Virus record (IMG/VR): IMGVR_UViG_3300042352_001346
Location: 1-64,000 of that record
Length of the DNA stretch: 64,000 nucleotides
Reading direction: 5' to 3' (one strand)
Source: a virus
In this document: positions 1-64,000 of the stretch, piece after piece
Numbering within the stretch: position 1 is the stretch's first letter
How the letters are laid out: each line of letters opens with the position of its first letter
The notes under the pieces: generated by a model
Databases searched by the model: none
Told to the model about the DNA's origin: nothing
What the model saw: the letters and a program-made list of their open reading frames with translations, nothing else
Position numbers and translations under genes: made by a program

Positions 1-2865
1 GATGATGTTATTGAAGTTGCTAATTATGCTGCATTACCAAGTATAGGAGAAGTAGGTAAAATATATGTTACTTTAAATGATAATAAAATATATAGATGGT
101 CAGGTAGTACATATGTTAATATAGCTACTTCTCCAGGTACAACAGATGATGTAGTAGAAGGTTCTGTAAATTTATACTATACAGATACTCGTGTAGCTGC
201 TTATTGTAATACTAATCATTATACAAAAACACAAATTAATAATTTTTTTTCTGGAGGAACTACTATAACAGGTTATAATAAATCAAATTGGGACTCAGCA
301 TACGGTTGGGGTAATCATGCTTCTGCTGGTTATGCTTTAGCCGCTTCTTTAGATGATTATGTTACTTTAGGAGGTAATGAAGAAATTTATGGTAATAAGA
401 ATATCACTGGTTTCTTTTCTTTTAAATCTTATAGTGCGATTATAAAAAATTCTGCTGAGTTAGGTAGTGTACAATTATTATACACTGGAGAAGATGATAA
501 TTTTGGAGTAGTAGAATTTCCAGCAGTAACAGACACAGAAACAGAGCAAATAGCTTATAGAAGTTGGATAGAATCACAAGGATATTTAAATTATATTCCA
601 AATTTGTATGCTGTTCTTGGTCAAGATAATCATACTGGAGGTATATCTATACGATTAGATGGTACAGACCAAATTCTAACAGATAACGGTTCTTATTTAA
701 GTAGGGGTAGTTTTGATAATGGTGGTGGTACAGAAGGAATTAGCTTAATGTGTAGTGTAGGATTTGAATTAAATTGGCAAAGTGGTTGGTTAAGTAGTTG
801 GAATGGTAGTACTTATGTACCAATTAAATTTAGTTCCGCTATTGAAGCAAATAATGTTTCAGGTATTATAGTTAATACTCTAGGAAATTACAATGTGGTT
901 TTAAAAGGTGATAATACAGATGCTTTAGGTCAAGATGGAGGAGACTATATACTTAAAACTGATGCAAGATATTACGGTATTATAATTACAGATTCCTGGT
1001 TAAATAGTGGTGATGCTGTAGCTAATTTTAGTCTTTTAACAATAGCTAGTGAAGATGTAGCTACGCAAAATTGGATAACAACAAGTTTAGGCAATCAAAC
1101 ATTAAGTGCAGATTTTAATGACTTATATGTTCAAGGCAATACGGTTGCAACTCAAGATTGGGTAGGTAATAATTATCTAGGAATAATAGCTACGGCTTCT
1201 AACTCAACCAAATGGAATGGTTACGATAACTGTTTAGCTTGTGGTGTTCAAGGTGCTGATGGCAGCATGTTGCCAATAGGTATAAGAGGTGATGGCTTAG
1301 TTTTAAGATATTCTGCCGCAGCTTTTCAATCTATGCTAGGCTTAGGTTCTAATGCTTATACTTCAACAGCTTATTTACCTATTAGTGGAGGAGAATTAAC
1401 TGGTGATTTAATAAGTAAAAGAATAAGGTCTATTACTACTACAGGAGAAGTTGGCGGTAATTTTACAATGTGGAAAGATGCTACACCGACCAAAGCTTTC
1501 GCTATTGGTTTTAACAACGAAGGGAGTGGTGCTACAAATGATTTTAATATCTCAAGATATACAGGCTCTGGATGGTTTAAAACTTTAGTAATAGATAATG
1601 CTACTGGTATAGTAAGTTTTGAAAATGGATTAACTTCTAAAGGTAAATTAGAAATAAACCAAGATGCTTTAAACTCTCTTGACATTAAGACTACGAATCT
1701 AAGTGCTGCGATAAGAATATCGAATAATCATGCTGGTACTCCTAACTATTGGAATTTGGCAGCAGGTATCAGCGGGGGTACAGCAAATGATTTTGGATTA
1801 ACGAGGGGTGCAGGTTATACTCCAGTATTTGTTGTTAATGGTACGACAGGTAATGTTACGTTTAGCGGAAGTATAAACGGTACGTCTGCTACTTTTACAT
1901 CTGGAATAAATGTTAATAACGACGCTTTTTTTAGAGGTAAAACTACGGGTGGCGTAGAGGTGCCCCTTTTAGGAGTGGCGGGTGATGACAATATTTATGT
2001 AGGAGATATTTTCGCGGGCGTACCTAGTGCGAATTTAAGTTTCAGAACGAACGGTGCAACACGACTTACTTTGTCTTCAACGGGCTTAGCCACATTTAGC
2101 GGTGAAATTCAAGGCACTTCTCAAAGACTATCTTCTTTTTTAGAGGTATCGGGCATTATATACCAACGTGACCATATTAATGTCAGGAATAAAGCGAATA
2201 ATGGTTGGCTAACATGGGCTGAAAGAAATACTACTGGTAGTGAAGTAAAGATTGATTTAAGTAATATAAGAAATATTTCAGCAAGTGGAAATATTAATGC
2301 AACTTATTTAGGTGTTGGTACTATAGAAACAAATGCCATAGGCACAGATGCAATCTCTGGAGCAGGTAATTCTTTTGTAAATGTTGTACAAGAAATGTTA
2401 GTAGCTGGCAATGTTCAAGCTACAAGTTATTCTTTAAACACTAATGAGTATATAAATTGGGGAAGTTCTTATGCTGGTTCGAGTGGTTATGGTTTCAGAG
2501 ATAATTATGGAATCATGCAATATAAAAATAGCGGAGGTGTTTGGACTAATTTTGCAGATTATGCTATTTCTGTAAATATAAGTAATTCTGATTATGAAAT
2601 AGTTGGTTCGGAAGAATACGTAGAATTTAGCGGTTTTACAAATAACAGAAATTGTACATTACCTTCTCCAAGTAGTTTTGACGGCAAAAGATTAGTGATT
2701 TCTTTAGTAGGAATTGGAGGTTATCAATTAGATTTTGTAGGAGATTTTATTCCTGTAGATTTATCAACTAATGTAATATCTTCTTTAACTATGGCTAGGA
2801 CTATGATTATATATAGTAACGGAACTTTATGGAGAATAGTAAATGATTATAATGTACCTCTTTAA
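1..2865 (+). CDS. Tail fibre / receptor-binding protein, 5'-truncated
   Basis: Frame 1 is open from base 1 (DDVIEVANYAALPSIGEVGKIYV...YRWSGSTY; TTDDVVEGSVNLYYT; WDSAYGWGNHASAGY), so the TTG at 604 is not the start. G/S/T/N-rich beta repeats, with VATQNW/VATQDW motifs. Confidence 0.85.
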   Translation, partial: DDVIEVANYAALPSIGEVGKIYVTLNDNKIYRWSGSTYVNIATSPGTTDDVVEGSVNLYYTDTRVAAYCNTNHYTKTQINNFFSGGTTITGYNKSNWDSAYGWGNHASAGYALAASLDDYVTLGGNEEIYGNKNITGFFSFKSYSAIIKNSAELGSVQLLYTGEDDNFGVVEFPAVTDTETEQIAYRSWIESQGYLNYIPNLYAVLGQDNHTGGISIRLDGTDQILTDNGSYLSRGSFDNGGGTEGISLMCSVGFELNWQSGWLSSWNGSTYVPIKFSSAIEANNVSGIIVNTLGNYNVVLKGDNTDALGQDGGDYILKTDARYYGIIITDSWLNSGDAVANFSLLTIASEDVATQNWITTSLGNQTLSADFNDLYVQGNTVATQDWVGNNYLGIIATASNSTKWNGYDNCLACGVQGADGSMLPIGIRGDGLVLRYSAAAFQSMLGLGSNAYTSTAYLPISGGELTGDLISKRIRSITTTGEVGGNFTMWKDATPTKAFAIGFNNEGSGATNDFNISRYTGSGWFKTLVIDNATGIVSFENGLTSKGKLEINQDALNSLDIKTTNLSAAIRISNNHAGTPNYWNLAAGISGGTANDFGLTRGAGYTPVFVVNGTTGNVTFSGSINGTSATFTSGINVNNDAFFRGKTTGGVEVPLLGVAGDDNIYVGDIFAGVPSANLSFRTNGATRLTLSSTGLATFSGEIQGTSQRLSSFLEVSGIIYQRDHINVRNKANNGWLTWAERNTTGSEVKIDLSNIRNISASGNINATYLGVGTIETNAIGTDAISGAGNSFVNVVQEMLVAGNVQATSYSLNTNEYINWGSSYAGSSGYGFRDNYGIMQYKNSGGVWTNFADYAISVNISNSDYEIVGSEEYVEFSGFTNNRNCTLPSPSSFDGKRLVISLVGIGGYQLDFVGDFIPVDLSTNVISSLTMARTMIIYSNGTLWRIVNDYNVPL

Positions 2866-2888
2866 TAAATAAAAATTAGAAATAAAAT

Positions 2889-3494
2889 ATGGATTTAAGT
2901 AAAGCACTAGACCATTTTGAAAAAATATTAGAATTATTTAGTATTGGTTATGGAAGTGTTTGGTTTAATAGATATTTAGAAAAAAAATCTATTGAAAGAA
3001 AAAAACCTTCTTTAGAAGATATAGACCATTATGAAAGAATACAAGAAGCATTAGAAACAATTAGAGATACATTAAATCCTAATATAGTAGCTTTTTGGGA
3101 AGGAAGTAACGGAGAAACTACATTATCTGGTTTTCATAAGAAAAAATTATCATTAGTTGCAGAAAGTGTATCTGATGATAAATATTCTGGTATAGGAGAA
3201 CTTGATAATATTCCAGCAATTAATTTTAAAAGAAATATTGATTTACTTCGTACAAGTGACTATGGATATATAGTAAGTTATGAATTTGAAAAATTTGATG
3301 AACTTGCTGCTCTTCATCAATCTTATGAAATAGGTACTTTGGTAGCTTTAAAAATAATTACAGGTAGAGATATAAAAAAATGGACAGGTATTTTAGTTGT
3401 AGGATTTAAAGAAAAACCAAAATTATTAACAGATGCAGACCTTGCTTGGTTAAATATACAAGCTGGAAGAATAGGGAATAAATTAACTATTTAA
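2889..3494 (+). CDS. Putative holin-like protein with GAF-like C-terminal domain (T4 T-like)
   Basis: Weak N-terminal hydrophobic stretch, then FWEGSNG...KKLSLVAESV and a GILVVGF strand plus terminal helix typical of GAF folds; follows the tail fibre. Confidence 0.45.
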   Translation: MDLSKALDHFEKILELFSIGYGSVWFNRYLEKKSIERKKPSLEDIDHYERIQEALETIRDTLNPNIVAFWEGSNGETTLSGFHKKKLSLVAESVSDDKYSGIGELDNIPAINFKRNIDLLRTSDYGYIVSYEFEKFDELAALHQSYEIGTLVALKIITGRDIKKWTGILVVGFKEKPKLLTDADLAWLNIQAGRIGNKLTI

Positions 3495-3560
3495 AATAAT
3501 TAAAAAAAATTTCTAAATTTTTCTTACCTTCACATTTTATTAATAATAAAACTTTATTTT

Positions 3561-3887
3561 ATGTTCGCTATTAAAAATTTTACTAATTCAAGTAAATTAG
3601 GTACTTTACCTCCTTTAAGTTCTGTATTAGGTCTTATAACTTCTTGTTCAATTCAAAAAGTAAAAGGAGGAATTTCTGCTCCATCATCTATTAATTCTGT
3701 TAATAAAGGAGAATATAGTGTTAATTTAAGATTTTCTATTTATATTAGTGATTCTGCATATAAAGAAGGTAAAGAGTCTTTAGATGAATTAAATTTTAAT
3801 ACTTCTTTTGATACATTCCCTACAGAAAATATGTTGGAAGATTTTATTAAAAGTAAAATTCCTAATGAAACTTCTGCTGTAAAATAA
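3561..3887 (+). CDS. Hypothetical protein, possibly tail-fibre associated
   Basis: 108-aa ORF in the co-oriented block downstream of the fibre gene. Confidence 0.5.
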   Translation: MFAIKNFTNSSKLGTLPPLSSVLGLITSCSIQKVKGGISAPSSINSVNKGEYSVNLRFSIYISDSAYKEGKESLDELNFNTSFDTFPTENMLEDFIKSKIPNETSAVK

Positions 3888-3914
3888 TTTAATAACTTTC
3901 TTAAATAAAGAATA

Positions 3915-4364
3915 ATGTCTGTACAAATTTCAAATAGTAATTTATTAAAATTTAATCAAATAATAGGTAATTTATTATCAACAGAAAAATATAAAAAAAC
4001 AAAAGTAGAAGTATTTTTTACTAATTTGCTAAAAAATAGATTAACTCAATTTATTGACCAGTATAATCTAGATTTAGAAGATTTAGAACTTGAAAATGCA
4101 AATACTGATAAAGATGGTAGTGTTTTATTTGTAGATACTAAATTTGGTAGAAAATATCAATTTAATAAAGAAGGTTTAAAAAAGAAAGATAAAGGAGTTA
4201 TAGAACTTCTTAAAAAAACTTTTGAATTTGAGCCAATTCATTGTTCTATAGAAGAAGTAGGTAATTTAATGATTATCGAAGAAGGAGATAATGATGTAGT
4301 TAAAGAAATAAAAGAAATTTATGCTTCATTTATTCTTTATACACCATCTAAGGAAATAGTTTAA
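3915..4364 (+). CDS. Hypothetical acidic helical protein (possible fibre chaperone)
   Basis: 149-aa ORF; function inferred from position and composition only. Confidence 0.5.
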   Translation: MSVQISNSNLLKFNQIIGNLLSTEKYKKTKVEVFFTNLLKNRLTQFIDQYNLDLEDLELENANTDKDGSVLFVDTKFGRKYQFNKEGLKKKDKGVIELLKKTFEFEPIHCSIEEVGNLMIIEEGDNDVVKEIKEIYASFILYTPSKEIV

Positions 4365-4365
4365 A

Positions 4366-5259
4366 ATGTTATTTTCAAATAATGAATTAGAAGATTTTTT
4401 TAAATTAATAGATTCTTATCATTTAATATATATAGGTCAAAATGTTGATTCTAAATTATTTACTAATGATGATAAGAATTTATTAAAATCTTTTGGTATA
4501 GATATAAATCAATTTCCAAAAGAAACTTTAATAAATAGTAATTTTAAATTTGGAGTATTAGCTGAGTATTTAGGTAATAAAGATACAAAAAATATTTCTT
4601 ATATTGATTTTAAAAATTATGTTAAAAAAGGTAAATTTATACCATTAACAAATTTAGAAGAAAAAGTATTAGAAAATATAAAACATCAAGCTTATCATGA
4701 TATTAAAGGTGTAAGTAATAAAATACAAAAAACCTTAATACAAAAAAATATTGAATTATCAACTACTGAAAATGTTAAAAATCGTGAATCAATACGTAAT
4801 TTAGTATTAGATTTAGGACATAAAACAGGAGAATGGAATAGAGATTTTGGACGTATTGCTGATTATGTTATGCATTCTAGCTATGAAAGCGGAAGAGCAG
4901 CAATGATGGAAGAAAGAAATAAAGGTAAAGATGTTAAAGTTTATAAAGATGTTAAAATAGAAGGTGCTTGTAAACATTGTATTAAACTTTATTTAGATTA
5001 CGATTTAAAACCAAAAATATTTTTACTAAGTGAATTACGAGCAAATGGTACAAATATTGGTGTTAAAGCAGACAATTGGAAACCAACATTAGGTAGTTTG
5101 CATCCACATTGTAGATGTACTTTACAATATTATGAAGAAGGTACAACTTGGAATGAAAAAACTAGAATGTTTGAATTTTTAGAAAGTAATTTTGTTAGAA
5201 AAGTAGCTACAAAATCTAAAATAAAAATTACTATTGGTGATAAAGTTTACGAAAGATAA
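4366..5259 (+). CDS. MuF-like (SPP1 gp7) minor head protein
   Basis: CKHC...HPHCRC C-terminal motif; lies upstream of the head genes. Confidence 0.85.
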   Translation: MLFSNNELEDFFKLIDSYHLIYIGQNVDSKLFTNDDKNLLKSFGIDINQFPKETLINSNFKFGVLAEYLGNKDTKNISYIDFKNYVKKGKFIPLTNLEEKVLENIKHQAYHDIKGVSNKIQKTLIQKNIELSTTENVKNRESIRNLVLDLGHKTGEWNRDFGRIADYVMHSSYESGRAAMMEERNKGKDVKVYKDVKIEGACKHCIKLYLDYDLKPKIFLLSELRANGTNIGVKADNWKPTLGSLHPHCRCTLQYYEEGTTWNEKTRMFEFLESNFVRKVATKSKIKITIGDKVYER

Positions 5260-5275
5260 ATTAAATAATATTTTT

Positions 5276-5503
5276 ATGACACAAATAAAATCTGGTACTC
5301 ATTTTGTTGAAGTAGATAATGCTACATATCCATTAAATACTTTAGTAGGTAGATTTGATGGAGATTTTTTAGAAATAGTAATTTGGGGTTCTAATCAAAT
5401 TATATCACAAAGAAAAAAATATACAGAATATTCAGTTGATGGTGTTATACCTGCTAATGCTGCAGCTTTAAAAACATCTTTTACTTCAATAGTTTATATT
5501 TAA
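5276..5503 (+). CDS. Small hypothetical protein
   Basis: In-frame ATG at 5276 preferred over the TTG at 5234, which overlaps MuF. Confidence 0.55.
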   Translation: MTQIKSGTHFVEVDNATYPLNTLVGRFDGDFLEIVIWGSNQIISQRKKYTEYSVDGVIPANAAALKTSFTSIVYI

Positions 5504-5508
5504 TAAAA

Positions 5509-7200
5509 ATGAATAGTATAGTAGATATTTTAATAGCACAAAATAAATTAGATTCTAAATTACAGAATTTAATTGGTGAATATCTTGGTTATAAACGTTC
5601 AGTTAATTTTAATTTAGAAAATTGTCCAGAAAAAAGTACAAATTTAATTAAAGGTAAACTTCAAAACTATGAAGCTATTTTTATAAAAGAAGGTGATACT
5701 TTAAAAAGTGAAATTAATGATTTAGATGTTTTAAAAAATTTTTACCATTCTGCTAATATGAGTAGTAAAAAACATTGTGTTGCTACCATTATTCGTGATA
5801 TAGAAGATTATAATAATATAATGTTATTATTAAGAAGTGGAGAAGATTCTTTTCATCCAAATACATGGTGTTTACCAGGTGGAGGTGTAGATTTTGGAGA
5901 AAATATATTTGAAGCAGCAAGACGTGAAATAAAAGAAGAAACAAATTTAAAAATATTTGATATTCAATTTAAAGAATTAATTTCATTACCGGAAGTTAAT
6001 ATTTATTATTTTGAAGCTTATATTAATAAAAATAGTCAAAATATAGTTCTTGATAATAAAGAACATAAAAATTATATTTTTTCTTCTTTTGAAGAATGGA
6101 AGAATTTGCCATTAATATTAGATTTAAAATCTCATTTATGCCAATTAATGAATATTAATTGGCAACCTACATTAGAAGAATTTCTTGGTGAAAATGGTGA
6201 TATAAAGAAAGGTGGTTATCCAATTGGTACAGTTAGAAATGGTTTTAAAAAAGTAGCTGATACCGGTGGTAAAGGTGATTGGATTGCTGTTAATCATCAA
6301 GAAAAACCTGCAGTAAGAGAAAGTAAGAAAAAAGATGATAGTGAAGATATTTCTGCAGAAGTAAAAGAATATGAAGAAAAATTACCTCCAAAACCAACAT
6401 CAGAACAAACTTGGAAAGCTTATGGTTTATTTTGTAATATGGTTGTAGATGGTACTACTAAAAGTTTAGTAGCCTTTGGAACTGGAGGAGTAGGTAAAAC
6501 ATTTACTTTAGAATCAGTTCTACAGAAAAAAGGAATGGTTGGTTATGATGAAGAACAAGGTCATAATATAAATGAACCACACAACTATGATTATATAAAA
6601 ATAACAGGTTCTGCAAATGGTAGTTCTGTATATCAAGCTTTATTTGAACACAACGGTAAATTAATTATATTTGACGATTGTGATAGTGCTTTAAAAGATG
6701 AAAACGCTGTTAATTTCTTTAAAGGTGCATTAGATAGTTCTGGTGATGGTACTATTAGTTATAAACCATCTTCTCCTTTAAGAACAGATAAATTAGAAGG
6801 TAGTGTAACAACTCCCACTGGATTAAATAATGTTCCAAGTAGATTTAAATTTAAAGGTCAAGTAATATTTATTTCTAACTTAGCACCTGATAAAATTCCT
6901 CAACCATTAATTGATAGTAGATGTTTATCAGTTGATTTATCAATGTCTAAAGATGAAACTATAAAAAGAATACAAAATATTCTACCTAAAATGGATATTA
7001 AAGATGCAAGAGGTAATTCATTAGGAGCAACTTTAGAAGAAAAACAAATGGCACTTGATTTCTTAAATGAACATAGAAATGATATTCGTATAGGTAAACT
7101 TAATGCAAGAACCTTAGGTAATATTATTAAAGTAATTCACTCAAGTAAAGGTGAAGGTGAAGATTGGAAAGATGCTGCTGAAACATTATTATTTAATTAA
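5509..7200 (+). CDS. NUDIX hydrolase - AAA+ ATPase fusion in the head module
   Basis: Nudix box GGGVDFGENIFEAARREIKEETNL; Walker A GTGGVGKT; Walker B LIIFDDCD; sensor-1 VIFISN; SR arginine finger. Confidence 0.88.
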   Translation: MNSIVDILIAQNKLDSKLQNLIGEYLGYKRSVNFNLENCPEKSTNLIKGKLQNYEAIFIKEGDTLKSEINDLDVLKNFYHSANMSSKKHCVATIIRDIEDYNNIMLLLRSGEDSFHPNTWCLPGGGVDFGENIFEAARREIKEETNLKIFDIQFKELISLPEVNIYYFEAYINKNSQNIVLDNKEHKNYIFSSFEEWKNLPLILDLKSHLCQLMNINWQPTLEEFLGENGDIKKGGYPIGTVRNGFKKVADTGGKGDWIAVNHQEKPAVRESKKKDDSEDISAEVKEYEEKLPPKPTSEQTWKAYGLFCNMVVDGTTKSLVAFGTGGVGKTFTLESVLQKKGMVGYDEEQGHNINEPHNYDYIKITGSANGSSVYQALFEHNGKLIIFDDCDSALKDENAVNFFKGALDSSGDGTISYKPSSPLRTDKLEGSVTTPTGLNNVPSRFKFKGQVIFISNLAPDKIPQPLIDSRCLSVDLSMSKDETIKRIQNILPKMDIKDARGNSLGATLEEKQMALDFLNEHRNDIRIGKLNARTLGNIIKVIHSSKGEGEDWKDAAETLLFN

Positions 7201-7214
7201 AATTGTTAGAATAT

Positions 7215-7409
7215 ATGAAAAATTTAGATTTATCTAAATATTCAACAAAAGATTTAGAAAATATGGCACAAGGTATGACTGCTAATGCTATGCGTACAGA
7301 GATATGTACAGAAATTGTTAAAAGACAAAAAAAGGACAAAGATAAGAATAGTGATAGTAATAAAAAATCATCACAATCAAGTAATTCTAATCCATTTTTA
7401 AAAAAATAA
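7215..7409 (+). CDS. Small basic hypothetical protein
   Basis: Fills the gap between the ATPase and protease genes; K/S-rich tail; in-frame ATG at 7215. Confidence 0.5.
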   Translation: MKNLDLSKYSTKDLENMAQGMTANAMRTEICTEIVKRQKKDKDKNSDSNKKSSQSSNSNPFLKK

Positions 7410-7412
7410 CTT

Positions 7413-8165
7413 ATGTCTGATAAATTTAGATTTTTTATACCTGACATTGATATATCTAAAGGAAAAGATAAAGAAGGTAATGAAACAATGATAGTTGAAG
7501 GTGTTGCTTCAACTATGACAGAAGATACTGATGGTGAAATTGTTGACCCTAATGGATTTGATTTAAATTATCTTTTAGACCAAGGTTTTATTAATTGGCA
7601 TCATGCAACTAAAGATAATCCAGGTACTATTATTGGAGAGCCTGTAAAAGCTTGGGTACAAGATTCAAAATTGCATGTAAGAGCAGAATTATATTCTTGG
7701 CAACCAATTGCTAGAGATGTTTATGATATAATTAATCAATTACAAAAGGGGAAAAGTAAAAGAAAACTTGGTTGGTCAATTGAAGGTAAGAAAATGGAAG
7801 TTGACCCTATGAATAAAAAATTTATTCGTAAATCAAGAGTAACAGGTATTGCAATTACACCTATGCCTAAAAATAAAGGTACTTATGTTGATATTTCTAA
7901 GGGTGAAAATTATGATTATGATACATATGATTTAAATGGTGAAAGTATAATTTTAGATATTAAAAAAGGTGAAGATAGTATTATTATAGATAAATTTTTT
8001 AATATTAAAAGATTTATAAAAGGTGTAGAACGTAAACCATTTTTATCTTTAGAAAATGCTGCAAATATTACAATTATTGAAAAAGGTTTTAAATTAGGTT
8101 TTATTCCAAAAGATGAATATTTAAAAGTACTTAAACGTATAAAGGGGCTTTTGGAAAATTCTTAA
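7413..8165 (+). CDS. Prohead protease
   Basis: VEGVAST..EDTDGE, INWHH (catalytic His) and GWSIEG (catalytic Ser) of HK97/T4-type phage proteases. Confidence 0.88.
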   Translation: MSDKFRFFIPDIDISKGKDKEGNETMIVEGVASTMTEDTDGEIVDPNGFDLNYLLDQGFINWHHATKDNPGTIIGEPVKAWVQDSKLHVRAELYSWQPIARDVYDIINQLQKGKSKRKLGWSIEGKKMEVDPMNKKFIRKSRVTGIAITPMPKNKGTYVDISKGENYDYDTYDLNGESIILDIKKGEDSIIIDKFFNIKRFIKGVERKPFLSLENAANITIIEKGFKLGFIPKDEYLKVLKRIKGLLENS

Positions 8166-8181
8166 ATTTTATTTAATTTTG
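8150..8181 (+). promoter_or_regulatory. Bacteroidota sigmaA-type promoter for scaffold/capsid
   Basis: TTTG(8150)-N20-TAATTTTG(8174). Confidence 0.7.
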
Positions 8182-8197
8182 TTAAAGATTATAAATT

Positions 8198-8836
8198 ATG
8201 GATAATAAAATTTTTGTAGAAATAAATCCTGCTACTATTAAAAGAGCATTAGGTAATATGGGAATTACAGATGTTGTAGTTGCTAATAAACCTAATCCAT
8301 TTAATGGTAATATAACAGATGAATTATCTAAAGGAATAGAAGATGATTTAAATGGAAGTAATACTAAAAAAAATGATTTAAATCTACCTACACCAAATGG
8401 TGTAGATATGCTTTTAAAAGGTTTTACTGATTTTCAAACAAATGTTGCTAATCAACTTGCTATTAATAAGAAAGAAACTGATACACTTATTAAAGGATTA
8501 CAAGAAAAAGTTGAATTATTAGGAAAAACAGCTGGACCTAGAAAATCAGTTATGTCTAATGCAATGGAAAAAGGATTTAATGGTGGTGAAGGATTAAGTG
8601 ATAATGAAATTCCTGCAGATGTTAAAGCTGTTTTATCTAAGTCAAAACAAAAAAGAGCAATTATTAAAATATTAGAAGCTAAAGCTAATTTTGGTGAAAA
8701 TGATGAAAATATTGCTAAAGGATTACATAATAAAGAAATATCAAAAGCTTTAGTAAGTTTTGAAACATCTAATATTTTACCTGCAGCTATTTTAAAACAA
8801 TTAAGAGAAGAAGATAAAATTATGATTGTAGAATAA
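8198..8836 (+). CDS. Head scaffolding protein
   Basis: Between protease and capsid genes; coiled coil, GPRKSV motif and many hydrophobic-x-K-[GAS] sites. Confidence 0.7.
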   Translation: MDNKIFVEINPATIKRALGNMGITDVVVANKPNPFNGNITDELSKGIEDDLNGSNTKKNDLNLPTPNGVDMLLKGFTDFQTNVANQLAINKKETDTLIKGLQEKVELLGKTAGPRKSVMSNAMEKGFNGGEGLSDNEIPADVKAVLSKSKQKRAIIKILEAKANFGENDENIAKGLHNKEISKALVSFETSNILPAAILKQLREEDKIMIVE

Positions 8837-8906
8837 CAATTATAATTTCTAAAAATATAAATTGTAGAATTAATAAAGTAGTAAATAAAAATTAATTTTA
8901 ACTAAA

Positions 8907-10382
8907 ATGTTAAGTGTAAGTTTAAATGATTATGCCTTATCAGGCTTATCAGGCTTTGGTGAATCTACACAGGGCGATGTTGACCAACTAATGAAAGCGT
9001 TGGAAGCAGGTGCTATGACTGGTGGAGATTTAAGAGATACAGGCTCTACTCAAAGTGGTGCTGTTTTAAAGGTTGAGAGTTTAGAAAATACCTTAAGAGT
9101 TATGTCGTTCCATGAAAATGACATTGTTCTTTGGAAACAAATTCCTAAATCTCCTGCTTTTAACACAGTTGAAGAATACGATTTGTTAGAAGATTATGGT
9201 ACTGATGGTTTCTCTTTCACTTTGGAAGGTGAATTACCTGAGGAAGACCAAGCAACTTACAGACGTGCTAGCCAATTGGTTAAATTCATGGGTACTGTAG
9301 GTTCTGTTTCTCATCCTATGCAGTTAGTAAATGTTATTTCTGGTATCGGTAATATTACTCAACAAAAGATTGAAGAATCAACTATGAAATTGTTGCGTGA
9401 TATTAACAGAGCAGTAGCTTGGGCTGATTCAAATTTATTGCCAATTGAATTTAATGGTCTTTATGCTCAGCATAGACAAGGTTTAATGGTTCCTGGTAAT
9501 TTAAGTTCTTATTATGGTGGTAATAACGTTAACGTTATTGACTGTAGAGGTAAAGCTATGAAAGATAGTTTTGTGCAAGATGGTACATTAGCAATTGTGG
9601 AAGCAAATGGTAATGCTACTGATTTAATTGCTCCTCCTGCAGTATGGAAAAACTATGTATCACGTTGGGATAATAGTGATGTACAAAGAACTACTCCAGG
9701 TGCAACTATTACAGGTGGTCAGGTAATTGATGGTATTGCTACTCAATATGGCAAAATTAATCCAGTTACTGATAAATTTTTAGCCCATAAATATAAACCA
9801 AAAACTGCATTAACAAATGCTACAAGTGGTAAAACACCTGCTGCACCTGCTAGTGTTAGTGTAGCTGCTGTAGCTTCTGTTGGTATGTATTCAGGTTTTA
9901 ATGGTGATTATAAATTTGCAGTTACTGCAATGAATCGTTACGGCGAATCAGTAATTACCCAATCAGCTTCTGTTACAATTGGTGCTAATGAATCAGCTGA
10001 TATTACTTTAACTTTACAAGGTGGTACTTATGCTGCACAAGCATATAATATCTATAAAGGTGAAGTAAATAAAGTTACTGGTACAGTTACTTATTACTAC
10101 TTGTTCTCTGTTACTCCTGCACAAATTTCAGCAGGTTATGATGGAGCAGCTGCTGGTGTAATAAGAGAAAGAAACTATATCATTCCAAATACCAACATGT
10201 GTTTCTTGTTAGAAAAAACAAAAGAAATTTTTAATTTTAAACAATTAGCACCGTTGATGAAAATGGATTTAGCTTTAATTGCACCTTCTTCTAGATTTAT
10301 GCTTTTAGCTTATGGTACTCCAGTACTTAATCAGCCTAAAAAGATGATTGTGTATATTAACGTTGGCTCTAGTGTAAGTTAA
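8907..10382 (+). CDS. Major capsid protein (SPO1/K-like HK97 fold with FN3-like insert)
   Basis: LMKALEAG, GAVLKVESLE, EGELP, EFNGL, YKFAVTAMNRYGES, QLAPLMKMDLA, YGTPVL..PKK; high-expression codon usage. Confidence 0.93.
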   Translation: MLSVSLNDYALSGLSGFGESTQGDVDQLMKALEAGAMTGGDLRDTGSTQSGAVLKVESLENTLRVMSFHENDIVLWKQIPKSPAFNTVEEYDLLEDYGTDGFSFTLEGELPEEDQATYRRASQLVKFMGTVGSVSHPMQLVNVISGIGNITQQKIEESTMKLLRDINRAVAWADSNLLPIEFNGLYAQHRQGLMVPGNLSSYYGGNNVNVIDCRGKAMKDSFVQDGTLAIVEANGNATDLIAPPAVWKNYVSRWDNSDVQRTTPGATITGGQVIDGIATQYGKINPVTDKFLAHKYKPKTALTNATSGKTPAAPASVSVAAVASVGMYSGFNGDYKFAVTAMNRYGESVITQSASVTIGANESADITLTLQGGTYAAQAYNIYKGEVNKVTGTVTYYYLFSVTPAQISAGYDGAAAGVIRERNYIIPNTNMCFLLEKTKEIFNFKQLAPLMKMDLALIAPSSRFMLLAYGTPVLNQPKKMIVYINVGSSVS

Positions 10383-10392
10383 GTTAAATATT

Positions 10393-10436
10393 TAGGAATC
10401 CGATTTCATTTTAATGAATCGGATTCCTATTTTTTT
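10393..10436 (+). terminator. Rho-independent terminator after the capsid gene
   Basis: TAGGAATCCGAT...ATCGGATTCCTA followed by a T-run. Confidence 0.85.
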
Positions 10437-10458
10437 GTAAAATTATTAAAGTATTTGT

Positions 10459-10929
10459 ATGCAAGTTACTCTTCAAACAACTGCTCAACATAGAGCAAAT
10501 CAAATTATTAAAAATTCAGTTTGTTCTATTGAGTGGAATTCAGAATGTATATCTATTGTAAACTTAAGTGAAGATGAATTAGAAAAATTAAAAATCACTG
10601 ACCCTACTATAATAGTTTTAAATACTTCTAATCATGAAAGTGTTGGTAATGAAGTTAAAAAAGAAGAAAAGACAACAGTTATAATTCCTCCTACACCACC
10701 TACACCTCCATCTAAAGATGAAGTTATTGGTAATGAAGTTAAAAAAGAAGAAGGTGAAAAAGTAATAATTACAGAAGCTGAAAAAGAAGCTGTAATTACA
10801 GAAATGAAAAAAATGACTTTAGGACAAATGGCTGATTTAGCTAAATCTAAAGAATTTCCAGAAACGGAATGGATTGGATTTAAAGAGAAAAAACCATTTA
10901 TTGAATACTTATTAGCAAAAGAAAACTAA
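10459..10929 (+). CDS. Hypothetical post-capsid protein with Pro linker and helical C-terminus
   Basis: PPTPPTPP linker, internal GNEVKKEE repeat, HeH/Rho-N-like end. Confidence 0.65.
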   Translation: MQVTLQTTAQHRANQIIKNSVCSIEWNSECISIVNLSEDELEKLKITDPTIIVLNTSNHESVGNEVKKEEKTTVIIPPTPPTPPSKDEVIGNEVKKEEGEKVIITEAEKEAVITEMKKMTLGQMADLAKSKEFPETEWIGFKEKKPFIEYLLAKEN

Positions 10930-10938
10930 TAAAATAAA

Positions 10939-11733
10939 ATGCCTAGTTTAACTTTTAGCATTAAAACAGAAATTAAAGAGGGGCTTATTATAAGCCCCTC
11001 TGATTTTGTATTAGAATATTTACAAGGAGTACCTTTAACAGGTACTTTTGGAGGTACTATTTCTTTAAATAAAATTGAGAATGTATTAAGTATGTCTCAA
11101 GAATTATTTGAAAAATTACTTGGTATTAAAGTAAAAAAACAAATTATTCAAGAAACTAAAAGTTATAATCTAGATGATTGGAGTAATTTTCTTTATTTGA
11201 GAACTGCTTTTCCAGTTATAGAAGCATTTGGAATGAAAGGATACTATGGAAATATTCCTCGTATTCAATTACCTAAAGAATGGATGATTGTTAAACAAAC
11301 AAATACAGGTAGTTATCATAGAAAAATATCATTAATACCAAATTCAAATGGTAATTTAGGTAATATAATTGTAACTATAAATAGTGCATCTTCATACTAT
11401 TATAGATTTGTAGGTTTTGATAAAATTCCTGAATATTGGCATATAGAATATTTAACAGGTGTTGATGTCAATAGTATTGCTATTTTAAATAGTGCAATTG
11501 CTAAATTAGCTGCAATTGAAATATTAGGTATTGCAAGTAATAATATTCTTGGACCAGGTGTTATAGGTTCATCACTTAGTTTAGATGGATTAAGTCAAAG
11601 CATACAAACTGCAAAAAGTTCATCTACAGGTGCTTTCTCAGCAATTACAAAACAATATGCTGATGATTTAAAAGATACATTAATACCTGCTTTAAAAAGT
11701 TATTATAAAGGTGTATTATTTTCAGTTCTATAA
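10939..11733 (+). CDS. Head-tail adaptor (neck) protein
   Basis: Position; HIEYLTG and PGVIGSSLSLDGLSQSI motifs resembling SPO1/K-like neck proteins. Confidence 0.7.
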   Translation: MPSLTFSIKTEIKEGLIISPSDFVLEYLQGVPLTGTFGGTISLNKIENVLSMSQELFEKLLGIKVKKQIIQETKSYNLDDWSNFLYLRTAFPVIEAFGMKGYYGNIPRIQLPKEWMIVKQTNTGSYHRKISLIPNSNGNLGNIIVTINSASSYYYRFVGFDKIPEYWHIEYLTGVDVNSIAILNSAIAKLAAIEILGIASNNILGPGVIGSSLSLDGLSQSIQTAKSSSTGAFSAITKQYADDLKDTLIPALKSYYKGVLFSVL

Positions 11734-11742
11734 AGTAATTGA

Positions 11743-12525
11743 ATGACACAAGTTAAAGTACAACCGACTCCTATAAATTATGTAGATGCTCCTCAGGCTC
11801 ATTGGGTAAAATCTGAATTTGACTCTTTAGTAGAAAATAAAGGATATGAAATTTATCATGATAAAATGATGGATTGTCCTTGTAAAGGACCAAATGTAGC
11901 ACCATTATCTACATGTAAAAGTTGTAGAGGTAGTGGTTTCTTTTTAGCTGAAAGAGTTGAATCTAAAGCTGTTATTCAAAATATGAATTTTGATAGTAAG
12001 TTTAAAGATTGGTCCTTTGAAAAAATGGGAACAGCTAAAATAACTGCTACAGATGAATTAGATATAACTTGGATGGATAGAATTATTTTAATTAAAGCAG
12101 AAAGTACATTTACTGAAAGATTATATCCTGTACTATATAGTGAAAATGATAATGAACAATTGTTTAGTTTTTTATTTTATGAAGCAATTAGACCTTTAAA
12201 TGCTTTTTTATTTTCATCTGCATCTGAAAAACATATTTCTTTACAAGAAGGTGAAGATTATCAATTAAATGGTAATTTGTTTCTTTTAAATAAAGTTAAA
12301 TTTTCAAATGTAGAAAAACCTAGAGTATCTTTGAGATATGCACATAGACCTCAATTTCATGTAATTGATATACTTAGAGATTTAATATATCAAGATACTG
12401 TTGAAAACTCAATTCAAATAAAAAATCAACCTTATCCTTGTTCATTTGTTGGTAGAAGGTCACATTTAGTATTAAATAAAGAAAATTATGCTAAAAATTT
12501 TTATGTAGATAATACAACTCCTTAA
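11743..12525 (+). CDS. Neck / head-closure protein
   Basis: CPC...CKSCRGSG motif; conserved position in SPO1-like head-tail modules. Confidence 0.65.
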   Translation: MTQVKVQPTPINYVDAPQAHWVKSEFDSLVENKGYEIYHDKMMDCPCKGPNVAPLSTCKSCRGSGFFLAERVESKAVIQNMNFDSKFKDWSFEKMGTAKITATDELDITWMDRIILIKAESTFTERLYPVLYSENDNEQLFSFLFYEAIRPLNAFLFSSASEKHISLQEGEDYQLNGNLFLLNKVKFSNVEKPRVSLRYAHRPQFHVIDILRDLIYQDTVENSIQIKNQPYPCSFVGRRSHLVLNKENYAKNFYVDNTTP

Positions 12526-12529
12526 TTAT

Positions 12530-12560
12530 TTTGGAAATTTTTAAATTTTTCGTAAATTTG
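12530..12560 (+). promoter_or_regulatory. Bacteroidota-type promoter
   Basis: TTTG-N19-TAAATTTG in an intergenic gap. Confidence 0.75.
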
Positions 12561-12583
12561 TATAAATGTAAAAGTTTGATACT

Positions 12584-13342
12584 TTGATACCCATAGTAAT
12601 AGATTTAAGTGAAAAAGTTCTTGAATTTAGGTTATTAGAGAAAAATTCTCAAAACTTGATGGAGTATGTAACTAAAACCATGATACAAAAAATATCTGAT
12701 GGTTGGAAGTTAGAAGCTAATAGAAGTTTGACAAAAAGTAAAGATGATTACATTAGGTCTTTGATAGTAGTTGATAAAGGTAGATTTGAAGGTTTAATTA
12801 TATTACAAGGTGCATTACCTAATATGATTGAAAGTGGAGTTGGTGCTTTTGATATGAAAATAGGATTTGAAAAATCTGAAAAAAAACATCTTAAAGAAGA
12901 TGGTGGTTGGTATATGAATATACCTTTCAGATTTGCAACACCTGGTTCAGAAGGAACAAGTTCTATATTTTCAGGCATATTACCTAATGAAGTTTATTCA
13001 GCAGTTAAAAAAGAAGGTACTTTAAAACAAAGTACTGTACCTTCACCTTTTAATGCAACTTCTAAAAGACCCGAAGTAGCAACTGAATCTAATTTATTTA
13101 AAGAATATAAGCATAAAAATTCAATTTATGCAGGATTAAGTAGAAATTCTAAAGAGTATAGTAAAGCTACACAAAGTCAATATAATACATTTAGAAGAGT
13201 ATCAGATAAATCAGACGCAGAAGCATTTATACATAGTGGGATAATAGCACATAATTTAGCTGAGAAAACAATTGAAAGAATTAATATACCTTTACAAGTA
13301 GATATGTTAGTTGATAATTTTTTAAATGATTTATTTAATTAA
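12584..13342 (+). CDS. Neck / tail-completion protein
   Basis: FDMK, GGWYMNIPFR, YNTFRRVSDKS motifs; TTG start. Confidence 0.65.
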   Translation: MIPIVIDLSEKVLEFRLLEKNSQNLMEYVTKTMIQKISDGWKLEANRSLTKSKDDYIRSLIVVDKGRFEGLIILQGALPNMIESGVGAFDMKIGFEKSEKKHLKEDGGWYMNIPFRFATPGSEGTSSIFSGILPNEVYSAVKKEGTLKQSTVPSPFNATSKRPEVATESNLFKEYKHKNSIYAGLSRNSKEYSKATQSQYNTFRRVSDKSDAEAFIHSGIIAHNLAEKTIERINIPLQVDMLVDNFLNDLFN

Positions 13343-14053
13343 ATGACAATAATTCCTGAGCAAATATTATATGCACTTATAAGAGATATACTTAAGTTTG
13401 TTAAAGATGATTTTAATAATGCTCCAAGTAATAATAAAACAGATACTATATTATATGATTTATTTCATGGTGTAGTTATTGATGATTATAATTATTATGA
13501 ACAAGCACAAGAATTAATATTAGCTAATGAAGGTAATCCTAGATTAATAAATGTAAGATTATTTTTTGATTTAAATTGTGCTAATTTACCAACTATACAT
13601 ATTACTTTACCTGCTGAAAGTCCAGGTATAGGATATATAGGGCAAAAAGGTAGTAATTCTGATGATGATAATTTTGGAGATAAAGAAGATAGTTTAGGAG
13701 AAAATTATGCTGAACGTTTTGCAACTAATTTTGAAAGTAATTATAATATAATTGTAACATCTTCTAATACATTTGAAGTTCTTATTATATATAGTTTATT
13801 AAAATATTTAATGTTATCATTTTCAATTTGTTTTAGTCTTAATGGCTTACAAAATATGAAAATTTCAGGACAAGATATTATGAATAGACCAGATTATATA
13901 CCTGCAACTATTTTTATGAGAGGTGTTAATGTAAATATGTTTTATGAATTTGTAGCTAAAGAATCATTTACTAAAAAAATAATAAATCATTTATTTTTAG
14001 AAGATAGTGAAATTAATGGTGTGGTAAAACATTTAAATCAACAAATCGTTTAA
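13343..14053 (+). CDS. Tail terminator / completion protein
   Basis: Lies before the sheath; LPTIHITLPAE strand. Confidence 0.55.
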   Translation: MTIIPEQILYALIRDILKFVKDDFNNAPSNNKTDTILYDLFHGVVIDDYNYYEQAQELILANEGNPRLINVRLFFDLNCANLPTIHITLPAESPGIGYIGQKGSNSDDDNFGDKEDSLGENYAERFATNFESNYNIIVTSSNTFEVLIIYSLLKYLMLSFSICFSLNGLQNMKISGQDIMNRPDYIPATIFMRGVNVNMFYEFVAKESFTKKIINHLFLEDSEINGVVKHLNQQIV

Positions 14054-14055
14054 TA

Positions 14056-14280
14056 ATGGCAACTCAAGCAACAAAAGTAGAAGAAAAAATATATACTTGT
14101 TCAGAATTAGTTAATTCTTTACATGTATCAGAACGTATTGCTTTTTTAATTAATAAAAAATATTCAACTTTAACTAAAACATTAAGTGAATGGAAAGCAC
14201 TTTTAATAAGTGGTAATGTATTTACTAAGGAAAATTATCCTTCTATTGTTATAGAACAACCTAAAGAAGAAGTTAAATAA
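14056..14280 (+). CDS. Small pre-sheath protein
   Basis: 74 aa, KTLSEW motif, immediately upstream of the sheath. Confidence 0.55.
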   Translation: MATQATKVEEKIYTCSELVNSLHVSERIAFLINKKYSTLTKTLSEWKALLISGNVFTKENYPSIVIEQPKEEVK

Positions 14281-14315
14281 TAAAAATAATTTGTCTTATT
14301 TTAAATATCTAAAAA

Positions 14316-16409
14316 ATGATTACTCAAACTTTTAATGGAAAAATAATATCAGAACCTGGTTTTTATACTGCCAAAAAAGCAGCTAATACAACTCCAGTAT
14401 TAAATACTGATTATGGTGTTGCACTTATTGCTAATGTAGGTGTTAATCATACTTTTGACCAAACACCTGGTTTTCCTTTTAAATGTGAAGGTGAAATTGT
14501 AGATGTATCACCTGCTTTTTTTGATAGTCTTGATGATTTTCAAGAAGATGTTTTTGCAGGTCCTTTTGCTCAATTATCTAATTTTTTATTCAAACCTTCT
14601 AAAGATAAAACTTTACCTGGTGTATCTAGTTTAGGTTATATAAAAGTTTGTGATGCTTCTCCAGCTAGAGCAATTTTTAAAGTTGGTAGTGGTGGTAGTG
14701 CATTTGGTTTACAATTTTTCTTAAATAAAAAATATGCTGGTAGTTGGGGAAATACTTTAATGACTACTGACCCAGTTACAAATACTTCCAAACTTAAAAA
14801 AGGCTTTTTAGCTAAAATGAGAGCAGGAAAAACTGCAAATACTTATATTGTTGATTTCTTTAAAAGTGCTTATGGTGGTGATGATAAATTAAATCAATAT
14901 GGTACAGCTACTGTAGAAGTTATAAATACAGCTGAAACAAAAGCTACTCAAGTTAATTCTATAGCTGGTACATTAACTACTATGTATAATAGTCATGGTT
15001 CAACAGGATTTATTTGGACTGTTAGTATATCTTATTATGGTGGATTGTATAAATATCCTATAATAAGATATACTCAATTATCAGGTGATACAACACCTAC
15101 TATTTTATGGACTTCAATTGCTGCTGCTATTAATGCAGGTACAACTGGATTTACAGCTGCAGTAGCTGCAGGTAATTTTACATTAACTATGCCTGCTGGT
15201 TATGGTAGTACATATAATTATAATTATGTAGGTTTAGATGGACAAGGTACAGCTGGTGGTTTTGGTCTTTGGTTAGGTTATTTTAATGGAGGTATTAATG
15301 TTGATAAAACAATTACACAAGTAATTTTAAATCATGCTTATATTGGACCAGATTATAGAGATGTTGAAGTAAAAAGATTAATTACTTCAACTCCAGAAAT
15401 AACTACTGTTCGTCAATTAGTTGATTTTTTTATAGAAAATAATGAACTTGCTCAATTCTTTGACCAAGAAAAAATGAAGCAATATAAACTTGACCATTTA
15501 ACAAATACTCAACTTAATACTACTTTAGTATCTGGTGACCAAACACAAAATGAAACAATAACTTTTGGTAGTGGTAGTGAAGTTACCTCTAATGAAGTAT
15601 TTGAAGATTTTCTTGATTATATTAAAGAATTAAAATATAATTATATTTTTACAGATGATTCTGTTGAAGGAAATTATAATACATTATTATTTAATCATGT
15701 AACAACAGAAGCTAAATTTGATAAAGTATTAGGTGTAGGTAGTGCTAATGTAATTAGTGATGCTATTGCTACTTCTCAATATTATGATTCTGAAAAAGTA
15801 TTAAATACATTTGGTACTTTTGGAAAAGTATTTAATGATGGTAAAAAAATATATTCTAATCTTGCTAAATTAGCAATTATATTAGGTAGAATATGTGGTT
15901 TACCTCCAGAAGTTCCAGGTACTTTTAAAGATTTAGATTATGATTATGAAGTATATCCTTTAACTTCTGAAAGAGATAGAAAAAAATTATTATCTGCAGG
16001 TGTATTACATACTAAATTAGATACTGATTTTAATGAATTTATTATTAATCAAAGTATTAGTACTTTACAAAATAATAAACAATTTATAGCTAGTGATGGA
16101 CAAAGTTATGAACATTCTATATCTAGAATTGGTTTTCAATTAAATAGAATTTTATATGCTAAATCAAAAGCACAATTTCAAAAACAAGTTAATGGTGTAA
16201 CATCATTTACAGCTTCTCCTGAAACTGTAGAAGCATTTACTAATAAAGTTTTATATAATGAAGTAGCTAAAGATAATCAAAGTGGTTTAATACTTTATTA
16301 TCAAGAAGTTAAATCAGTTATTAAACAAGATGGTATTTGGACAAGTTATGCTTATAAACCAAATACACCAATTAATAAATTCTTCTTTATTGGTTATCAA
16401 ATAGATTAA
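14316..16409 (+). CDS. Contractile tail sheath protein
   Basis: N-terminal FNGK....PGFY; GRICGLPPEVPGTFK; LLSAGVL; INQSISTLQ; precedes the tube gene. Confidence 0.85.
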   Translation: MITQTFNGKIISEPGFYTAKKAANTTPVLNTDYGVALIANVGVNHTFDQTPGFPFKCEGEIVDVSPAFFDSLDDFQEDVFAGPFAQLSNFLFKPSKDKTLPGVSSLGYIKVCDASPARAIFKVGSGGSAFGLQFFLNKKYAGSWGNTLMTTDPVTNTSKLKKGFLAKMRAGKTANTYIVDFFKSAYGGDDKLNQYGTATVEVINTAETKATQVNSIAGTLTTMYNSHGSTGFIWTVSISYYGGLYKYPIIRYTQLSGDTTPTILWTSIAAAINAGTTGFTAAVAAGNFTLTMPAGYGSTYNYNYVGLDGQGTAGGFGLWLGYFNGGINVDKTITQVILNHAYIGPDYRDVEVKRLITSTPEITTVRQLVDFFIENNELAQFFDQEKMKQYKLDHLTNTQLNTTLVSGDQTQNETITFGSGSEVTSNEVFEDFLDYIKELKYNYIFTDDSVEGNYNTLLFNHVTTEAKFDKVLGVGSANVISDAIATSQYYDSEKVLNTFGTFGKVFNDGKKIYSNLAKLAIILGRICGLPPEVPGTFKDLDYDYEVYPLTSERDRKKLLSAGVLHTKLDTDFNEFIINQSISTLQNNKQFIASDGQSYEHSISRIGFQLNRILYAKSKAQFQKQVNGVTSFTASPETVEAFTNKVLYNEVAKDNQSGLILYYQEVKSVIKQDGIWTSYAYKPNTPINKFFFIGYQID

Positions 16410-16443
16410 AATAAAAATATTTAATTAATTAAATTTAAATAAA

Positions 16444-16923
16444 ATGGCAGAAGGAGTATATACAGCACCGTTAGCTATTGTTAAAGTAGGTGGTGTTGCT
16501 ATTGGAAAAATGAAAACTATCCAAGTTAATGAAAATATTCAACGTGGAACAGTGCAAGGTTTAGGTGAATTAACACCTCAAGAAAAACCTGCTTTAGTAT
16601 GGGCTGGTACTTTATCTTGTGGTTTTTACACTATTACTTGGCAAAAAAGTTCAATTCCTAATGCTATTACAAGAAATGTAAATACTTTAAAAGAATTTGT
16701 AGATAGTTTATTATTACAAGAACAAGGTGTTACAGTTGAATTGTATAAAAAAATTAGAGCAAATGGTGCACCTACAATTGGTTTAATTCCAAGTAGTTTA
16801 GTATTATTTTGTACTATTTCTGGTTTATTTTTAGAAGGTGATAATTTTGATATTTCAGAAGGTAGTATTAGTGGTAAAAATCAATCTTTTAGTTATTTAG
16901 ACCCAGTTATATTTCCTAGATAA
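16444..16923 (+). CDS. Tail tube protein
   Basis: 159 aa after the sheath; VQGLGELTPQE; C-terminal FSYLDP. Confidence 0.85.
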   Translation: MAEGVYTAPLAIVKVGGVAIGKMKTIQVNENIQRGTVQGLGELTPQEKPALVWAGTLSCGFYTITWQKSSIPNAITRNVNTLKEFVDSLLLQEQGVTVELYKKIRANGAPTIGLIPSSLVLFCTISGLFLEGDNFDISEGSISGKNQSFSYLDPVIFPR

Positions 16924-16952
16924 TAAATTTGTAAAGATAAAATTTGTAAAAT

Positions 16953-17318
16953 ATGCAAAAAGAAATAGTATTAAAAATACAAGAAAATAATTATGTTATT
17001 AAACCTATAACAGCAGGTAATATAATTGATATTGAAAGTGCTAAAGTACTTTATAGCAATAATACTTATACTCAATTATTAAGTAGTAATACATATAGTA
17101 ATAAATTAGCACAAGAAATAACAGAATGTTTTGCAGTTCTAGATAATATAACTCCAAAAGAGTTTAAAAAAGATTTAAATGTTGAAACTCTTTTTGAACT
17201 TGATTTAGAAAATACTTTGTTATTAATTAAAGCTTATAAAGAACAAATTGCTCCTTATTATAATGGATTAATTGCTCTTTACAAAGAAGCATTTAAGGAA
17301 TCAGAGGAAAAAGCTTAA
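16953..17318 (+). CDS. Tail assembly chaperone
   Basis: Acidic helical ORF between tube and tape measure. Confidence 0.65.
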   Translation: MQKEIVLKIQENNYVIKPITAGNIIDIESAKVLYSNNTYTQLLSSNTYSNKLAQEITECFAVLDNITPKEFKKDLNVETLFELDLENTLLLIKAYKEQIAPYYNGLIALYKEAFKESEEKA

Positions 17319-17335
17319 AATGAAAGTTATTGTGA

Positions 17336-17713
17336 ATGCCAAATTTATTAAAAAAACTTTCATTAAAGGAGGTTAAAAATTTCATTATTGATTGGAATGT
17401 TAAATTTCCAATTGATAGATGGTATCGTCAAAAATATGGTATAGCTTTTAATTCTTCGCAACATAGAAAAGTAAGTCTTCTTGATATTCTAATAGATTAT
17501 GAAGAAGACTTTCTATTTAATACTATGCATAGTCGTATATCTGAAAAAGATAAAAGAAAAAAAGAATATTTAAGTACTGGTATATTTTTACAAAAACAAA
17601 AAGAAGTAAAAGAAAATTTATCAGAACAAGAAGTTGATGATATTTTTGACAATATTGATTTAGATTCTTTAAATAGAAATATAATATCAGAAGAAAAAGA
17701 TAATGAGCAATAA
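17336..17713 (+). CDS. Second tail assembly chaperone-like protein
   Basis: DRWYRQKYGIAFNS motif; directly before the tape measure. Confidence 0.55.
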   Translation: MPNLLKKLSLKEVKNFIIDWNVKFPIDRWYRQKYGIAFNSSQHRKVSLLDILIDYEEDFLFNTMHSRISEKDKRKKEYLSTGIFLQKQKEVKENLSEQEVDDIFDNIDLDSLNRNIISEEKDNEQ

Positions 17714-19604
17714 AATAGAAAAAACGTTATCATTTAAAGCCGAAGATGGTGGAGTTTCTCAATTAATGAGTAAACTTACCAATCAGGCTGAGACTTATAG
17801 TAAACAAATTATTCAATCTGCTCAAAATCAATCTAAAAGTTCTAAGGAATTAATTTCTAATATTGAAAAACAACTTCAATTATTAGAAAGAAAACAAAAG
17901 CTTGAAAGAGATGCTTCTATAAAAAGAATACAAAATGAAGCTAATGAAGCTATAATAGCTTCTAGACAAGAATTTACTGATTTTAAAAATGGTAATATAC
18001 CTTTACCAAAAGGTAAAAGACCATATTTAGAAGGTCATGCAATGAATGACCCTGAATATAGGAATCATTTAATTTCTCAAGAAGAGAAAAAAATGACTAG
18101 TTCTGTTGCAGGTATTAGAGATGAAGCTAACGAAGAAATTAAATCTCTTAATGAACAAGCTGAATTACAAACAGATTTATTACGTAAATTATTAGAAGAA
18201 AGTAAAAAAGAATTTGCACATAAGTTAGAAGAAGCAAATGATTCTAATTCTGAAAAAAATTTTAATGCTGCTATTATTAATGGAAGTGGTATAAGAAATA
18301 CTCATAAACCAATTCCTAATGGTGATGATTCTAATAGTCAAGTAGGTGGTGGAACTGATAAAGGAAAAGGATGGAAAGATGTAATGAAAGGCGTTTTAGG
18401 TGCAGAAGCAATTAAAGAAATAGGAAGAAGTTTACAAAGAGGATTTGGAGCCTTTCAACAAACTCAATCAGGTACAGAATTTGTTGAAGCAGAAATGTTT
18501 ACAGCTATACCATTTGTAGGGCAAGGGTTAGCTGCAGGTAAAAAACGTTATTTAGAACAAAGACAAGCAAGAGAAGTATCATTAAATAAATTAAGAGCAA
18601 CTAGTGGATATAGTGGAGATAATATAAGAGATATTGGAATAGGTGTTGATGGTGTTGAAGGTACTAATTTTGCTAGTCAAATGGTATCAGCTAGAGGTTA
18701 TGATGGAAATACTTCTAATGCTACTAAAAATTATATGCGTTTTGGTAAAGCTTATAATATTAGTGACCAAAATTTATTAAGTAGAGCAAATTCAGATGCA
18801 TATACTAAAAATGTAGGTGCAAGTGGTATGATTGAACTTGTAAATCAATTAAAATCCAATAAATCAATGGGTGGAGATACAAGTAGATTAGAAAAACTAC
18901 TTGAATTACAAAATCAATTAATTGAAGAACAAGGTTCATATTCTAATACAGTTGATGATAGTCAAATAGCTAAAACAATTGCTGCATTTAGTAGATTAAG
19001 TGGTGGTTTTAGTGATAATAGAGCAAGTGGATTAATTAAACAAGTTTCTAGTGGTTTAAGAGCACCTTCTAATGATTATCAACAAGCACAAAATTATGCT
19101 GTTTTATCTCAATTAAATCCAAATGCAGATTTTTTTGAAATGCAAAAAATGCAAGAAGGTGGATTCCAAACACCTGGATTTATGAAAAAAACACTTGATT
19201 TATATAAACAACAATATAAAGGTCAAGATGGAATTGGTAAATATGCATTAATGAAGAGATTTGGATTAAATACTGGTGCTGCAGAAAGTATGTGGGATGG
19301 TAATTTTGATGATACATTTGCTACTAAACGTTCTGAAAATTTAGGTACTGTATCATATAGAGCACAAGGAAATACTTCAAAAATAGAGCAAGAAAGAGCC
19401 AATATAAATGAAGAATTTGCTAAAGGTATGTTACCAGGTTTAAAAGAAGCAGGTAAACAAATAGCTTCAGATATTGCAGAAGCTATTAGAGGATTAACTA
19501 AAGATAGTATGTTATTTGAAGGAATGGGTAAGAAAATGGCTAAAGGTATTGAAGAATATTTAGGTAGTGATGCTAGTGGGTTACATAATTCAACACGTAG
19601 ATAA
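17703..19604 (+). CDS. Tape measure protein
   Basis: 633 aa, helical and A/G/Q-rich, IPFVGQG motif, canonical position. Confidence 0.75.
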   Translation: MSNKIEKTLSFKAEDGGVSQLMSKLTNQAETYSKQIIQSAQNQSKSSKELISNIEKQLQLLERKQKLERDASIKRIQNEANEAIIASRQEFTDFKNGNIPLPKGKRPYLEGHAMNDPEYRNHLISQEEKKMTSSVAGIRDEANEEIKSLNEQAELQTDLLRKLLEESKKEFAHKLEEANDSNSEKNFNAAIINGSGIRNTHKPIPNGDDSNSQVGGGTDKGKGWKDVMKGVLGAEAIKEIGRSLQRGFGAFQQTQSGTEFVEAEMFTAIPFVGQGLAAGKKRYLEQRQAREVSLNKLRATSGYSGDNIRDIGIGVDGVEGTNFASQMVSARGYDGNTSNATKNYMRFGKAYNISDQNLLSRANSDAYTKNVGASGMIELVNQLKSNKSMGGDTSRLEKLLELQNQLIEEQGSYSNTVDDSQIAKTIAAFSRLSGGFSDNRASGLIKQVSSGLRAPSNDYQQAQNYAVLSQLNPNADFFEMQKMQEGGFQTPGFMKKTLDLYKQQYKGQDGIGKYALMKRFGLNTGAAESMWDGNFDDTFATKRSENLGTVSYRAQGNTSKIEQERANINEEFAKGMLPGLKEAGKQIASDIAEAIRGLTKDSMLFEGMGKKMAKGIEEYLGSDASGLHNSTRR

Positions 19605-22600
19605 TGCAAGATAATTATTTATATATACATAAAGATATTACTATAACTGATGCTAAAGAATTAGTAGAAGGTAATAATATTTTTTCATTAGTTAAAACAT
19701 GGAATTTAAGAGGTTTATTAGATTATGAAATATATAATAAAAAAAATATTACACGTATTTATGAAACTTTATTAGAATCATTACAAAATTCAGAATTTAG
19801 AAAAAATTCTCCTGCTCAAAATTTATTAACTACTAATTATTTAAAAGATTTAGAAAAACTTGAAGATAAACAATTTATTGGACCTTTTAATACAACTTCC
19901 TTAGTAAAAGGTACAAAATTATATTTTCCTAGAATATTTTGGAATCATGAAGTGATGATTAGTGAATCTAATTTTGTAGAAACTAAAGATTATGAAGATT
20001 TTCTAACAGTAGAATTAAAAAAATTATTAAATGATGCCAAATATTTTCCAGTATCTAAAATGGATATTGGTAATAATTTTGGTAAAATACAAGAATTATC
20101 TCCTAAAATAACAGTTTGGGCTTGGGTTAGAAGTCTAAATAAAGTACCTCATACAGATATTGAATCTAATAATGAATTACCTGGTCAAATAATTAATTTA
20201 ACTCCTTATATAAGAAAAATACAAACTTTTAGTGGGGCTGGAGGAGGAAATTTTACTATTAATTTAGCACCGATAAGTGGTTATTGGGATAATGATAATG
20301 GTTGGCAAATAGATAAAGATTCAATTTTAAGATATAATCAAAATAATGAATTAAATATATTTGCACATAGTAATATTGAACAAAAAGTATTTGATAAAAA
20401 TGAACAATCTATTACTAATAAAGAAAATTTATTTTATTTTGAGCAAATAATGCAAGAAAATGATTTTATTTGGATTAGATATGAATCATTAAATAATGAA
20501 TTACCTTATAGATTAAGAGATTCTTCCAAAGAAGAAATATTTTCTGATGATATACCAGGTAAGATTTATGATATAATGGGATTAGTAGATAATTGTAATA
20601 ATATTAAAAATTATGAAGGTGTAAGTGTTGATATTAATATTAGTGGTAGAGATTTAATTAAAATAGTAATAGAAGATGGTTGTTATTTTTATCCAACTCA
20701 ATTTATAAATGAAGGAATTTTTGCTAATGATACAAAAAGTAATTATTTACAAAGGGTAGAAGGTCAATTAGCATCTTTAACACAAGCATCTCAAAAAACA
20801 ATTGAAAATACATTAAAATTTATTTTTAATGCTTTATCTAATTCTGAAATTGTACCTGATTATTTATTTAGTCAATATCCAGATGCAGATAAAACTAAAA
20901 GATTTGAATTTAATGAAAATTTTTACAAAGTTCATAAAACAAATTATTTAGAAGATAATAGAGATGAAAAAAATATTAAAATAATTTTACAAAAGAAATA
21001 TAATTTACCTAATAGTGATGTAGATTATATTTATAAAATAATTTATAATTTTGTAAATACAGCTTATAAAAAGAAAAAAATAACAACAGCAGGTATTTTT
21101 ACTAAAGATTATGAAAATATAGAAGATAATCCATATCAAAATATAACAGGTTGGAAGAATTTTGATTATTTTGAAGGTTTAATTGCTATTTTTGTAAGAA
21201 ATGGAGAAACTCCTGAGTATTTTATAAATCAAGGAATATCTTTTTATGAAGACCCCACTATAGATATATCTAGTTCTGAGGAAGAAGATTATGGTTTAGA
21301 AGGAGGTGTTCAAAATTATATAAATTTAATTTATAGATTAATTAGAAAAAAAGAAGAAAAAATACCTAAAAATGAAAGTAATTTAATTAATCAAAAAGAT
21401 TTTGTTGATGCTAAAGGAATATGGAAAATAATTAAATTATCAATTGATGATGATGTTAGAAATAGAATGTTGGTAGATAATACAATTGGTAATGAAATGG
21501 GAAGTATTTTAAATTATATACAAAAAGTATGTCAAGAACCTTTTGTGCAATTTGATTGTGATACTTATGGTGATAAATTTGTATTTTATGTAAGAAAACC
21601 ACCATTTGATAAGAAAAAAATACAAGAATATGTTAAAACATACATTGATAATATTGATGCTTTAAGAATATCATCTGAGGATGTTTCAGGTACTCAATTA
21701 GTTAATACTACAGGTATGGCATATTCTTGGTATAGAATTATACCTCAAGGAGCATTGAGTGGTATGGGAGGAAATGATATTACTTTTGCTTATATAAAAG
21801 CATTACACTTTCCTGAATATGCAAAAATATGGGGTGAAAAACCATTAGAAATTTATTCAAATTATATTTCTAATTATTTTCCAGCAGGTGGTAAAGAAAA
21901 TTTATACATGAGTAATGTATTAAGGTCTGTAATTGAAGATTTAAAATATTTAGTAGAAAGTAATGCTTATTTACCTTTTACTAGAAATGGAACAATTACA
22001 CTTAAAGGAGATAGACGTATAAAAAAAGGAATTTGGATATTATATAAACCAACTAATGAAATATTTTATGTTGATAGTGTAACAAATATTGCTGAATTTA
22101 ATGATGGTCAAATTGTTAGAAAAACTATATTAAATGTATCTAGAGGAATGGTTTATGATTTTGTAAAAGGTAAAGAAATTGATGGAAAACTATATAGTTA
22201 TTTTAATATTATAGATACTGATTATAAATTTGAATACAAAGAAATTGAAAATACTACTATTCAAAAAGAAGAAGTACCTATTATTGATAATAATAAAGTA
22301 TCAATAACTCCTATTAAAACATCTAATTCTGTTTTGATAGGTAAATGTATTACCAAACAAGTTATGAGGTATCATGACTCCCATGGTTTTGGATTTTTTG
22401 GTGCAGTTAGAAATAGAGAAAAAAATGGAATTAAATATAAAGGTACTCATCAAGGTGTAGATATTATTTCAATTCCAAATGAAAATGTATTTGCTCCTAT
22501 AGATGGTGTTATAAGAGTAGCTTTGCCTGGACATCATAATTTACCAGGAATTTCTATATTAGGAAAGAATCAATATGATGGTTATGAAATAAAAATATTT

Positions 22601-23473
22601 TATTGTAGTTCAATTATTCCAGAAGGAACTAGTGTTAAAAAAGGAGATATTATTGCTCGTGCTAGTAATATGGCTGTTTTATATAGTCAAGGTATGACTA
22701 ATCATTTACATTTTGAAAAACATTTTAGAGGTAAATTAGAAAATCCTACTAATGATTTATTTAGAGATTTTTCTAATGATGATAAAATAATTAATAATAA
22801 AATATATTGTCGTAATTTATCTATTTCTAATGAAGGAAGAAATTATATAAAAGAACAAGAATTATTTCATGAATTTATATATCAAAAAGAAAATGATTAT
22901 TATATAGGATATGGTCATTTACTTAATAGTCAAGAAAGTATTGATACTTATAATAAATTAAAAAGTTTTAATAAACCAATTACTGAAATAGAAGCCGAAG
23001 GTTTATTTGAAAATGATTTAAAAATTAAAGGTGAAGATAAAGTAAAAAGTATATTTGGTAATATATTAATGATGCAAAATCAATATGATGCTCTTGTAGA
23101 TTTTGGTTATACATCAGATAATTTTGATAATTATCCTTTATTTATTATTAAAATAAAAGATTATTTAAATAGTCCTACTTTAGTTAAAGAAAAAGATATA
23201 AGAAATTTTTGGAAAGACCAATCAGTACAAGATTCAAAATTATTTATTAGTACTGATTTAATATCTAGAAGGGTAAAAGAAATAGAATTGTTTTTTGAAG
23301 GAATTACAGAGTATTATAATAATGAAGAAAAACAAAAAACTTTTATCAAAACTACTACTAAAAAAACTAAAGAAATACAAACAAATGCAGGTAATATTTT
23401 ATCTTCTTTTAAAGTAAATAAAAATGTATTTAATTTCTTTTTAAGAAAACAAGATAAATCATTTAGATATTAA
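19604..23473 (+). CDS. Baseplate hub / tail lysin with M23 peptidase and GH24-like lysozyme domains
   Basis: ISGRDL and GTITLKGDRRIK hub motifs; HQGVD...HLH (M23); IKEQE...IGYGH...QNQYDALVDF...RRVKE (lysozyme-like). Confidence 0.78.
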   Translation: MQDNYLYIHKDITITDAKELVEGNNIFSLVKTWNLRGLLDYEIYNKKNITRIYETLLESLQNSEFRKNSPAQNLLTTNYLKDLEKLEDKQFIGPFNTTSLVKGTKLYFPRIFWNHEVMISESNFVETKDYEDFLTVELKKLLNDAKYFPVSKMDIGNNFGKIQELSPKITVWAWVRSLNKVPHTDIESNNELPGQIINLTPYIRKIQTFSGAGGGNFTINLAPISGYWDNDNGWQIDKDSILRYNQNNELNIFAHSNIEQKVFDKNEQSITNKENLFYFEQIMQENDFIWIRYESLNNELPYRLRDSSKEEIFSDDIPGKIYDIMGLVDNCNNIKNYEGVSVDINISGRDLIKIVIEDGCYFYPTQFINEGIFANDTKSNYLQRVEGQLASLTQASQKTIENTLKFIFNALSNSEIVPDYLFSQYPDADKTKRFEFNENFYKVHKTNYLEDNRDEKNIKIILQKKYNLPNSDVDYIYKIIYNFVNTAYKKKKITTAGIFTKDYENIEDNPYQNITGWKNFDYFEGLIAIFVRNGETPEYFINQGISFYEDPTIDISSSEEEDYGLEGGVQNYINLIYRLIRKKEEKIPKNESNLINQKDFVDAKGIWKIIKLSIDDDVRNRMLVDNTIGNEMGSILNYIQKVCQEPFVQFDCDTYGDKFVFYVRKPPFDKKKIQEYVKTYIDNIDALRISSEDVSGTQLVNTTGMAYSWYRIIPQGALSGMGGNDITFAYIKALHFPEYAKIWGEKPLEIYSNYISNYFPAGGKENLYMSNVLRSVIEDLKYLVESNAYLPFTRNGTITLKGDRRIKKGIWILYKPTNEIFYVDSVTNIAEFNDGQIVRKTILNVSRGMVYDFVKGKEIDGKLYSYFNIIDTDYKFEYKEIENTTIQKEEVPIIDNNKVSITPIKTSNSVLIGKCITKQVMRYHDSHGFGFFGAVRNREKNGIKYKGTHQGVDIISIPNENVFAPIDGVIRVALPGHHNLPGISILGKNQYDGYEIKIFYCSSIIPEGTSVKKGDIIARASNMAVLYSQGMTNHLHFEKHFRGKLENPTNDLFRDFSNDDKIINNKIYCRNLSISNEGRNYIKEQELFHEFIYQKENDYYIGYGHLLNSQESIDTYNKLKSFNKPITEIEAEGLFENDLKIKGEDKVKSIFGNILMMQNQYDALVDFGYTSDNFDNYPLFIIKIKDYLNSPTLVKEKDIRNFWKDQSVQDSKLFISTDLISRRVKEIELFFEGITEYYNNEEKQKTFIKTTTKKTKEIQTNAGNILSSFKVNKNVFNFFLRKQDKSFRY

Positions 23474-23478
23474 ATTAA

Positions 23479-24402
23479 ATGAATAATAAAAATAATTTTT
23501 TTAAAGAACAAAGTGAGAGAGTTAGTAAATTCCCAATACCAGGTAAAAGAAATTCATCTGGAGGGGGGTATATTATTATACCGGAAGATATAGATAGAGA
23601 AAAATTTATAAATAGTTGTAAATTAAATAATAGTGTTAGTATTGTTACAGAAAATTCTGAAAGAATTGATAATGTTAATGTATCTATAAATTTATGGAAT
23701 TATTTAACTTTTCCTTTAAGTTCAAAAGAAGTTGGTAGTCATATTATTTGGGTTAATATAGAAGTACAAAATTGTCCAATTATTATTGGTATTATTACAG
23801 ATAAAAATGAATTGATAAGAGGTGAAGAAAATGAAATTAGATTAGAAAGAGATACACAAGATGCACATATTATACTTTCAGGTAATTCTAAAGATGGTAG
23901 TTTTTTATTAGAAGTAGAAAGTAAAGATGATAATCATGATGCTGAAATAGTATTTAAAATAAATAGCAAAAATAAAAAATCTAAATTTAAAATTATATCA
24001 GATAATAGTATAATTTTAAATTCTAAAAATATACAAATTATTAATGAGGAAGAATTAAGATTTACATTTCAAAATCCTAATTCAGAATTATATACTACTT
24101 TATATTATAAAGTAGGTAGTGGTTTACATTATAAAGATGAATTTGGTAATGAATTTATTATTGATAAAAACGGTATAAAAGTATTAACTAATAAATATCA
24201 AATTAATGAAAAAAATGTACAACCTATAGCTTTAGGAAATTCTACTCAAGAATTATTAAAACAATTAATTAATTTAATAGGAAATACTACTGTTACTACT
24301 GAATTTGGAGCAATGCCTTTAAATAATAAAGATAAAATATTAAAGTTATTATCTTCAAAAGAATTTAAAAGTATATTAAGTTCATCAACTCATTCAAATT
24401 AA
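23479..24402 (+). CDS. Baseplate spike-like protein
   Basis: OB-like N-terminus (PIIIG), beta repeats, PIALGN near the C-terminus. Confidence 0.55.
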   Translation: MNNKNNFFKEQSERVSKFPIPGKRNSSGGGYIIIPEDIDREKFINSCKLNNSVSIVTENSERIDNVNVSINLWNYLTFPLSSKEVGSHIIWVNIEVQNCPIIIGIITDKNELIRGEENEIRLERDTQDAHIILSGNSKDGSFLLEVESKDDNHDAEIVFKINSKNKKSKFKIISDNSIILNSKNIQIINEEELRFTFQNPNSELYTTLYYKVGSGLHYKDEFGNEFIIDKNGIKVLTNKYQINEKNVQPIALGNSTQELLKQLINLIGNTTVTTEFGAMPLNNKDKILKLLSSKEFKSILSSSTHSN

Positions 24403-24413
24403 ATATAAAATTT

Positions 24414-24653
24414 ATGTTAGTAGAAGGAGAATTAAATGATAATTTATATAATTTTTTAATATCTATTAAAGATAAAGAAGAAGCTGAACAAGTTAATGCA
24501 ATAAGGAATTATACAAAAAATTTTGAAAAAATAATTTATCAATGTTTAAAAAATATAACTATAAAAATACCTGTAGGAGCAATTCAAGTTCAAGGTACAC
24601 CTAGTAATCAATCAAATATAAGTGAATTGATATTAGAAAATGTAGTTAATTAG
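24414..24653 (+). CDS. Small baseplate-associated protein
   Basis: 79 aa, follows the spike candidate. Confidence 0.5.
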   Translation: MLVEGELNDNLYNFLISIKDKEEAEQVNAIRNYTKNFEKIIYQCLKNITIKIPVGAIQVQGTPSNQSNISELILENVVN

Positions 24654-24681
24654 TAAAATTTTAAAATTTTTCGTACATTTG
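24650..24681 (+). promoter_or_regulatory. Bacteroidota-type promoter
   Basis: TTAG-N20-TACATTTG, just before ATG 24691. Confidence 0.6.
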
Positions 24682-24690
24682 TAAAGTATT

Positions 24691-25461
24691 ATGGCTGACT
24701 CTACAACATCACAAATTATAAATAATGCTGTTACCTTAACAAATAATTTAGGTAAAGCAGTTTTGCATAATTTATATCCAGTTGATTTTGAATTTTATAT
24801 GATTGCTTTTGAATTAGTAGATGCAGATAATAAAACTGTTGACTATTTAATTTTTCCAGTTAATCCTAAAAATGTAAGAGAAGAACACACTAATTTAGAA
24901 AATATAGAAAGAACTGCTGGAGGAATGGTTTCACTAAATTCTTCTTTATTTCAACCTGTAAATATTAATATTAATGGTGATTTTGGTAGAAGATTTAAAT
25001 TTTTAGTAGGTAGAGAAAATTTAAATATGATTGCAATGTCTTATAATGGTGAAAGAATAAATGAATTTTCAAAACAAATAAAAACTGGTTATGGTGTTAT
25101 AAAAATATTAGAAAATATGGTTTCAATGTCAAAAACAATTGATGTTAAAAGCAGACCTTATAAAATGTATTTTTATAATCATATTACAGGTAATTCATAT
25201 TTGGTTAAAAAAATTGTATTTAGTTGTGAACAATCATTTCCTAGTTCAAATATGATTCATAACTATTCTATATCTATGGTTGGAGTTGCACCAGTTAATT
25301 CATTTACTAAAAAAGATAGTGCTAAAGCATTATCTAATATGACTATTCAATCAGTTTTAATGAATGGAGTAAATAAATTATCTAGAACTATTTCTAATAA
25401 TATTAATTCCTATGAACAAGGAAGAAAAATAAATAATCTACCTAGTTATGGTGGCAGTTAA
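24691..25461 (+). CDS. Baseplate / tube-initiator protein
   Basis: FPVNP...RTAGG...ININGDFG pattern. Confidence 0.6.
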   Translation: MADSTTSQIINNAVTLTNNLGKAVLHNLYPVDFEFYMIAFELVDADNKTVDYLIFPVNPKNVREEHTNLENIERTAGGMVSLNSSLFQPVNININGDFGRRFKFLVGRENLNMIAMSYNGERINEFSKQIKTGYGVIKILENMVSMSKTIDVKSRPYKMYFYNHITGNSYLVKKIVFSCEQSFPSSNMIHNYSISMVGVAPVNSFTKKDSAKALSNMTIQSVLMNGVNKLSRTISNNINSYEQGRKINNLPSYGGS

Positions 25462-26386
25462 TAAAAATGATACATATTTATATTTTAAAAAAATAACTAA
25501 ATTTGATATACAAAAGTTATTTGGAGATTTTTTATATTTTATAAATAATCACTCACCTAATATAGTAGGGTATTACAGTTTATCTTCGGATTTTAATGCA
25601 AATAGTTTTAATGCAATGTTTACTCTTATAAAAGATACAAAACATTGTTTAGAATGTTTTCATATTAGTAAAAAGTATTTTGGTACTTATGAATATTGGG
25701 AGTTATTAGATAATGTTGAAAGTATTTTTTCTAAAATTTCAATAATTTCAAATATTGGATTTTTTCTTAGGTCTCCTTTAGGTAGTAATAATTATAGTGG
25801 TGGTAATATTGAAAAAGAATTTTTAATAAAATCTACATTAGAAAAATTTACATTAGAAGAATTACGCAATTCTAATAATGAAAATGATTGGTTTAAAGTT
25901 GCTTTATATAATAATTTAAATGAAGAAGATTATAAAGCAAATGAAAAATTTATACTTAAATATGTAGTACCTTCTGATTTAAATAAAACTTTTTTAAATG
26001 TAGTATTAGGATTAAATAGTGGAGAGTATTTAAAAGGTATAGATATAAGTAAAATTATTAAATTTAATTCTGATATTAATGATATTATAATTTTAACTCC
26101 GGAAGAAACTCTTCAACAATCAACCGATATTAAATTAAATTTAAAAAGAGGACAAATACCTGAATTTCCAAATGATGGTGTACAAAAAGAATTATTTGTA
26201 GGTACAAATGTAGCTAGTTTAAATTTTCCAATATTATTTAGGCAAATAACCAATTTATTTATTAAAGATGATACCTTTTCAAGTATTAGTATTATTAATG
26301 CTAAATATGAAAAAGATGCTTTATATATTGAATTTGGTATAACTACTACTTATGGTGATAGTATAAAAAGAAAAGTAAAAGTTTAA
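25448..26386 (+). CDS. Baseplate wedge protein (gp25-like C-terminus)
   Basis: W..VALYNNL; RGQIPEFPNDG; precedes the J-like gene. Confidence 0.6.
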   Translation: MVAVNKNDTYLYFKKITKFDIQKLFGDFLYFINNHSPNIVGYYSLSSDFNANSFNAMFTLIKDTKHCLECFHISKKYFGTYEYWELLDNVESIFSKISIISNIGFFLRSPLGSNNYSGGNIEKEFLIKSTLEKFTLEELRNSNNENDWFKVALYNNLNEEDYKANEKFILKYVVPSDLNKTFLNVVLGLNSGEYLKGIDISKIIKFNSDINDIIILTPEETLQQSTDIKLNLKRGQIPEFPNDGVQKELFVGTNVASLNFPILFRQITNLFIKDDTFSSISIINAKYEKDALYIEFGITTTYGDSIKRKVKV

Positions 26387-26388
26387 TT

Positions 26389-27591
26389 ATGTTTACTGAA
26401 ATAACTACAACAGAAGAATTAAAACAATTAATTTCAGAAGGATTTTTTTTAAAAACAGATAAAATAACAAAAATATCTGATGATAGTGTATTAAATGGTT
26501 TATTATATAGTAATGCGAAAATAGGACAAAAAGCTTTAAAAGAAATTGCATTAGTAGAAACTTATATTTATCCTGATTTAGCTAAAGGTGAAAAGTTAGA
26601 TAAAATAGCTTCTGATGTAGGTATTTCTAAAAGATTTAATGCTTCAAAAAGTTCAACTTATATTAGATTAGTAGGTAATCCTGGTACTTTTTATGATTCA
26701 AATATTATAACTTTTAGTAGTACTGATGGTATTAATTTTGAATTAGAAAGTTCAATTTCTATACCTGATGCAGGTTTTATTTATGCTAAGGTTCGTTCTA
26801 AAGAAACAGGTGAAAAAACAAATTCTGCTCCTTTATCAATTACTAAAATATCTCCTATACCTAATGGTCATTTATATTGTATAAATGAATATCAAGCAAG
26901 TAATGGTAGAGATATTGAAAGTGATTTTTCTTTATTACAAAGAATTAAAACTGGTCCTAATAAATTAGCTAAAAATACTTTAGAATATATTAAACAAGTA
27001 TTATTGAATGTAGATACTGATATTTTAAGAGTTATTTATCAAGGGAGAAATGCTCAAGGTAAAAATGTTTTAAAATTATTATCTCAAAATGGTGTAGCTT
27101 ATAATAATTCTCAATTAAGAAATTTTGAACAATATGTTAGTGATTATTTAGGTATATCTGATTTAAAAAGATATGATAATTCTGTTATTGGTATTACTTT
27201 TGAAAATGCTGCTATTTATCCAATTGATATTTCTGCAAGAGTTGAATTATATAATGGTGTAGATGCAGATGAAGTTAGAATTGAAGCACAAATAAGGAGT
27301 AGTAAAATACTTGATTTAAGAACATGGTCAAATGATAAAATAATTGATTGGGAAGATTTTTTAATAGCTATAAAAACAATTGAAAAAGTAAAATCTGTAA
27401 AAGACCAATACTTTACTCCTAAGACAGATATTAAAATACCAAAAAATACATTTCCAAGAATAAGAGGATTTTTATTATTAGATATGGATGGAAATATATT
27501 ATCTGATTCTAATAATGCTTTAAATTCAATTTATTATCCTACAGAATTAGATTTTAATTTTCAATATACTATAATGGGTAGAAATACTTAA
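26389..27591 (+). CDS. Baseplate J-like wedge protein
   Basis: AKGEKLDKIA...R...S; ETGEKTN; GRDIESD..L.QRI. Confidence 0.85.
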   Translation: MFTEITTTEELKQLISEGFFLKTDKITKISDDSVLNGLLYSNAKIGQKALKEIALVETYIYPDLAKGEKLDKIASDVGISKRFNASKSSTYIRLVGNPGTFYDSNIITFSSTDGINFELESSISIPDAGFIYAKVRSKETGEKTNSAPLSITKISPIPNGHLYCINEYQASNGRDIESDFSLLQRIKTGPNKLAKNTLEYIKQVLLNVDTDILRVIYQGRNAQGKNVLKLLSQNGVAYNNSQLRNFEQYVSDYLGISDLKRYDNSVIGITFENAAIYPIDISARVELYNGVDADEVRIEAQIRSSKILDLRTWSNDKIIDWEDFLIAIKTIEKVKSVKDQYFTPKTDIKIPKNTFPRIRGFLLLDMDGNILSDSNNALNSIYYPTELDFNFQYTIMGRNT

Positions 27592-27622
27592 TTTGGAAAG
27601 TTTAAAATTTTTTATATCTTTG
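27592..27622 (+). promoter_or_regulatory. Bacteroidota-type promoter for the lysis cassette
   Basis: TTTG-N19-TATCTTTG. Confidence 0.75.
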
Positions 27623-27644
27623 TATCTATAAATAATTATAATTT

Positions 27645-28052
27645 ATGAATAAAAAATTAATAAATAACTGGAAAAAAATAAAATATTTTTTAGAAAAATA
27701 TGATGGTATTTGGAGTATTCCATTATCAATATCTATTTTTTATTTTTCTGGTTATATTTTATCAGAAGTATTTGGTACTCAAACAGGAACTTATGACCCT
27801 GGTTTTATACAACCTTTATTTTTATCTGCTACAATTGTAATTGGTGCAGTTAATGTAGGTGTTATTGGTCTTTATTTTACTATAAGAGGTTTTCACAATT
27901 TTATTTATGGTAAAAAAGATAAAAATTCAGTTACTAATCAAGCTAAAGTTGATTGGGTTAAATTAACACCTTGGGAAAGATTTAAAATAACTTTATTTTC
28001 ATTGGCTTTTTTAATTGCATTAGTTATTATTGTTTATTTAAAACTTATTTAA
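27645..28052 (+). CDS. Putative holin (3 TM)
   Basis: Three hydrophobic segments; directly upstream of the CHAP lysin. Confidence 0.6.
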   Translation: MNKKLINNWKKIKYFLEKYDGIWSIPLSISIFYFSGYILSEVFGTQTGTYDPGFIQPLFLSATIVIGAVNVGVIGLYFTIRGFHNFIYGKKDKNSVTNQAKVDWVKLTPWERFKITLFSLAFLIALVIIVYLKLI

Positions 28053-28058
28053 TAAAAG

Positions 28059-28781
28059 ATGAAAAAGAATATTTTTCTTTTACTATTTACTTTAACATTA
28101 CTTTTTATCTCTTGTATTCGTAAAGAAAAAAAAGAAGTAGAAAGTATTGTTGTAGGTGATTCAATACAAAATATAGTTAATAGTAAAAGTAAAGATACTT
28201 TACAAATAAATACTAAGACTATATTAATTAAAACTGATTCTTTTTCTGAAAATAAAGATACTGTAAAAGTAATAGTGAAAGATACTATTATAAAAACTTA
28301 TCGTCCAATTTTTATTGAGAAGAAAAAATTATCTTTAAAAGAAATTTACTCTTCTCAATTAGGTGTTAGAGAAGCAACTGGGAAAAATGATGGTAAAATT
28401 GTTGAAATGTACCTCCATTCAGTTGGTTTAAATAAAGGTAATCCTTGGTGTGCTGCATTTGTTCATTGGAGTTTAGATTCTGCAGGTTATAAAAATAATA
28501 TAACTGGTTGGAGTCCAACAACATTTAATCCAAATAACCTTATTTATTTTAAAAATAAGTTTAAAAAAGAACCTAGAGAAGGTGATGTATTTTCATTGTA
28601 TTTTCCTTCATTAAAAAGAATTGCACATACAGGATTTTTTGATTATAAACAAAATTCATCTATATACTCTACTGTAGAAGGAAATACAAATGATGCTAAT
28701 AGTAGAGAAGGTGATGGTGTTTATAGACGTTATCGTTCTTTTAATTCTACTTATAGTATATCAAGATGGACAGGTAATTAA
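28059..28781 (+). CDS. CHAP-domain endolysin with lipoprotein signal peptide
   Basis: PWCAAFV, HTGF, VEGNT; N-terminus MKKNIFLLLFTLTLLFISC. Confidence 0.85.
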   Translation: MKKNIFLLLFTLTLLFISCIRKEKKEVESIVVGDSIQNIVNSKSKDTLQINTKTILIKTDSFSENKDTVKVIVKDTIIKTYRPIFIEKKKLSLKEIYSSQLGVREATGKNDGKIVEMYLHSVGLNKGNPWCAAFVHWSLDSAGYKNNITGWSPTTFNPNNLIYFKNKFKKEPREGDVFSLYFPSLKRIAHTGFFDYKQNSSIYSTVEGNTNDANSREGDGVYRRYRSFNSTYSISRWTGN

Positions 28782-28806
28782 ATCTTAAATATAAATATTA
28801 GTTTTT

Positions 28807-29445
28807 ATGAAAATTGTAAATGTTATTGAATTTGTAAAAAAGAATTTTCTTCAAAGTTTAATTTTATTTATTGCTTGTTTTTTACTTTTTAGAGAATGCA
28901 CTAGACCAAATAATACACCTTTTCCACAACCAACTATAGTGGTAAAAATTGATTCTAGTTGGATAAATAAAAAAGCAGATAATATTACAATTAATCCTGT
29001 AATACAACAAACTATACCTTACAAATTAACAGGTAAAGATACTCAATATATACCAAGTCCAAATTATGATATTTTAAAAAAACAATATGAGGATTTAAGA
29101 GATTCTTTATTATCTATTAATATTTATAAAGATAGTTTAAAAATTGATAGTTTAGGCTATGTTATTTTAAATGAATCTGTTTTTAAAAATAAATTATTAG
29201 AAAGAAAATATTCTTATAATTTAAAATATCCAAGAATTAAAGAAACAATAACAATTACACAACCTTATTTACCTAAAACTCAAATTTATATTGGTGGTGA
29301 ATTATATGGTAATCAATTATCATTAATTAAAGGTGTAGGTATAAATTTATCTTTAAAAAGTAAAAAAGATAAAATTTATGAAATTGGTACTATGTATTTA
29401 GGTAATGAATTAATTTATAAAGGTGGTTATAAAATTAAATTATAA
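28807..29445 (+). CDS. Putative spanin-like lysis protein
   Basis: N-terminal TM segment, DT/DS-rich stalk, short coiled coil and C-terminal amphipathic beta strands; follows the lysin. Confidence 0.5.
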   Translation: MKIVNVIEFVKKNFLQSLILFIACFLLFRECTRPNNTPFPQPTIVVKIDSSWINKKADNITINPVIQQTIPYKLTGKDTQYIPSPNYDILKKQYEDLRDSLLSINIYKDSLKIDSLGYVILNESVFKNKLLERKYSYNLKYPRIKETITITQPYLPKTQIYIGGELYGNQLSLIKGVGINLSLKSKKDKIYEIGTMYLGNELIYKGGYKIKL

Positions 29446-29450
29446 AAAAA

Positions 29451-31997
29451 TTGTCTGCTATAATTTTTAATAAAGTTTTTAAACCTGGTGAAAGTCATAC
29501 ATTTGACTATTATCCTCAATTACAAGTCCTATCTATAATAGGATTTACTGATGTTGTATTACATAGTAATATTGATTGTTATTTTTATAAATCATTCAAA
29601 TATTCATTAGATGGTGTTAATTTTACAGATGTACCTTTAGAATTAACTGATATTAATTTACAAAATATTCCATTTCAATTAAAATCTATTTTAGTATTAA
29701 GAATAACTTATGAGAGGAGAGGAATAGATAATTCATCTTTATTAACTTTAAGTAGTTTTGTATTAGATAATACAGTTGAATTATTAGATAATGGATTTTA
29801 TTTCACTAATTCATTATTTAGTACATTTTTTAATCAAAATGATGAAAAAGTATTATCTTGGGCAGTAAATGTATTACAAAAATTATATGCTCCTGGTATT
29901 GTTCCTGAATATATTGAAAGAGGAAAAGAAAAAAATGAAAATGGTGAAGATGAAGATTATATAGCTTATTGGTTTTCAATTACTCATTTCTTTGCTTTAT
30001 TTGTTATTTATTCTAGAATATTTAAAGATATAAAATTATATTTCTCTACTTTAAAAGAGTATTTGTTAGAAAAAGGAATTTTATTAAATGAAGATTCTTC
30101 ATTAGAACAATTACAAGAACTAATGAAAAATTTTTATAATGAAATTTCTCGTAGAGGTACTAATTTAATGCTTTTTAAAAAACCTTATGCAGAAGATGGA
30201 GTTCATGGAGAAATATTAAGATTAATTTCATTTAAGTATGGTGATGAATTTATATTTAGTTTAACTCCAAAACATAGAATTGGTTGGAATTTAGGAAAAT
30301 CAAGTCCTATTTATAAAGGAGTATCTGATGCAAATAATGTTATTAAAGGATATGAATTAGATTCAACAAAAGATTTAATTCCTCAATATCCAATACCTAT
30401 AGATAGTAATATAATAGAAGAATTAGATGGTGATAATAAAGTATTAAATTTATCTAGTGGTGATGTAATTGGAAATATTAATATATTAGATATTGATAAT
30501 CCTTATTTATTAACTTATGATTCTAATTTAGATTATTCTATTGAATTTTATTATAGACCTAAAGATACTTCCAATGATTTAAATATCAAATTAAAATTTT
30601 TTGATAGTGATTTAATACCTTTTTCTAATGCAACTAGAAAAACTAAAAAAGCAGTATTAATTACTACTGATTCATTTGCACATTCTCCTATTGTATTATC
30701 AAGAACAGATATTTATTATAAAATAAAATGTATTATTTATAATAAAAGTGAATTAAATTTTAAAGAAAAATTAAATGTTAGTTCTGGAAATAATTTAAAA
30801 ATTAATGATATTAATCCTAAATACTTTATTCCTCTTATATCAGGTAATGGATATTTATATGGATTAAAAATAAAACCTTTAAGGTCAAATTATAGTTTAG
30901 GATTTATTCATTCAAATCATTTAATTCAATGTTGGATAAAAAATAATTCAAAACAATTATCTAAAAATAATATTAAAATTATTTTAGAAGATTTATTTAG
31001 ACCATATAATTCTTGGATAAAAGTTAATTTAATTGGTGATAATTTTTATCAAGAAGAACCATTTAAAAATTATTGGGTAGCAGGTGAACAAGAATGTGAA
31101 ATAGTAGATGTTTTTTGGATTGGGGATGAAAGTACTACTAAATGTGAATTATCTGGAGAAAATAATACAGGTATTAAAATATATACATTACTTAGTCAAG
31201 TTTATTATTTGGATGGTGTATTGTATTATACTGGAGTTACTAAAGATAATGATTATTTAGATAGTGATTATGTACCTCCTATTGAAGATTTAACTGTATG
31301 TCCATTAAGAAGAAGTACTTTATGGATACCTGATGAAAGTACAGCTATTTGTATTGAAGATGATACTCCACCACCACCAGAAGAATATAATCCTATATTA
31401 ACATCTGTAACTTACTCTGATTTAGATGATAGTTTTACAGCTGTTTTTAATTTAAATACTCCCCCTCTTTCACCTGTATCTGTAATTTTACAATATAGTT
31501 ATGATGAAATTACTTGGATTTCTGATAATGGTAGTGTAATATCTCCTAAAGTAATTTTTATTTCTGGAGCAACTTTTCCAATTTATTTTAGAATAATAGT
31601 TGTATTTGCAGGAGGTGTTTATTCTAATGAATCAAATACTATTGAAGTAAATTATACAGAAATTGCAGGTACTATAAGATTAGAAAATAATTTAAATTTA
31701 TCTACATTAAGTATAAATAGATTTTTTAAATCAGGAATAAATATTTATACTGGACCTGCTATTAATAATGGTGAATTTAAAGATATTCCTATACCAAATA
31801 TAAATTCTAATTCTTTATATGGTATAAGAATAGTTGGTAATACTTTACCAGTTGCTCCATTATGTGCTATAAATTTAATTAGAGCATCATCTATTATAAA
31901 AACTACATATATAGATGGTTCAAATGGAGATAAATTTTTTGATTCAAATGTAGTTTTAAATGATGGTGATATAATTTCAATTGATTACGATTTATAA
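29451..31997 (+). CDS. Large baseplate wedge / tail protein with Cys-Trp repeats
   Basis: RRGT motif of gpI-like wedge proteins; W..DES...C repeats; Ig-like C-terminal region. Confidence 0.6.
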   Translation: MSAIIFNKVFKPGESHTFDYYPQLQVLSIIGFTDVVLHSNIDCYFYKSFKYSLDGVNFTDVPLELTDINLQNIPFQLKSILVLRITYERRGIDNSSLLTLSSFVLDNTVELLDNGFYFTNSLFSTFFNQNDEKVLSWAVNVLQKLYAPGIVPEYIERGKEKNENGEDEDYIAYWFSITHFFALFVIYSRIFKDIKLYFSTLKEYLLEKGILLNEDSSLEQLQELMKNFYNEISRRGTNLMLFKKPYAEDGVHGEILRLISFKYGDEFIFSLTPKHRIGWNLGKSSPIYKGVSDANNVIKGYELDSTKDLIPQYPIPIDSNIIEELDGDNKVLNLSSGDVIGNINILDIDNPYLLTYDSNLDYSIEFYYRPKDTSNDLNIKLKFFDSDLIPFSNATRKTKKAVLITTDSFAHSPIVLSRTDIYYKIKCIIYNKSELNFKEKLNVSSGNNLKINDINPKYFIPLISGNGYLYGLKIKPLRSNYSLGFIHSNHLIQCWIKNNSKQLSKNNIKIILEDLFRPYNSWIKVNLIGDNFYQEEPFKNYWVAGEQECEIVDVFWIGDESTTKCELSGENNTGIKIYTLLSQVYYLDGVLYYTGVTKDNDYLDSDYVPPIEDLTVCPLRRSTLWIPDESTAICIEDDTPPPPEEYNPILTSVTYSDLDDSFTAVFNLNTPPLSPVSVILQYSYDEITWISDNGSVISPKVIFISGATFPIYFRIIVVFAGGVYSNESNTIEVNYTEIAGTIRLENNLNLSTLSINRFFKSGINIYTGPAINNGEFKDIPIPNINSNSLYGIRIVGNTLPVAPLCAINLIRASSIIKTTYIDGSNGDKFFDSNVVLNDGDIISIDYDL

Positions 31998-32004
31998 AAA
32001 ATTT

Positions 32005-32214
32005 ATGCCAACTAGAATACAAACAGGTATATTAAAAGTAACAACTTTAATAGAAATTAGTGGAAAAACTGGTTTACCTACTGGAGTAGAAAAACCAAAT
32101 ATTCCTTCTGACCCTGATTTTATACCTCCTACTGTAGATGCTATATCTTGTCCAGTAGGTACAATTGATATAGGAGATTTTAATGAAGATTTTAATGAAG
32201 ATTATGATATTTAA
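32005..32214 (+). CDS. Small structural protein (TG..KPN.PSDPD..CP module plus DFNEDFNEDY tail)
   Basis: In-frame ATG at 32005; module shared with both neighbours. Confidence 0.65.
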   Translation: MPTRIQTGILKVTTLIEISGKTGLPTGVEKPNIPSDPDFIPPTVDAISCPVGTIDIGDFNEDFNEDYDI

Positions 32215-32222
32215 ATAAAAAT

Positions 32223-33107
32223 ATGTCTAATACAGGTTATAAAAAATATTTGAATTTAATTGAAGTATATGTTGATAATAATCAACCTACTGGAAATGTT
32301 AAACCTAACATACCTTCTGACCCAGATTATGTAGCACCTGTTACAGATTTAACGTTATGTCCATTAACTACAACAACTACTACAACAACTACTACAACAA
32401 CTACTACAATTAATCCTTTAAATACTTGTGGTGGTCCATCTAAAACAAATTCAGTATTAAATGGTGCTCCATTAGTTGAAGAATATTATTTAGGTGATGT
32501 AGCAGGTATTGCTTATATTCAATATAATATAATAGGATTATATGGATTAGAAGAAAAAGTAAAATTAGAAGTTAAATATAATGGAATTACTATTGCAACA
32601 AAAGATAATTTAATTTTAGGAGATAATGGTAATTTATATTTTAATTATAATCCAATAGTATTTGGATTATATAAAATTGAATTAGTATATACTGTATATT
32701 TAATTGATGTAACAACAACTACTACAACAACTACAACTGAAATATTAAATAAATTTGATTTTAATATTTTAATTGGTATGATGGACGTTAGTGGTCCTTT
32801 TGATGGATGGTTAGGTTCATTTAGTATTGTTGATGAAGTTACTTCTACAGTATTAAAAACTTTTAATTTTGTTACTTTACAAAAAGTAGATATAAGTTTA
32901 AATACTTCTGATATAAATTTTATTACAGGTAGAGATTACTCTATAAATTGGAATTTTGAAGTTAGAGATAATGGTACTTCTGTAGATTGTAGTGGTAGAT
33001 TGTTTTTAAATTCAATTTTAACTCCAATACCTATTAGTAATTCAGGAAGTCAAACTTTTACATTTATAGCAGGTTTAAATTCAGCTGATTTATTTATTGA
33101 TTCTTAA
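32223..33107 (+). CDS. Structural protein with two poly-Thr linkers
   Basis: N-terminal shared module, then T14 and T9 tracts separating beta-rich domains. Confidence 0.7.
   Translation: MSNTGYKKYLNLIEVYVDNNQPTGNVKPNIPSDPDYVAPVTDLTLCPLTTTTTTTTTTTTTTINPLNTCGGPSKTNSVLNGAPLVEEYYLGDVAGIAYIQYNIIGLYGLEEKVKLEVKYNGITIATKDNLILGDNGNLYFNYNPIVFGLYKIELVYTVYLIDVTTTTTTTTTEILNKFDFNILIGMMDVSGPFDGWLGSFSIVDEVTSTVLKTFNFVTLQKVDISLNTSDINFITGRDYSINWNFEVRDNGTSVDCSGRLFLNSILTPIPISNSGSQTFTFIAGLNSADLFIDS
32367..32408 (+). repeat. ACW trinucleotide repeat encoding Thr14
   Basis: (ACTACAACAACT)x3 + ACTACA; a second tract, Thr9, at 32712-32738. Confidence 0.95.
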
Positions 33108-33115
33108 TTTTATAT

Positions 33116-33496
33116 ATGGCAGATATAACAACAAAAGTATTTTGTCCTAAACCAGGAGTTAATTTTCAATTTGAAAGAGAATTATTTAGTGAAACTATAT
33201 CTTTTAATGTACAATTATCAGAATCTTTTACAGATATTAATTATATTAATGAAATAAATATTGATGAAGATTCTAAATCTTTTAATAAAAATTATTTGGG
33301 AAGTGACAACCCTAGTGTTTTAACTATAATTAAAGAAAGTGGAACATTTATAAATGCAACTATAAGAGTTATAGTTAATGGAATAATAATTAGAGATGAT
33401 GTAGATATTACAATAGAAATGAATGAAGGTATTTATATTGTAAAAGGAATTGATGCTAAATCTGAAATATCTGTAAAAATATTTAATGGTTTGTAA
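33116..33496 (+). CDS. Hypothetical beta-rich protein
   Basis: 126 aa in the tail module. Confidence 0.55.
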   Translation: MADITTKVFCPKPGVNFQFERELFSETISFNVQLSESFTDINYINEINIDEDSKSFNKNYLGSDNPSVLTIIKESGTFINATIRVIVNGIIIRDDVDITIEMNEGIYIVKGIDAKSEISVKIFNGL

Positions 33497-34467
33497 TGAA
33501 TGATAATGATTTATTTTATATATCTGCTCAACCAGATGAATTTTATTTTTATTGGCAATTAGATATACAAATATTTAATTTTTTAAGAATAGGTGTATCT
33601 TGTGATAATATACATATTTTAATAGGTTATAAAGATAAAATTAGTATAGATGGTCATAATTTTAAAAATAAATATTATAATAAAGTAAATATTTATTTTT
33701 ATGAAGATGAAAGAAAATATAAACCTAGTTATATACCATCTATAAGACCTTATTTATTACAAAAACATTTTAAATTAAATAAATATTTAGAAAATAAAAT
33801 AATATTTTATCATGATTGTGATATTATTTTAAAGAAAAAATTAGATATTAATAAATATTTAAATGATGATATTTGTTACCTTAGTGATACTAGAAGTTAT
33901 TTAAAAGTTAGTTATATTCAAGAAAAAGGTTTTGGTTTGTTAGAAAATATGTGTAAAATAGTTGGTGTAGGTACTGAACAAGTTAAAAATATTGATAATA
34001 ATTGTGGAGGTGCTCAATATTTATTAAAAAATATAAGTAGTAAATTTTGGGGTAAAGTAGAAAGAAATTCTAATCAATTATATACATATTTAGAAAATTC
34101 TAAAGAATTATATGGTAAATCATATAAAGGTTTTTATAATCCAATTCAAAGTTGGTGTTCTGATATGTGGGCTTTATTATGGAATTTAATTATATTAAAT
34201 AAAGAAGTAAAAATTATTAGTGAATTGAATTTTGTACATGCAACAGATAATATAGAACAATGGAAATATGCAGATATATTTCATAATGCAGGAGTTACAA
34301 ATAAAGATAAAAAATTTTTATTTAATAAAAATGATTATAGAAATTCATTACCTAAAAGTAAAGAAATTATTGTAGATAATAATTTTTGTTCATCTATTTA
34401 TGTTAATGAAATTAAAAATTTTGAAAATTCTGAGATTTTTTTTAACTTTACTAAAAGAGAATTATGA
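33496..34467 (+). CDS. GT-A glycosyltransferase, HPAT/SERGT (GT95/GT96)-like
   Basis: YFYWQ, YIPSIRP, HDCDII (DxD), GGAQY, WCSDMW, HNAG. Confidence 0.7.
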   Translation: MNDNDLFYISAQPDEFYFYWQLDIQIFNFLRIGVSCDNIHILIGYKDKISIDGHNFKNKYYNKVNIYFYEDERKYKPSYIPSIRPYLLQKHFKLNKYLENKIIFYHDCDIILKKKLDINKYLNDDICYLSDTRSYLKVSYIQEKGFGLLENMCKIVGVGTEQVKNIDNNCGGAQYLLKNISSKFWGKVERNSNQLYTYLENSKELYGKSYKGFYNPIQSWCSDMWALLWNLIILNKEVKIISELNFVHATDNIEQWKYADIFHNAGVTNKDKKFLFNKNDYRNSLPKSKEIIVDNNFCSSIYVNEIKNFENSEIFFNFTKREL

Positions 34468-36779
34468 TTAACATATCTCCAAATATATTTTTAGAAGTAC
34501 AAGAATTATCTAAATTAATATCTTTTCTTACAGTAGATAAAGGAAGTGCTTTATCAATTATTAAAGATGTAACTTATTCACCTGGTATTATACGTTTAAA
34601 ATCAGATACTTCTTTATCTAATTTTAAAATTGAAGCAGGTACTAATCAAAGAACTATAAAAATTTTAGATTCTTATGCTTTTGATAGTAATTTAAATTTA
34701 ATTTATAAAAAAGCAGAAGATAATATATCAATTCCTAATGATGGAAATTGGTACTGGTTGAAAATAGGTCATTTAAAAACTCATAAAGAAATAGGTGTAG
34801 TATCTATTGATGAACAAGGTAATTTAACTGGTGTTGATACTGCCTTTTTAGATGTATTAAGAGGTGGAGAATTTCCTGTTAAAGTTAAATTTTATAATAC
34901 TTATCATAATTATGAAGATTATGAAGTATTAGAAGTTACAGATGATAATCATGCTATAATAACTGGTGACTTTATTGCAGAAACTAATTTAAATTATTCA
35001 GTTGTAGGTCAATTTACTGATGGTGTAGTTATAAATGATAATTTAAAAGAAATATATAGTTATGATAGTTGTTATAATTTTCAAATTGGTCAAGGGTTAG
35101 TACTTGAAACATCTATAAATCAAGAACCTAATAAATTATCAACTGAATTTTATATAGCTAGAGTTAGAGTTAATGGAAACTCAGTATTAATTGAAGATAA
35201 ACGTACAGAATTTTGGCAATTAAAATCTGATTATGATTTATCATTTTTAAATCGTAATTTTACAAATAATTTAATTGGTGTAGAACAAATAACTTGGGAT
35301 TTAGTTACAGCCCCTAAAAATGAAAATATTATAAGAATTGGTTGGGGATTTAGAACTTCAAATTGGACAATAGATTCTTCATTAAGAAAAATGTCATTTT
35401 CAGGTGGTATTGGTGGTAAATTTAAAAGTACTTTAGATTTTTCAGATGGTGATTTTACAGGTTATAGATTATATGCTGTAGATGGTTCTTATGTAAAAAT
35501 AATAGATAGTTTTAAATCAGGTTCTCAAATTAATGTTATAACAGATGTATTAAATCCAATTAATTATACATCTGGAGATATGTTAATAATTGTTCCTGAT
35601 ATTGAAGAAATTGGTATTAAAGTAAATTCATTTTCAGATTCTAATCAAGCAATATTTAATCAAATAGATTTAATTAAATATTTTCCAGTAAGAGAAGGTT
35701 ATGTTGATTTACCTGTTAAACACCCATTGAAAGAAATTAATTCTGTATATAAAGTAAAAATAACTTATTCTTATAAGGTATTTAAAAATCATACTAATTG
35801 GATTAATTTATCTGATGATAATACTAATGGATTTTATGCTGAAAATTCTTTTGATGATAAAGGTACTTTAAAACCTGACCCAGTTAATAGATTTAAAAAA
35901 ACATATACTAATAGTTTAATTGAATTATTAGTAAATCCATCTAATTATGGTTTATTCTCATATACAATTGATAAAGGTGATTTACTTGATGTAAAAAATA
36001 CTAATATTGCAACAGTTTCATCTAATAAAATAGATTTAGTTGTTGGAGTAGATAAACAATATCAACGTTTTTTTGGTAATATGGATTTATCTGATGATTT
36101 AGTTATAAATTTAACTAAAGGAAAAAGAGAAGGCAATAAATTTACTATTCAAATAGATTTAAGTTCATTTAATCCAACTAGTAATTATAAAATTTCTATT
36201 ATTGATGATTATCAAAGTACAGTTTCATTTACTTTATTAAAAACTATTAGTAATGGAGATTTATTTACTATGTTAAATATTGATAAAGGTGGTTTAAGAT
36301 TTGATTGTATTTATGATGGTTCAAATTGGTTATTAACTCAAAATTATTGTATTGATAAACATTTTGAATTTGTTGACTTTGAAGGTGATTTAAATACTTT
36401 ATTTGATAATAATGGTTTAGGAAAAGTAAAAGGATGGTTTGGCTATGCTTTATGTAATAAAGCATATACTATATATGGTATATCTGTACCTAATTTAAGT
36501 GGTAAATTTAAATTAAGTCAAGGAATTAATGGTTTAGATACTTATGTATTAGGTACATCAGGTGGTAAAAAAGACCATACTTTAATTGTTGATGAATTAC
36601 CACCTCATGGTCATACTGTACCAACTGGATTAGCAGGACAATCTTATTCTGCTGGTTCAGGTAGTTCTAGAAATTCAATTGATTCTGGAAATCCAGCTAC
36701 TAGTCTTACTGGAGGTGGATTACCACACAATAATATGCCACCTTATTATGTTATAGGAACAGCTAAAAAATTATTTTAA
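34464..36779 (+). CDS. Baseplate/tail fibre protein with C-terminal collar-type domain
   Basis: ALCN...PNLSGKF...GGKKDHTL.VDELPPHGH...PHNNMPPYY. Confidence 0.72.
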   Translation: MINISPNIFLEVQELSKLISFLTVDKGSALSIIKDVTYSPGIIRLKSDTSLSNFKIEAGTNQRTIKILDSYAFDSNLNLIYKKAEDNISIPNDGNWYWLKIGHLKTHKEIGVVSIDEQGNLTGVDTAFLDVLRGGEFPVKVKFYNTYHNYEDYEVLEVTDDNHAIITGDFIAETNLNYSVVGQFTDGVVINDNLKEIYSYDSCYNFQIGQGLVLETSINQEPNKLSTEFYIARVRVNGNSVLIEDKRTEFWQLKSDYDLSFLNRNFTNNLIGVEQITWDLVTAPKNENIIRIGWGFRTSNWTIDSSLRKMSFSGGIGGKFKSTLDFSDGDFTGYRLYAVDGSYVKIIDSFKSGSQINVITDVLNPINYTSGDMLIIVPDIEEIGIKVNSFSDSNQAIFNQIDLIKYFPVREGYVDLPVKHPLKEINSVYKVKITYSYKVFKNHTNWINLSDDNTNGFYAENSFDDKGTLKPDPVNRFKKTYTNSLIELLVNPSNYGLFSYTIDKGDLLDVKNTNIATVSSNKIDLVVGVDKQYQRFFGNMDLSDDLVINLTKGKREGNKFTIQIDLSSFNPTSNYKISIIDDYQSTVSFTLLKTISNGDLFTMLNIDKGGLRFDCIYDGSNWLLTQNYCIDKHFEFVDFEGDLNTLFDNNGLGKVKGWFGYALCNKAYTIYGISVPNLSGKFKLSQGINGLDTYVLGTSGGKKDHTLIVDELPPHGHTVPTGLAGQSYSAGSGSSRNSIDSGNPATSLTGGGLPHNNMPPYYVIGTAKKLF

Positions 36780-37343
36780 ATGTTAAAATTTTATTATACA
36801 GGTGGTTCTTCTAATTATTTAGCTTCTAAATCTCTTGGAGGTGTTATGAGTCCCACTGTAATACCAAATTCAAGTTTAGGTAATTTATTTGAATCATTTT
36901 CAGTTAATAATATTAAAAATTTAAAATTAAAACCTATATTAGGTTTTATTCTTAAAAATGAAGATAATGAAAAAACATTATCTAATTTAAAACTTTGGTT
37001 TGAATATGATGAAAATATACAAAAAAGATTTTCAAAATATAAAATAGGTTTTGTATCACCATCAATTAATGGGAATGTTGTAAGTATGGAGATTATACAA
37101 CCATACTCTACTCCTTATTATGTTAGTGATTTTTATGAATCAGATGGTGAAGATAATGCTCTTTCTCTTCCAAATATTGAACCTTCTGGAGTATTAGGGA
37201 TATGGTTACAAAAAGAATTTATTAAATCTAATATAGATGATTATTATAGTAATCAAAATATTTATGATAGATTTACAAATAAAACAGAAGATTATCTTGA
37301 AGAATTAGTTAATATGAAATTAACTTGGGATGAATCTGTTTAG
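36780..37343 (+). CDS. Tail-associated hypothetical protein
   Basis: SLGG..S...NLF and GIWL motifs; last gene of the structural block. Confidence 0.5.
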   Translation: MLKFYYTGGSSNYLASKSLGGVMSPTVIPNSSLGNLFESFSVNNIKNLKLKPILGFILKNEDNEKTLSNLKLWFEYDENIQKRFSKYKIGFVSPSINGNVVSMEIIQPYSTPYYVSDFYESDGEDNALSLPNIEPSGVLGIWLQKEFIKSNIDDYYSNQNIYDRFTNKTEDYLEELVNMKLTWDESV

Positions 37344-37360
37344 TATATATTAAAAAAAGA

Positions 37361-37392
37361 TTTGGTAATTGTAAAATTCTTTAATATCTTTG
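37361..37392 (+). promoter_or_regulatory. Bacteroidota-type promoter
   Basis: TTTG-N20-TATCTTTG. Confidence 0.75.
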
Positions 37393-37399
37393 TAAAGAT

Positions 37400-37984
37400 A
37401 TGAATGTTGTAGAAAAAATTAAAAAAACGTATGAGTTTTTTAGTAGAATTGTAATATCTGATGAAAGCTTTAAATTTAAACAAGATTATACAGAATATTT
37501 GACTTTGGAGTCATTTGTTAAGAGAATTAATAAAGATTATTCTTCTTATGGTAATACATTTTTATTTAATTATTTTTGTTTTCAATTTTCTTACTGGAAT
37601 AGTAAAAATTTTACTAAATCCAAATTACCTAAATTACCCAATCTTACATGGATTATTGGTAAAAAAGCTTATGATAGATGGAATAATAAAAATGAAAATT
37701 GGAAATTTTTTATTGATAGAGATTTTTTAAGTAAAAATAAAAAAATTACAAGAAATAGATTAATTATTGCTTTATTAGAAGATAAAGTTGAAATAAATGT
37801 TGAAGTAATTAATATTTTAGAAAATCAAAATAAGAAAAAATATTATAATACTCCAATGGGATTAGCTTATTGTTTGGAAACTACAACATTATTTAATGAA
37901 AAAAGTAATTTGTGTTTAGAATGTAATAGTAAAAATGCTTGTAAAGCATTATTAGATAATTTAACTAATAAAAATGTATGTTAA
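37400..37984 (+). CDS. Hypothetical protein with C-terminal Cys cluster
   Basis: C...CLEC....C near the C-terminus. Confidence 0.6.
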   Translation: MNVVEKIKKTYEFFSRIVISDESFKFKQDYTEYLTLESFVKRINKDYSSYGNTFLFNYFCFQFSYWNSKNFTKSKLPKLPNLTWIIGKKAYDRWNNKNENWKFFIDRDFLSKNKKITRNRLIIALLEDKVEINVEVINILENQNKKKYYNTPMGLAYCLETTTLFNEKSNLCLECNSKNACKALLDNLTNKNVC

Positions 37985-38274
37985 ATATTTATTATAAAGC
38001 CTATCAAGTTGAAAGTATTTATGATGGAAAAGGTCAATTTATAACTAGATTAGGTGAACCTATTTTAGATGAAGAGTTTAAATATAAAGAAGATTTATAT
38101 TTAAAATTAGATAAACATTTTAAAAGTTTAGATATTGAAGAGAAATTTGAAATAGCTATTATTGAACTTGTAAATTATAAAAATGATGTCAGTAAACAAG
38201 GAACCTTGCAAGGGCAAGGAGGGAATGTGCAACAATACTCTAATAGTCAACAAGAGATACCATTTGTGTCCTAA
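37978..38274 (+). CDS. Hypothetical protein
   Basis: 98-aa ORF overlapping its neighbours. Confidence 0.45.
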   Translation: MLNIYYKAYQVESIYDGKGQFITRLGEPILDEEFKYKEDLYLKLDKHFKSLDIEEKFEIAIIELVNYKNDVSKQGTLQGQGGNVQQYSNSQQEIPFVS

Positions 38275-38689
38275 TTGTAATGCTGATAGATTAAATAAAA
38301 ATGCTTCTGCAATAATAAAAAAAGAAGAAAATGATGAAAAAGAAAGATTATTAAAAGAAGCTTATAAAATAGTTGATGCAAGAGAACAAATTTGTTCTGG
38401 TTGTGGACAAGTACAACATTTAAGTAGGTCGCATATTATCAGACGTAGTAAAAATAGTGATTTAATAGCAGAACCTGATAATATTGTTTTAGATTGTTTA
38501 TTTAGAATAAATCCTGATAAATTTGGTAATGAAGGTTGTCATTCTAGATGGGAATCTAATAATATTGAGAAAATGTTAACTTTAAACAATTTTCAAGAAA
38601 GAATGAATTATTTAAAGTATAATGATAAAAGTATATATAATACTCTTTTAGATAAATATAATTTATGGCGGAACAAACAGCAACAATAA
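38183..38689 (+). CDS. Zn-finger HNH (NinG-like) nuclease
   Basis: CPNC; CSGCG...SHII...NIVLDC...CH. Confidence 0.6.
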   Translation: MMSVNKEPCKGKEGMCNNTLIVNKRYHLCPNCNADRLNKNASAIIKKEENDEKERLLKEAYKIVDAREQICSGCGQVQHLSRSHIIRRSKNSDLIAEPDNIVLDCLFRINPDKFGNEGCHSRWESNNIEKMLTLNNFQERMNYLKYNDKSIYNTLLDKYNLWRNKQQQ

Positions 38690-39108
38690 TAAAAATATTT
38701 AGAGAATTATCTACAATAGCACACATGTTAGAAGATGATTATCTTAAAAGTATTTTAGATAAAGTTGAATTAATTTCAGAAGAAGATTTATTAAAAGCAT
38801 TAAAAACTTATATTATTGATTTTGATTCATCAATAGATGATGAAGAAGAAGATAAATATAAACGTAAATGGATTAGAATTGGAATGAATTTATTTGAAAC
38901 CAAATTTTTAAATGAGGTTGGTATTAGAGATGAATTTCCACAATTTGGTGAAGAAATGTTATATTATATTATTATTAATGAAACAACTAATGTTGATTTT
39001 TCAATACAAAATAAAAAAATATTATTTCCATCCAAAGAAGAACGTGATACTGAATTTGAAAAAATAGCATCAAGATTAGATAAATTAAATATTGTAGTAA
39101 AATCTTAA
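38665..39108 (+). CDS. Hypothetical acidic protein
   Basis: 147-aa ORF in the operon. Confidence 0.55.
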   Translation: MAEQTATIIKIFRELSTIAHMLEDDYLKSILDKVELISEEDLLKALKTYIIDFDSSIDDEEEDKYKRKWIRIGMNLFETKFLNEVGIRDEFPQFGEEMLYYIIINETTNVDFSIQNKKILFPSKEERDTEFEKIASRLDKLNIVVKS

Positions 39109-39118
39109 ATTGTAAAAT

Positions 39119-39823
39119 ATGGCAGCAAAACATAATCATGACTTTATTGTTATGGATTTAGAAACAGGTGGTATGAATCCTAGAAAGCATCCTATCTGTT
39201 CAATTGCTTTAATAGTTTTAAATAATGATTTAGAAGAGCAAGAAAAATATTCAGCTTTTATAAAACCTTATAATTCTGAATTAATTTATACAGAAGAAGC
39301 TTATGAAGTTCATGGTTTAACTAAAGAATTTTTAGAAAAAGATGGTAAAGATATTAAAGTAGTATTTAAAGAAATATGTGCTATATTTAAAAAATATAAA
39401 CATTATTTTTATAAACCAATTTTAGTAGGTCATAATTTATCTAAATTTGATATTGGTGGAGGTATTAATAATATGATACCTGGTAAAAATGATTTTTTAG
39501 GTGGTTTTTTATCTTATATGTGGGAAGAAATGTTTAAAGATAATATTTATAACTATGTTGAAAATTTTATTTTTGATACATTATTTTATGCTAAATTTTG
39601 TTTAAAAGATGCTCAAGAAAATGATATTGATGTATCAGATATTAAACTTGTTACGTTATGTGAATTATTTGGTATTCAAGCATCTGATGCTCATGATGCT
39701 AGTAATGATGTTGAAATGAATAAAGAATTATTTAAATTTTTTATGAATTATTTGAAAGGTAATAAAGATATTATTAATAAAGAACAAAAAACAAAAGCAA
39801 GGATTAATTTTCATATAGGTTAA
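39119..39823 (+). CDS. DEDDh 3'-5' exonuclease (DnaQ-like)
   Basis: DLETGG, VGHN..FD, HDASND. Confidence 0.88.
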   Translation: MAAKHNHDFIVMDLETGGMNPRKHPICSIALIVLNNDLEEQEKYSAFIKPYNSELIYTEEAYEVHGLTKEFLEKDGKDIKVVFKEICAIFKKYKHYFYKPILVGHNLSKFDIGGGINNMIPGKNDFLGGFLSYMWEEMFKDNIYNYVENFIFDTLFYAKFCLKDAQENDIDVSDIKLVTLCELFGIQASDAHDASNDVEMNKELFKFFMNYLKGNKDIINKEQKTKARINFHIG

Positions 39824-39824
39824 T

Positions 39825-41492
39825 ATGTCTGCAATAGGTGGTTCAGTATATAATACATATAAATCTTTAAGTATAACTCAAGTTACTAATGTTTTTAAAC
39901 AAGTAGAAGAGATTATTAGCTTAATGGATGATTATGCTGTGAAAGAAATATTTTCCGGTAATGAAAAAGATATAGATAAACTTCTTGATGTAATGTTTGA
40001 AACTACAAAAGAAGCTTTATATTTTAATCAAGGTCCTATAAAATCACATTCATTTGGTTATTTAGATAAATTAACTGACCAATTTGATGAACAGTTAAAA
40101 ATACGTAGTTTTAATTATTTTATAACTTCTGTATTACCTACTTTTGAAATGTCTTTCCACCATTTAGAATGGGGAAATTTAGTTCAATTATATAGATTTC
40201 TATGTATAGAAGCTGCTCGTGACCATTCTAAAAGTTTTACATTTAGTTTTGCATATCCATTATGGAAACTTTATAGATATAGACGTGAAAATTTTGGAAT
40301 ACGTAATTATGAAAATTTATTAAATAAAAAAGGAATGATTATTACCAATGAACATTCATTGGCTAAAGATTTTCTTAAAATAATATCAGATGAAGTTGAA
40401 AGTAATCCAATATTAAGAGAAAAAATTTATTGTAAAAATACTTGGGGTAAAGAAGAAATTACTACTCAACAAGGTGCTGAATTAAAAGTAAAAGGTGCAG
40501 GTTCAGCGTTACGTGGACGTCACCCTGGTTGGATGGTTATAGATGATTTTTTAAATGATGAAGTATTATATTCTCCAATACAAAATACAAAATATAATAG
40601 TTTCTTTCAATCAGTAATTATGAATATGATTGTTCCAAAAGGACAAATCATAGTTGTAGGTACACCTTATACTGAAAATGACCTTTATTCTGTACTTAAA
40701 AAAGATAAACGTTGGAGAGTATTTGAATATCCTGCTATATTTCCTGATGGTAGATTACTCTGGCCTACACGTTATACATTACAAGAAATACTTGATAAAA
40801 AAGAATCACAAGGTAATATAATTTTTTCAAGAGAAATACTTGTTAGACCAATTGCTAGTGATAGTTCAATTTTTCCTTGGAAAATATTAGAAACAAGTTT
40901 CATAAATATGGGAGAAATAAAGTTAGTTGAAAACTTTTATTCTCATCCTATGAAATTTAAGAAAATAGTAATGGGTTGTGACTTTGCTATTAGTTCAGAA
41001 GTTGGAGCCGATTATTCTGTATTTACTACAATAGGTATTGATGATTTAGATAATTATTGGTTATTAAATCAATGGACAGGTAAAGGTGTTAGCTATAATG
41101 AACAAATAGCTAAAATGAAAGAATTATATAGAAACTTCAAACATAATTTAATTATGTGTGAAGATAATGCTTTTCAAAGTGTTATGTTGGGATTAGCTAA
41201 GGAAGCAGGTATAAAAGTAGTACCACATACAACAGGTGTTAATAAATATGATTTGAAAACAGGACTTCCTGGTCTTGCTACTTTATTTGAACAAGGACGT
41301 ATGAAGTTACCTCGTGGTGATGAATATAGTAAAAATGTAAGTAATGAAATTTGTACCCAATTAAATAGTTTTACTTTTATGGAAAATAAAATTAAATCTG
41401 TAGCACAACATGACGACCAAGCTATGAGTATCTGGATTGCAGTTAAAGCTGCTAGTTATGTTACAAAAAACTTCAATTATGGGTTCTTATAA
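39825..41492 (+). CDS. terL: Terminase large subunit
   Basis: AARDHSKS Walker A variant, LRGRHP, VIDD, VVGTP, GCDFA, HDD. Confidence 0.9.
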   Translation: MSAIGGSVYNTYKSLSITQVTNVFKQVEEIISLMDDYAVKEIFSGNEKDIDKLLDVMFETTKEALYFNQGPIKSHSFGYLDKLTDQFDEQLKIRSFNYFITSVLPTFEMSFHHLEWGNLVQLYRFLCIEAARDHSKSFTFSFAYPLWKLYRYRRENFGIRNYENLLNKKGMIITNEHSLAKDFLKIISDEVESNPILREKIYCKNTWGKEEITTQQGAELKVKGAGSALRGRHPGWMVIDDFLNDEVLYSPIQNTKYNSFFQSVIMNMIVPKGQIIVVGTPYTENDLYSVLKKDKRWRVFEYPAIFPDGRLLWPTRYTLQEILDKKESQGNIIFSREILVRPIASDSSIFPWKILETSFINMGEIKLVENFYSHPMKFKKIVMGCDFAISSEVGADYSVFTTIGIDDLDNYWLLNQWTGKGVSYNEQIAKMKELYRNFKHNLIMCEDNAFQSVMLGLAKEAGIKVVPHTTGVNKYDLKTGLPGLATLFEQGRMKLPRGDEYSKNVSNEICTQLNSFTFMENKIKSVAQHDDQAMSIWIAVKAASYVTKNFNYGFL

Positions 41493-41511
41493 TACTAAAA
41501 TTAAAGAAAAA

Positions 41512-41544
41512 TTTGGAAATTTAAAATTTTCTTCGTACATTTTG
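41512..41544 (+). promoter_or_regulatory. Bacteroidota-type promoter
   Basis: TTTG-N20-TACATTTTG. Confidence 0.6.
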
Positions 41545-41609
41545 TGTCGCAAAAGGTTAACGACCTTAAAAATCAAATCAAAAATTAATTAATCACAAAA
41601 ACAAAAAAC

Positions 41610-42059
41610 ATGAAAAAAACAATTGTTTTGATGTTTATGGCTGTATTCAGCCTAGTTGCCTATAATGGCATTGCTTCTTACAAACCTGATAAGTTTGAAG
41701 TGCAAAAAGAAGTAAGTAATGTTCAACTTGAACAAGTTTACTCTTTTGAAAATATAAATCAAGTAGTAGTTTTTGAAAGAACTTCTATTCAAGATGAAAG
41801 TTTTACAAAAGTAGAAAATTTTAGACCTGTAGAAGATGTAGGTTTAATTAAGTATCAAAATATTTATATTAATAAAGAAATAATTACTGCCGTTCATTTA
41901 TACTTAACCCAACTTAAATTTGCCTTTATAGACCCTGGACTAAATTTAACAGTTGTTAGTATATATAATGAAAATAAAACTACTGAAATTAATAAATTAC
42001 TTGATACACCCTACCCACCTGGCTTATTTTTAAAACAAAATTCTAAAAATAATATTTAA
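41610..42059 (+). CDS. Secreted hypothetical protein
   Basis: Signal peptide MKKTIVLMFMAVFSLVA; has its own promoter and terminator. Confidence 0.6.
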   Translation: MKKTIVLMFMAVFSLVAYNGIASYKPDKFEVQKEVSNVQLEQVYSFENINQVVVFERTSIQDESFTKVENFRPVEDVGLIKYQNIYINKEIITAVHLYLTQLKFAFIDPGLNLTVVSIYNENKTTEINKLLDTPYPPGLFLKQNSKNNI

Positions 42060-42082
42060 GTTGCCTGTTTAATAATAGATCT

Positions 42083-42120
42083 AAAAATGCTATCCATTTA
42101 TAATTATGGATAGCATTTTT
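42083..42120 (+). terminator. Bidirectional-type terminator
   Basis: AAAAATGCTATCCAT...ATGGATAGCATTTTT. Confidence 0.85.
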
Positions 42121-42134
42121 GTATAAAAGAAAAA

Positions 42135-42166
42135 TTTGGAGATTTTCTCTTTTTTTCGTACCTTCG
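42135..42166 (+). promoter_or_regulatory. Bacteroidota-type promoter, extended class
   Basis: TTTGGAGA...TTCGTACCTTCGC; spacer 20. Confidence 0.75.
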
Positions 42167-42229
42167 CAGGAGAAATTAAGAATACAAATATATTAATTTC
42201 TAATTGTAAATTAACTAAAATTGTAAAAA

Positions 42230-43822
42230 ATGACTCCTTCTCCACTTCAACAAAACATTGCTAATTGTTTTTCAAATGAAAATTGTAATATTGTAATTGA
42301 TGCTTTAGCTGGTTCAGGTAAAACAACTTTACTTAAAATATTATCTAATTTAATTCCTGCTGATGAAAAAGCAGCATTTTCAGCTTTTAATAAATCAATT
42401 GCTGATGAATTAAAAGAAAAAATCTCAAAACCAAATGTTGAGATTGGAACTATGCATAGTTTTGGTTGGAAAGCAATTATTAGAACTTATCTTAAACCTG
42501 TTGTTAAAAATAACAAAATTGGAGATATTTGTTATAATTTTTTACCATCATGGTCTGCATCAGATGGTGTACAATTAGGTGCTGATTATTTACAAAAAAT
42601 TAAAAAAATAGTTGATTTAGCTAGATTAAGTTTAGCTGATACAGAAGTAGCTTTAGAAGCTATTGCTGAAAGACATGATATTGAATTAACAAATGGTGAA
42701 TGTAAAAGAGCATTAGAAGTGTTAAGAATATCTAATCAAGATAAAAAGAATTTTGATTTTACAGATATGATTTATATTGCAGCAACTGACCCAAGAGTTA
42801 AGTTGAATAAATATAATCATTTTTTTGTTGATGAATGTCAAGATTTGAGTCTTGCTCAACAATTAATGATTGAAAAATCATTATTGCCAGGTGGAAGATT
42901 TGTAGCTGTAGGTGATAAAAGACAAGCAATTTATGGTTTTGCAGGTGCTGATTCTGAAAGTTTTGAAACACTTTGCAATAAACCAAATACACTTGTTTTA
43001 CCTCTTTCTGTAAATTATCGTTGTGCTAAATCTATTATTAAACTTGCTCAAAGTTTAGTACCAAATATTCAAGCACATGATGGTGCTATAGAAGGTTTAA
43101 TTGATTTTACAGCTTCATATAGAAATATTAAGCAAGGTGATTTTGTACTTTGTAGAAATACTGCTCCATTAGTTAAATTATGTTTGCAATTTATTCGTGA
43201 AGGTAGAAAAGCTTATGTTAAAGGTGGTGATATAGGTACAAATTTATTAAATATTATTAAAAAATCAAAAGCTGATACTATTGAAGAATTAAAAAGTAAA
43301 TTAACTGATGAATTATTTAAAATATTTGATAAGTTAAAAAAGAAATTTCCATACCTTAGTGATGAAGATATTAAAGCTGAAAATGCATATTTTTTATTTT
43401 ATGAAAAAAGATTAGTTATTAATACTATAATTAATAGTGGTGTTAATATTAAATCTGTTCAAGATGTTAGTAATTGTATAGCAAGTATTTTTGCTGATGA
43501 AAAAGAAGGTATAATATTTTCAACTGTACATAAAGCAAAAGGTTTAGAATCAAATAATGTTTATATTATATGTCCGGAACTTATGCCATCTAAACGTGCT
43601 AAAAAACAATGGCAAAAAGAACAAGAGCAAAATTTAATATATGTAGCTTATACAAGAGCAAAACAATATTTAGGTTTTGTTACTGATTTTGAATTTCAAA
43701 AGAAGAAAAAAGTTGATTATAATACAGAAGATGTAACTGGTACTATGATGGAAGATGATAATAATATAGATGAACATTTAGTTATAAATAATAATGATTT
43801 TGGTTCTAAAAGTATATTATAA
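42230..43822 (+). CDS. UvrD/Rep-like SF1 helicase
   Basis: AGSGKTT, DECQD, VGDKRQAIYGF, NYRC, STVHKAKGLE, YVAYTRAK. Confidence 0.92.
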   Translation: MTPSPLQQNIANCFSNENCNIVIDALAGSGKTTLLKILSNLIPADEKAAFSAFNKSIADELKEKISKPNVEIGTMHSFGWKAIIRTYLKPVVKNNKIGDICYNFLPSWSASDGVQLGADYLQKIKKIVDLARLSLADTEVALEAIAERHDIELTNGECKRALEVLRISNQDKKNFDFTDMIYIAATDPRVKLNKYNHFFVDECQDLSLAQQLMIEKSLLPGGRFVAVGDKRQAIYGFAGADSESFETLCNKPNTLVLPLSVNYRCAKSIIKLAQSLVPNIQAHDGAIEGLIDFTASYRNIKQGDFVLCRNTAPLVKLCLQFIREGRKAYVKGGDIGTNLLNIIKKSKADTIEELKSKLTDELFKIFDKLKKKFPYLSDEDIKAENAYFLFYEKRLVINTIINSGVNIKSVQDVSNCIASIFADEKEGIIFSTVHKAKGLESNNVYIICPELMPSKRAKKQWQKEQEQNLIYVAYTRAKQYLGFVTDFEFQKKKKVDYNTEDVTGTMMEDDNNIDEHLVINNNDFGSKSIL

Positions 43823-43829
43823 AATAAAA

Positions 43830-43861
43830 TTTGGTTAATTTAAAAATTTTTCATATCTTTG
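43830..43861 (+). promoter_or_regulatory. Bacteroidota-type promoter
   Basis: TTTG-N20-TATCTTTG. Confidence 0.75.
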
Positions 43862-43879
43862 TATAAATAAAATTGTAAC

Positions 43880-44782
43880 ATGTTTTCATATTGTTGTATT
43901 AATACAGAATTGCAAAAGCAAGGAATAACTACAAATCGTACTATACGTAAAGACCGTTTTGAAAAAGAAGGTTTAAAATTATGCGGTGAATTAGCTTTAG
44001 CTAATTTAACTGATTTAGTAAAAATTTTAAGTTGGAATAATGAAAATAATATAAAATGTTTTCGTTTAAGTTCAACTATATTTCCTTGGTCTAGTCAATA
44101 TAATATAGAAGATTTACCTAATTATAATTGTATAAAAGAACAATTAATATTTATAGGTAAATTTATTCAAATACATGATATTCGTGTATCTTTTCATCCT
44201 GACCATTTTTGTGTTTTAGGTTCAGATAGAGAAAAAATTGCTTTGAAAGCTGCAAAAGATATTAATTTTCATAGTCAATTATTTGATTTAATGGGATTAG
44301 AACAATCTCATAAGTATCCCATTAATATACATGTAGGTACTACAAAAGGTGGTAAAGAAAAAGCTGCTCTTAGATTTTGTATTGCTTATGAATTATATTT
44401 ATCCGAAGGAGCAAAGAAAAGATTTGTAGTTGAAAATGACGACCATCCTACAGAGTTTACTCCGGAAGATTTATACAATATGATTTGGCGTAAAATACAA
44501 ATTCCTATAACATTTGATTATTATCATAATAAATTAAATCCAGGCAAATTAAATGAAATGTCTGCTTTTAAATTATGTTATATGACTTGGAAAAATGTTA
44601 AACCTTTATTTCATTACTCAAGTTCAATGAGAGAAGAATATAAAGATAATGCTATAAAAATAACTGCTCATAGTAATTATATTTTAGAAGAAATTAATAT
44701 TTATTTAGATGTAGATATTGATTTAGAAGCAAAAATGAAAGAACAAGCAGTATTAAGGTATTTAAATACTTTTAATAAATAA
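43880..44782 (+). CDS. uvsE: UV-damage endonuclease
   Basis: FRLSS..FP, RVSFHP, INIHVG, VVENDD, FDYYH, HYSS, AHS, EAK.KE. Confidence 0.92.
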   Translation: MFSYCCINTELQKQGITTNRTIRKDRFEKEGLKLCGELALANLTDLVKILSWNNENNIKCFRLSSTIFPWSSQYNIEDLPNYNCIKEQLIFIGKFIQIHDIRVSFHPDHFCVLGSDREKIALKAAKDINFHSQLFDLMGLEQSHKYPINIHVGTTKGGKEKAALRFCIAYELYLSEGAKKRFVVENDDHPTEFTPEDLYNMIWRKIQIPITFDYYHNKLNPGKLNEMSAFKLCYMTWKNVKPLFHYSSSMREEYKDNAIKITAHSNYILEEINIYLDVDIDLEAKMKEQAVLRYLNTFNK

Positions 44783-45621
44783 TGAAAATTTATATAGAAT
44801 ATCAAGCACTTTCAGATAGAGAAAATATAATTGCTGAAATATCTCTAGATAAAAATTTTTATGAAAAACTTGATAAAGAAGATAGATTTGGTAAATATTT
44901 ACAAGATACTTATGATTTAGAAATTATACAAGGGTGGGAGGTTTTTAATGAATCATTTACTGAAAGATTATATTCTCTTTTAGTACAAACTTTTAAAGAT
45001 AAAAATAAAATTGCTGATTTTTTAAAAGTTTGTCAAGAATTAAAAGATTATTTATTTAAATTTCCATATAATGAAAGAATTGAATTTTTAACAAAAATGT
45101 TTTCTCTATTATATAAAGCTTATAATCAAGGAGGTAATTTTGTTTTAAATCAAATTAATTCTGCCATAGATAAAGAAAAATTTGGAGAGTTTGAAAAATC
45201 TTCGTACCTTTGCGGTAATAAAAAAATTGTAAAAATGTCTAAGAATTGTAAATTTGTAAGAACTGTAGGACTTCAAAATCTAGAAGGTTATCATATTAAA
45301 GTAAAATGTTCTACTTGTGGCATTGAAGCTATTTATTTTCAAGAAAATGAAAATGATATTCGTTTATTTAATCCAATTACAAACGAATATGATATTAAAG
45401 TTGACTCAACAACTGTATGTGAAGGACAAAAGTATCTTGATGATAAGAAAAAATCAGATGCTTTAAAATCAATTCAAATACGTAAAGGTAGTACTGTAAA
45501 AACAAACGATTTTATAGGTAAAATTATAAAATATAATTCAAATGTTGATATTTGGATTGAAGCACATAATGGTCCTCAACCTATTAAAAAAGAACAAATT
45601 ATTGAATTAATAGAGTATTAA
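44782..45621 (+). CDS. Hypothetical ORF, probably two units (internal start 45235)
   Basis: Open 279-aa frame containing a full promoter and an in-frame ATG at 45235; distal part has CSTC and an SH3-like end. Confidence 0.55.
   Translation: MKIYIEYQALSDRENIIAEISLDKNFYEKLDKEDRFGKYLQDTYDLEIIQGWEVFNESFTERLYSLLVQTFKDKNKIADFLKVCQELKDYLFKFPYNERIEFLTKMFSLLYKAYNQGGNFVLNQINSAIDKEKFGEFEKSSYLCGNKKIVKMSKNCKFVRTVGLQNLEGYHIKVKCSTCGIEAIYFQENENDIRLFNPITNEYDIKVDSTTVCEGQKYLDDKKKSDALKSIQIRKGSTVKTNDFIGKIIKYNSNVDIWIEAHNGPQPIKKEQIIELIEY
45181..45212 (+). promoter_or_regulatory. Intragenic Bacteroidota-type promoter
   Basis: TTTGGAGA...TTCGTACCTTTGC; spacer 20; closely matches the intergenic copies at 56031 and 61623. 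Confidence 0.75.
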
Positions 45622-45622
45622 T

Positions 45623-45760
45623 ATGTTAAAGAATATATTAGATAAATTTATACTTTGTTGGGGGTGTAGAAAAAAATTAACTATTAATTTTAAAAAAGGT
45701 GATACACAAATAGAAATAATTTGTACTTATTGTGATAAAATTAATAAAGTAAAATTATGA
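45623..45760 (+). CDS. Com-like zinc-ribbon mini-protein (45 aa, absent from ORF track)
   Basis: MLKNILDKFILCWGCRKKL...IEIICTYCDKINKVKL; ATGA coupling with the next gene. Confidence 0.7.
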   Translation: MLKNILDKFILCWGCRKKLTINFKKGDTQIEIICTYCDKINKVKL

Positions 45761-45933
45761 CTGTAGGTGAAGCAACTAAAAAACTTTTAAAACTTGGTTA
45801 TATTCAACTAAATCAAGTAGGTTCACATATTAAATTTGGTAAAGATAATGATAGAATTACTTTATTAAAAAGAAAAAGTGATAAAGAACTCGTTAATCCT
45901 GCAATTGTTAAAAAAATAAATTCATTAATATGA
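45757..45933 (+). CDS. hicA: HicA-family mRNA interferase-like protein (58 aa, absent from ORF track)
   Basis: MTVGEATKKLLKLGYIQLNQVGSHIKFGKDNDRITL: L..LG....Q.GSH..F signature; ATGA overlaps at both ends. Confidence 0.72.
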   Translation: MTVGEATKKLLKLGYIQLNQVGSHIKFGKDNDRITLLKRKSDKELVNPAIVKKINSLI

Positions 45934-46238
45934 GTAAGTTATATTATAAATACATTATTGTTGATGGTGGTCCTATTTTATTTTCTGACAAAGTATCCCA
46001 TCTTCAAGTAGGTGAAGGTTTTTTAAAATCTAAAGCTACTATATATAGTGCAGGATTTTGTTGTATTGAATTTATAGAAGATGAAGAAGTACCTAAAGTA
46101 ATATGTAGTGGTAGAAGTGATTCTTTAAATATTGAATCTCACTCTCAAAATGATGCTATTGTTATTACAGATTTTTTTAAACAATTGAGTGCAGTTAAAT
46201 ATCATTTATTAGTGATAAAAGATTTATATGGAAAGTAA
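45930..46238 (+). CDS. Hypothetical phage protein
   Basis: KYII...PILF....H...SAGF...G.S.SL pattern. Confidence 0.6.
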   Translation: MSKLYYKYIIVDGGPILFSDKVSHLQVGEGFLKSKATIYSAGFCCIEFIEDEEVPKVICSGRSDSLNIESHSQNDAIVITDFFKQLSAVKYHLLVIKDLYGK

Positions 46239-46767
46239 AAAATATAAATTACCAGGTCATAAAGGTAAATTTATGAAAGGACAATCTTCTCAATACCAAA
46301 TTGCAATGGAGAAGTCTATAATTAAAAATTTAGAACGTAAACCTAAAAATAAAGAAATGAAAGTAGCAATTATAGGTAGTCGCACATTTCAAAATAAAAA
46401 TAGTTTGTTTTTAGCACTTAATGATTTTAGAAGAGTATTAAGAGCAACTAAACATACTGATATTACAGAAATAGTATCAGGTGGTGCACAAGGTGCTGAT
46501 TTTTTAGCAGAAGAATATGCTAATGAATCTAAAATTAAGAAAACTATATTTAAAGCTGATTGGAGTGATATGTCTTTACCATGTTCTAAAAAAACAAATG
46601 CACAAGGTAAAGAATATAATGCTTTAGCTGGTTTTAAAAGAAATACACAAATAATAGATTATTGTGACCAAGTAATTGCATTTTGGGATGGTAAAAGTCC
46701 AGGTACTCGTGATAGTATTGAAAAAGCTAAAGCACAAAATAAACCTGTTAAAATTGTAAAAATTTAA
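46228..46767 (+). CDS. SLOG-family (YspA/DUF2493-like) nucleotide-binding protein
   Basis: IIGSR.F, IVSGGAQGAD, AG..RN, AFWDGKSPGT. Confidence 0.85.
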   Translation: MESKKYKLPGHKGKFMKGQSSQYQIAMEKSIIKNLERKPKNKEMKVAIIGSRTFQNKNSLFLALNDFRRVLRATKHTDITEIVSGGAQGADFLAEEYANESKIKKTIFKADWSDMSLPCSKKTNAQGKEYNALAGFKRNTQIIDYCDQVIAFWDGKSPGTRDSIEKAKAQNKPVKIVKI

Positions 46768-46769
46768 AT

Positions 46770-47084
46770 ATGGTAGAAAATAAATTTATTGTTGGAGATA
46801 TTTTTAAATTAAAAGTTGAATGTTTATATAATCCTATTGGTACAATAGGAGTTTGTTATGCTCAATATGATAATGGAATTTCTGTTATTTTTGAAAATGG
46901 CAAATATGATGGTTTTAGTTTATCTAAAGATATAGTATTAGGAGGTAGAAGTGAAGTTGAGATGTATTTAGAAAAAATTAATCATAGTGAAGAATTATCT
47001 GATTATTATTTTAAAAATGTAATCAGATTAACAGAAGATTTTAGAAAAGGATATTTTCATAACGCATTTAATTCTTTGTATTAA
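46770..47084 (+). CDS. Hypothetical protein
   Basis: 104 aa; SVIFENGKYDGFS. Confidence 0.55.
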   Translation: MVENKFIVGDIFKLKVECLYNPIGTIGVCYAQYDNGISVIFENGKYDGFSLSKDIVLGGRSEVEMYLEKINHSEELSDYYFKNVIRLTEDFRKGYFHNAFNSLY

Positions 47085-47086
47085 AG

Positions 47087-48457
47087 ATGAATTTAAGTAA
47101 AGACTTTTTATTAGAATTATTAAAAACTTGTTTTAGAAATAAGGAAATACTAGATATTGCTTATCATCATTTAGAGTATCATTATTTACCTTCTGAACCA
47201 TATAAAGATGTTTGGAAGGAAATTAGAGATTTTTATATTTTAAATGATAATTGTCCAAGTTTTGGTTATATTTCTCAAAGATTAACTGATTTAAAAAAAG
47301 AAGAAGCATTAAATTTACTTGTAAAAGTAAAAGAAGCATCTATACCTGATTTAAAATATTTAATCAATCAATTTGAAGAGTTTTTAATAAATATTATAAC
47401 AATTGATTCTTTGCAAGAAATTGTTACATTATTTAATACAAATAAAAAAGATGAAGCAAGAACAAAACTATTAGAAAAATCAAAGAAAATTGAAAATTTC
47501 ACTTTAGCCAAAGGTTCTAATTTTTTTGAATCATTATTTGGTGGATTTGTTCAAAGACAAGAATTAAGAAAGATAGAAGCAGGAGATTTGGGATTAAGGA
47601 AAAAAACACATAGAGGTATTGACCAAATAGATGATTTAACTTTTGGTGGATTACCTGAGACTGATATGGATTTATTTATCTTTCCTTCTGGTTATGGTAA
47701 AACAACTTATTTAAGATGGCGTTCTCAATATAATGCAAGATTAGGTTTTAAAGTATTATATGTTAATCTTGAAGGTTCAAAACAAGATAATGAAGAAGGT
47801 CATGATGCTGTTTTAACAGGTAGAACTTTATTTGATGTTGAAAGAGGTAATTTAAGTGATAAATTTGTAGATGAAATAAATAATAGTTTACAATATTTAT
47901 TAAATAATATTGGAGGTGATGTTATTTATACATCTGTAGAACAATTTGGTGAGTATTATTTACATGATTTAGAAAAAGATATTCAACGTTTTATTAAAGT
48001 ACATGGTCAATCACCAGATGAAATAGATTTAGATTATTTTGAAGCTTTAGAAATTAAAGGAAAATATGATAAAAATACCATTCAAGGTGAAAAAGCTAGA
48101 AGAACAGCACTAGCTAAAGGATTGAAAAATTTATGTGTAAAATATAAAACTAGATTAGCAACTTGTACACAAGCTTCTGATGTTAGTATAGATAAATTAA
48201 ATACAGCTGATAGTGTATTAACAAGAAATGATTTATCTGCTAATAAAGCATTATTGAATGAATTTTCATTTTTATTTAGCTTTAATCAAACATCAGATGA
48301 ATATGATGAAGGTAGAGCAAGAATTTTTTGTGATAAAGCAAGAAAATCTAAAAGAGGTTGGACTGTTCAAATATATCAAGATTTAGAACATTTGAAATTT
48401 TATGATAGATTTAAAACTCTTACCACCTTATACCAAAGAGGTGATTTTATAATATAA
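47087..48457 (+). CDS. Replicative SF4 (DnaB-like) helicase
   Basis: SGYGKT, VLYVNLE, LDY, TCTQ, DKAR; adjacent to primase. Confidence 0.85.
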   Translation: MNLSKDFLLELLKTCFRNKEILDIAYHHLEYHYLPSEPYKDVWKEIRDFYILNDNCPSFGYISQRLTDLKKEEALNLLVKVKEASIPDLKYLINQFEEFLINIITIDSLQEIVTLFNTNKKDEARTKLLEKSKKIENFTLAKGSNFFESLFGGFVQRQELRKIEAGDLGLRKKTHRGIDQIDDLTFGGLPETDMDLFIFPSGYGKTTYLRWRSQYNARLGFKVLYVNLEGSKQDNEEGHDAVLTGRTLFDVERGNLSDKFVDEINNSLQYLLNNIGGDVIYTSVEQFGEYYLHDLEKDIQRFIKVHGQSPDEIDLDYFEALEIKGKYDKNTIQGEKARRTALAKGLKNLCVKYKTRLATCTQASDVSIDKLNTADSVLTRNDLSANKALLNEFSFLFSFNQTSDEYDEGRARIFCDKARKSKRGWTVQIYQDLEHLKFYDRFKTLTTLYQRGDFII

Positions 48458-48473
48458 AATTTTAAGAGTTCTA

Positions 48474-48505
48474 TTTGGACTTTTAAAAAATTTTTATTAC
48501 TTTTG
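48474..48505 (+). promoter_or_regulatory. Bacteroidota-type promoter abutting the primase ATG
   Basis: TTTG-N20-TACTTTTG. Confidence 0.55.
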
Positions 48506-48506
48506 T

Positions 48507-49520
48507 ATGAGATTCAAAGAAGATGAAATAAAGACAGAATTTAAATTAAAAAAAAGTGGTAATAAAGGATGGTTTTTATCATATAATAATTGTCCTTATT
48601 GTAATAAAACTGAACATTTATCTATTATATTTGGTGAAGTAAGTAGTTTTACTTGTAAAAGGTGTGGTGAACATGGTTCTTTGTATAAATTACTTGAAAA
48701 AGTAGATAGAAAAGATTTAATATTAGGTAATAAAGATTTTATTTCTACTAATAATAAAATTGAAGGTATAAATGAAAATATAATTTCAACAAAAGTATTT
48801 GATTTTAATCTTCCAATTAAACAAAAACCATTAGGATTTATACGAATTTTTGAAAATGATTATTTAGAATCAAGAAATTTTACTAAACAACATTTTGAAA
48901 TTTATACAATAGGAATAAGTACTTTTGACCCATTTGTAAATAAAGATTATATAATATTTGTATGTAATCAATTTAAAAATGAAGTTGGTTGGTTAGCTAG
49001 AAGTAAAAAATCAAAAGAAGAAATTGATGCAATAAATGTTATTCGTAAACAAAAAGAATTACCTAAGTATTTAAGATGGCAAAATAGTATTGATACTGAT
49101 TTTTCAAATATCTTATTTGGTTTTGATGAATTAGAAGAAAATACAAAAATTGTTATTGTAGTTGAAGGTGTTACAAGTAAAGCAAATGTTGATAAATTAT
49201 TAGGTCTTTTTAATCAAAAAACTGTTAAATGTGTAGCTTCATTTGGTAAAAAAATTACAGATTTTCAAATTGCTTTATTAAAAAGTAAAAATATTGAAAC
49301 AGTAATTTTACTTTATGACCCAGATGCAGTTAAAGAAATAAAAGAATATAGTTTTAGACTTGAAGATAATTTCGATAATGTATTAGTAGGCTTTATACCA
49401 TTTAAAAAATCAGATGGTAGTAATAAAGACCCAGGTGATTTAATTAATAGTGAATTAGATAAAGTTATGAATACATTACAAAGTCCAATAAACTTTTTTA
49501 CTGAAAAAATTAAATTTTAA
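48507..49520 (+). CDS. DNA primase (Zn finger + TOPRIM)
   Basis: CPYC...CKRCG, YLESR, VVEG, YDPDA, KDPGD. Confidence 0.88.
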   Translation: MRFKEDEIKTEFKLKKSGNKGWFLSYNNCPYCNKTEHLSIIFGEVSSFTCKRCGEHGSLYKLLEKVDRKDLILGNKDFISTNNKIEGINENIISTKVFDFNLPIKQKPLGFIRIFENDYLESRNFTKQHFEIYTIGISTFDPFVNKDYIIFVCNQFKNEVGWLARSKKSKEEIDAINVIRKQKELPKYLRWQNSIDTDFSNILFGFDELEENTKIVIVVEGVTSKANVDKLLGLFNQKTVKCVASFGKKITDFQIALLKSKNIETVILLYDPDAVKEIKEYSFRLEDNFDNVLVGFIPFKKSDGSNKDPGDLINSELDKVMNTLQSPINFFTEKIKF

Positions 49521-49527
49521 TTATTGT

Positions 49528-50001
49528 ATGGCTTATAAAGATAGAAATATTAGTCCAGTTGAATTTTTAAAAAGATTACAATTAGAGTATATTTGTGCAG
49601 AAATTAGAAAGAAAATTTATATTACTGATTCAGATGTTTCATATTGGAATAAAGTAATGGAAGGTAAAAAAATTAAAATAATTGATTTATCTACTAAAAA
49701 TTTTTTACCAACTATTTTCAATAATGATGAAGAAAAAATAGCCTTATATAAAGAAGTTTATAATCAACAAGGATTGCCTAATTTTATTTATAAAAATCAA
49801 TCTACTGAATTAACTTTAAAACCAAATGATATTAAATTTTATTATTATCCAAATACATCAGTTAGAGTTTATCCAAAAAATGAACCTATGTTTTTAGGTA
49901 CTATAAAATTTACTAATTATGAAGCTGAATTATTAGAAATTCATAGTAATAGTGGTGAAGTTGGTGTATATCCAATGTCGCAAGTATCAAGAATATTGTA
50001 A
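49528..50001 (+). CDS. Hypothetical protein with SH3-like C-terminus
   Basis: 157-aa ORF in the operon. Confidence 0.55.
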   Translation: MAYKDRNISPVEFLKRLQLEYICAEIRKKIYITDSDVSYWNKVMEGKKIKIIDLSTKNFLPTIFNNDEEKIALYKEVYNQQGLPNFIYKNQSTELTLKPNDIKFYYYPNTSVRVYPKNEPMFLGTIKFTNYEAELLEIHSNSGEVGVYPMSQVSRIL

Positions 50002-50021
50002 ATGTTATAAATTGTAATATA

Positions 50022-51098
50022 ATGAATAATAAATTATTTTTAACTGATTTTTCTTTTGAAGAAAGTGAAATTGTTGTAACTCCTGTTAATTTTGATTTAA
50101 CATGTTCTTATGGTTTAGGAACGGCTAAAGGTCCAAATTCTTTAATAAAAGAATCAGTTCAAATTGATAATCACTTCCTTAATAGGAAACATAATTCAGT
50201 TGAAGAACCTGCTAAATTCTTTTTAAATAAAGGAGAAATTATTAATGAAATTGCTAAAGCTAATTCATCTTTACGCAAAAGTGTTAATTTATATTGGGAT
50301 ATGGTAGATGAAACTTCTAAAGGAGTTGAAGAAACTGACCAAATAAAAGAACGTAAAAAATTTATTATTAATAGTGTAAATCAATTGCAATCAAATATAT
50401 TTACTATTACAAATTTAATTACAGAAAATGTATTAGAAAATAATAAAATACCTTGTATAATTGGAGGAGACCATTCAATAATTGAAGGTGCTTTATTTGC
50501 TATTGATGAACAATATAAAGATAATTATAATATTTTACAAATTGATGCTCATTGTGATTTAAGAATAGGAGGATATGAAGGATTTGAAAAAAGTCATGCT
50601 TCAATTATGGCAAATATTCTTAGTAATAATATTAATGTAAAATCTTTGGTACAAGTTGGTATTAGAGATTTTTCTAAAAATGAATATAATTTAACTTCAA
50701 TAACTCCTAGACAAGAATTTACAAATAAATATTCACCTACACCTATTTATAAATTTTTAGATGAATATATAGCAGAAGCTGATTATTCATTTAATGGTGG
50801 TGGGTATTTACATAATATTGTTGAAAAAATAGCTTCTGTATTTAATGTAAATAAATGTAAGAATATTTATTTAACATTAGATGTTGATGGTTTAATTCCT
50901 TCTCTTTGTTCCAATACAGGTACACCTGTACCAGGTGGTTTAGATTTTAATAAAGTATTGTTTTTAATTAAAAAATTAAAAGAATGGGGTTTTAACTTTA
51001 TTGGTTTTGATATAGTTGAAATTGGAAATGATAAATTTGATGGTAATGTAGCAAGTCGTTTATTGCATCAAATTGGTAATATAATTACAAAATATTAA
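50022..51098 (+). CDS. speB: Agmatinase-like ureohydrolase
   Basis: GGDHS, DAHCD, SHAS, DVDG...TGTPVPGG, DIVE metal ligands. Confidence 0.88.
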   Translation: MNNKLFLTDFSFEESEIVVTPVNFDLTCSYGLGTAKGPNSLIKESVQIDNHFLNRKHNSVEEPAKFFLNKGEIINEIAKANSSLRKSVNLYWDMVDETSKGVEETDQIKERKKFIINSVNQLQSNIFTITNLITENVLENNKIPCIIGGDHSIIEGALFAIDEQYKDNYNILQIDAHCDLRIGGYEGFEKSHASIMANILSNNINVKSLVQVGIRDFSKNEYNLTSITPRQEFTNKYSPTPIYKFLDEYIAEADYSFNGGGYLHNIVEKIASVFNVNKCKNIYLTLDVDGLIPSLCSNTGTPVPGGLDFNKVLFLIKKLKEWGFNFIGFDIVEIGNDKFDGNVASRLLHQIGNIITKY

Positions 51099-51109
51099 AA
51101 ATAAATTTT

Positions 51110-52132
51110 ATGATTATAATTAATGAAAAAAATGGTTTAGCTAAAATACAAAGTATATCAAATTTTATAGAAAAATATATGTTGCATTTTAATGGTGCAA
51201 ATATGGTTGCTTCTGCAAAATCATTGAAAAAACATTTAGATGGTGGTGGTAAATTAATTATTACATTAGCAGGTGCATTTTCTACAGGTGAATGTGGTAA
51301 ATTATTAGCCCAATTAATTAAAGAAGATAAAGTACATGCAATTTCATGTACAGGTGCTAATATTGAAGAAGATGTTTTTCGTTTATTAGGACAAAGTCAT
51401 TATGGATTTAATTTAAAATATAATGATTTAACACCTCAACAAGAACAAGAGATACTTGATAATGATGTTAATCGTGTTACAGATACAATTATACCTGAAA
51501 AACATGTAATTGATATTCTTTATAAAGGTCTTGATGAAGTTTGGTTTGGAGAGTATGAGCGTAGAAAAGCTAAAGGTAAAATGTGGCATGAATATTTTTA
51601 TGAATTATTTAGTAATAATTATATTCAAGAAAATTTAGATAAAGATGCAGTATTAGAAGATAGTTGGTTATATCAAGCTGCACTTAAAAATTTACCTTTA
51701 TGTGTACCTGGAAATTGTGATAGTACAATGGGTAATGTATTTGCTCAACTTGTAATGGAAGAAGATATTGAAAGTTGGATAATTAAACATGATAGTGAAT
51801 ATATGGTTAGAATGGCTAATTGGTATATTGAATGTTGTAATAATGGTCAAAAATTAGCTATGTTAACTTTAGGTGGTGGTATATCAGCTGATTTTCCACA
51901 AACTATTAGTCCTTTTGTTGTAAAAGATTTAAATCATCCAAATGGTGCTGTTTGGTCACATATGACAGTAGTAACAATGGATATGTCTGTAACTGCAGGA
52001 GGTTTTAGTGGTTGTGCATTAAATGAAAAAATAACATGGGCTAAATTAGGTGTTGATTCAGATAAATTTTTAATCAATAGTGATTTTAGTATTGTATTTC
52101 CTTTAATTGCAGCATATTTATTGGAATTATAA
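51110..52132 (+). CDS. Deoxyhypusine synthase-like protein (SpeY / aminobutyltransferase type)
   Basis: TGANIEED, NRVTD, DSTMGN, GGGISADF, GGFSG...EKITWAKL (catalytic Lys). Confidence 0.9.
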   Translation: MIIINEKNGLAKIQSISNFIEKYMLHFNGANMVASAKSLKKHLDGGGKLIITLAGAFSTGECGKLLAQLIKEDKVHAISCTGANIEEDVFRLLGQSHYGFNLKYNDLTPQQEQEILDNDVNRVTDTIIPEKHVIDILYKGLDEVWFGEYERRKAKGKMWHEYFYELFSNNYIQENLDKDAVLEDSWLYQAALKNLPLCVPGNCDSTMGNVFAQLVMEEDIESWIIKHDSEYMVRMANWYIECCNNGQKLAMLTLGGGISADFPQTISPFVVKDLNHPNGAVWSHMTVVTMDMSVTAGGFSGCALNEKITWAKLGVDSDKFLINSDFSIVFPLIAAYLLEL

Positions 52133-52147
52133 ATAATTTAAAAGAGA

Positions 52148-52179
52148 TTTGGAAGTTTTAAAAAAGGTTTTTATTTTTG
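52148..52179 (+). promoter_or_regulatory. Bacteroidota-type promoter
   Basis: TTTG-N20-TATTTTTG. Confidence 0.7.
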
Positions 52180-52204
52180 TATAAGAAAATTAAATATTAA
52201 TAAA

Positions 52205-53176
52205 ATGCAAAGAAAAGTAAAGTCAATATTAACGACAGCTATTTTTGACGACCCTATAGTTAGTTTAGGCAAATTAGATATGCCAGTATATGCAATGGTT
52301 CCTCCTCTTGGATTTCATGCTAATAATGTAGAAAATAATTATATGAGGTCACTATCTGATGAAGATAGAAAAGTTGATAAAAGACTTTATTTGCAACAAT
52401 GGGGAGATATTTATAGTTATTTAGCTGCTAACTCTTTAGTTTATTTAATTCCAAATCCAAATGAAGATTTACCTGATTTAACTTATTGTTCAAATATTGG
52501 TGTTTGTCTTGATGATGTTGAAGATGGTAAAGTATTTATAGCAAGTAATTTTTCTGCTAAATCAAGAACAGGAGAAACTGCAGTTGGTTATAATTTCTTT
52601 AAATCTATGGGGTATGAAGTTCATGAATGCCCTTATAAATTTGAAGGTTCTGCTGATATGAAACAAATTAAACCTGGTGTTTGGGTTGGTGGATATGGAG
52701 TAAGAACTGAAAAAGAAGCTTATGATTGGATGGAAGAAAAATTTGGCATTAAAATTATAAAAGTAAAAATGCTTAATGATGATTTATATCATCTTGATTG
52801 CTGCTTTATGCCAATTACTAAATTATCTGCTTTATGTTGTAAAGAATGTTTTAGTAAAAAAGATATTGAAACAATTGAAGAAGAAACCGGTATTTATTTA
52901 TATAATATACCATTACAATATGCTGAATATGGTGGTACTAGTTGTATAAGAATGTATAATTCATTATTATTTGCATCTTCACTTGATTATGAAATACCAG
53001 GTACCGAAGAATATGAAATTGAAAAAGGTAAATGTGATTTAATTGAAGAAATTGCATCAGAAGAAGGTCTTGAAATTGTTTACTTTGATATGTCAGAAGG
53101 TTGGAAAGCGGGAGCGGACATGTCGTGCTCATTTTTGGAAATAAACCGTAATTCTTTTAAAATAGATTTACAATAG
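52205..53176 (+). CDS. Pentein (amidinotransferase / arginine dihydrolase-like)
   Basis: PDLTYCSN, R.GE, FEGSAD, YHLDCCF, GADMSC; Asp-His-Cys triad. Confidence 0.85.
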   Translation: MQRKVKSILTTAIFDDPIVSLGKLDMPVYAMVPPLGFHANNVENNYMRSLSDEDRKVDKRLYLQQWGDIYSYLAANSLVYLIPNPNEDLPDLTYCSNIGVCLDDVEDGKVFIASNFSAKSRTGETAVGYNFFKSMGYEVHECPYKFEGSADMKQIKPGVWVGGYGVRTEKEAYDWMEEKFGIKIIKVKMLNDDLYHLDCCFMPITKLSALCCKECFSKKDIETIEEETGIYLYNIPLQYAEYGGTSCIRMYNSLLFASSLDYEIPGTEEYEIEKGKCDLIEEIASEEGLEIVYFDMSEGWKAGADMSCSFLEINRNSFKIDLQ

Positions 53177-53278
53177 CAGAGAAGAAACTGCCATGATTAG
53201 TGTTTTTTTAACCTACTTGGCACTTAAGAAAAACTTACAACCAGTTTTATAGCTAGTTGTTTAAAATTTAAATTTATT

Positions 53279-54031
53279 ATGTCTTATTCAATAGAACATT
53301 TCGTAAGAACAATAGTTGAACCTGCAAAACGTAAAGGTAAAAAATATCTATCAGAAGAATTTTTTTACCGCAATCCCAATAGACCGCAAAAAATAAATTC
53401 CAATTATTTTTATGCACCATCAGATGGTATTATAATTGGAATGAAAGAAGTAATGCTTAAAGATAGTATTTGTGAAATAAAGGGAGAAGCATATACTTTA
53501 GATGATGCAATGGGTGGAAGATTATCTGATGAAGATTATGGTTTTCGTTCTAAAGATAAATTTTTAGTTGTTGAAGTATTTTTAACGATGTATCATGTGC
53601 ATTATACTCGTGTACCTTATGGTGGTATTATTAATACAGAATATTTACCTCCTATTTTAACTCAAAATCTTCCTATGTTAAGTATGGAAAATGACTTATT
53701 AAAAGGAATTGTAAATATGAATAATGCTGATTATTTATTTAATAATTATAGAGCATTTCAATCAATTTATAATCCAAAATTTCAAATTAATTATTTTGTA
53801 TTAAATATAGCTGATTATGATGTTAATGCTATAATTTCTCATCATCAAGACGGGGATTTAATTGGACAAAATGATATACTTGGTGCTATGCAATATGGTT
53901 CGCAAGTAACTTTAATAGTTCCAAAACCTAAAAAATATGATGATTATGATTTAATATTTAATTCTAATCTTAAAGTTGGTGATTGTATTGAAGGTGGATT
54001 AGATTATTTAATTGAATTTATAGATAAATAA
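53279..54031 (+). CDS. Phosphatidylserine-decarboxylase-fold pyruvoyl decarboxylase, no TM anchor
   Basis: FFYRNPNR, APSDG, IKG..Y, FL..YHVH..RVP, YGSQV self-cleavage site. Confidence 0.8.
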   Translation: MSYSIEHFVRTIVEPAKRKGKKYLSEEFFYRNPNRPQKINSNYFYAPSDGIIIGMKEVMLKDSICEIKGEAYTLDDAMGGRLSDEDYGFRSKDKFLVVEVFLTMYHVHYTRVPYGGIINTEYLPPILTQNLPMLSMENDLLKGIVNMNNADYLFNNYRAFQSIYNPKFQINYFVLNIADYDVNAIISHHQDGDLIGQNDILGAMQYGSQVTLIVPKPKKYDDYDLIFNSNLKVGDCIEGGLDYLIEFIDK

Positions 54032-54080
54032 AAAATTTTTTGGTATTATAATTTTTTTTAACTTAACAAAAACATGTATT

Positions 54081-54476
54081 ATGTTACTAGTAGCAACACG
54101 TTTGGACGTATCTCCACTTATTCCAGCAGACCATAAGAAAAAAATTGGTTTGTTTGCAGATGAATTAATTCCTGCAGGTACTAAAATTTGGGAATTTACA
54201 AAAGGTATTGATAAAGAAGTATCAGAAACCAATGTAAATAAATTGCCTAAATTGCAAAAAGATTTTGCAAATAGTCAATATCCATGGACAGAAAAGTATT
54301 ATCTTATTTATGGAGATAATACAAGATTTATTAACCATTCAGAAGAACCAAATGTTGGTGAAGAAGGTGATTACCTTGTAGCCTTAAAAGATATTCAAGT
54401 TGGAGAAGAACTTGTATCTGATTATAGAACATTTGAAGAAAATTTTGAAGAATTTAAAGCAGAATATTTTAATTAA
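54081..54476 (+). CDS. SET-domain methyltransferase
   Basis: GLFA...I.AG, RFINHSEEPN, GEELVSDY. Confidence 0.9.
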   Translation: MLLVATRLDVSPLIPADHKKKIGLFADELIPAGTKIWEFTKGIDKEVSETNVNKLPKLQKDFANSQYPWTEKYYLIYGDNTRFINHSEEPNVGEEGDYLVALKDIQVGEELVSDYRTFEENFEEFKAEYFN

Positions 54477-54494
54477 TATTTATTGTTGTATTTT

Positions 54495-54536
54495 AAGCAA
54501 CAAGAATGTATTTATTGCATTCTTGTTGCTTTTTTA
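54495..54536 (+). terminator. Rho-independent terminator
   Basis: AAGCAACAAGAATG...CATTCTTGTTGCTT plus T-run. Confidence 0.85.
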
Positions 54537-54554
54537 ATTAAAAAATTAACTATA

Positions 54555-55061
54555 ATGATATTATCATCAGAAAAAATATTAGAAAGAGACCTTTTACAAA
54601 CTAATGGTAAAGGTGAAGCACAACAATGTGGTTATGATTTAACCCTTTGTAGAGTAACTCAAATACAAGGAAATAGTTTTATTGGAAAAGATAAATCTTT
54701 TATTCCTGAATATATTGAGATTGAAACTGATATATATGTATTTCCTGATGGTAGTAAAAGAGAAGGATGGCATTTATTACCTGGTATTTATAGTTTAACT
54801 TATGAACAAGGTTGTAAATTAGATGCTAGTCATAATGCAACAGTAAAAAATCGTAGTTCTATGCAAAGAAGTGGTACTTTGATAGAGTCTGGTAAGTTTG
54901 ACCCTGGTTTTTCATGTGATAAAACAGGTTCTACAATGTTTGTTTTTTTACCAATTACAATTGAATTTGGTGCTCGTATATCACAATTTGTAGTATCTGA
55001 AAATTATCCTACAGAAAATTTATATAATGGTCAGTATCAAGGTGAAAAAGATAGAAAATAA
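54555..55061 (+). CDS. dCTP deaminase / trimeric dUTPase family
   Basis: GYDLTL, RSSMQRSG, FDPGF, ARISQ, YNGQYQ; ATG 54555 lies downstream of the terminator. Confidence 0.82.
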   Translation: MILSSEKILERDLLQTNGKGEAQQCGYDLTLCRVTQIQGNSFIGKDKSFIPEYIEIETDIYVFPDGSKREGWHLLPGIYSLTYEQGCKLDASHNATVKNRSSMQRSGTLIESGKFDPGFSCDKTGSTMFVFLPITIEFGARISQFVVSENYPTENLYNGQYQGEKDRK

Positions 55062-55074
55062 ATAAATTTATTAT

Positions 55075-56025
55075 ATGGCAGTATTACTTAAAACATCATC
55101 ATTAAGTTATGATGATGTTACTTTATTAGCACAATTAGGAGTTGTAGATAGTAGAAAAGAAGTACCTATTGAAGGTAATCGTATAGTTGTTTCAGCTATG
55201 ACTAGTATAATTGGACCTGCTTTTATTAAAGCAGTTGCAAGTATTTCTCATAATTGGCAACCTACTCTTCATATTCCAAGGGATGAATATAAATTTGAAA
55301 ATGTAAATTTATGTAAAAAATATAATTTAAAAAATATATTTATAGGTGTTGGTTTGAAAGAAGATATTGGATTTGAAAATCATGTATTGTTTCTAACAAA
55401 TTACAGAGTAGCTTTTATAGATATTGCAAATGGTTATTTACCTCAAATAAAAGAACGTGTTAATCAGTTAAAAGCTAAAGGATTTGAAAAAGTAATTTGT
55501 GGTTCTGTACATACTAAAGAAGGTGTAGAATATTTATCTAATTGCGATGTTGATATAATTCGTACAGGTATAGGTACATCTTCATCTATATGTTCTACAC
55601 GTTATACAACAGGATTTTATAGAGCAACAATTTCTGAATTATTAGAATGTTGCCCTTATGCTTATAATGAAAGAAAGTTAATACTTGCAGATGGTGGTTT
55701 TAAATATGTAGGTGATTATGCAAAAGCATTCTTAGCTGGAGCATCTTATTGTATGGGTGGAAAATTATTTACTAATTGTAGAGAAGCAAGAATGCATGTT
55801 GATGGTACAGGTGAATATGTAGGTATGTCAAATCCAGTTAAAGGTGTATCAAATAGTGGTTTTGATGAAAGTTTTTCTGTTAAAATACCACCTCCTACTA
55901 AAGATTTACATGATGTGATAAGAGAAATATGGGATGGTTTACGTTCTGCAGTTTCTTATTCAGGATATAATACCTTAGAAAATGCTATTGGTAATGGTGT
56001 TTTTGAACAAAAAATAAAATTGTAA
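55075..56025 (+). CDS. guaC: GMP reductase / IMPDH family
   Basis: SYDDV.L, IDIANG, GIG...ICSTR, ADGG, GLRSAVSY; no CBS domains. Confidence 0.8.
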   Translation: MAVLLKTSSLSYDDVTLLAQLGVVDSRKEVPIEGNRIVVSAMTSIIGPAFIKAVASISHNWQPTLHIPRDEYKFENVNLCKKYNLKNIFIGVGLKEDIGFENHVLFLTNYRVAFIDIANGYLPQIKERVNQLKAKGFEKVICGSVHTKEGVEYLSNCDVDIIRTGIGTSSSICSTRYTTGFYRATISELLECCPYAYNERKLILADGGFKYVGDYAKAFLAGASYCMGGKLFTNCREARMHVDGTGEYVGMSNPVKGVSNSGFDESFSVKIPPPTKDLHDVIREIWDGLRSAVSYSGYNTLENAIGNGVFEQKIKL

Positions 56026-56030
56026 AGAAA

Positions 56031-56062
56031 TTTGGAAAGTTTAAAAATTTTTCGTACCTTTG
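56031..56062 (+). promoter_or_regulatory. Bacteroidota-type promoter, extended class
   Basis: TTTG-N20-TACCTTTGC. Confidence 0.8.
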
Positions 56063-56094
56063 CAGTATTAATTGTAAAATTAAATATTGTAAAA

Positions 56095-56682
56095 ATGGAA
56101 AATAATTTTGAAACTTCATTAACCAAAATAATTGGTTCAATTAAAAGGTATTCTATAACTCGCCAAATTTTTACTTATACATTTAAAACTAATCATCATT
56201 TTACAGAAAGTAAAAGAAAGAGAGTATTATCTTTAGAAGATGTACTTGAAGTAATTGATTTTGGTGGTTTTTCTTGGGATTTCAATAATTCAAAACTTTA
56301 TTATCAATTAACTGAAACTGAATATAAGTATTTAAATACTTTAAAAGGTAAAATATTATCATCTGATGAAATTAATTTTATAAATAATTTGATTGAAGGT
56401 GATAATTCTTTATTTATAGCTATTCAAGAAAAAGAATCATTATCAAAAGATAGTGCATTAGAAAAAATTGCTGAAATATTAGTAGGACGTACAGCAGAAG
56501 AATTAGAAATTGCAAAAGATATACTTTATAATGACAGAGATTATAAGTATAAATCTGATAAAGTAAAAGCTTATTTAAAAGGTTCTATTAGACCAGATTA
56601 TATTGTTAATATTCTTTCTTTAAGAAAAGAAACAGTAGTTAATTTAAGTTATGTTGAAAGTATTAAAAAACAATTAAATTAA
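56095..56682 (+). CDS. Hypothetical protein
   Basis: ATG at 56095; the TTG at 56032 lies within the promoter. Confidence 0.6.
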   Translation: MENNFETSLTKIIGSIKRYSITRQIFTYTFKTNHHFTESKRKRVLSLEDVLEVIDFGGFSWDFNNSKLYYQLTETEYKYLNTLKGKILSSDEINFINNLIEGDNSLFIAIQEKESLSKDSALEKIAEILVGRTAEELEIAKDILYNDRDYKYKSDKVKAYLKGSIRPDYIVNILSLRKETVVNLSYVESIKKQLN

Positions 56683-56688
56683 TTTATT

Positions 56689-56982
56689 ATGGATATTTAT
56701 AATAAATTAAATGATTTAATTAATAATCATGTATTTTTTACTATAAAAAAAATACGTTTAAGAAGAACTGTATTTATATCTCTTGTAAAAGAATTAGAAT
56801 TGAATTTATCTATACCAAATAAACCTGGATTTAAATATACTGATTTTAAATTATCGACTCCTAATGGTATTGTAATAAATATTGAAGAAATAGGTAATCG
56901 AGGTACTAATAAAGTAATAGGTATAGATAAAAAAGAAATTGAAATATTATCTTTTGATGATAATTTTAATATAATTAAGTAA
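56689..56982 (+). CDS. Hypothetical protein
   Basis: 97-aa ORF in the operon. Confidence 0.5.
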   Translation: MDIYNKLNDLINNHVFFTIKKIRLRRTVFISLVKELELNLSIPNKPGFKYTDFKLSTPNGIVINIEEIGNRGTNKVIGIDKKEIEILSFDDNFNIIK

Positions 56983-56983
56983 T

Positions 56984-59900
56984 ATGGAATTAAAGCAATG
57001 GATTCAAAATAATAATTTAGATGTAAAATTTATAGATAGTTTTACATTAAAATGTGATGAAAAATTATTTAGAATAGTATTTCCTAATAATGAGGATATA
57101 TTATTTGATGATAATTTTTCATTAGTTTTGGATGATAGTGATAAGAATTTTGATTGTGATTTTTATTTATTTGAATTTGGAAATAAATGGTTTTATATAG
57201 ATAAAATTCAATGGAAAAAACCTAAGTTAAAATTATTTAAATATGTTGGTAAATCTATTAAAAATAGTTTATCTAATGCATTACCATTTGCTCATTTAGG
57301 TTTGAGAGGTAAATATGAAATTTTAAATGGTTCAGGTGATTATGAAAAATATTGCAAAAAATGTAATTTTATAAATGGATATGGTTTAGGTATTTGTGAA
57401 AAAAATACATTAGCAGGAGTAGTTGCTTTTCAACAAGCATGTGAAAAAAATAAAATTAAAGGTTGTATAGGTATGACCATTGATTGTAAATTTGATGATG
57501 AAACTGATTCATGTGAGTGTAAAGTATTTGTTGTAGATAAAATTGGATGGAAACATATTTTAAAACTTAGTGCTTTAATAAATATACATGAAAATAAATA
57601 TATAACTGAACAACAATTATTAGATAATTCATCAGGATTAATATTTATTTTTGGTAATAGAGCACCTTTAAATGAAAGACGTATAGAAGTTTTTAATATT
57701 GCTTTTTATGAAGTTTATTATCAATTTGATAGTGTTGTTTGGGAAAGTGATAGAATAGATATGATTCATCTTGCTAATATGAAAGATTATATTGAATTGT
57801 ATAGAAATAAATTAAAACCAATTTTATTAAATGATAGTTATTATATAGATGAAGAAGATTTTGAAGTAAAAAAAATATTAAATAAAATTGGTAATAGAAG
57901 ATTTCAAAACGATAGTAAGAATCAATATTATCAATCATTAGAAGATATTATTGCTTATTTAGACCCTTTGTTTAAAAATAAATCATTATTAGAAGATTTA
58001 TTTATTTCTTCATTATTAAATACTAAAACTTTATTAGATAATTGTGAATTTAAATTAGAATTAAATAAACAATTCTTTATACCAAAATTTAGCACTGCAC
58101 ATTTATCTAGTGAATATCCAAAAGATAATAATGCTTTATTCTTTTATTTAATTAATAAAGGAATGAAAGCTAAAGGTATTGAAAATAATATTAAATATTT
58201 ACAAAGACTTGATGAAGAATTAGAAGTAATAATGAAAGGAGGATTTGTAGAATATTTTTTAATTCTTTGGGACGTAATTAGATGGTGTGAAGAAGAAAAA
58301 GATATATTAACAGGTATTGGCAGAGGTTCAGCTGCAGGTAGTTTAATTGCATTTTTATTAAATATTACTAGAATAGACCCTTTACCTTATGATTTATTAT
58401 TTAGTAGATTTTTAAATGCTGGTCGTATAGGAAAATCATTACCAGATATAGATACAGATTTTGAAGGTGAAAGACGTGAAGAAGTAAAACAATATTTAGA
58501 ACAAATGTATGGTAAAAACTTTGTTTGTAGTATTGGAAGTTTTAATGCATTAAAATTAAAATCAGGTCTTAAAGATTTAGGACGTATAAGTGGAATTGAA
58601 TTTAATTATGTAAATGTAATAACTTCATCTTTAAATCCTAAAGAAGGTAGAGATGCTGAAATAGAAGAATTATTTATTTTAGCATTAGATATGGAGAAAA
58701 AAGGTAAACCTGGTGTTAAAGATTTTATTAAAAAATTTCCACGTATAGCTAATAATTTATATCTTTTATTAGACCAACCAAAATCACCTAAAGTGCATCC
58801 TTGTGCAACTATTATTTTACCAAATGCAAATGATGGTGAAGATATATTTGATAAAATACCTCTTAGAAAAGATGGCGAAGTATTAATTTCTATGTGGGAA
58901 GGTGAATATCTTGAAGCATTAGGTTATCTTAAAGAAGATATACTTGGAATTGCTCAACTTGATAAATTTGGCATGATTTTAAAATTAATCAAAAAACATA
59001 CAGGTAATAAAATTGATATTTATAATCTTCCAGTTGATGATATTAAAGTAATTGATTTTTTTCAAAAAGGATTAACAGGTGATGTTTTTCAATTTGGTAG
59101 TATAGGATTAACTAAATTTTGTAAAGAAGTTAAACCATATAATATAGAAGAATTAATTAATATGGTTGCTCTATACAGACCAGGTCCAATTGGTTCAGGA
59201 GCACATACCAAATATATTAAAGTAAAAGAAGGTAAAGAACAACCTGATTATGATTTTAATTTAAAGGAAGTAACAGAATCTACTTTTGGTTTGTATATAT
59301 TTCAAGAACAAGTAATGAAAGCTTGTGGTATATTAGGTGGATTTAATGGAATTGAAGTTGATGATATTCGTAAGGGAATGGGTAAAAAATTAATTAAAGT
59401 ACTAGAACCTTATAAAAAAAGATTTGTTGATAATGCAGTTAAATTAGGTTGTGAACAAATAGAAGCTGAAAAAATATGGGATAAGTTAGAATTATTTTCT
59501 GGATATGGTTTTAATAAATCACATGCTGCTTGTTATGCAATGATGGGGTATATTTCACAATGGTTGAAAGTATATTATCCTCTTGAATTTTGGACTAGTG
59601 CATTTCAATTTTGTAAAAATGATAAAGAAGGACAAATAACAGAAAGAAGATTTTTATCTGAAATTAAAAAAACAACTAATTTAAAAATTGTACCTCCTGA
59701 TATTAATAATAGTACATTAAATTTTGAAGCTGACCCTAAAAGATTTAAAATATATTGGTCTTTATCAAGAGTTAAATTTTTAGGTGAAGTAGGTCTTGAT
59801 GTTTTATTATTAGAACGTGAACAAAATGGTAAATTTTTCTCAATTGAAGAATTTACAAAAAGATTACCTAAAGCTTTTATTAATAAAAGAATTGTAATTT

Positions 59901-60445
59901 GTTTGATTTTATCAGGTGCATTTGATGATATGTATAATATTATGAATCCTTTAGATAGGAAAATAATATTAGATAAATTTTATGCAGTTTCAGGTAATGC
60001 ACAAGATGAAAAAATTATAGATTATTCTCTTATAAATAAAGAATGGTATTGGGTAATGAAACAAATGGAGTTTAGTGGTTTAGGTGATATTAATTATAGA
60101 AAATTAGCTGAGGAAAATGGTTTTGGTAATTTAGTAAATAATTATATTGATTCCTATGAATTACAAAGAGAAAGCAATGTAAAACAAAAGGTAACTATGG
60201 GTGGTATTTTAAAAAAAGTTACTACAAGGTCAAGTCAAAAAGGTCCTTGGGGTGTATTAGATTTAGATAGTAACAATGAACAAATACAAGTATATTGTTG
60301 GAATGCAGAATGGACAAGTTTAAAAGAAGAAATACTTAAATCTGTTGAAAAACCATTTATTTTTACAGGAGTAGTACAATTTAATGCTTATAGTCAAACT
60401 AATATTATACATTTACAAAATAATTCAGTAACTAAATTTTTATAA
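56984..60445 (+). CDS. dnaE: DNA polymerase III alpha (family C)
   Basis: GRGSAAGSL, PDIDTDF, KEDILG, LYRPGP, YGFNKSHA, PPDIN, C-terminal OB fold. Confidence 0.95.
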   Translation: MELKQWIQNNNLDVKFIDSFTLKCDEKLFRIVFPNNEDILFDDNFSLVLDDSDKNFDCDFYLFEFGNKWFYIDKIQWKKPKLKLFKYVGKSIKNSLSNALPFAHLGLRGKYEILNGSGDYEKYCKKCNFINGYGLGICEKNTLAGVVAFQQACEKNKIKGCIGMTIDCKFDDETDSCECKVFVVDKIGWKHILKLSALINIHENKYITEQQLLDNSSGLIFIFGNRAPLNERRIEVFNIAFYEVYYQFDSVVWESDRIDMIHLANMKDYIELYRNKLKPILLNDSYYIDEEDFEVKKILNKIGNRRFQNDSKNQYYQSLEDIIAYLDPLFKNKSLLEDLFISSLLNTKTLLDNCEFKLELNKQFFIPKFSTAHLSSEYPKDNNALFFYLINKGMKAKGIENNIKYLQRLDEELEVIMKGGFVEYFLILWDVIRWCEEEKDILTGIGRGSAAGSLIAFLLNITRIDPLPYDLLFSRFLNAGRIGKSLPDIDTDFEGERREEVKQYLEQMYGKNFVCSIGSFNALKLKSGLKDLGRISGIEFNYVNVITSSLNPKEGRDAEIEELFILALDMEKKGKPGVKDFIKKFPRIANNLYLLLDQPKSPKVHPCATIILPNANDGEDIFDKIPLRKDGEVLISMWEGEYLEALGYLKEDILGIAQLDKFGMILKLIKKHTGNKIDIYNLPVDDIKVIDFFQKGLTGDVFQFGSIGLTKFCKEVKPYNIEELINMVALYRPGPIGSGAHTKYIKVKEGKEQPDYDFNLKEVTESTFGLYIFQEQVMKACGILGGFNGIEVDDIRKGMGKKLIKVLEPYKKRFVDNAVKLGCEQIEAEKIWDKLELFSGYGFNKSHAACYAMMGYISQWLKVYYPLEFWTSAFQFCKNDKEGQITERRFLSEIKKTTNLKIVPPDINNSTLNFEADPKRFKIYWSLSRVKFLGEVGLDVLLLEREQNGKFFSIEEFTKRLPKAFINKRIVICLILSGAFDDMYNIMNPLDRKIILDKFYAVSGNAQDEKIIDYSLINKEWYWVMKQMEFSGLGDINYRKLAEENGFGNLVNNYIDSYELQRESNVKQKVTMGGILKKVTTRSSQKGPWGVLDLDSNNEQIQVYCWNAEWTSLKEEILKSVEKPFIFTGVVQFNAYSQTNIIHLQNNSVTKFL

Positions 60446-60446
60446 A

Positions 60447-61019
60447 ATGGCTCAAAAAGTAATTCATTTAGAAAATAATGTAGTAGTAATTTTGCAATAT
60501 AGTGATTTTGCAAATGAAATTAATGTAGATGATTTAATGTCAATTGATTCTACTAATATTTTAGGAGAAGTATTAACATTTCCAGTTATATTAAATAGAT
60601 TTGGTTTAATATTAGCTGAAAAAGAAGATGATTTAAGACGTACAAATTTTTTGTATGAAACTAAATTAGATGAAGTTAAAAATGAATTAGCAAAAGCTTA
60701 TGGAAGAGCATTTAGTTATTTTCAATCAGAAGCTGGAGGTAGTGTAAAAAATCCAACTGGTGCTCAATGTGAGAATAGAGCTAAAGAAGATGAAATTGTA
60801 TTAGAAAAAAAGAAAGATGCAGATAATATAAGAAATATACTTTTAGATGTTCAAAAAGAAAGAGACTTAATGAATAGTCTTTATTGGTCAGCTAAAAGTA
60901 AAGATGAAAAATTAAATAAATTAACAGAAAAATTATCACCAAGAGAATTAGAAAGTGAACTTATAGATGGTTTAATAAATGGTGTTATGATTAAAAAAAC
61001 TAAATCTCTTATGGGGTAA
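60447..61019 (+). CDS. Coiled-coil protein, possible UvsY-like recombination mediator
   Basis: Long helices; located between the polymerase and SSB genes. Confidence 0.4.
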   Translation: MAQKVIHLENNVVVILQYSDFANEINVDDLMSIDSTNILGEVLTFPVILNRFGLILAEKEDDLRRTNFLYETKLDEVKNELAKAYGRAFSYFQSEAGGSVKNPTGAQCENRAKEDEIVLEKKKDADNIRNILLDVQKERDLMNSLYWSAKSKDEKLNKLTEKLSPRELESELIDGLINGVMIKKTKSLMG

Positions 61020-61086
61020 TGTTGTATGAGTTGGGAAAGTTTTAAATTTTATATACCTTTACTTTATAAAATTAAAAAAAACTATC

Positions 61087-61542
61087 ATGACTAAATGGCA
61101 ACAATTTTTGGAAGTTATTAAAAAATATACTTTCAATACAACTACAGTAGATTTACAAACTAATGGTGCAGCAGATATAAAAACTGCTTTATCAGCTTTA
61201 GGTTTACCTCCTAAATTAGTTTTTAAATTATCACAAACAGGTACAGCTGTACCTACATTAACTGCAATTTTAAATACAATTGGTGCAACAGTTGGAACTC
61301 CAACAAGAACATCAGCAGGTTTTTACACAGTACCTATTACAGGAACTGGTTTGTTAACTACTGCATTAGCAAGTAAAATACCTATTAAAATTGCAAATGG
61401 TTGTACAGCAGGTCTTGTTACAGCTGAAGTTTTAGCAACAGATGTTTTAACTATTAAAACATATCAAGTTACAGATGGTGCAATTGCTGATGTAATGTTA
61501 GATAATTGTACATTTGAAATTGATTTTTATCCTCAAAGCTAA
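61087..61542 (+). CDS. T/A/G-rich beta protein, possibly a virion decoration protein
   Basis: RTSAGFYTV motif; own promoter variant (61030-61061) and terminator. Confidence 0.45.
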   Translation: MTKWQQFLEVIKKYTFNTTTVDLQTNGAADIKTALSALGLPPKLVFKLSQTGTAVPTLTAILNTIGATVGTPTRTSAGFYTVPITGTGLLTTALASKIPIKIANGCTAGLVTAEVLATDVLTIKTYQVTDGAIADVMLDNCTFEIDFYPQS

Positions 61543-61566
61543 AATCTTTTCTAATTATTTAATTAT

Positions 61567-61607
61567 AGAGCAGTATGTTAATTAATATACTGCTCTTGCT
61601 TTTTTTT
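61567..61607 (+). terminator. Rho-independent terminator
   Basis: AGAGCAGTAT...ATACTGCTCT plus T-run. Confidence 0.8.
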
Positions 61608-61622
61608 AAAAAAAAAGAAAAA

Positions 61623-61654
61623 TTTGGAGATTTCGAAAAATCTTCGTACCTTCG
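61623..61654 (+). promoter_or_regulatory. Bacteroidota-type promoter, extended class
   Basis: TTTGGAGA...TTCGTACCTTCGC; spacer 20. Confidence 0.8.
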
Positions 61655-61704
61655 CAAGAGAATTAAGGATACGAATAAATTGTAAACAAATAAAATTGTA
61701 AAAA

Positions 61705-62538
61705 ATGAAAAATTTCTCAACACTTGTACCTGCCGAGTTTTATGCTCCAACTGAAAAAGTTGATACCATAAGTTTAATGCCAGGTTTTTTAGCTATGCCT
61801 TATAATGAAGCAGCAGTTGTTATGCATTTGCCAGTTGAAGGTCAATTAGAAGCTAATAAAACAACTGTAAATTTTTGTTCTAAAGGTTATGCATTAATTC
61901 CAAATGCTACTATTTTTCCAATTATTGAAGAAAAATTAAAAGCAAGTAATTTAGCTTATCAAGTGTATTATAAAATACATAATACAGCAATTTTCTTTAT
62001 TACTTATGTATTAACAGGTTCTGAAATAGAAGTTGATGGTATTACTTACAATCCATCTATTTCAATTCAGCACAGTTATAATTCACAAGTATTGTATGGT
62101 ATTACACCAGGTTTGAAAGAAAAAGATGGTGAAAATGTATTATTTGGTCTTTCAGAAGATTATATTGTTTCTCATTGTACAGGTAATACTGAAAAAATTA
62201 TCACTACTACTTTAGATACAATTATTAACTATGTAGAGAAATATAAATCATCAGTTTCTGAAAGTATAGCATTGCTTACAGAATATGATATTAATATTTC
62301 TGAATTAGAAGCTACTGTTGAAGAAGCAATTGATGAAGTTAAGTTTTTAAAACTTAAAGATAAAGTAGTTGAAAATGTATTGGCTTTAAATAAAGCAGGT
62401 TCTACAAAAGTTAACTATTGGACAATTTATAAAGGTTTTGTTCAAGAGTTAAATGAAAATAATACAATGCAACACGATAAAAGAGTGAAGCTTGAACAAT
62501 ATTTATTTGATTACTTCACTAGTGATGAAGAAGAATAG
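61705..62538 (+). CDS. DUF932-like protein (degenerate)
   Basis: S..Y.LIPN...F, I.HSYN, H..G, YWTIY pattern. Confidence 0.45.
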   Translation: MKNFSTLVPAEFYAPTEKVDTISLMPGFLAMPYNEAAVVMHLPVEGQLEANKTTVNFCSKGYALIPNATIFPIIEEKLKASNLAYQVYYKIHNTAIFFITYVLTGSEIEVDGITYNPSISIQHSYNSQVLYGITPGLKEKDGENVLFGLSEDYIVSHCTGNTEKIITTTLDTIINYVEKYKSSVSESIALLTEYDINISELEATVEEAIDEVKFLKLKDKVVENVLALNKAGSTKVNYWTIYKGFVQELNENNTMQHDKRVKLEQYLFDYFTSDEEE

Positions 62539-62560
62539 TTTTTACAATTGTTAGTTAGTA

Positions 62561-62591
62561 AGGCGAGTTGTTTCTACAACTTGCCTATTTT
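62561..62591 (+). terminator. Terminator-like hairpin
   Basis: AGGCGAGTTGT-TTCT-ACAACTTGCCT followed by ATTTT. Confidence 0.7.
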
Positions 62592-62625
62592 AGTCTGTAT
62601 TTTTTAATCTTTAAATATATAAATC

Positions 62626-64000
62626 ATGGGTACTTTTGACCGCAGTATTATTCCGGAAGTAACAACGGAAGATTTAGTTGCACAGCAACAGGAAAATGAA
62701 GCCTTAGTAGGTAGAAAAAAAAGTGTTGATTATTTAGCCTTTAAATCAGGTCTAAATATTAGAAGAATTATGCCACCACATCCAGGTACAAAAACTTGGA
62801 TTGCATGTAAAGGTGTGCACTGGTTACCTATTCAAGTTGTAGTTAAAAAAGACGACAAAAAAGAAGTAAGAGGTGCTAAACCTGAGGAAATTGAATTAGG
62901 TTTAAAAAATGGTACCTACATTTATGAAATTAAAAGAAAACCAATTTTTAATTCTCGTATTCATGGTGGTATTACAAAATCATTATCAGAAGAATATAAA
63001 AAATTCGCTGAAAAATGCTTTACAGAAGAATATGAAGGAGACCCAAAAAGTAAACAAGGTAAAACTGATATTGCTAAAAAAATGATGCCTATTACTGATT
63101 GGAAAGAAGGTATTAATTTAGGTATTTCATGGGTTGCTTATTGTCTTGATATTGTAGGAGAAAAAAGAGTTTTTGGTCGTCAAGAATTTTCAGATGGTTT
63201 GAAAAAATCAATGGATGCATTTTGTATTTCTGAAAGTGGTGGGCAAGCTATACAAACAGATGTTTTTTCTCATATTGATAAAGGTAAAGCATTAGGTATT
63301 ACTTATGACCCTACAAATGAAGATAAAAAGAAAATTTATATTCCTGTACTATATTGGCAAAAAGACTGGCCAATTACAGATGATGAACTTGAACTTTGGA
63401 ATAGTTGTGCTTCTTTAGAAGAAATGTTTAAAAATTGTTACAAACGTAGAGACTTTTTGCAAGAATTAGAAGGATTAAGAAGATTTGATGAAACTAAAAA
63501 ATTAAACTTTTTTGCTTATTCAGATTTTCAAAAAATCATTGCTGAAATTGCTGCTTATTTTCCTGAGGAAGAAACAACAAACTCTTCAAATGATGTTGCT
63601 CCACAACAAACTTCAACAACTTCTCCTTCAACATCTGCTGCTCCAAATAATCTAGATGCTATAAGTTCAGGTACTTTTGAAACAGCATTATCTAACGATA
63701 AATATGATAAAGCATTTTTGCTTAAATTCATAGAAGTTGGTAAAATTAATGTAACTCCAAGAGAATCACATAACAAAGAAAGAATTTGTAGTGATATTAT
63801 TGATGCCTTATTAGAAGCTAATGGCAATAATAAAAATAAAGTTACCAAACTTGTTGAAGATTTAATTGAAGATACAAGTGCAATTCTTATTCCTGCTGCT
63901 AATCAAGCACCAGAAAGTGTTGTAAACACTAATATTGTAGAAGAAAAACAACCTGAACCTACAAGTCCAGTTAGTTCTACTTTAGCAGATTTACAAAATA
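62626..64000 (+). CDS. Putative gp32-like single-stranded DNA-binding protein, 3'-truncated
   Basis: Frame appears open from ATG 62626 to the window end (MGTFDRS...GLNIRRIMPPHPG...HWLP); low-complexity C-terminal region. Confidence 0.55.
   Translation, partial: MGTFDRSIIPEVTTEDLVAQQQENEALVGRKKSVDYLAFKSGLNIRRIMPPHPGTKTWIACKGVHWLPIQVVVKKDDKKEVRGAKPEEIELGLKNGTYIYEIKRKPIFNSRIHGGITKSLSEEYKKFAEKCFTEEYEGDPKSKQGKTDIAKKMMPITDWKEGINLGISWVAYCLDIVGEKRVFGRQEFSDGLKKSMDAFCISESGGQAIQTDVFSHIDKGKALGITYDPTNEDKKKIYIPVLYWQKDWPITDDELELWNSCASLEEMFKNCYKRRDFLQELEGLRRFDETKKLNFFAYSDFQKIIAEIAAYFPEEETTNSSNDVAPQQTSTTSPSTSAAPNNLDAISSGTFETALSNDKYDKAFLLKFIEVGKINVTPRESHNKERICSDIIDALLEANGNNKNKVTKLVEDLIEDTSAILIPAANQAPESVVNTNIVEEKQPEPTSPVSSTLADLQN

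Follow-up and report, generated by a model that had tools for sequence, protein, structure and literature searches.

Four enzyme genes in a row on the + strand, at positions 50022-54031 of the window (the whole 64,000-nucleotide stretch analyzed here), were found to be two separate modules and not one co-inherited pathway. A ureohydrolase and a deoxyhypusine synthase (DHS)/SpeY-like protein make up one pair, an ArgZ-like pentein and a decarboxylase of the phosphatidylserine decarboxylase (PSD) fold the other. The source is an uncultured phage with a host of Bacteroidota type, represented by a virus record of 80,908 bases (G000; CheckV completeness estimate 64%). The evidence consists of the protein families, their catalytic residues, the statistics of gene pairing, predicted transcription units and a predicted protein complex.

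Upstream, the cluster is flanked by genes for a DnaB-like helicase and a primase (48507-49520, + strand) and by a conserved ORF of no assigned function (49528-50001, +). The primase and the conserved ORF have homologs in viral loci L005-L008 and L010. Genes for dUTPase/DCD-like, GMP-reductase-like and Pol III alpha proteins lie downstream. The initial annotation had described four contiguous + strand genes with intact catalytic motifs, set between primase and nucleotide and polymerase genes; the coordinates and flanks were exactly as given, and residue checks found the motifs intact in all four proteins. It had also noted that SpeA and ODC are missing from the window. This holds for the entire record, as 0 matches were obtained across all 80,908 bases with any of the Pfam models of canonical arginine decarboxylase (ADC) and ODC (PF02784, PF01276, PF02675, and PF01862). 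The four family assignments agreed with the Pfam, profile and fold results; each protein exceeded the gathering score of its Pfam family, and all four fell under the NCBIfam curated cut-offs.

The pentein and PSD-like genes form a conserved unit. A PSD-like gene was present in 79 of the 81 viral loci holding the pentein, at most 150 bases downstream of it in 77 of the 79, and the two loci lacking a PSD-like gene end just past the pentein. Both genes were found in 70 of 80 bacterial loci, with the order reversed compared to the phage, and no agmatinase or DHS homolog was present in these 70 loci. Likewise, 78 of the 81 viral loci carried the pentein and PSD-like genes without agmatinase or DHS. 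DHS-like genes were found in 46 IMG/VR contigs, and they occurred without the pentein/PSD pair in 44 of the 46 viral loci and in all metagenome loci (80/80); an agmatinase homolog lay directly upstream, in the phage order, for 28 of the 80 metagenome DHS homologs. The two pairs were joined in only three virus contigs, the present one and two others. Hence the self-contained route of four co-evolving genes that had been proposed initially is unsupported: the co-occurrence survey that was suggested with it found independent pairs in viral, bacterial and metagenome loci. The ureohydrolase/DHS pair was located directly upstream of a pentein gene in 3/3 contigs having that pair, which hints at a tie closer than neighbourhood.

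Isolated carriers of the pentein/PSD pair include Campylobacter phages of about 124-135 kb, among them NCTC 12673, and the pair is present in cultured phages of both Bacteroides and Campylobacter. SpeA matches were found as well in four Campylobacterota genomes carrying the pair, and the pair is therefore no replacement for ADC there. A PotD-like binding protein was found in 9 of the 80 bacterial loci and provides a polyamine link.

The two gene pairs also fall in different predicted transcription units. A search for the Bacteroidetes-type promoter motif TTTG N19-21 TAnnTTTG gave 12 matches in the window compared to 3.16 expected, a number attained in 0 of 100 shuffles. One match (48474-48505, +) lies immediately 5' of the primase gene and is likely to be the start of the unit carrying the ureohydrolase and DHS-like genes, which are probably co-transcribed with the primase. 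The motif scan found no other match between this one and that at 52148-52179 (+), situated within the 72-base gap 5' of the pentein gene, where the predicted pentein/PSD unit starts. In L008, L010 and Bacteroides phage SJC03, too, the motif precedes the pentein gene; these three have primase, motif, pentein and PSD and lack the ureohydrolase/DHS pair. Terminator-like sites numbered 7 compared to 1.4 expected. A hairpin with a 16-pair stem followed by a T run (54495-54531, +) likely ends the unit 3' of a SET-domain gene (54081-54476, +, 131 aa), which follows the PSD-like gene and is probably co-transcribed with the pentein and PSD-like genes. The hairpin falls within a TTG-started ORF (54483-55061) that probably has its true start at an ATG around 54555.

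The ureohydrolase (50022-51098, +, 358 aa) was assigned to the agmatinase branch of the arginase family from Pfam (PF00491 Arginase, E 5.9e-40), NCBIfam, motifs and a tree. Its motifs GGDHS (148-152), DAHCD (175-179), and LDVDG (286-290) align with those of the agmatinase structures 3lhl and 3pzl, and DIVE is found at 330-333. We take GGDH, DAHxD and DxD to be the binuclear-metal ligand motifs of arginase structures. A quick tree (31 rows) placed it, together with the L088 and L110 proteins, outside the DHS-adjacent bacterial clade (support 98), although the exact place of the phage ureohydrolases is unsure because their rows are long branches. With phmmer it matched two SpeY-adjacent proteins at E 4e-25 and 1e-12, and six long paralogs not adjoining speY at E 2e-52 to 6e-43. 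These nearest relatives are Bacteroidota paralogs of about 350 aa; where one contig carries both genes, as in 6 genomes, 0.9-3.4 Mb separate them from speY. The substrate of the phage enzyme is most likely N1,N9-bis(guanidino)homospermidine (G44G) or agmatine.

The DHS-like gene (51110-52132, +, 340 aa) begins 11 bases past the ureohydrolase gene, an adjacency shared by L005/L007 and L006. Its product matched Pfam PF01916 (DS, E 1.9e-33), could be aligned to the archaeal DHS 7cmc and was 41-46% identical to Bacteroidota DHS-family proteins. It carries EKITWAK with K312, the catalytic lysine of the WGK-type motif, which was invariant in 14/14 aligned sequences. The protein scored under the curated SpeY family score of NCBIfam, and the stem of the phage DHS clade is long, at 1.13 changes per column, so that the clade may have shifted in specificity.

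In its genes and their order, the pair is similar to the published speB/speY (diagmatine) module. Thermus work reportedly also concerns a pathway from agmatine through G44G to homospermidine (PMC10981699). In bacteria, SpeY and a diagmatine ureohydrolase (DUH) form such a module (Li et al., J Biol Chem 2026, PMC13625781), the DUH class being defined as active on G44G and inactive on agmatine. According to that work, every tested bacterial SpeY joins two agmatines into G44G and "must have agmatine", every SpeB homolog assayed hydrolysed G44G, and a decarboxylase clustered with speY proved to be an ADC even when ODC-like (PMC13625781). The DHS step through putrescine and aminobutylagmatine that had been suggested for the phage conflicts with this biochemistry. 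Like the bacterial module, the phage has a DHS-family gene with the catalytic lysine and an arginase-family gene just before it. Unlike it, the pair is phage-encoded, the DHS belongs to a divergent long-stem clade, no ADC gene lies alongside in the record, and the ureohydrolase exceeds its bacterial counterpart by about 45 aa and is outside the SpeY-adjacent clade.

The pentein (52205-53176, +, 323 aa) is a single-domain guanidino-group hydrolase of ArgZ/AgrE type, as initially proposed. The Pfam match to PF19420 (DDAH-type) was only narrowly above the cut-off (E 3.3e-05, 23.7 bits vs 23) but is backed by NCBIfam, structure-profile and fold matches. The NCBIfam arginine dihydrolase match had E 1.5e-23 (83 bits against a cut-off of 450; for NF052231, 82.7 bits against 1025), and the profile match to ArgZ/AgrE structures had E 2e-30. 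The AF2 model (pLDDT 89.4) had ArgZ/AgrE as its top fold matches (Foldseek E 8.5e-22, TM 0.90 by target, rmsd 2.3 A). Residues D91, N97, R121, E124, E147, R167, H196, D198, and C308 are kept, including the Cys-His-Asp set (C308, H196, and D198) and the equivalent of ArgZ Asn71 (N97). Of 82 viral penteins, 81 retained the catalytic residues. Among 80 bacterial penteins, R121 was retained in 79 and the other eight of the nine sites in every protein. Two of the arginines are shared with ArgZ and presumably correspond to those that bind the substrate alpha-carboxylate in DDAH structures; an amino-acid substrate is therefore favoured. ArgZ (Synechocystis Sll1336) and AgrE (Anabaena Alr4995) (PDB 6juy-6jv1 and 6lrf-6lrh), two-domain enzymes of ~700 aa that convert L-arginine to ornithine, 2 NH3 and CO2, have this fold in common with the phage pentein, along with the Cys-His-Asp set, the counterpart of Asn71 and two arginines of the substrate site. 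The pentein differs from them in its low identity (20-22%), in having no C-terminal ornithine-cyclodeaminase-like part, and in always being paired with a PSD-fold decarboxylase.

The PSD-like protein (53279-54031, +, 250 aa) is soluble and matched Pfam PF02666 (PS_Dcarbxylase, E 1.6e-16, 61 bits vs a cut-off of 22). It keeps D49-G50, H108 and the self-cleavage site G207-S208, which supports the initial reading as a pyruvoyl decarboxylase, and the five sites were invariant in 73/73 viral and 66/66 bacterial proteins. E. coli PSD (6l06 and 7cnw), with which it shares the Asp, His, and Ser of self-cleavage, was the top match both in sequence (E 1.5e-9, restricted to the N-terminal 94 profile positions) and in fold (E 5.9e-7). 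Psilocybe PsiD (8x4q) and the Aspergillus oryzae enzyme Ao-ADC1 (9jer and 9jf5) likewise have a PSD fold and a Gly-Ser pyruvoyl site and are soluble, but at ~440-480 aa they are longer and the likeness is at the fold level only (Foldseek E 8e-5 and 2e-3, respectively; 14-18% identity). Ao-ADC1 9jer (E 1.9e-3, TM 0.47 by query, 16% identity) ranked under both E. coli PSD and PsiD, and Ao-ADC1 was absent from the sequence-profile matches. PsiD and Ao-ADC1 are precedents for enzymes of the PSD family that decarboxylate free amino acids.

The pentein and PSD-like proteins probably work as a physical complex, as judged from structure prediction. The complex model scored 0.73 compared to 0.00 for the best of 3 controls. 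Of 80 solved complexes, 58 attain this mark, as do 2 of 110 mismatched pairs. Contact agreement between runs of the model was at least 97% and the partner pLDDT at least 82. To our knowledge, there is no solved pentein-PSD complex.

We propose two polyamine modules working side by side, a scheme in which we place about even confidence and of which every substrate and product is inferred. In the first, the pentein and the PSD-like protein would be expressed from their own promoter. The ArgZ-like hydrolase would strip the guanidino group from L-arginine to give ornithine, and the PSD-fold enzyme, having cleaved itself at Gly207-Ser208 to form its pyruvoyl cofactor, would convert ornithine to putrescine. 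In the second, of speB/speY type, the SpeY-like protein would join two agmatines into G44G and the ureohydrolase would turn this into homospermidine, with agmatine supplied by the host arginine decarboxylase. Since no known ADC is encoded in the record, this second module would rely on the host, except if agmatine comes from the PSD-like enzyme. Jointly, the modules would increase both putrescine and homospermidine in the course of replication.

The PSD-fold enzyme could instead be a pyruvoyl arginine decarboxylase making agmatine within one integrated, host-independent homospermidine route, in which the SpeY-like protein makes G44G and the ureohydrolase, perhaps with the pentein, strips the guanidino groups; in phages with only the pentein/PSD pair, the pentein would convert agmatine to putrescine. 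We consider this unlikely, although several observations point to it. SpeY must have agmatine, an ODC-like decarboxylase clustered with speY proved to be an ADC (PMC13625781), and the PSD-like protein is the sole decarboxylase candidate in the record. A PSD-family arginine decarboxylase exists in Ao-ADC1 (PMC12904898), whose structure 9jer is a fold match of the phage protein, and the ureohydrolase/DHS pair is directly upstream of a pentein gene wherever it was found with one. In L007 the pentein copy adjoining the PSD-like gene lacks 8 of 9 catalytic or binding residues, which are kept in the copy adjoining the DHS gene; a dead agmatine-consuming partner would leave agmatine for SpeY. Against this, the two DDAH/ArgZ-type arginines suit arginine better than agmatine, the likeness to Ao-ADC1 is weaker than that to E. 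coli PSD and PsiD, and the pairs are inherited independently and lie in separate predicted units.

It is quite improbable that the product is a specialised amine or guanidino compound for DNA or protein modification, counter-defence or, in bacteria, secretion. The bacterial pair adjoins exporters (MATE in 45/80 loci, ABC in 23/80), with which a secreted metabolite would fit too, and the L006 and L007 clusters are interleaved with what we take to be 7-deazaguanine genes: those for FolE, QueD, QueE, a PAD_porph pentein and DUF5591 proteins, the last of which we read as DpdA-like. The carrier NCTC 12673 is a Fletchervirus, a group in which dG is replaced by dI (PMC13091555). The record G000, however, has no FolE, QueD, QueE or AIH-like gene by tblastn, and its cluster is therefore independent of them. 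The SET-domain gene lies within the predicted pentein/PSD unit, but none of the 81 related viral loci contains a homolog of it. Moreover, phages and bacteria from many lineages carry the pair without a common modification gene, and Pfam scans of 20 further ORFs of the record found no aminoacyl- or amine-transferase for DNA. A role of the PSD-like protein as a genuine phosphatidylserine decarboxylase that remodels host membrane lipid, as PF02666 and the GenBank annotation of the Campylobacter phage homologs would have it, is highly improbable, given 13 of 13 NCBIfam PSD models far under cut-off (best 52.7 bits vs 183), no membrane-type hydrophobic segment, a difference from E. coli PSD (top 19-residue Kyte-Doolittle mean 0.85), a distinct subfamily of 128 representatives at E <= 1e-30, and constant pairing with, and predicted binding to, an arginine-type hydrolase.

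Polyamines neutralise packaged DNA and aid translation, and polyamine genes are known in phages. Phage enzymes for putrescine and homospermidine, including pyruvoyl-dependent ADC/ODC, have been described (Li et al., PNAS 2023, PMC9992855). The available part of that survey reports one phage agmatinase and no SpeY/DHS homolog in virus and phage proteomes; its phage pyruvoyl decarboxylases derive from AdoMetDC, unlike the present PSD-fold enzyme, and its viral homospermidine enzyme is HSS, unlike the SpeY-like protein (PMC9992855). New here is the union of the pentein/PSD pair with a phage SpeY-like gene, a class unseen in that part of the virus survey. The route had been called apparently undescribed, which does not hold for speY with a ureohydrolase or for a PSD-family ADC, known in Aspergillus oryzae (PMC12904898). 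Of the earlier interpretation, the families, the ArgZ and pyruvoyl types, the lack of ADC/ODC and the polyamine theme stand, and the single route does not.

If the proposed readings hold, SpeY-type homospermidine synthesis would be phage-encoded, and the ArgZ-like hydrolase with its bound PSD-fold decarboxylase would add another convergent way of making putrescine or agmatine, genetically tractable in the cultured Bacteroides and Campylobacter phages. Thousands of phage and bacterial annotations as "phosphatidylserine decarboxylase" and "amidinotransferase/DDAH" would then need correction. The pentein/PSD pair is widespread and uncharacterised and probably turns arginine into putrescine. We suggest only tentatively, as rather doubtful, that it is a heteromeric channelling machine which takes arginine to a diamine in two steps, by a route so far undescribed, in hundreds of phages and many bacterial phyla, and that the present PSD-fold enzyme is a new prokaryotic and viral ADC class feeding the phage SpeY in the first virus-encoded, host-independent agmatine-to-homospermidine pathway.

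The four open reading frames described in the initial annotation were confirmed, all on the + strand and with intact catalytic residues: a ureohydrolase (50022-51098), a DHS-like (SpeY-like) protein (51110-52132), an ArgZ-like pentein (52205-53176) and a PSD-like protein (53279-54031), separated by spacers of 11, 72, and 102 bases. The ureohydrolase contains the catalytic motifs GGDHS (148-152), DAHCD (175-179) and LDVDG (286-290), and the catalytic Lys312 of the DHS-like protein lies within EKITWAK. The pentein retains D91, N97, R121, E124, E147, R167, H196, D198, and C308, and the PSD-like protein retains D49-G50, H108, and G207-S208. Pfam assigned the proteins to Arginase (E 5.9e-40), DS (1.9e-33), the DDAH-type penteins (3.3e-05, barely over the gathering score) and PS_Dcarbxylase (1.6e-16), respectively. 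NCBIfam agreed on all four families with all matches far under the curated cut-off, and the four proteins are therefore not orthodox members of the named enzyme families. The initial annotation reported no SpeA or ODC in the window, and canonical arginine and ornithine decarboxylases were likewise not found when four folds were searched across the 80,908-base record.

The IMG/VR virus record has a CheckV completeness of 64% and a G+C content of ~25%. Nearly all of its genes are located on the + strand, among them those for a terminase, a UvrD-type helicase, UvdE, a DnaB-like helicase, a primase, Pol III alpha and RecA. The DNA of the cluster had no match among 50,697 phage records. A SLOG-family (YspA/DprA-like) protein is encoded at 46228-46767 of the window, upstream of the replication genes. 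At 70670-72419 of the record (8671-10420 of its later stretch L087) a gene for a 190-aa P-loop AAA_28 protein is followed by one for a protein of 391 aa that partially matches ThyX (Thy1); these may represent nucleotide-metabolism or base-modification machinery.

ArgZ/AgrE arginine dihydrolases were the sole solved-structure matches of the pentein profile (E 2e-30 to 1e-26). They also gave the best superposition on the AlphaFold model of the pentein (pLDDT 89.4; Foldseek E 8.5e-22, TM 0.90 by target, rmsd 2.3 Å), with DDAH being the next-best fold match. Two arginines, R121 and R167, are common to the pentein and ArgZ, and by analogy with DDAH structures they probably bind the alpha-carboxylate of the substrate. 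N97 of the pentein aligns with Asn71 of ArgZ; the title of PDB entry 6juz states that an ArgZ N71S mutant traps the covalent intermediate. The model of the PSD-like protein (pLDDT 82.1) matched E. coli PSD (Foldseek E 5.9e-7), the tryptophan decarboxylase PsiD (E 8e-5) and Ao-ADC1, an arginine decarboxylase from Aspergillus oryzae (E 1.9e-3), and no hydrophobic segment was found in the protein. On account of these fold matches and the lack of a hydrophobic segment the PSD-like protein is predicted to be a soluble pyruvoyl-type decarboxylase, the substrate of which is not fixed by the fold alone. The PSD family includes known amino-acid decarboxylases (PMC12904898).

The pentein and PSD-like genes form a separate unit. 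The pentein profile matched relatives on 220 viral contigs, and the best 80 of the 220, together with L005, which is on the same contig as locus L007, gave 81 viral loci. A PSD-like homolog was present in 79 of these, and in 77 of the 79 no more than 150 bases separate its start from the pentein gene upstream; the two loci without a PSD-like gene stop just past the pentein gene. From by-eye reading of the sequences, the pair is flanked by capsid-like and PhoH-like genes in most of these viral contigs, with a capsid-like neighbor in 72 and a PhoH-like neighbor in 67 of the 81 loci on these marine contigs. Both genes were also found in cultured phages: they are non-adjacent in 39 Campylobacter phage records of ~124-135 kb and adjacent in six Bacteroides thetaiotaomicron phages (DAC16, 19, 20, 22, 23, and SJC03). 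In bacteria, pentein relatives were identified at 144 loci, and a PSD-like gene adjoins the pentein gene in 70 of the 80 analyzed, mostly in reversed order. The neighbors at these 80 bacterial loci include a MATE efflux protein (45 loci), an MsbA-like ABC exporter (23 loci) and a PotD-like polyamine-binding protein (9 loci). When five genomes were searched with a SpeA profile, the four Campylobacterota carriers of the pair all matched strongly, one of them above the cut-off and the other three in fragments, and the remaining genome matched only weakly; this outcome is compatible with either order of the pentein and PSD reactions.

The key residues of both proteins were highly conserved. All nine pentein residues were present in 81 of the 82 viral proteins; in the 80 bacterial penteins eight of them were invariant, and R121 was replaced or missing in one protein. 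The five residues of the PSD-like protein were conserved in every protein compared (73/73 viral, 66/66 bacterial). A library clustered at 50% identity contained 128 representatives of the PSD-like subfamily (E <= 1e-30). Its matches in the ESM Atlas were solely to clusters named "phosphatidylserine decarboxylase family protein," mostly viral, and gave no hint of function. None of seven long PSD-like proteins inspected for a fusion had a pentein domain. Two long PSD-like homologs, P0287 and P0419, are interrupted by inteins, as judged from matches to the intein N-terminal splicing region and to helicase-type inteins. No paper on the pentein/PSD pair was found in the literature searches; one paper names psd and amidinotransferase as separate ocean viral auxiliary genes.

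Among cellular proteins, those most similar to the DHS-like protein belong to the DHS family of Bacteroidota (41-46% identity). According to PMC13625781, all tested bacterial SpeY proteins, including that of the flavobacterium Winogradskyella algicola, convert two agmatines to N1,N9-bis(guanidino)homospermidine (G44G), and "SpeY must have agmatine"; the SpeB homologs linked to SpeY are G44G-specific ureohydrolases (DUH), and speY together with duh is the proposed unit of horizontal transfer. The phage ureohydrolase/DHS pair resembles this published pair, with two reservations: its DHS-like protein sits in a clade on a long stem (see below), and its ureohydrolase was found to fall outside the DUH clade in our tree. 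The short SpeY-adjacent ureohydrolase of Bacteroidota matches the phage ureohydrolase only weakly. Nearest to the phage protein are Bacteroidota "agmatinase family" proteins of ~350 aa (35-40% identity). Genes for these occurred in 15 of 151 sampled Bacteroidota genomes (E <= 1e-40). A DHS gene was present in 13 of the 15, and the two genes were 0.9-3.4 Mb apart in the six genomes with both on one contig.

A metagenome scan with a profile of the phage-clade DHS, covering 80 of 591 loci, gave only bacterial-type DHS with an identity of at most 45% and no further four-gene cluster. An arginase-family gene (~312 aa) was located directly upstream of the DHS-family gene, matching the phage arrangement, at 28 of the 80 metagenome loci. 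DHS-like genes were found at 46 viral loci (L088-L133), on IMG/VR contigs of several lineages, some of which may be host flanks of proviruses, and only four of these loci had an arginase-family gene nearby. The DHS-like protein of the window belongs to a clade of six members (the others being that of L088 and four metagenome proteins) with a long stem and a support of 100. The DHS-like protein of L110 was placed outside this clade in the free tree, although an AU test does not reject a single clade (p 0.41), so that one acquisition of the gene pair would fit as well as two.

The survey for co-occurrence of the four genes revealed that the two pairs mostly occur apart. Ureohydrolase and DHS-like homologs were present in only three of the 81 viral pentein loci, corresponding to two contigs, and agmatinase or DHS homologs in none of the 80 bacterial pentein loci (80 of 144). 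The pentein and PSD-like genes were in turn present at only two of the 46 viral DHS loci, both being four-gene contigs already known from the pentein survey. The four-gene set is therefore known from three virus contigs: the present record, L005/L007/L088 and L006/L110. It is perhaps also carried by a 14,761-base contig (14.8 kb), on which P0002, a DHS protein with 66% identity, and P0123, a pentein, are both listed. The ureohydrolase and DHS-like genes are located directly upstream of a pentein gene in all three contigs, and the surrounding gene order differs. In the other two contigs the four genes are interleaved with genes for FolE, QueD, QueE, a PAD_porph (agmatine-deiminase-type) pentein, MazG-like and DUF5591 proteins (L006:3824-5874 and 9714-12744; L007:10410-13239 and 15829-16923). 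The DUF5591 proteins are putatively DpdA-like, and the FolE/Que/DUF5591 genes are candidate genes of 7-deazaguanine DNA modification; QueC was absent from the stretches examined. FolE, QueD, QueE, and the PAD_porph pentein were not found in the 80,908-base record.

The Bacteroides/Bacteroidetes-type promoter consensus TTTG...TAnnTTTG occurred at 12 sites in the window compared to 3.16 expected, and none of 100 shuffles reached 12. Eleven of the sites are on the + strand, most of them just before ORFs, and they have a longer sequence in common. Eight intergenic + strand sites with an extended sequence of ~32 bases (8150, 12530, 27592, 37361, 43830, 48474, 52148, and 56031) look like a phage promoter class. 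The motif at 48474 precedes the primase gene, the next one (52148-52179) lies within the gap upstream of the pentein gene, and a 16-pair hairpin with a T run is located at 54495-54531, 3' of a SET gene. From these elements it is likely that the primase, an unknown ORF, the ureohydrolase and the DHS-like gene make up one transcription unit, and the pentein, PSD-like and SET genes another. A sigma-70 promoter scan was uninformative (85 sites vs. 95.3 expected). The initial annotation had interpreted the four genes as a single route from arginine to homospermidine; the enzyme families and the polyamine theme agree with this, but the pairs mostly occur apart and belong to separate predicted units. 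The SET gene (54081-54476), which follows the PSD-like gene and precedes the terminator, encodes a 131-aa SET-domain protein; homologs were absent from the 81 related viral loci.

The related loci L008 and L010 and Bacteroides phage SJC03 have the primase, the same motif, the pentein, PSD-like, dUTPase-like and GMP-reductase-like genes and Pol III alpha, while the ureohydrolase/DHS pair and the SET gene are absent. The pentein pair was therefore there first, and the ureohydrolase/DHS pair joined it later. A Bacteroidota host is indicated alike by the promoter type, by the relatives of the DHS-like protein and by the related Bacteroides phages. Directly 3' of the pentein/PSD pair, at 54483-56025, a dUTPase/dCTP-deaminase-like gene is followed by a GMP-reductase/IMPDH-family gene, and this order is conserved between the window, L008, L010 and the Bacteroides phages DAC16-23/SJC03. 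No GMP-reductase-like match was found in the Campylobacter phages carrying the pentein pair. Some phages replace dG by dI, and a (d)GMP to (d)IMP step, if present, would be of interest in this respect.

Co-folding of the pentein and PSD-like proteins with alignments gave a score of 0.73, while none of three controls scored above 0.00. A score of this level was reached by 58 out of 80 solved complexes, but by just 2 out of 110 mismatched pairs. The runs concurred in at least 97% of contacts with a partner pLDDT of at least 82. The predicted complex supports binding of the pentein to the PSD-like protein, with strand 290-295 and helix 64-75 of the pentein facing PSD-like residues 34-43, and to our knowledge there is no solved pentein-PSD complex. 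Contig L007 (IMGVR_UViG_3300037067_024045) carries the pentein gene twice. One copy follows the DHS gene and is intact; in the other, which abuts the PSD-like gene (L007:13236-14105), eight of the nine key residues are lost, the Cys being replaced by Asp and the His by Tyr and an Arg being deleted, among other changes. At the predicted interface this dead copy has the majority residue of the family in 10 of 19 positions, compared with 110 of 285 over all aligned positions and one of nine among the catalytic ones. The enrichment at the interface is modest, and the dead copy may have a structural role as a pseudoenzyme partner.

Both possible reaction orders of the pentein/PSD pair would lead to putrescine, with substrates inferred. 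In the order we favor, the ArgZ-like hydrolase would convert arginine to ornithine, which the PSD-like decarboxylase would convert to putrescine. The main alternative is that the PSD-like protein acts as an arginine decarboxylase, and that the ArgZ-like hydrolase converts the resulting agmatine to putrescine. The dead pentein copy in L007 fits such an agmatine-first order, but the pentein retains the ArgZ substrate site, and for this reason the ornithine-first order is preferred.

The cluster is probably a variant of known polyamine pathway types. What is new is that the pentein/PSD pair is combined with a SpeY-like module in a phage, that its two proteins are predicted to form a heteromer, and that a dead pentein paralog occurs. 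DHS/SpeY-like genes in 46 IMG/VR contigs also compare with none in the 2023 survey of viral polyamine genes among NCBI virus proteins, the available text of which reports no SpeY/DHS homolog in viruses and one phage agmatinase only (PMC9992855). If the agmatine-first order were true, the cluster would be a complete, host-independent homospermidine route.

Follow-up and report, generated by a model that had tools for sequence, protein, structure and literature searches.

What does a phage make with a pentein gene and, beside it, a gene for a soluble protein of the phosphatidylserine decarboxylase (PSD) fold? The question arises from a 64,000-nt stretch of viral DNA (positions 1 to 64,000 of IMG/VR record IMGVR_UViG_3300042352_001346; hereafter, the window); the record was 80.9 kb in size as searched, and its PSD-like gene scored 60.5 bits against PF02666 there. 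Phage replication, translation and DNA packaging all require polyamines, whose biosynthesis is a classic example of convergent evolution. In our reading, the two proteins probably form one conserved two-enzyme module that leads from L-arginine to a diamine precursor of polyamines.

Layout of the cluster and its transcription signals

The features at and around the pair are as follows:

50022..51098, + strand: agmatinase-family ureohydrolase (SpeB-like, 358 aa); PF00491, 137.9 bits
51110..52132, + strand: deoxyhypusine-synthase (DHS)-family protein (SpeY-like, 340 aa); PF01916, 116.5 bits
52133..52204, + strand: 72-nt gap 5' of the pentein gene, containing TATTTTTG at 52172-52179
52205..53176, + strand: ArgZ/DDAH-type pentein (323 aa); open reading frame (ORF) with AgrE/ArgZ matches in the PDB
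53177..53278, no strand assigned: 102-nt gap from the pentein to the PSD-like gene, with an 8-bp stem-loop at 53237-53260
53279..54031, + strand: soluble PSD-fold protein, a predicted proenzyme (250 aa); PF02666, 61 bits
54081..54476, + strand: SET-domain protein (131 aa); PF00856, 51 bits
54495..54531, + strand: terminator-like hairpin (16-bp stem, 5-nt loop, then TTTTTT)

The region marked by an earlier note on this DNA starts at 52148, inside the 72-nt gap 5' of the pentein ORF, and the ureohydrolase and SpeY-like genes before it, which lie 11 nt apart and share a polyamine theme with the pair, were missed. The ureohydrolase scored 110 bits with the agmatinase model TIGR01230 (cut-off 174) and found its best PDB matches in the agmatinases 3lhl and 3pzl; its translation contains GGDHS, DAHCD and DVDG, which we take to be the metal-ligand motifs of the arginase type, and it is a candidate for acting on bis(guanidino)homospermidine or agmatine. 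The SpeY-like protein, a candidate aminobutyl transferase of the homospermidine pathway, matched archaeal and human DHS in the PDB and, best among NCBIfam models, 'homospermidine biosynthesis protein' (92 bits, cut-off 450); no NCBIfam homospermidine or DHS model reaches its cut-off with the window proteins. Both genes accompany the pair in the window and in two further phage loci (L005 and L007), and the PSD-fold protein is the sole decarboxylase in the window cluster. The SET-domain gene, the final one 5' of the hairpin, was a singleton in ORF clustering, by which its protein was not found in related loci. Together, the four genes and the SET-domain gene, up to the hairpin, resemble a single polyamine (homospermidine) cluster. 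The pentein and PSD-like genes overlap in most related loci, unlike the pair in the window with its 102-nt gap.

The earlier note had given the pair its own promoter, for which no support emerged: sigma-70-like matches numbered 49, fewer than the 58.5 ± 7.5 in shuffled sequence, so that we rejected a promoter of the sigma-70 type for the pair. A TAnnTTTG box (TATTTTTG, 52172-52179) occurs once in the 72-nt gap, 33 nt 5' of the pentein ATG, and the motif is only about 2.3-fold enriched in the intergenic gaps of the window; the box is a weak match to what we assume to be the consensus of the Bacteroidota-type -7 box, and it is no evidence of a promoter. Terminator-like sites are more frequent in the window than in shuffles (5 vs 1.2 ± 1.2), and the hairpin at 54495-54531 has the longest stem among them. 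It lies between the SET-domain stop codon and the likely ATG (54555) of a dUTPase-like gene; this start is likely because the alignment with the homologue from Bacteroides phage SJC03 begins at residue 25 of the TTG-started ORF, which is its first ATG. The hairpin sets the five-gene cluster apart from the dUTPase-like and GMP-reductase-like genes.

A soluble PSD-fold protein and an ArgZ-like pentein

The Gly-Ser cleavage site and conserved His that the earlier note had read in the PSD-fold protein were confirmed as Gly207-Ser208 (codons at 53897-53902) and His108 (53600-53602), together with Asp49 (53423-53425); the PF02666 score of 61 bits compares with a cut-off of 22. None of the four residues varies among the 85 PSD-like relatives compared. 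The family profile pairs Asp49 and His108 with Asp90 and His144 of E. coli PSD, and Ser208 corresponds to Ser254 of that enzyme by motif position only, the PDB beta chains stopping before the cleavage site. The roles of the Gly-Ser site and of the Asp and His that activate the Ser in E. coli PSD are given in the accessible text of PMC7952604. The protein is predicted to be a proenzyme that cleaves itself at Gly207|Ser208 to become a pyruvoyl-dependent amino-acid decarboxylase. Against the PDB, the family profile matched E. coli PSD at an E-value of 2.4e-12 and PsiD at about 0.01, and no chain of the fungal enzyme Ao-ADC1 at E-values up to 10.

An exhaustive search recovered 204 PSD-like relatives (a word-index search gave the query alone, and a single-protein scan of viral contigs with the PSD-like protein gave no matches). 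The paired family carries a specific insert with invariant Asn130, Met133 and Glu137 and further invariant acidic residues; Arg111, considered as another family-specific position, was dropped since it is common to short canonical PSDs. Two long relatives (P0017 and P0136) were ruled out as PSD-pentein fusions; the other long forms include an intein, an Acb1 domain or an ADP-ribosyltransferase domain, perhaps as a result of read-through in gene calling.

E. coli PSD (PDB 6l06, 7cnw) is the best solved relative and has the FFxR...RP, PADG and KG motifs in common with the phage protein, but it differs in its three N-terminal amphipathic membrane helices, Tyr137 and LGST motif, where the phage protein has no such helices, a Phe and GSQ. 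The profile match begins near residue 64 of the E. coli enzyme, past its helices, and the lack of a membrane anchor observed in the earlier note is borne out by hydropathy (19-residue maximum 0.85; above 1.6 in 0 of 83 pair-type relatives, excluding the distant hits L114 and L115). Phe101, at the position of Tyr137, is Phe in 84 of 85 relatives; in E. coli PSD the Tyr binds phosphate (PMC7952604, accessible text). Every NCBIfam PSD equivalog model scores far under its cut-off (best 52.7 bits vs 183). The earlier note had seen no phosphatidylserine synthase nearby, and a search of the 80.9-kb record for the CDP-alcohol type (PF01066) found none.

Bacteria with the pair also have a separate, higher-scoring PF02666 gene (5 of 5 genomes; 143-164 bits vs 83-101 for the paired copies). 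A hydrophobic segment (hydropathy 1.7-2.0; near residue 22 in two) marks the three readable canonical copies; the ORFs of the other two were called wrongly in high-GC DNA, and the position comparison leaves out the columns of both. A soluble paralogue, distinct from the housekeeping lipid enzyme, is thus supported. That the protein is a genuine PSD remodelling host membrane lipids, as the Pfam match and the database names would have it, is extremely improbable given the missing membrane-binding region, the Phe in place of the phosphate-binding Tyr, the scores far under the cut-off of every PSD equivalog model and the canonical PSD kept alongside the pair in all five genomes; strict pairing with an arginine-type hydrolase, moreover, makes no lipid sense.

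The motifs in the pentein that the earlier note had likened to ArgZ (PDLTYCSN, FEGSAD and YHLDCCF) are present and align with PDMVFTAN, FEGAGD and YHLDTCF of ArgZ/AgrE, whose structures are its best solved relatives (PDB 6juy-6jv1 and 6lrf, E-values 4e-19 to 5e-15). NCBIfam scores were all far below cut-offs (Arg_dihydro 83.4 bits against 450, ArgZ 83, DDAH 76). The cyanobacterial enzymes ArgZ (Sll1336) and AgrE (Alr4995; PDB 6juy-6jv1, 6lrf-6lrh) share PD..(F/Y)..N, FEG..D and YHLD.CF with the pentein, but they are about 700 aa long, have a fused ornithine cyclodeaminase-like domain and no decarboxylase partner, and the alignment is limited to residues 30-207. Judged from sequence, the pentein is a relative, not an orthologue, of the ArgZ/AgrE arginine dihydrolases.

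Seven key residues of the pentein (Asp91, Asn97, Arg121, Glu147, Arg167, His196 and Cys308; codons confirmed) vary in none of 46 bacterial relatives and are kept in 31 of 32 viral ones (77/78). Asn97 aligns with the Asn altered in the ArgZ mutant chain 6juz, a residue with a presumed role in ArgZ. Asp91, Arg121 and Arg167, which are spaced as in DDAH, presumably correspond to the DDAH-type sites for the alpha-amino group and alpha-carboxylate. The pentein is most likely a guanidino-group hydrolase of the arginine dihydrolase type. If these three invariant residues do stand at such sites, its substrate would retain the carboxylate, which would place the pentein before decarboxylation.

Linkage of the pair in phages and bacteria

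The earlier note had missed that the pair is a conserved unit, widespread in phages and bacteria. In all 31 IMG/VR loci compared, many of which are closely related and do not count as 31 independent observations, a pentein gene occurs no farther than 1.6 kb from the PSD-like gene (identified by ORF clustering in 28 loci and by tblastn in L024, L025 and L028), and the two genes abut or overlap in 27. The loci represent at least five genomic settings, including a replication module, a gp23-pair-PhoH arrangement in T4-like phages and a PENT-AIH-PSD order. Among GenBank phages, each gene occurs in 39 Campylobacter-phage and 6 Bacteroides-phage records, and phage CPX retains both even though they are 93 kb apart, with its pentein gene flanked by those for the gp41 helicase and gp45 clamp. 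The polyamine routes of Campylobacter and Bacteroides were reportedly treated by Hanfrey et al. in 2011. Agmatine-deiminase-family genes were found in four phage loci, inside the pair in two (L027 and L032), the records of which have no SpeY-like gene. A dUTPase/dCTP-deaminase (DCD)-like gene lies 3' of the pair in the window, SJC03, L007, L030 and L105; the order pentein, PSD-like, DCD-like, GMP-reductase-like is common to the window and SJC03 and partly kept in the other three. The Campylobacter-phage pentein is named 'amidinotransferase' in GenBank records.

Bacterial genomes gave a similar picture, with the pentein within 3 kb of the PSD-like gene in 72 of 80 loci (within 300 nt in 69) and the pair-carrying loci spanning at least 10 phyla by record titles. 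Exporter genes are frequent near the pair (MatE in 36-37 of 80 loci, 36 within 5 kb; ABC in 14 of 80). Other neighbours include agmatine-deiminase-family genes (six loci), ArgB (six loci) and, directly 3' of the pentein, a spermidine-synthase-like gene (three alphaproteobacterial loci); none of the neighbours indicates lysine as substrate. In L060, a locus without the pentein, a double GNAT acetyltransferase and an ABC membrane protein follow the PSD-like gene. A search of five pair-carrying genomes for AR-fold, AAT-fold and archaeal pyruvoyl decarboxylases found a 394-aa ODC-like gene in each of two alphaproteobacteria (G005 and G006), which fits ODC or ADC alike and so does not discriminate between the two orders of steps.

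Substrates, order of steps and known systems

A functional tie of the PSD-fold protein to the pentein is supported. With neighbours indicative of arginine and polyamine chemistry, the protein is best read as a decarboxylase of basic amino acids within a pathway of two steps. Of the ornithine, arginine or lysine decarboxylase that the earlier note had proposed, the basic amino acid stands and lysine, which no neighbour indicates, does not; its alternative of a two-step maker of a small guanidino-amine keeps the two steps with the pentein, but a guanidino-amine is not favoured over putrescine or agmatine. For the order of steps, we tentatively favour the conversion of arginine to ornithine by the pentein, followed by decarboxylation of ornithine to putrescine. 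The ArgZ-like Cys-His-Glu hydrolase would act on the guanidino group of the intact alpha-amino acid, releasing CO2 and 2 NH3 from arginine to leave ornithine. The PSD-fold proenzyme would generate its pyruvoyl cofactor by self-cleavage at Gly207|Ser208 and then decarboxylate a basic amino acid, here ornithine to putrescine. In a phage with ureohydrolase and SpeY-like neighbours, the diamine would feed homospermidine synthesis, and the cluster presumably raises the polycation supply for replication and DNA packaging.

The claim of a new decarboxylase class proved overstated, as Ao-ADC1 and PsiD were already known in the PSD fold. Ao-ADC1 of Aspergillus oryzae (PF02666; PDB 9JER, 9JF5, 9JFN), the one PSD-fold enzyme characterised with a basic amino acid as substrate, is described in the accessible text of PMC12904898 as a soluble arginine decarboxylase without PSD activity that self-cleaves at Gly-Ser to form the pyruvoyl group. 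It differs in being fungal and 483 aa long, with an N-terminal helical region, a GGST motif and no pentein partner, whereas the phage and bacterial family has about 240 aa and a GSQ motif. PsiD (PDB 8zia, 8x4q) likewise repurposes the fold for a free amino acid, L-tryptophan, in psilocybin biosynthesis, and its weak profile match (E about 0.01) spans the PADG-like and His motifs, but this fungal enzyme works on an aromatic substrate and is related only distantly. The pyruvoyl decarboxylases for ornithine and arginine that derive from SpeD (Li et al. 2023, PMC9992855) are phage-encoded too and boost putrescine or agmatine supply, but have the AdoMetDC fold; that viral survey reports SpeY homologues from neither viruses nor phages and an agmatinase homologue from a single phage, and mentions neither phosphatidylserine decarboxylase nor Campylobacter nor Bacteroides. 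In bacterial SpeY-SpeB-ADC clusters (Li et al. 2026, PMC13625781, accessible text), a decarboxylase accompanies neighbouring homologues of DHS and agmatinase, an arrangement also seen in the window, L005 and L007, but the arginine decarboxylases are of the alanine-racemase fold, SpeD-derived or archaeal pyruvoyl types. That text contains no PSD-fold enzyme, pentein or phages ('phosphatidylserine', 'phage' and 'virus' 0 times each). In the literature outside subscription journals and supplements, we found no account of the gene pair or of a PSD-fold decarboxylase for amino acids from phages or bacteria.

It is possible, though we put it with more reserve, that a soluble PSD-fold ornithine decarboxylase and an ArgZ-like dihydrolase constitute an undescribed, widespread route from arginine to putrescine, present in at least 10 bacterial phyla, often with an exporter, and repeatedly captured by unrelated phages, together with the first phage SpeY-type homospermidine pathway. 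If so, the pair would be an additional non-homologous route to putrescine or agmatine, the repurposed PSD fold would reach from fungi to bacteria and phages, and the four-gene cluster would be evidence that the agmatine/SpeY homospermidine pathway can be carried by phages. Hundreds of genes named 'phosphatidylserine decarboxylase' or 'amidinotransferase' would be re-annotated, including those of biocontrol Campylobacter phages and gut Bacteroides phages.

The reverse order, which we consider rather unlikely, would have the PSD-fold protein convert arginine to agmatine, the SpeY-like protein couple two agmatines and the ureohydrolase free homospermidine, with the pentein acting downstream on agmatine or N-carbamoylputrescine to give putrescine in place of NCPAH. 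A PSD-fold arginine decarboxylase is already characterised (PMC12904898, accessible text), and the accessible text of PMC13625781 has SpeY joining two agmatines in bacterial clusters where SpeY and SpeB occur with arginine decarboxylases of different folds; SpeB-like and SpeY-like genes occur with the PSD-fold gene in the window, L005 and L007. The agmatine-type substrates of the SpeY-like, ureohydrolase and agmatine-deiminase-like neighbours (the last in or beside the pair in four phage and six bacterial loci), combined with the Ao-ADC1 precedent, favour arginine over ornithine for the decarboxylase, but the pentein is then left without a clear role. CN-hydrolases (NCPAH family) were found in none of five phage records searched, two of them 100% complete, nor within 150 kb of the Hoeflea operon, so another enzyme must remove the carbamoyl group. 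Against this order, the Asp and two Arg that in related enzymes presumably hold the alpha-amino and alpha-carboxylate groups are kept in 77 of 78 penteins, and a carboxylate is missing from both agmatine and N-carbamoylputrescine. Of about 113 loci examined, moreover, just 10 have an agmatine-deiminase-like neighbour, an arginine decarboxylase is usually already present in the host, and the family profile leaves the Ao-ADC1 chains unmatched at E-values up to 10.

With the pentein-first route still preferred, two readings outside ordinary polyamine synthesis fare worse. A different exported amine (guanidino or ureido), made for example by a pentein acting as amidinotransferase or by a decarboxylase of citrulline, lysine or a modified arginine, is improbable. 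MatE or ABC exporters after the bacterial pair (36 and 14 of 80), as in secreted-metabolite clusters, the 'amidinotransferase' label in Campylobacter phages and the GNAT pair and ABC membrane protein of L060 would suit it, but the label is a family name, the nearest solved pentein relatives are the hydrolases ArgZ and AgrE, aligned Asn included, and SpeE-like, ArgB, agmatine-deiminase-like and SpeY-like neighbours indicate ordinary polyamine intermediates. A role in nucleotide or DNA modification with the DCD-like and GMP-reductase-like genes, for example through a link to the deoxyinosine (dI) DNA of Campylobacter fletcherviruses, is very improbable. Crippen et al. reportedly dealt with dI DNA in 2019. 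The polyamine reading gives no account of the DCD-like gene after the pair, and the four-gene synteny of the window and SJC03 (partial in L007, L030 and L105) and the CPX pentein between helicase and clamp speak for such a role, as does the replacement of dG by dI in fletcherviruses, for which the accessible text of PMC13091555 only assumes a dITP route. Yet none of the 37 matching Campylobacter-phage records has a GMP-reductase-like match, the pair lies between the capsid gene and PhoH in T4-like phages, its neighbours in the 72 bacterial loci are exporters and genes for polyamines or arginine rather than for nucleotides, and in the window the DCD-like gene lies beyond the hairpin that ends the cluster.

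Gene cluster of the window

The pentein and PSD-fold genes were confirmed in the window sequence with the coordinates and motifs assigned to them in the earlier note. They belong to a cluster bounded by DnaB-like helicase and primase genes (47087–49520) and a Pol III alpha gene (56984–60445), in a window with a G+C content of ~25% and nearly all long ORFs on the + strand. The IMG/VR record that holds the window is 80.9 kb long and ~64% complete. The cluster contains the following features:

50022–51098, + strand, agmatinase-family ureohydrolase (SpeB-like; PF00491)
51110–52132, + strand, deoxyhypusine-synthase (DHS)-family protein (SpeY-like; PF01916)
52205–53176, + strand, pentein
53279–54031, + strand, PSD-fold protein (PF02666)
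54081–54476, + strand, SET-domain protein (PF00856, 51 bits), the last gene ahead of the hairpin
54495–54531, hairpin (16 bp) followed by a T-run, directly past the SET stop codon
54483 onward, ORF of a dUTPase/dCTP-deaminase-like (DCD-like) protein, probable ATG at 54555
55075–56025, GMP-reductase/IMPDH-like protein

The hairpin is the strongest terminator-like site of the region, and it sets the five upstream genes apart from the two nucleotide-metabolism genes. Promoter-motif counts did not bear out the proposal that the pair has its own promoter. No counterpart of the SET-domain protein was present in the related loci examined.

Features of the two proteins

The PSD-fold protein matches PF02666 with 61 bits, and the best NCBIfam PSD equivalog gives it 52.7 bits (cut-off 183). 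A profile of 77 relatives matches the E. coli PSD beta chain (E 2.4e-12), with a weak match to PsiD, a tryptophan decarboxylase (E ~0.01). In the profile alignment, Asp49 and His108 correspond to Asp90 and His144 of E. coli PSD; because the PDB beta chains stop ahead of the cleavage site, Ser208 was assigned to Ser254 by the position of the Gly-Ser motif. According to Cho et al. (PMC7952604), Asp90, His144, and Ser254 drive self-cleavage of the E. coli enzyme, and decarboxylation also depends on His144. The Gly-Ser site and His described from the sequence are present and invariant: all 85 relatives of 225–300 aa from the loci retain Asp49, His108, Gly207, and Ser208.

It is very unlikely that this protein is a true lipid PSD. 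E. coli PSD has the phosphate-binding Tyr137, whereas the window protein has Phe101 at this position, and the three amphipathic helices that anchor E. coli PSD lie ahead of the point at which the profile match begins. Hydropathy agrees with the absence of a membrane segment; among the PSD-like relatives, a hydrophobic stretch of 19 residues occurs in only two distant homologs without a pentein. A separate PF02666 gene (143–164 bits; paired copies, 83–101 bits) was found in 5/5 pair-bearing bacterial genomes. Three of these five canonical PSDs could be read cleanly, and all three have a hydrophobic stretch (hydropathy >1.7), located at about residue 22 in two. The suggestion that no phosphatidylserine synthase lies nearby holds for the CDP-alcohol type across the whole 80.9-kb record. 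The genome of Allokutzneria oryzae (G009) encodes three paired-type PSD-like copies (83–90 bits) and one canonical PSD.

Among solved structures, the best matches to the pentein come from two arginine dihydrolases, AgrE and ArgZ (residues 30–207, E 4e-19 to 5e-15). Asp91, Asn97, Arg121, Glu147, Arg167, His196, and Cys308 are invariant in 46/46 bacterial and 31/32 viral penteins of 270–380 aa. Only the viral locus L007 departs from this pattern: its second, degenerate copy (9129–10001), directly 5' of the PSD-like gene, has neither the catalytic His and Cys nor the two conserved Arg residues. This copy looks like a decaying duplicate; an intact pentein gene is located 5 kb upstream, adjoining ureohydrolase and DHS-like genes. 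The pentein also keeps the residues that, we presume, bind the alpha-amino and alpha-carboxylate groups in DDAH-type enzymes, together with the Asn that we take to set ArgZ apart.

Distribution of the pair in phages and bacteria

An exhaustive homolog search with the PSD-like protein returned 204 cluster representatives (E ≤ 0.001). Among GenBank phages, each gene was found in 39 Campylobacter-phage and six Bacteroides-phage records, counted separately for each gene; the pentein had two further weak matches. Bacteroides phage SJC03 shares the gene order of the window (helicase, primase, pentein, PSD-like, DCD-like, GMP-reductase-like) at 36–42% identity. A distance of 93 kb separates the two genes in Campylobacter phage CPX, whose pentein gene is flanked by those for the gp41 helicase and the gp45 clamp. 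Pattern-based scanning of IMG/VR identified 31 loci, all of which have a pentein gene ≤1.6 kb from the PSD-like gene, in either order; the two genes abut or overlap in 27. In L027 and L032 they flank an agmatine-deiminase-family gene, an insertion of ~1.1 kb separates them in L022, and L030 is rearranged. Because ~20 of the 31 loci are related T4-like phages (gp23, pentein, PSD-like, PhoH), the count represents about five independent settings. The small complete phage genomes L027 and L032 (the latter 49.7 kb, 100% complete) carry the three-gene set of pentein, agmatine-deiminase-family, and PSD-like genes, and no SpeY, arginase-family, or CN-hydrolase gene was found in either entire record.

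Based on one genome per prokaryotic species, the bacterial scan yielded 80 loci, with a pentein gene ≤3 kb from the PSD-like gene in 72 and ≤300 nt in 69. According to record titles, the 72 paired loci belong to Verrucomicrobiota, Acidobacteriota, Actinomycetota, Campylobacterota, Gemmatimonadota, Alpha-, Beta-, and Gammaproteobacteria, and single MAGs of several other phyla. The eight pentein-less loci include two at contig ends (L036, L110) and three distant PSD homologs of 25–30% identity (L113–L115); in L060, L103, and L112 the pentein is absent despite enough flanking room. In L060 (3452–6402), genes for a double-GNAT acetyltransferase and for a membrane protein of the ABC type come after the PSD-like gene, an arrangement that may be a variant pathway acetylating the amine.

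Neighboring genes and proposed pathway

The recurrent neighbors are all genes of arginine/polyamine metabolism or cation export. In bacterial loci, a MatE transporter (36/80, ≤5 kb) or an ABC exporter (14/80) follows the pair, and agmatine-deiminase-family and ArgB genes each occur in six loci; neighbor counts derived from clustering are lower bounds, since ORF calls are crude in high-GC loci. In three alphaproteobacterial loci (L069, L078, L087; Hoeflea, Hyphomicrobiales, and Hyphomicrobium), the PSD-like gene comes first in an operon and is succeeded by the pentein, a SpeE-like aminopropyltransferase, an ABC exporter, and an additional ArgB gene. An agmatine-deiminase-like gene adjoins this operon, which looks like a cluster that makes and exports a polyamine. 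Agmatine-deiminase-family genes were also present in the phage loci L005, L007, L027, and L032, and the combination of ureohydrolase and DHS-like genes was confined to the window, L005, and L007.

The pair probably converts arginine to a diamine that feeds polyamine synthesis. For a role in nucleotide modification, the only hints are the DCD-like and GMP-reductase-like neighbors of one phage lineage and the pair's location in the replication module; this role is contradicted by the T4-like phage and bacterial contexts and by the hairpin at 54495–54531; moreover, no GMP-reductase-like gene was found in the Campylobacter phages. The two neighboring genes (54483–56025), syntenic in SJC03 (37% and 42% identity) and partially so in L007, L030, and L105, could alter the pool of guanine nucleotides by turning GMP into IMP.

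Which enzyme acts first is a more tentative matter. At somewhat below an even chance, the pentein would act first, converting arginine to ornithine, and the PSD-fold protein would decarboxylate ornithine to putrescine. This order is favored by the retained pentein residues with their presumed substrate contacts and ArgZ-type Asn, and by SpeE directly following the pair in some bacteria; it would provide a complete route with two genes alone, which would explain their strict co-inheritance. Somewhat less likely is the alternative that the PSD-fold protein acts first and converts arginine to agmatine. Agmatine-deiminase-like genes recurring beside the pair point in this direction, and a CN-hydrolase of the NCPAH type was found in 0/5 phage records, two of them complete, so that the pentein might stand in for it. 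There is also a precedent in Ao-ADC1 of Aspergillus oryzae, summarized in a review of agmatine production (PMC12904898): this member of the PSD family undergoes self-cleavage at Gly441|Ser442 and acts as an arginine decarboxylase that lacks PSD activity, with crystal structures showing a pyruvoyl-agmatine Schiff base. Finally, SpeY, SpeB, and an arginine decarboxylase are combined in bacterial homospermidine clusters: according to Li et al. 2026 (PMC13625781), SpeY homologs join two agmatines into bis(guanidino)homospermidine, SpeB-like ureohydrolases convert this to homospermidine, and arginine decarboxylases of three folds occur in the clusters. With its SpeY-like and SpeB-like genes, the window is the strongest case for agmatine formation among the loci examined.

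The finding holds up and is out of the ordinary. Its parts are known (an amino-acid-repurposed PSD fold, already used for a basic amino acid in Ao-ADC1 [PMC12904898]; an ArgZ-like hydrolase; SpeY-type homospermidine genes), and here they are combined in a conserved, uncharacterized module. The words 'phosphatidylserine', 'phage', and 'virus' have zero occurrences in the text of Li et al. 2026 (PMC13625781). A survey of viral polyamine enzymes (Li et al. 2023, PMC9992855) reports a SpeY homolog in no virus or phage and an agmatinase homolog in one phage, and does not mention PSD. Full-text literature searches found nothing on the pair; supplements of the papers may list further viral or bacterial homologs. 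What is new is the association of the pair with SpeY-like and SpeB-like genes, together with the agmatine-centered counter-argument.

Some PSD-like relatives carry extra domains (P0025, P0057, P0018). One contains an intein with a LAGLIDADG endonuclease, and others seem to be fusions, either with an Acb1 (anti-CBASS) domain or with VapB-like plus ADP-ribosyltransferase domains. Such forms may reflect gene calls that read through on phage contigs.
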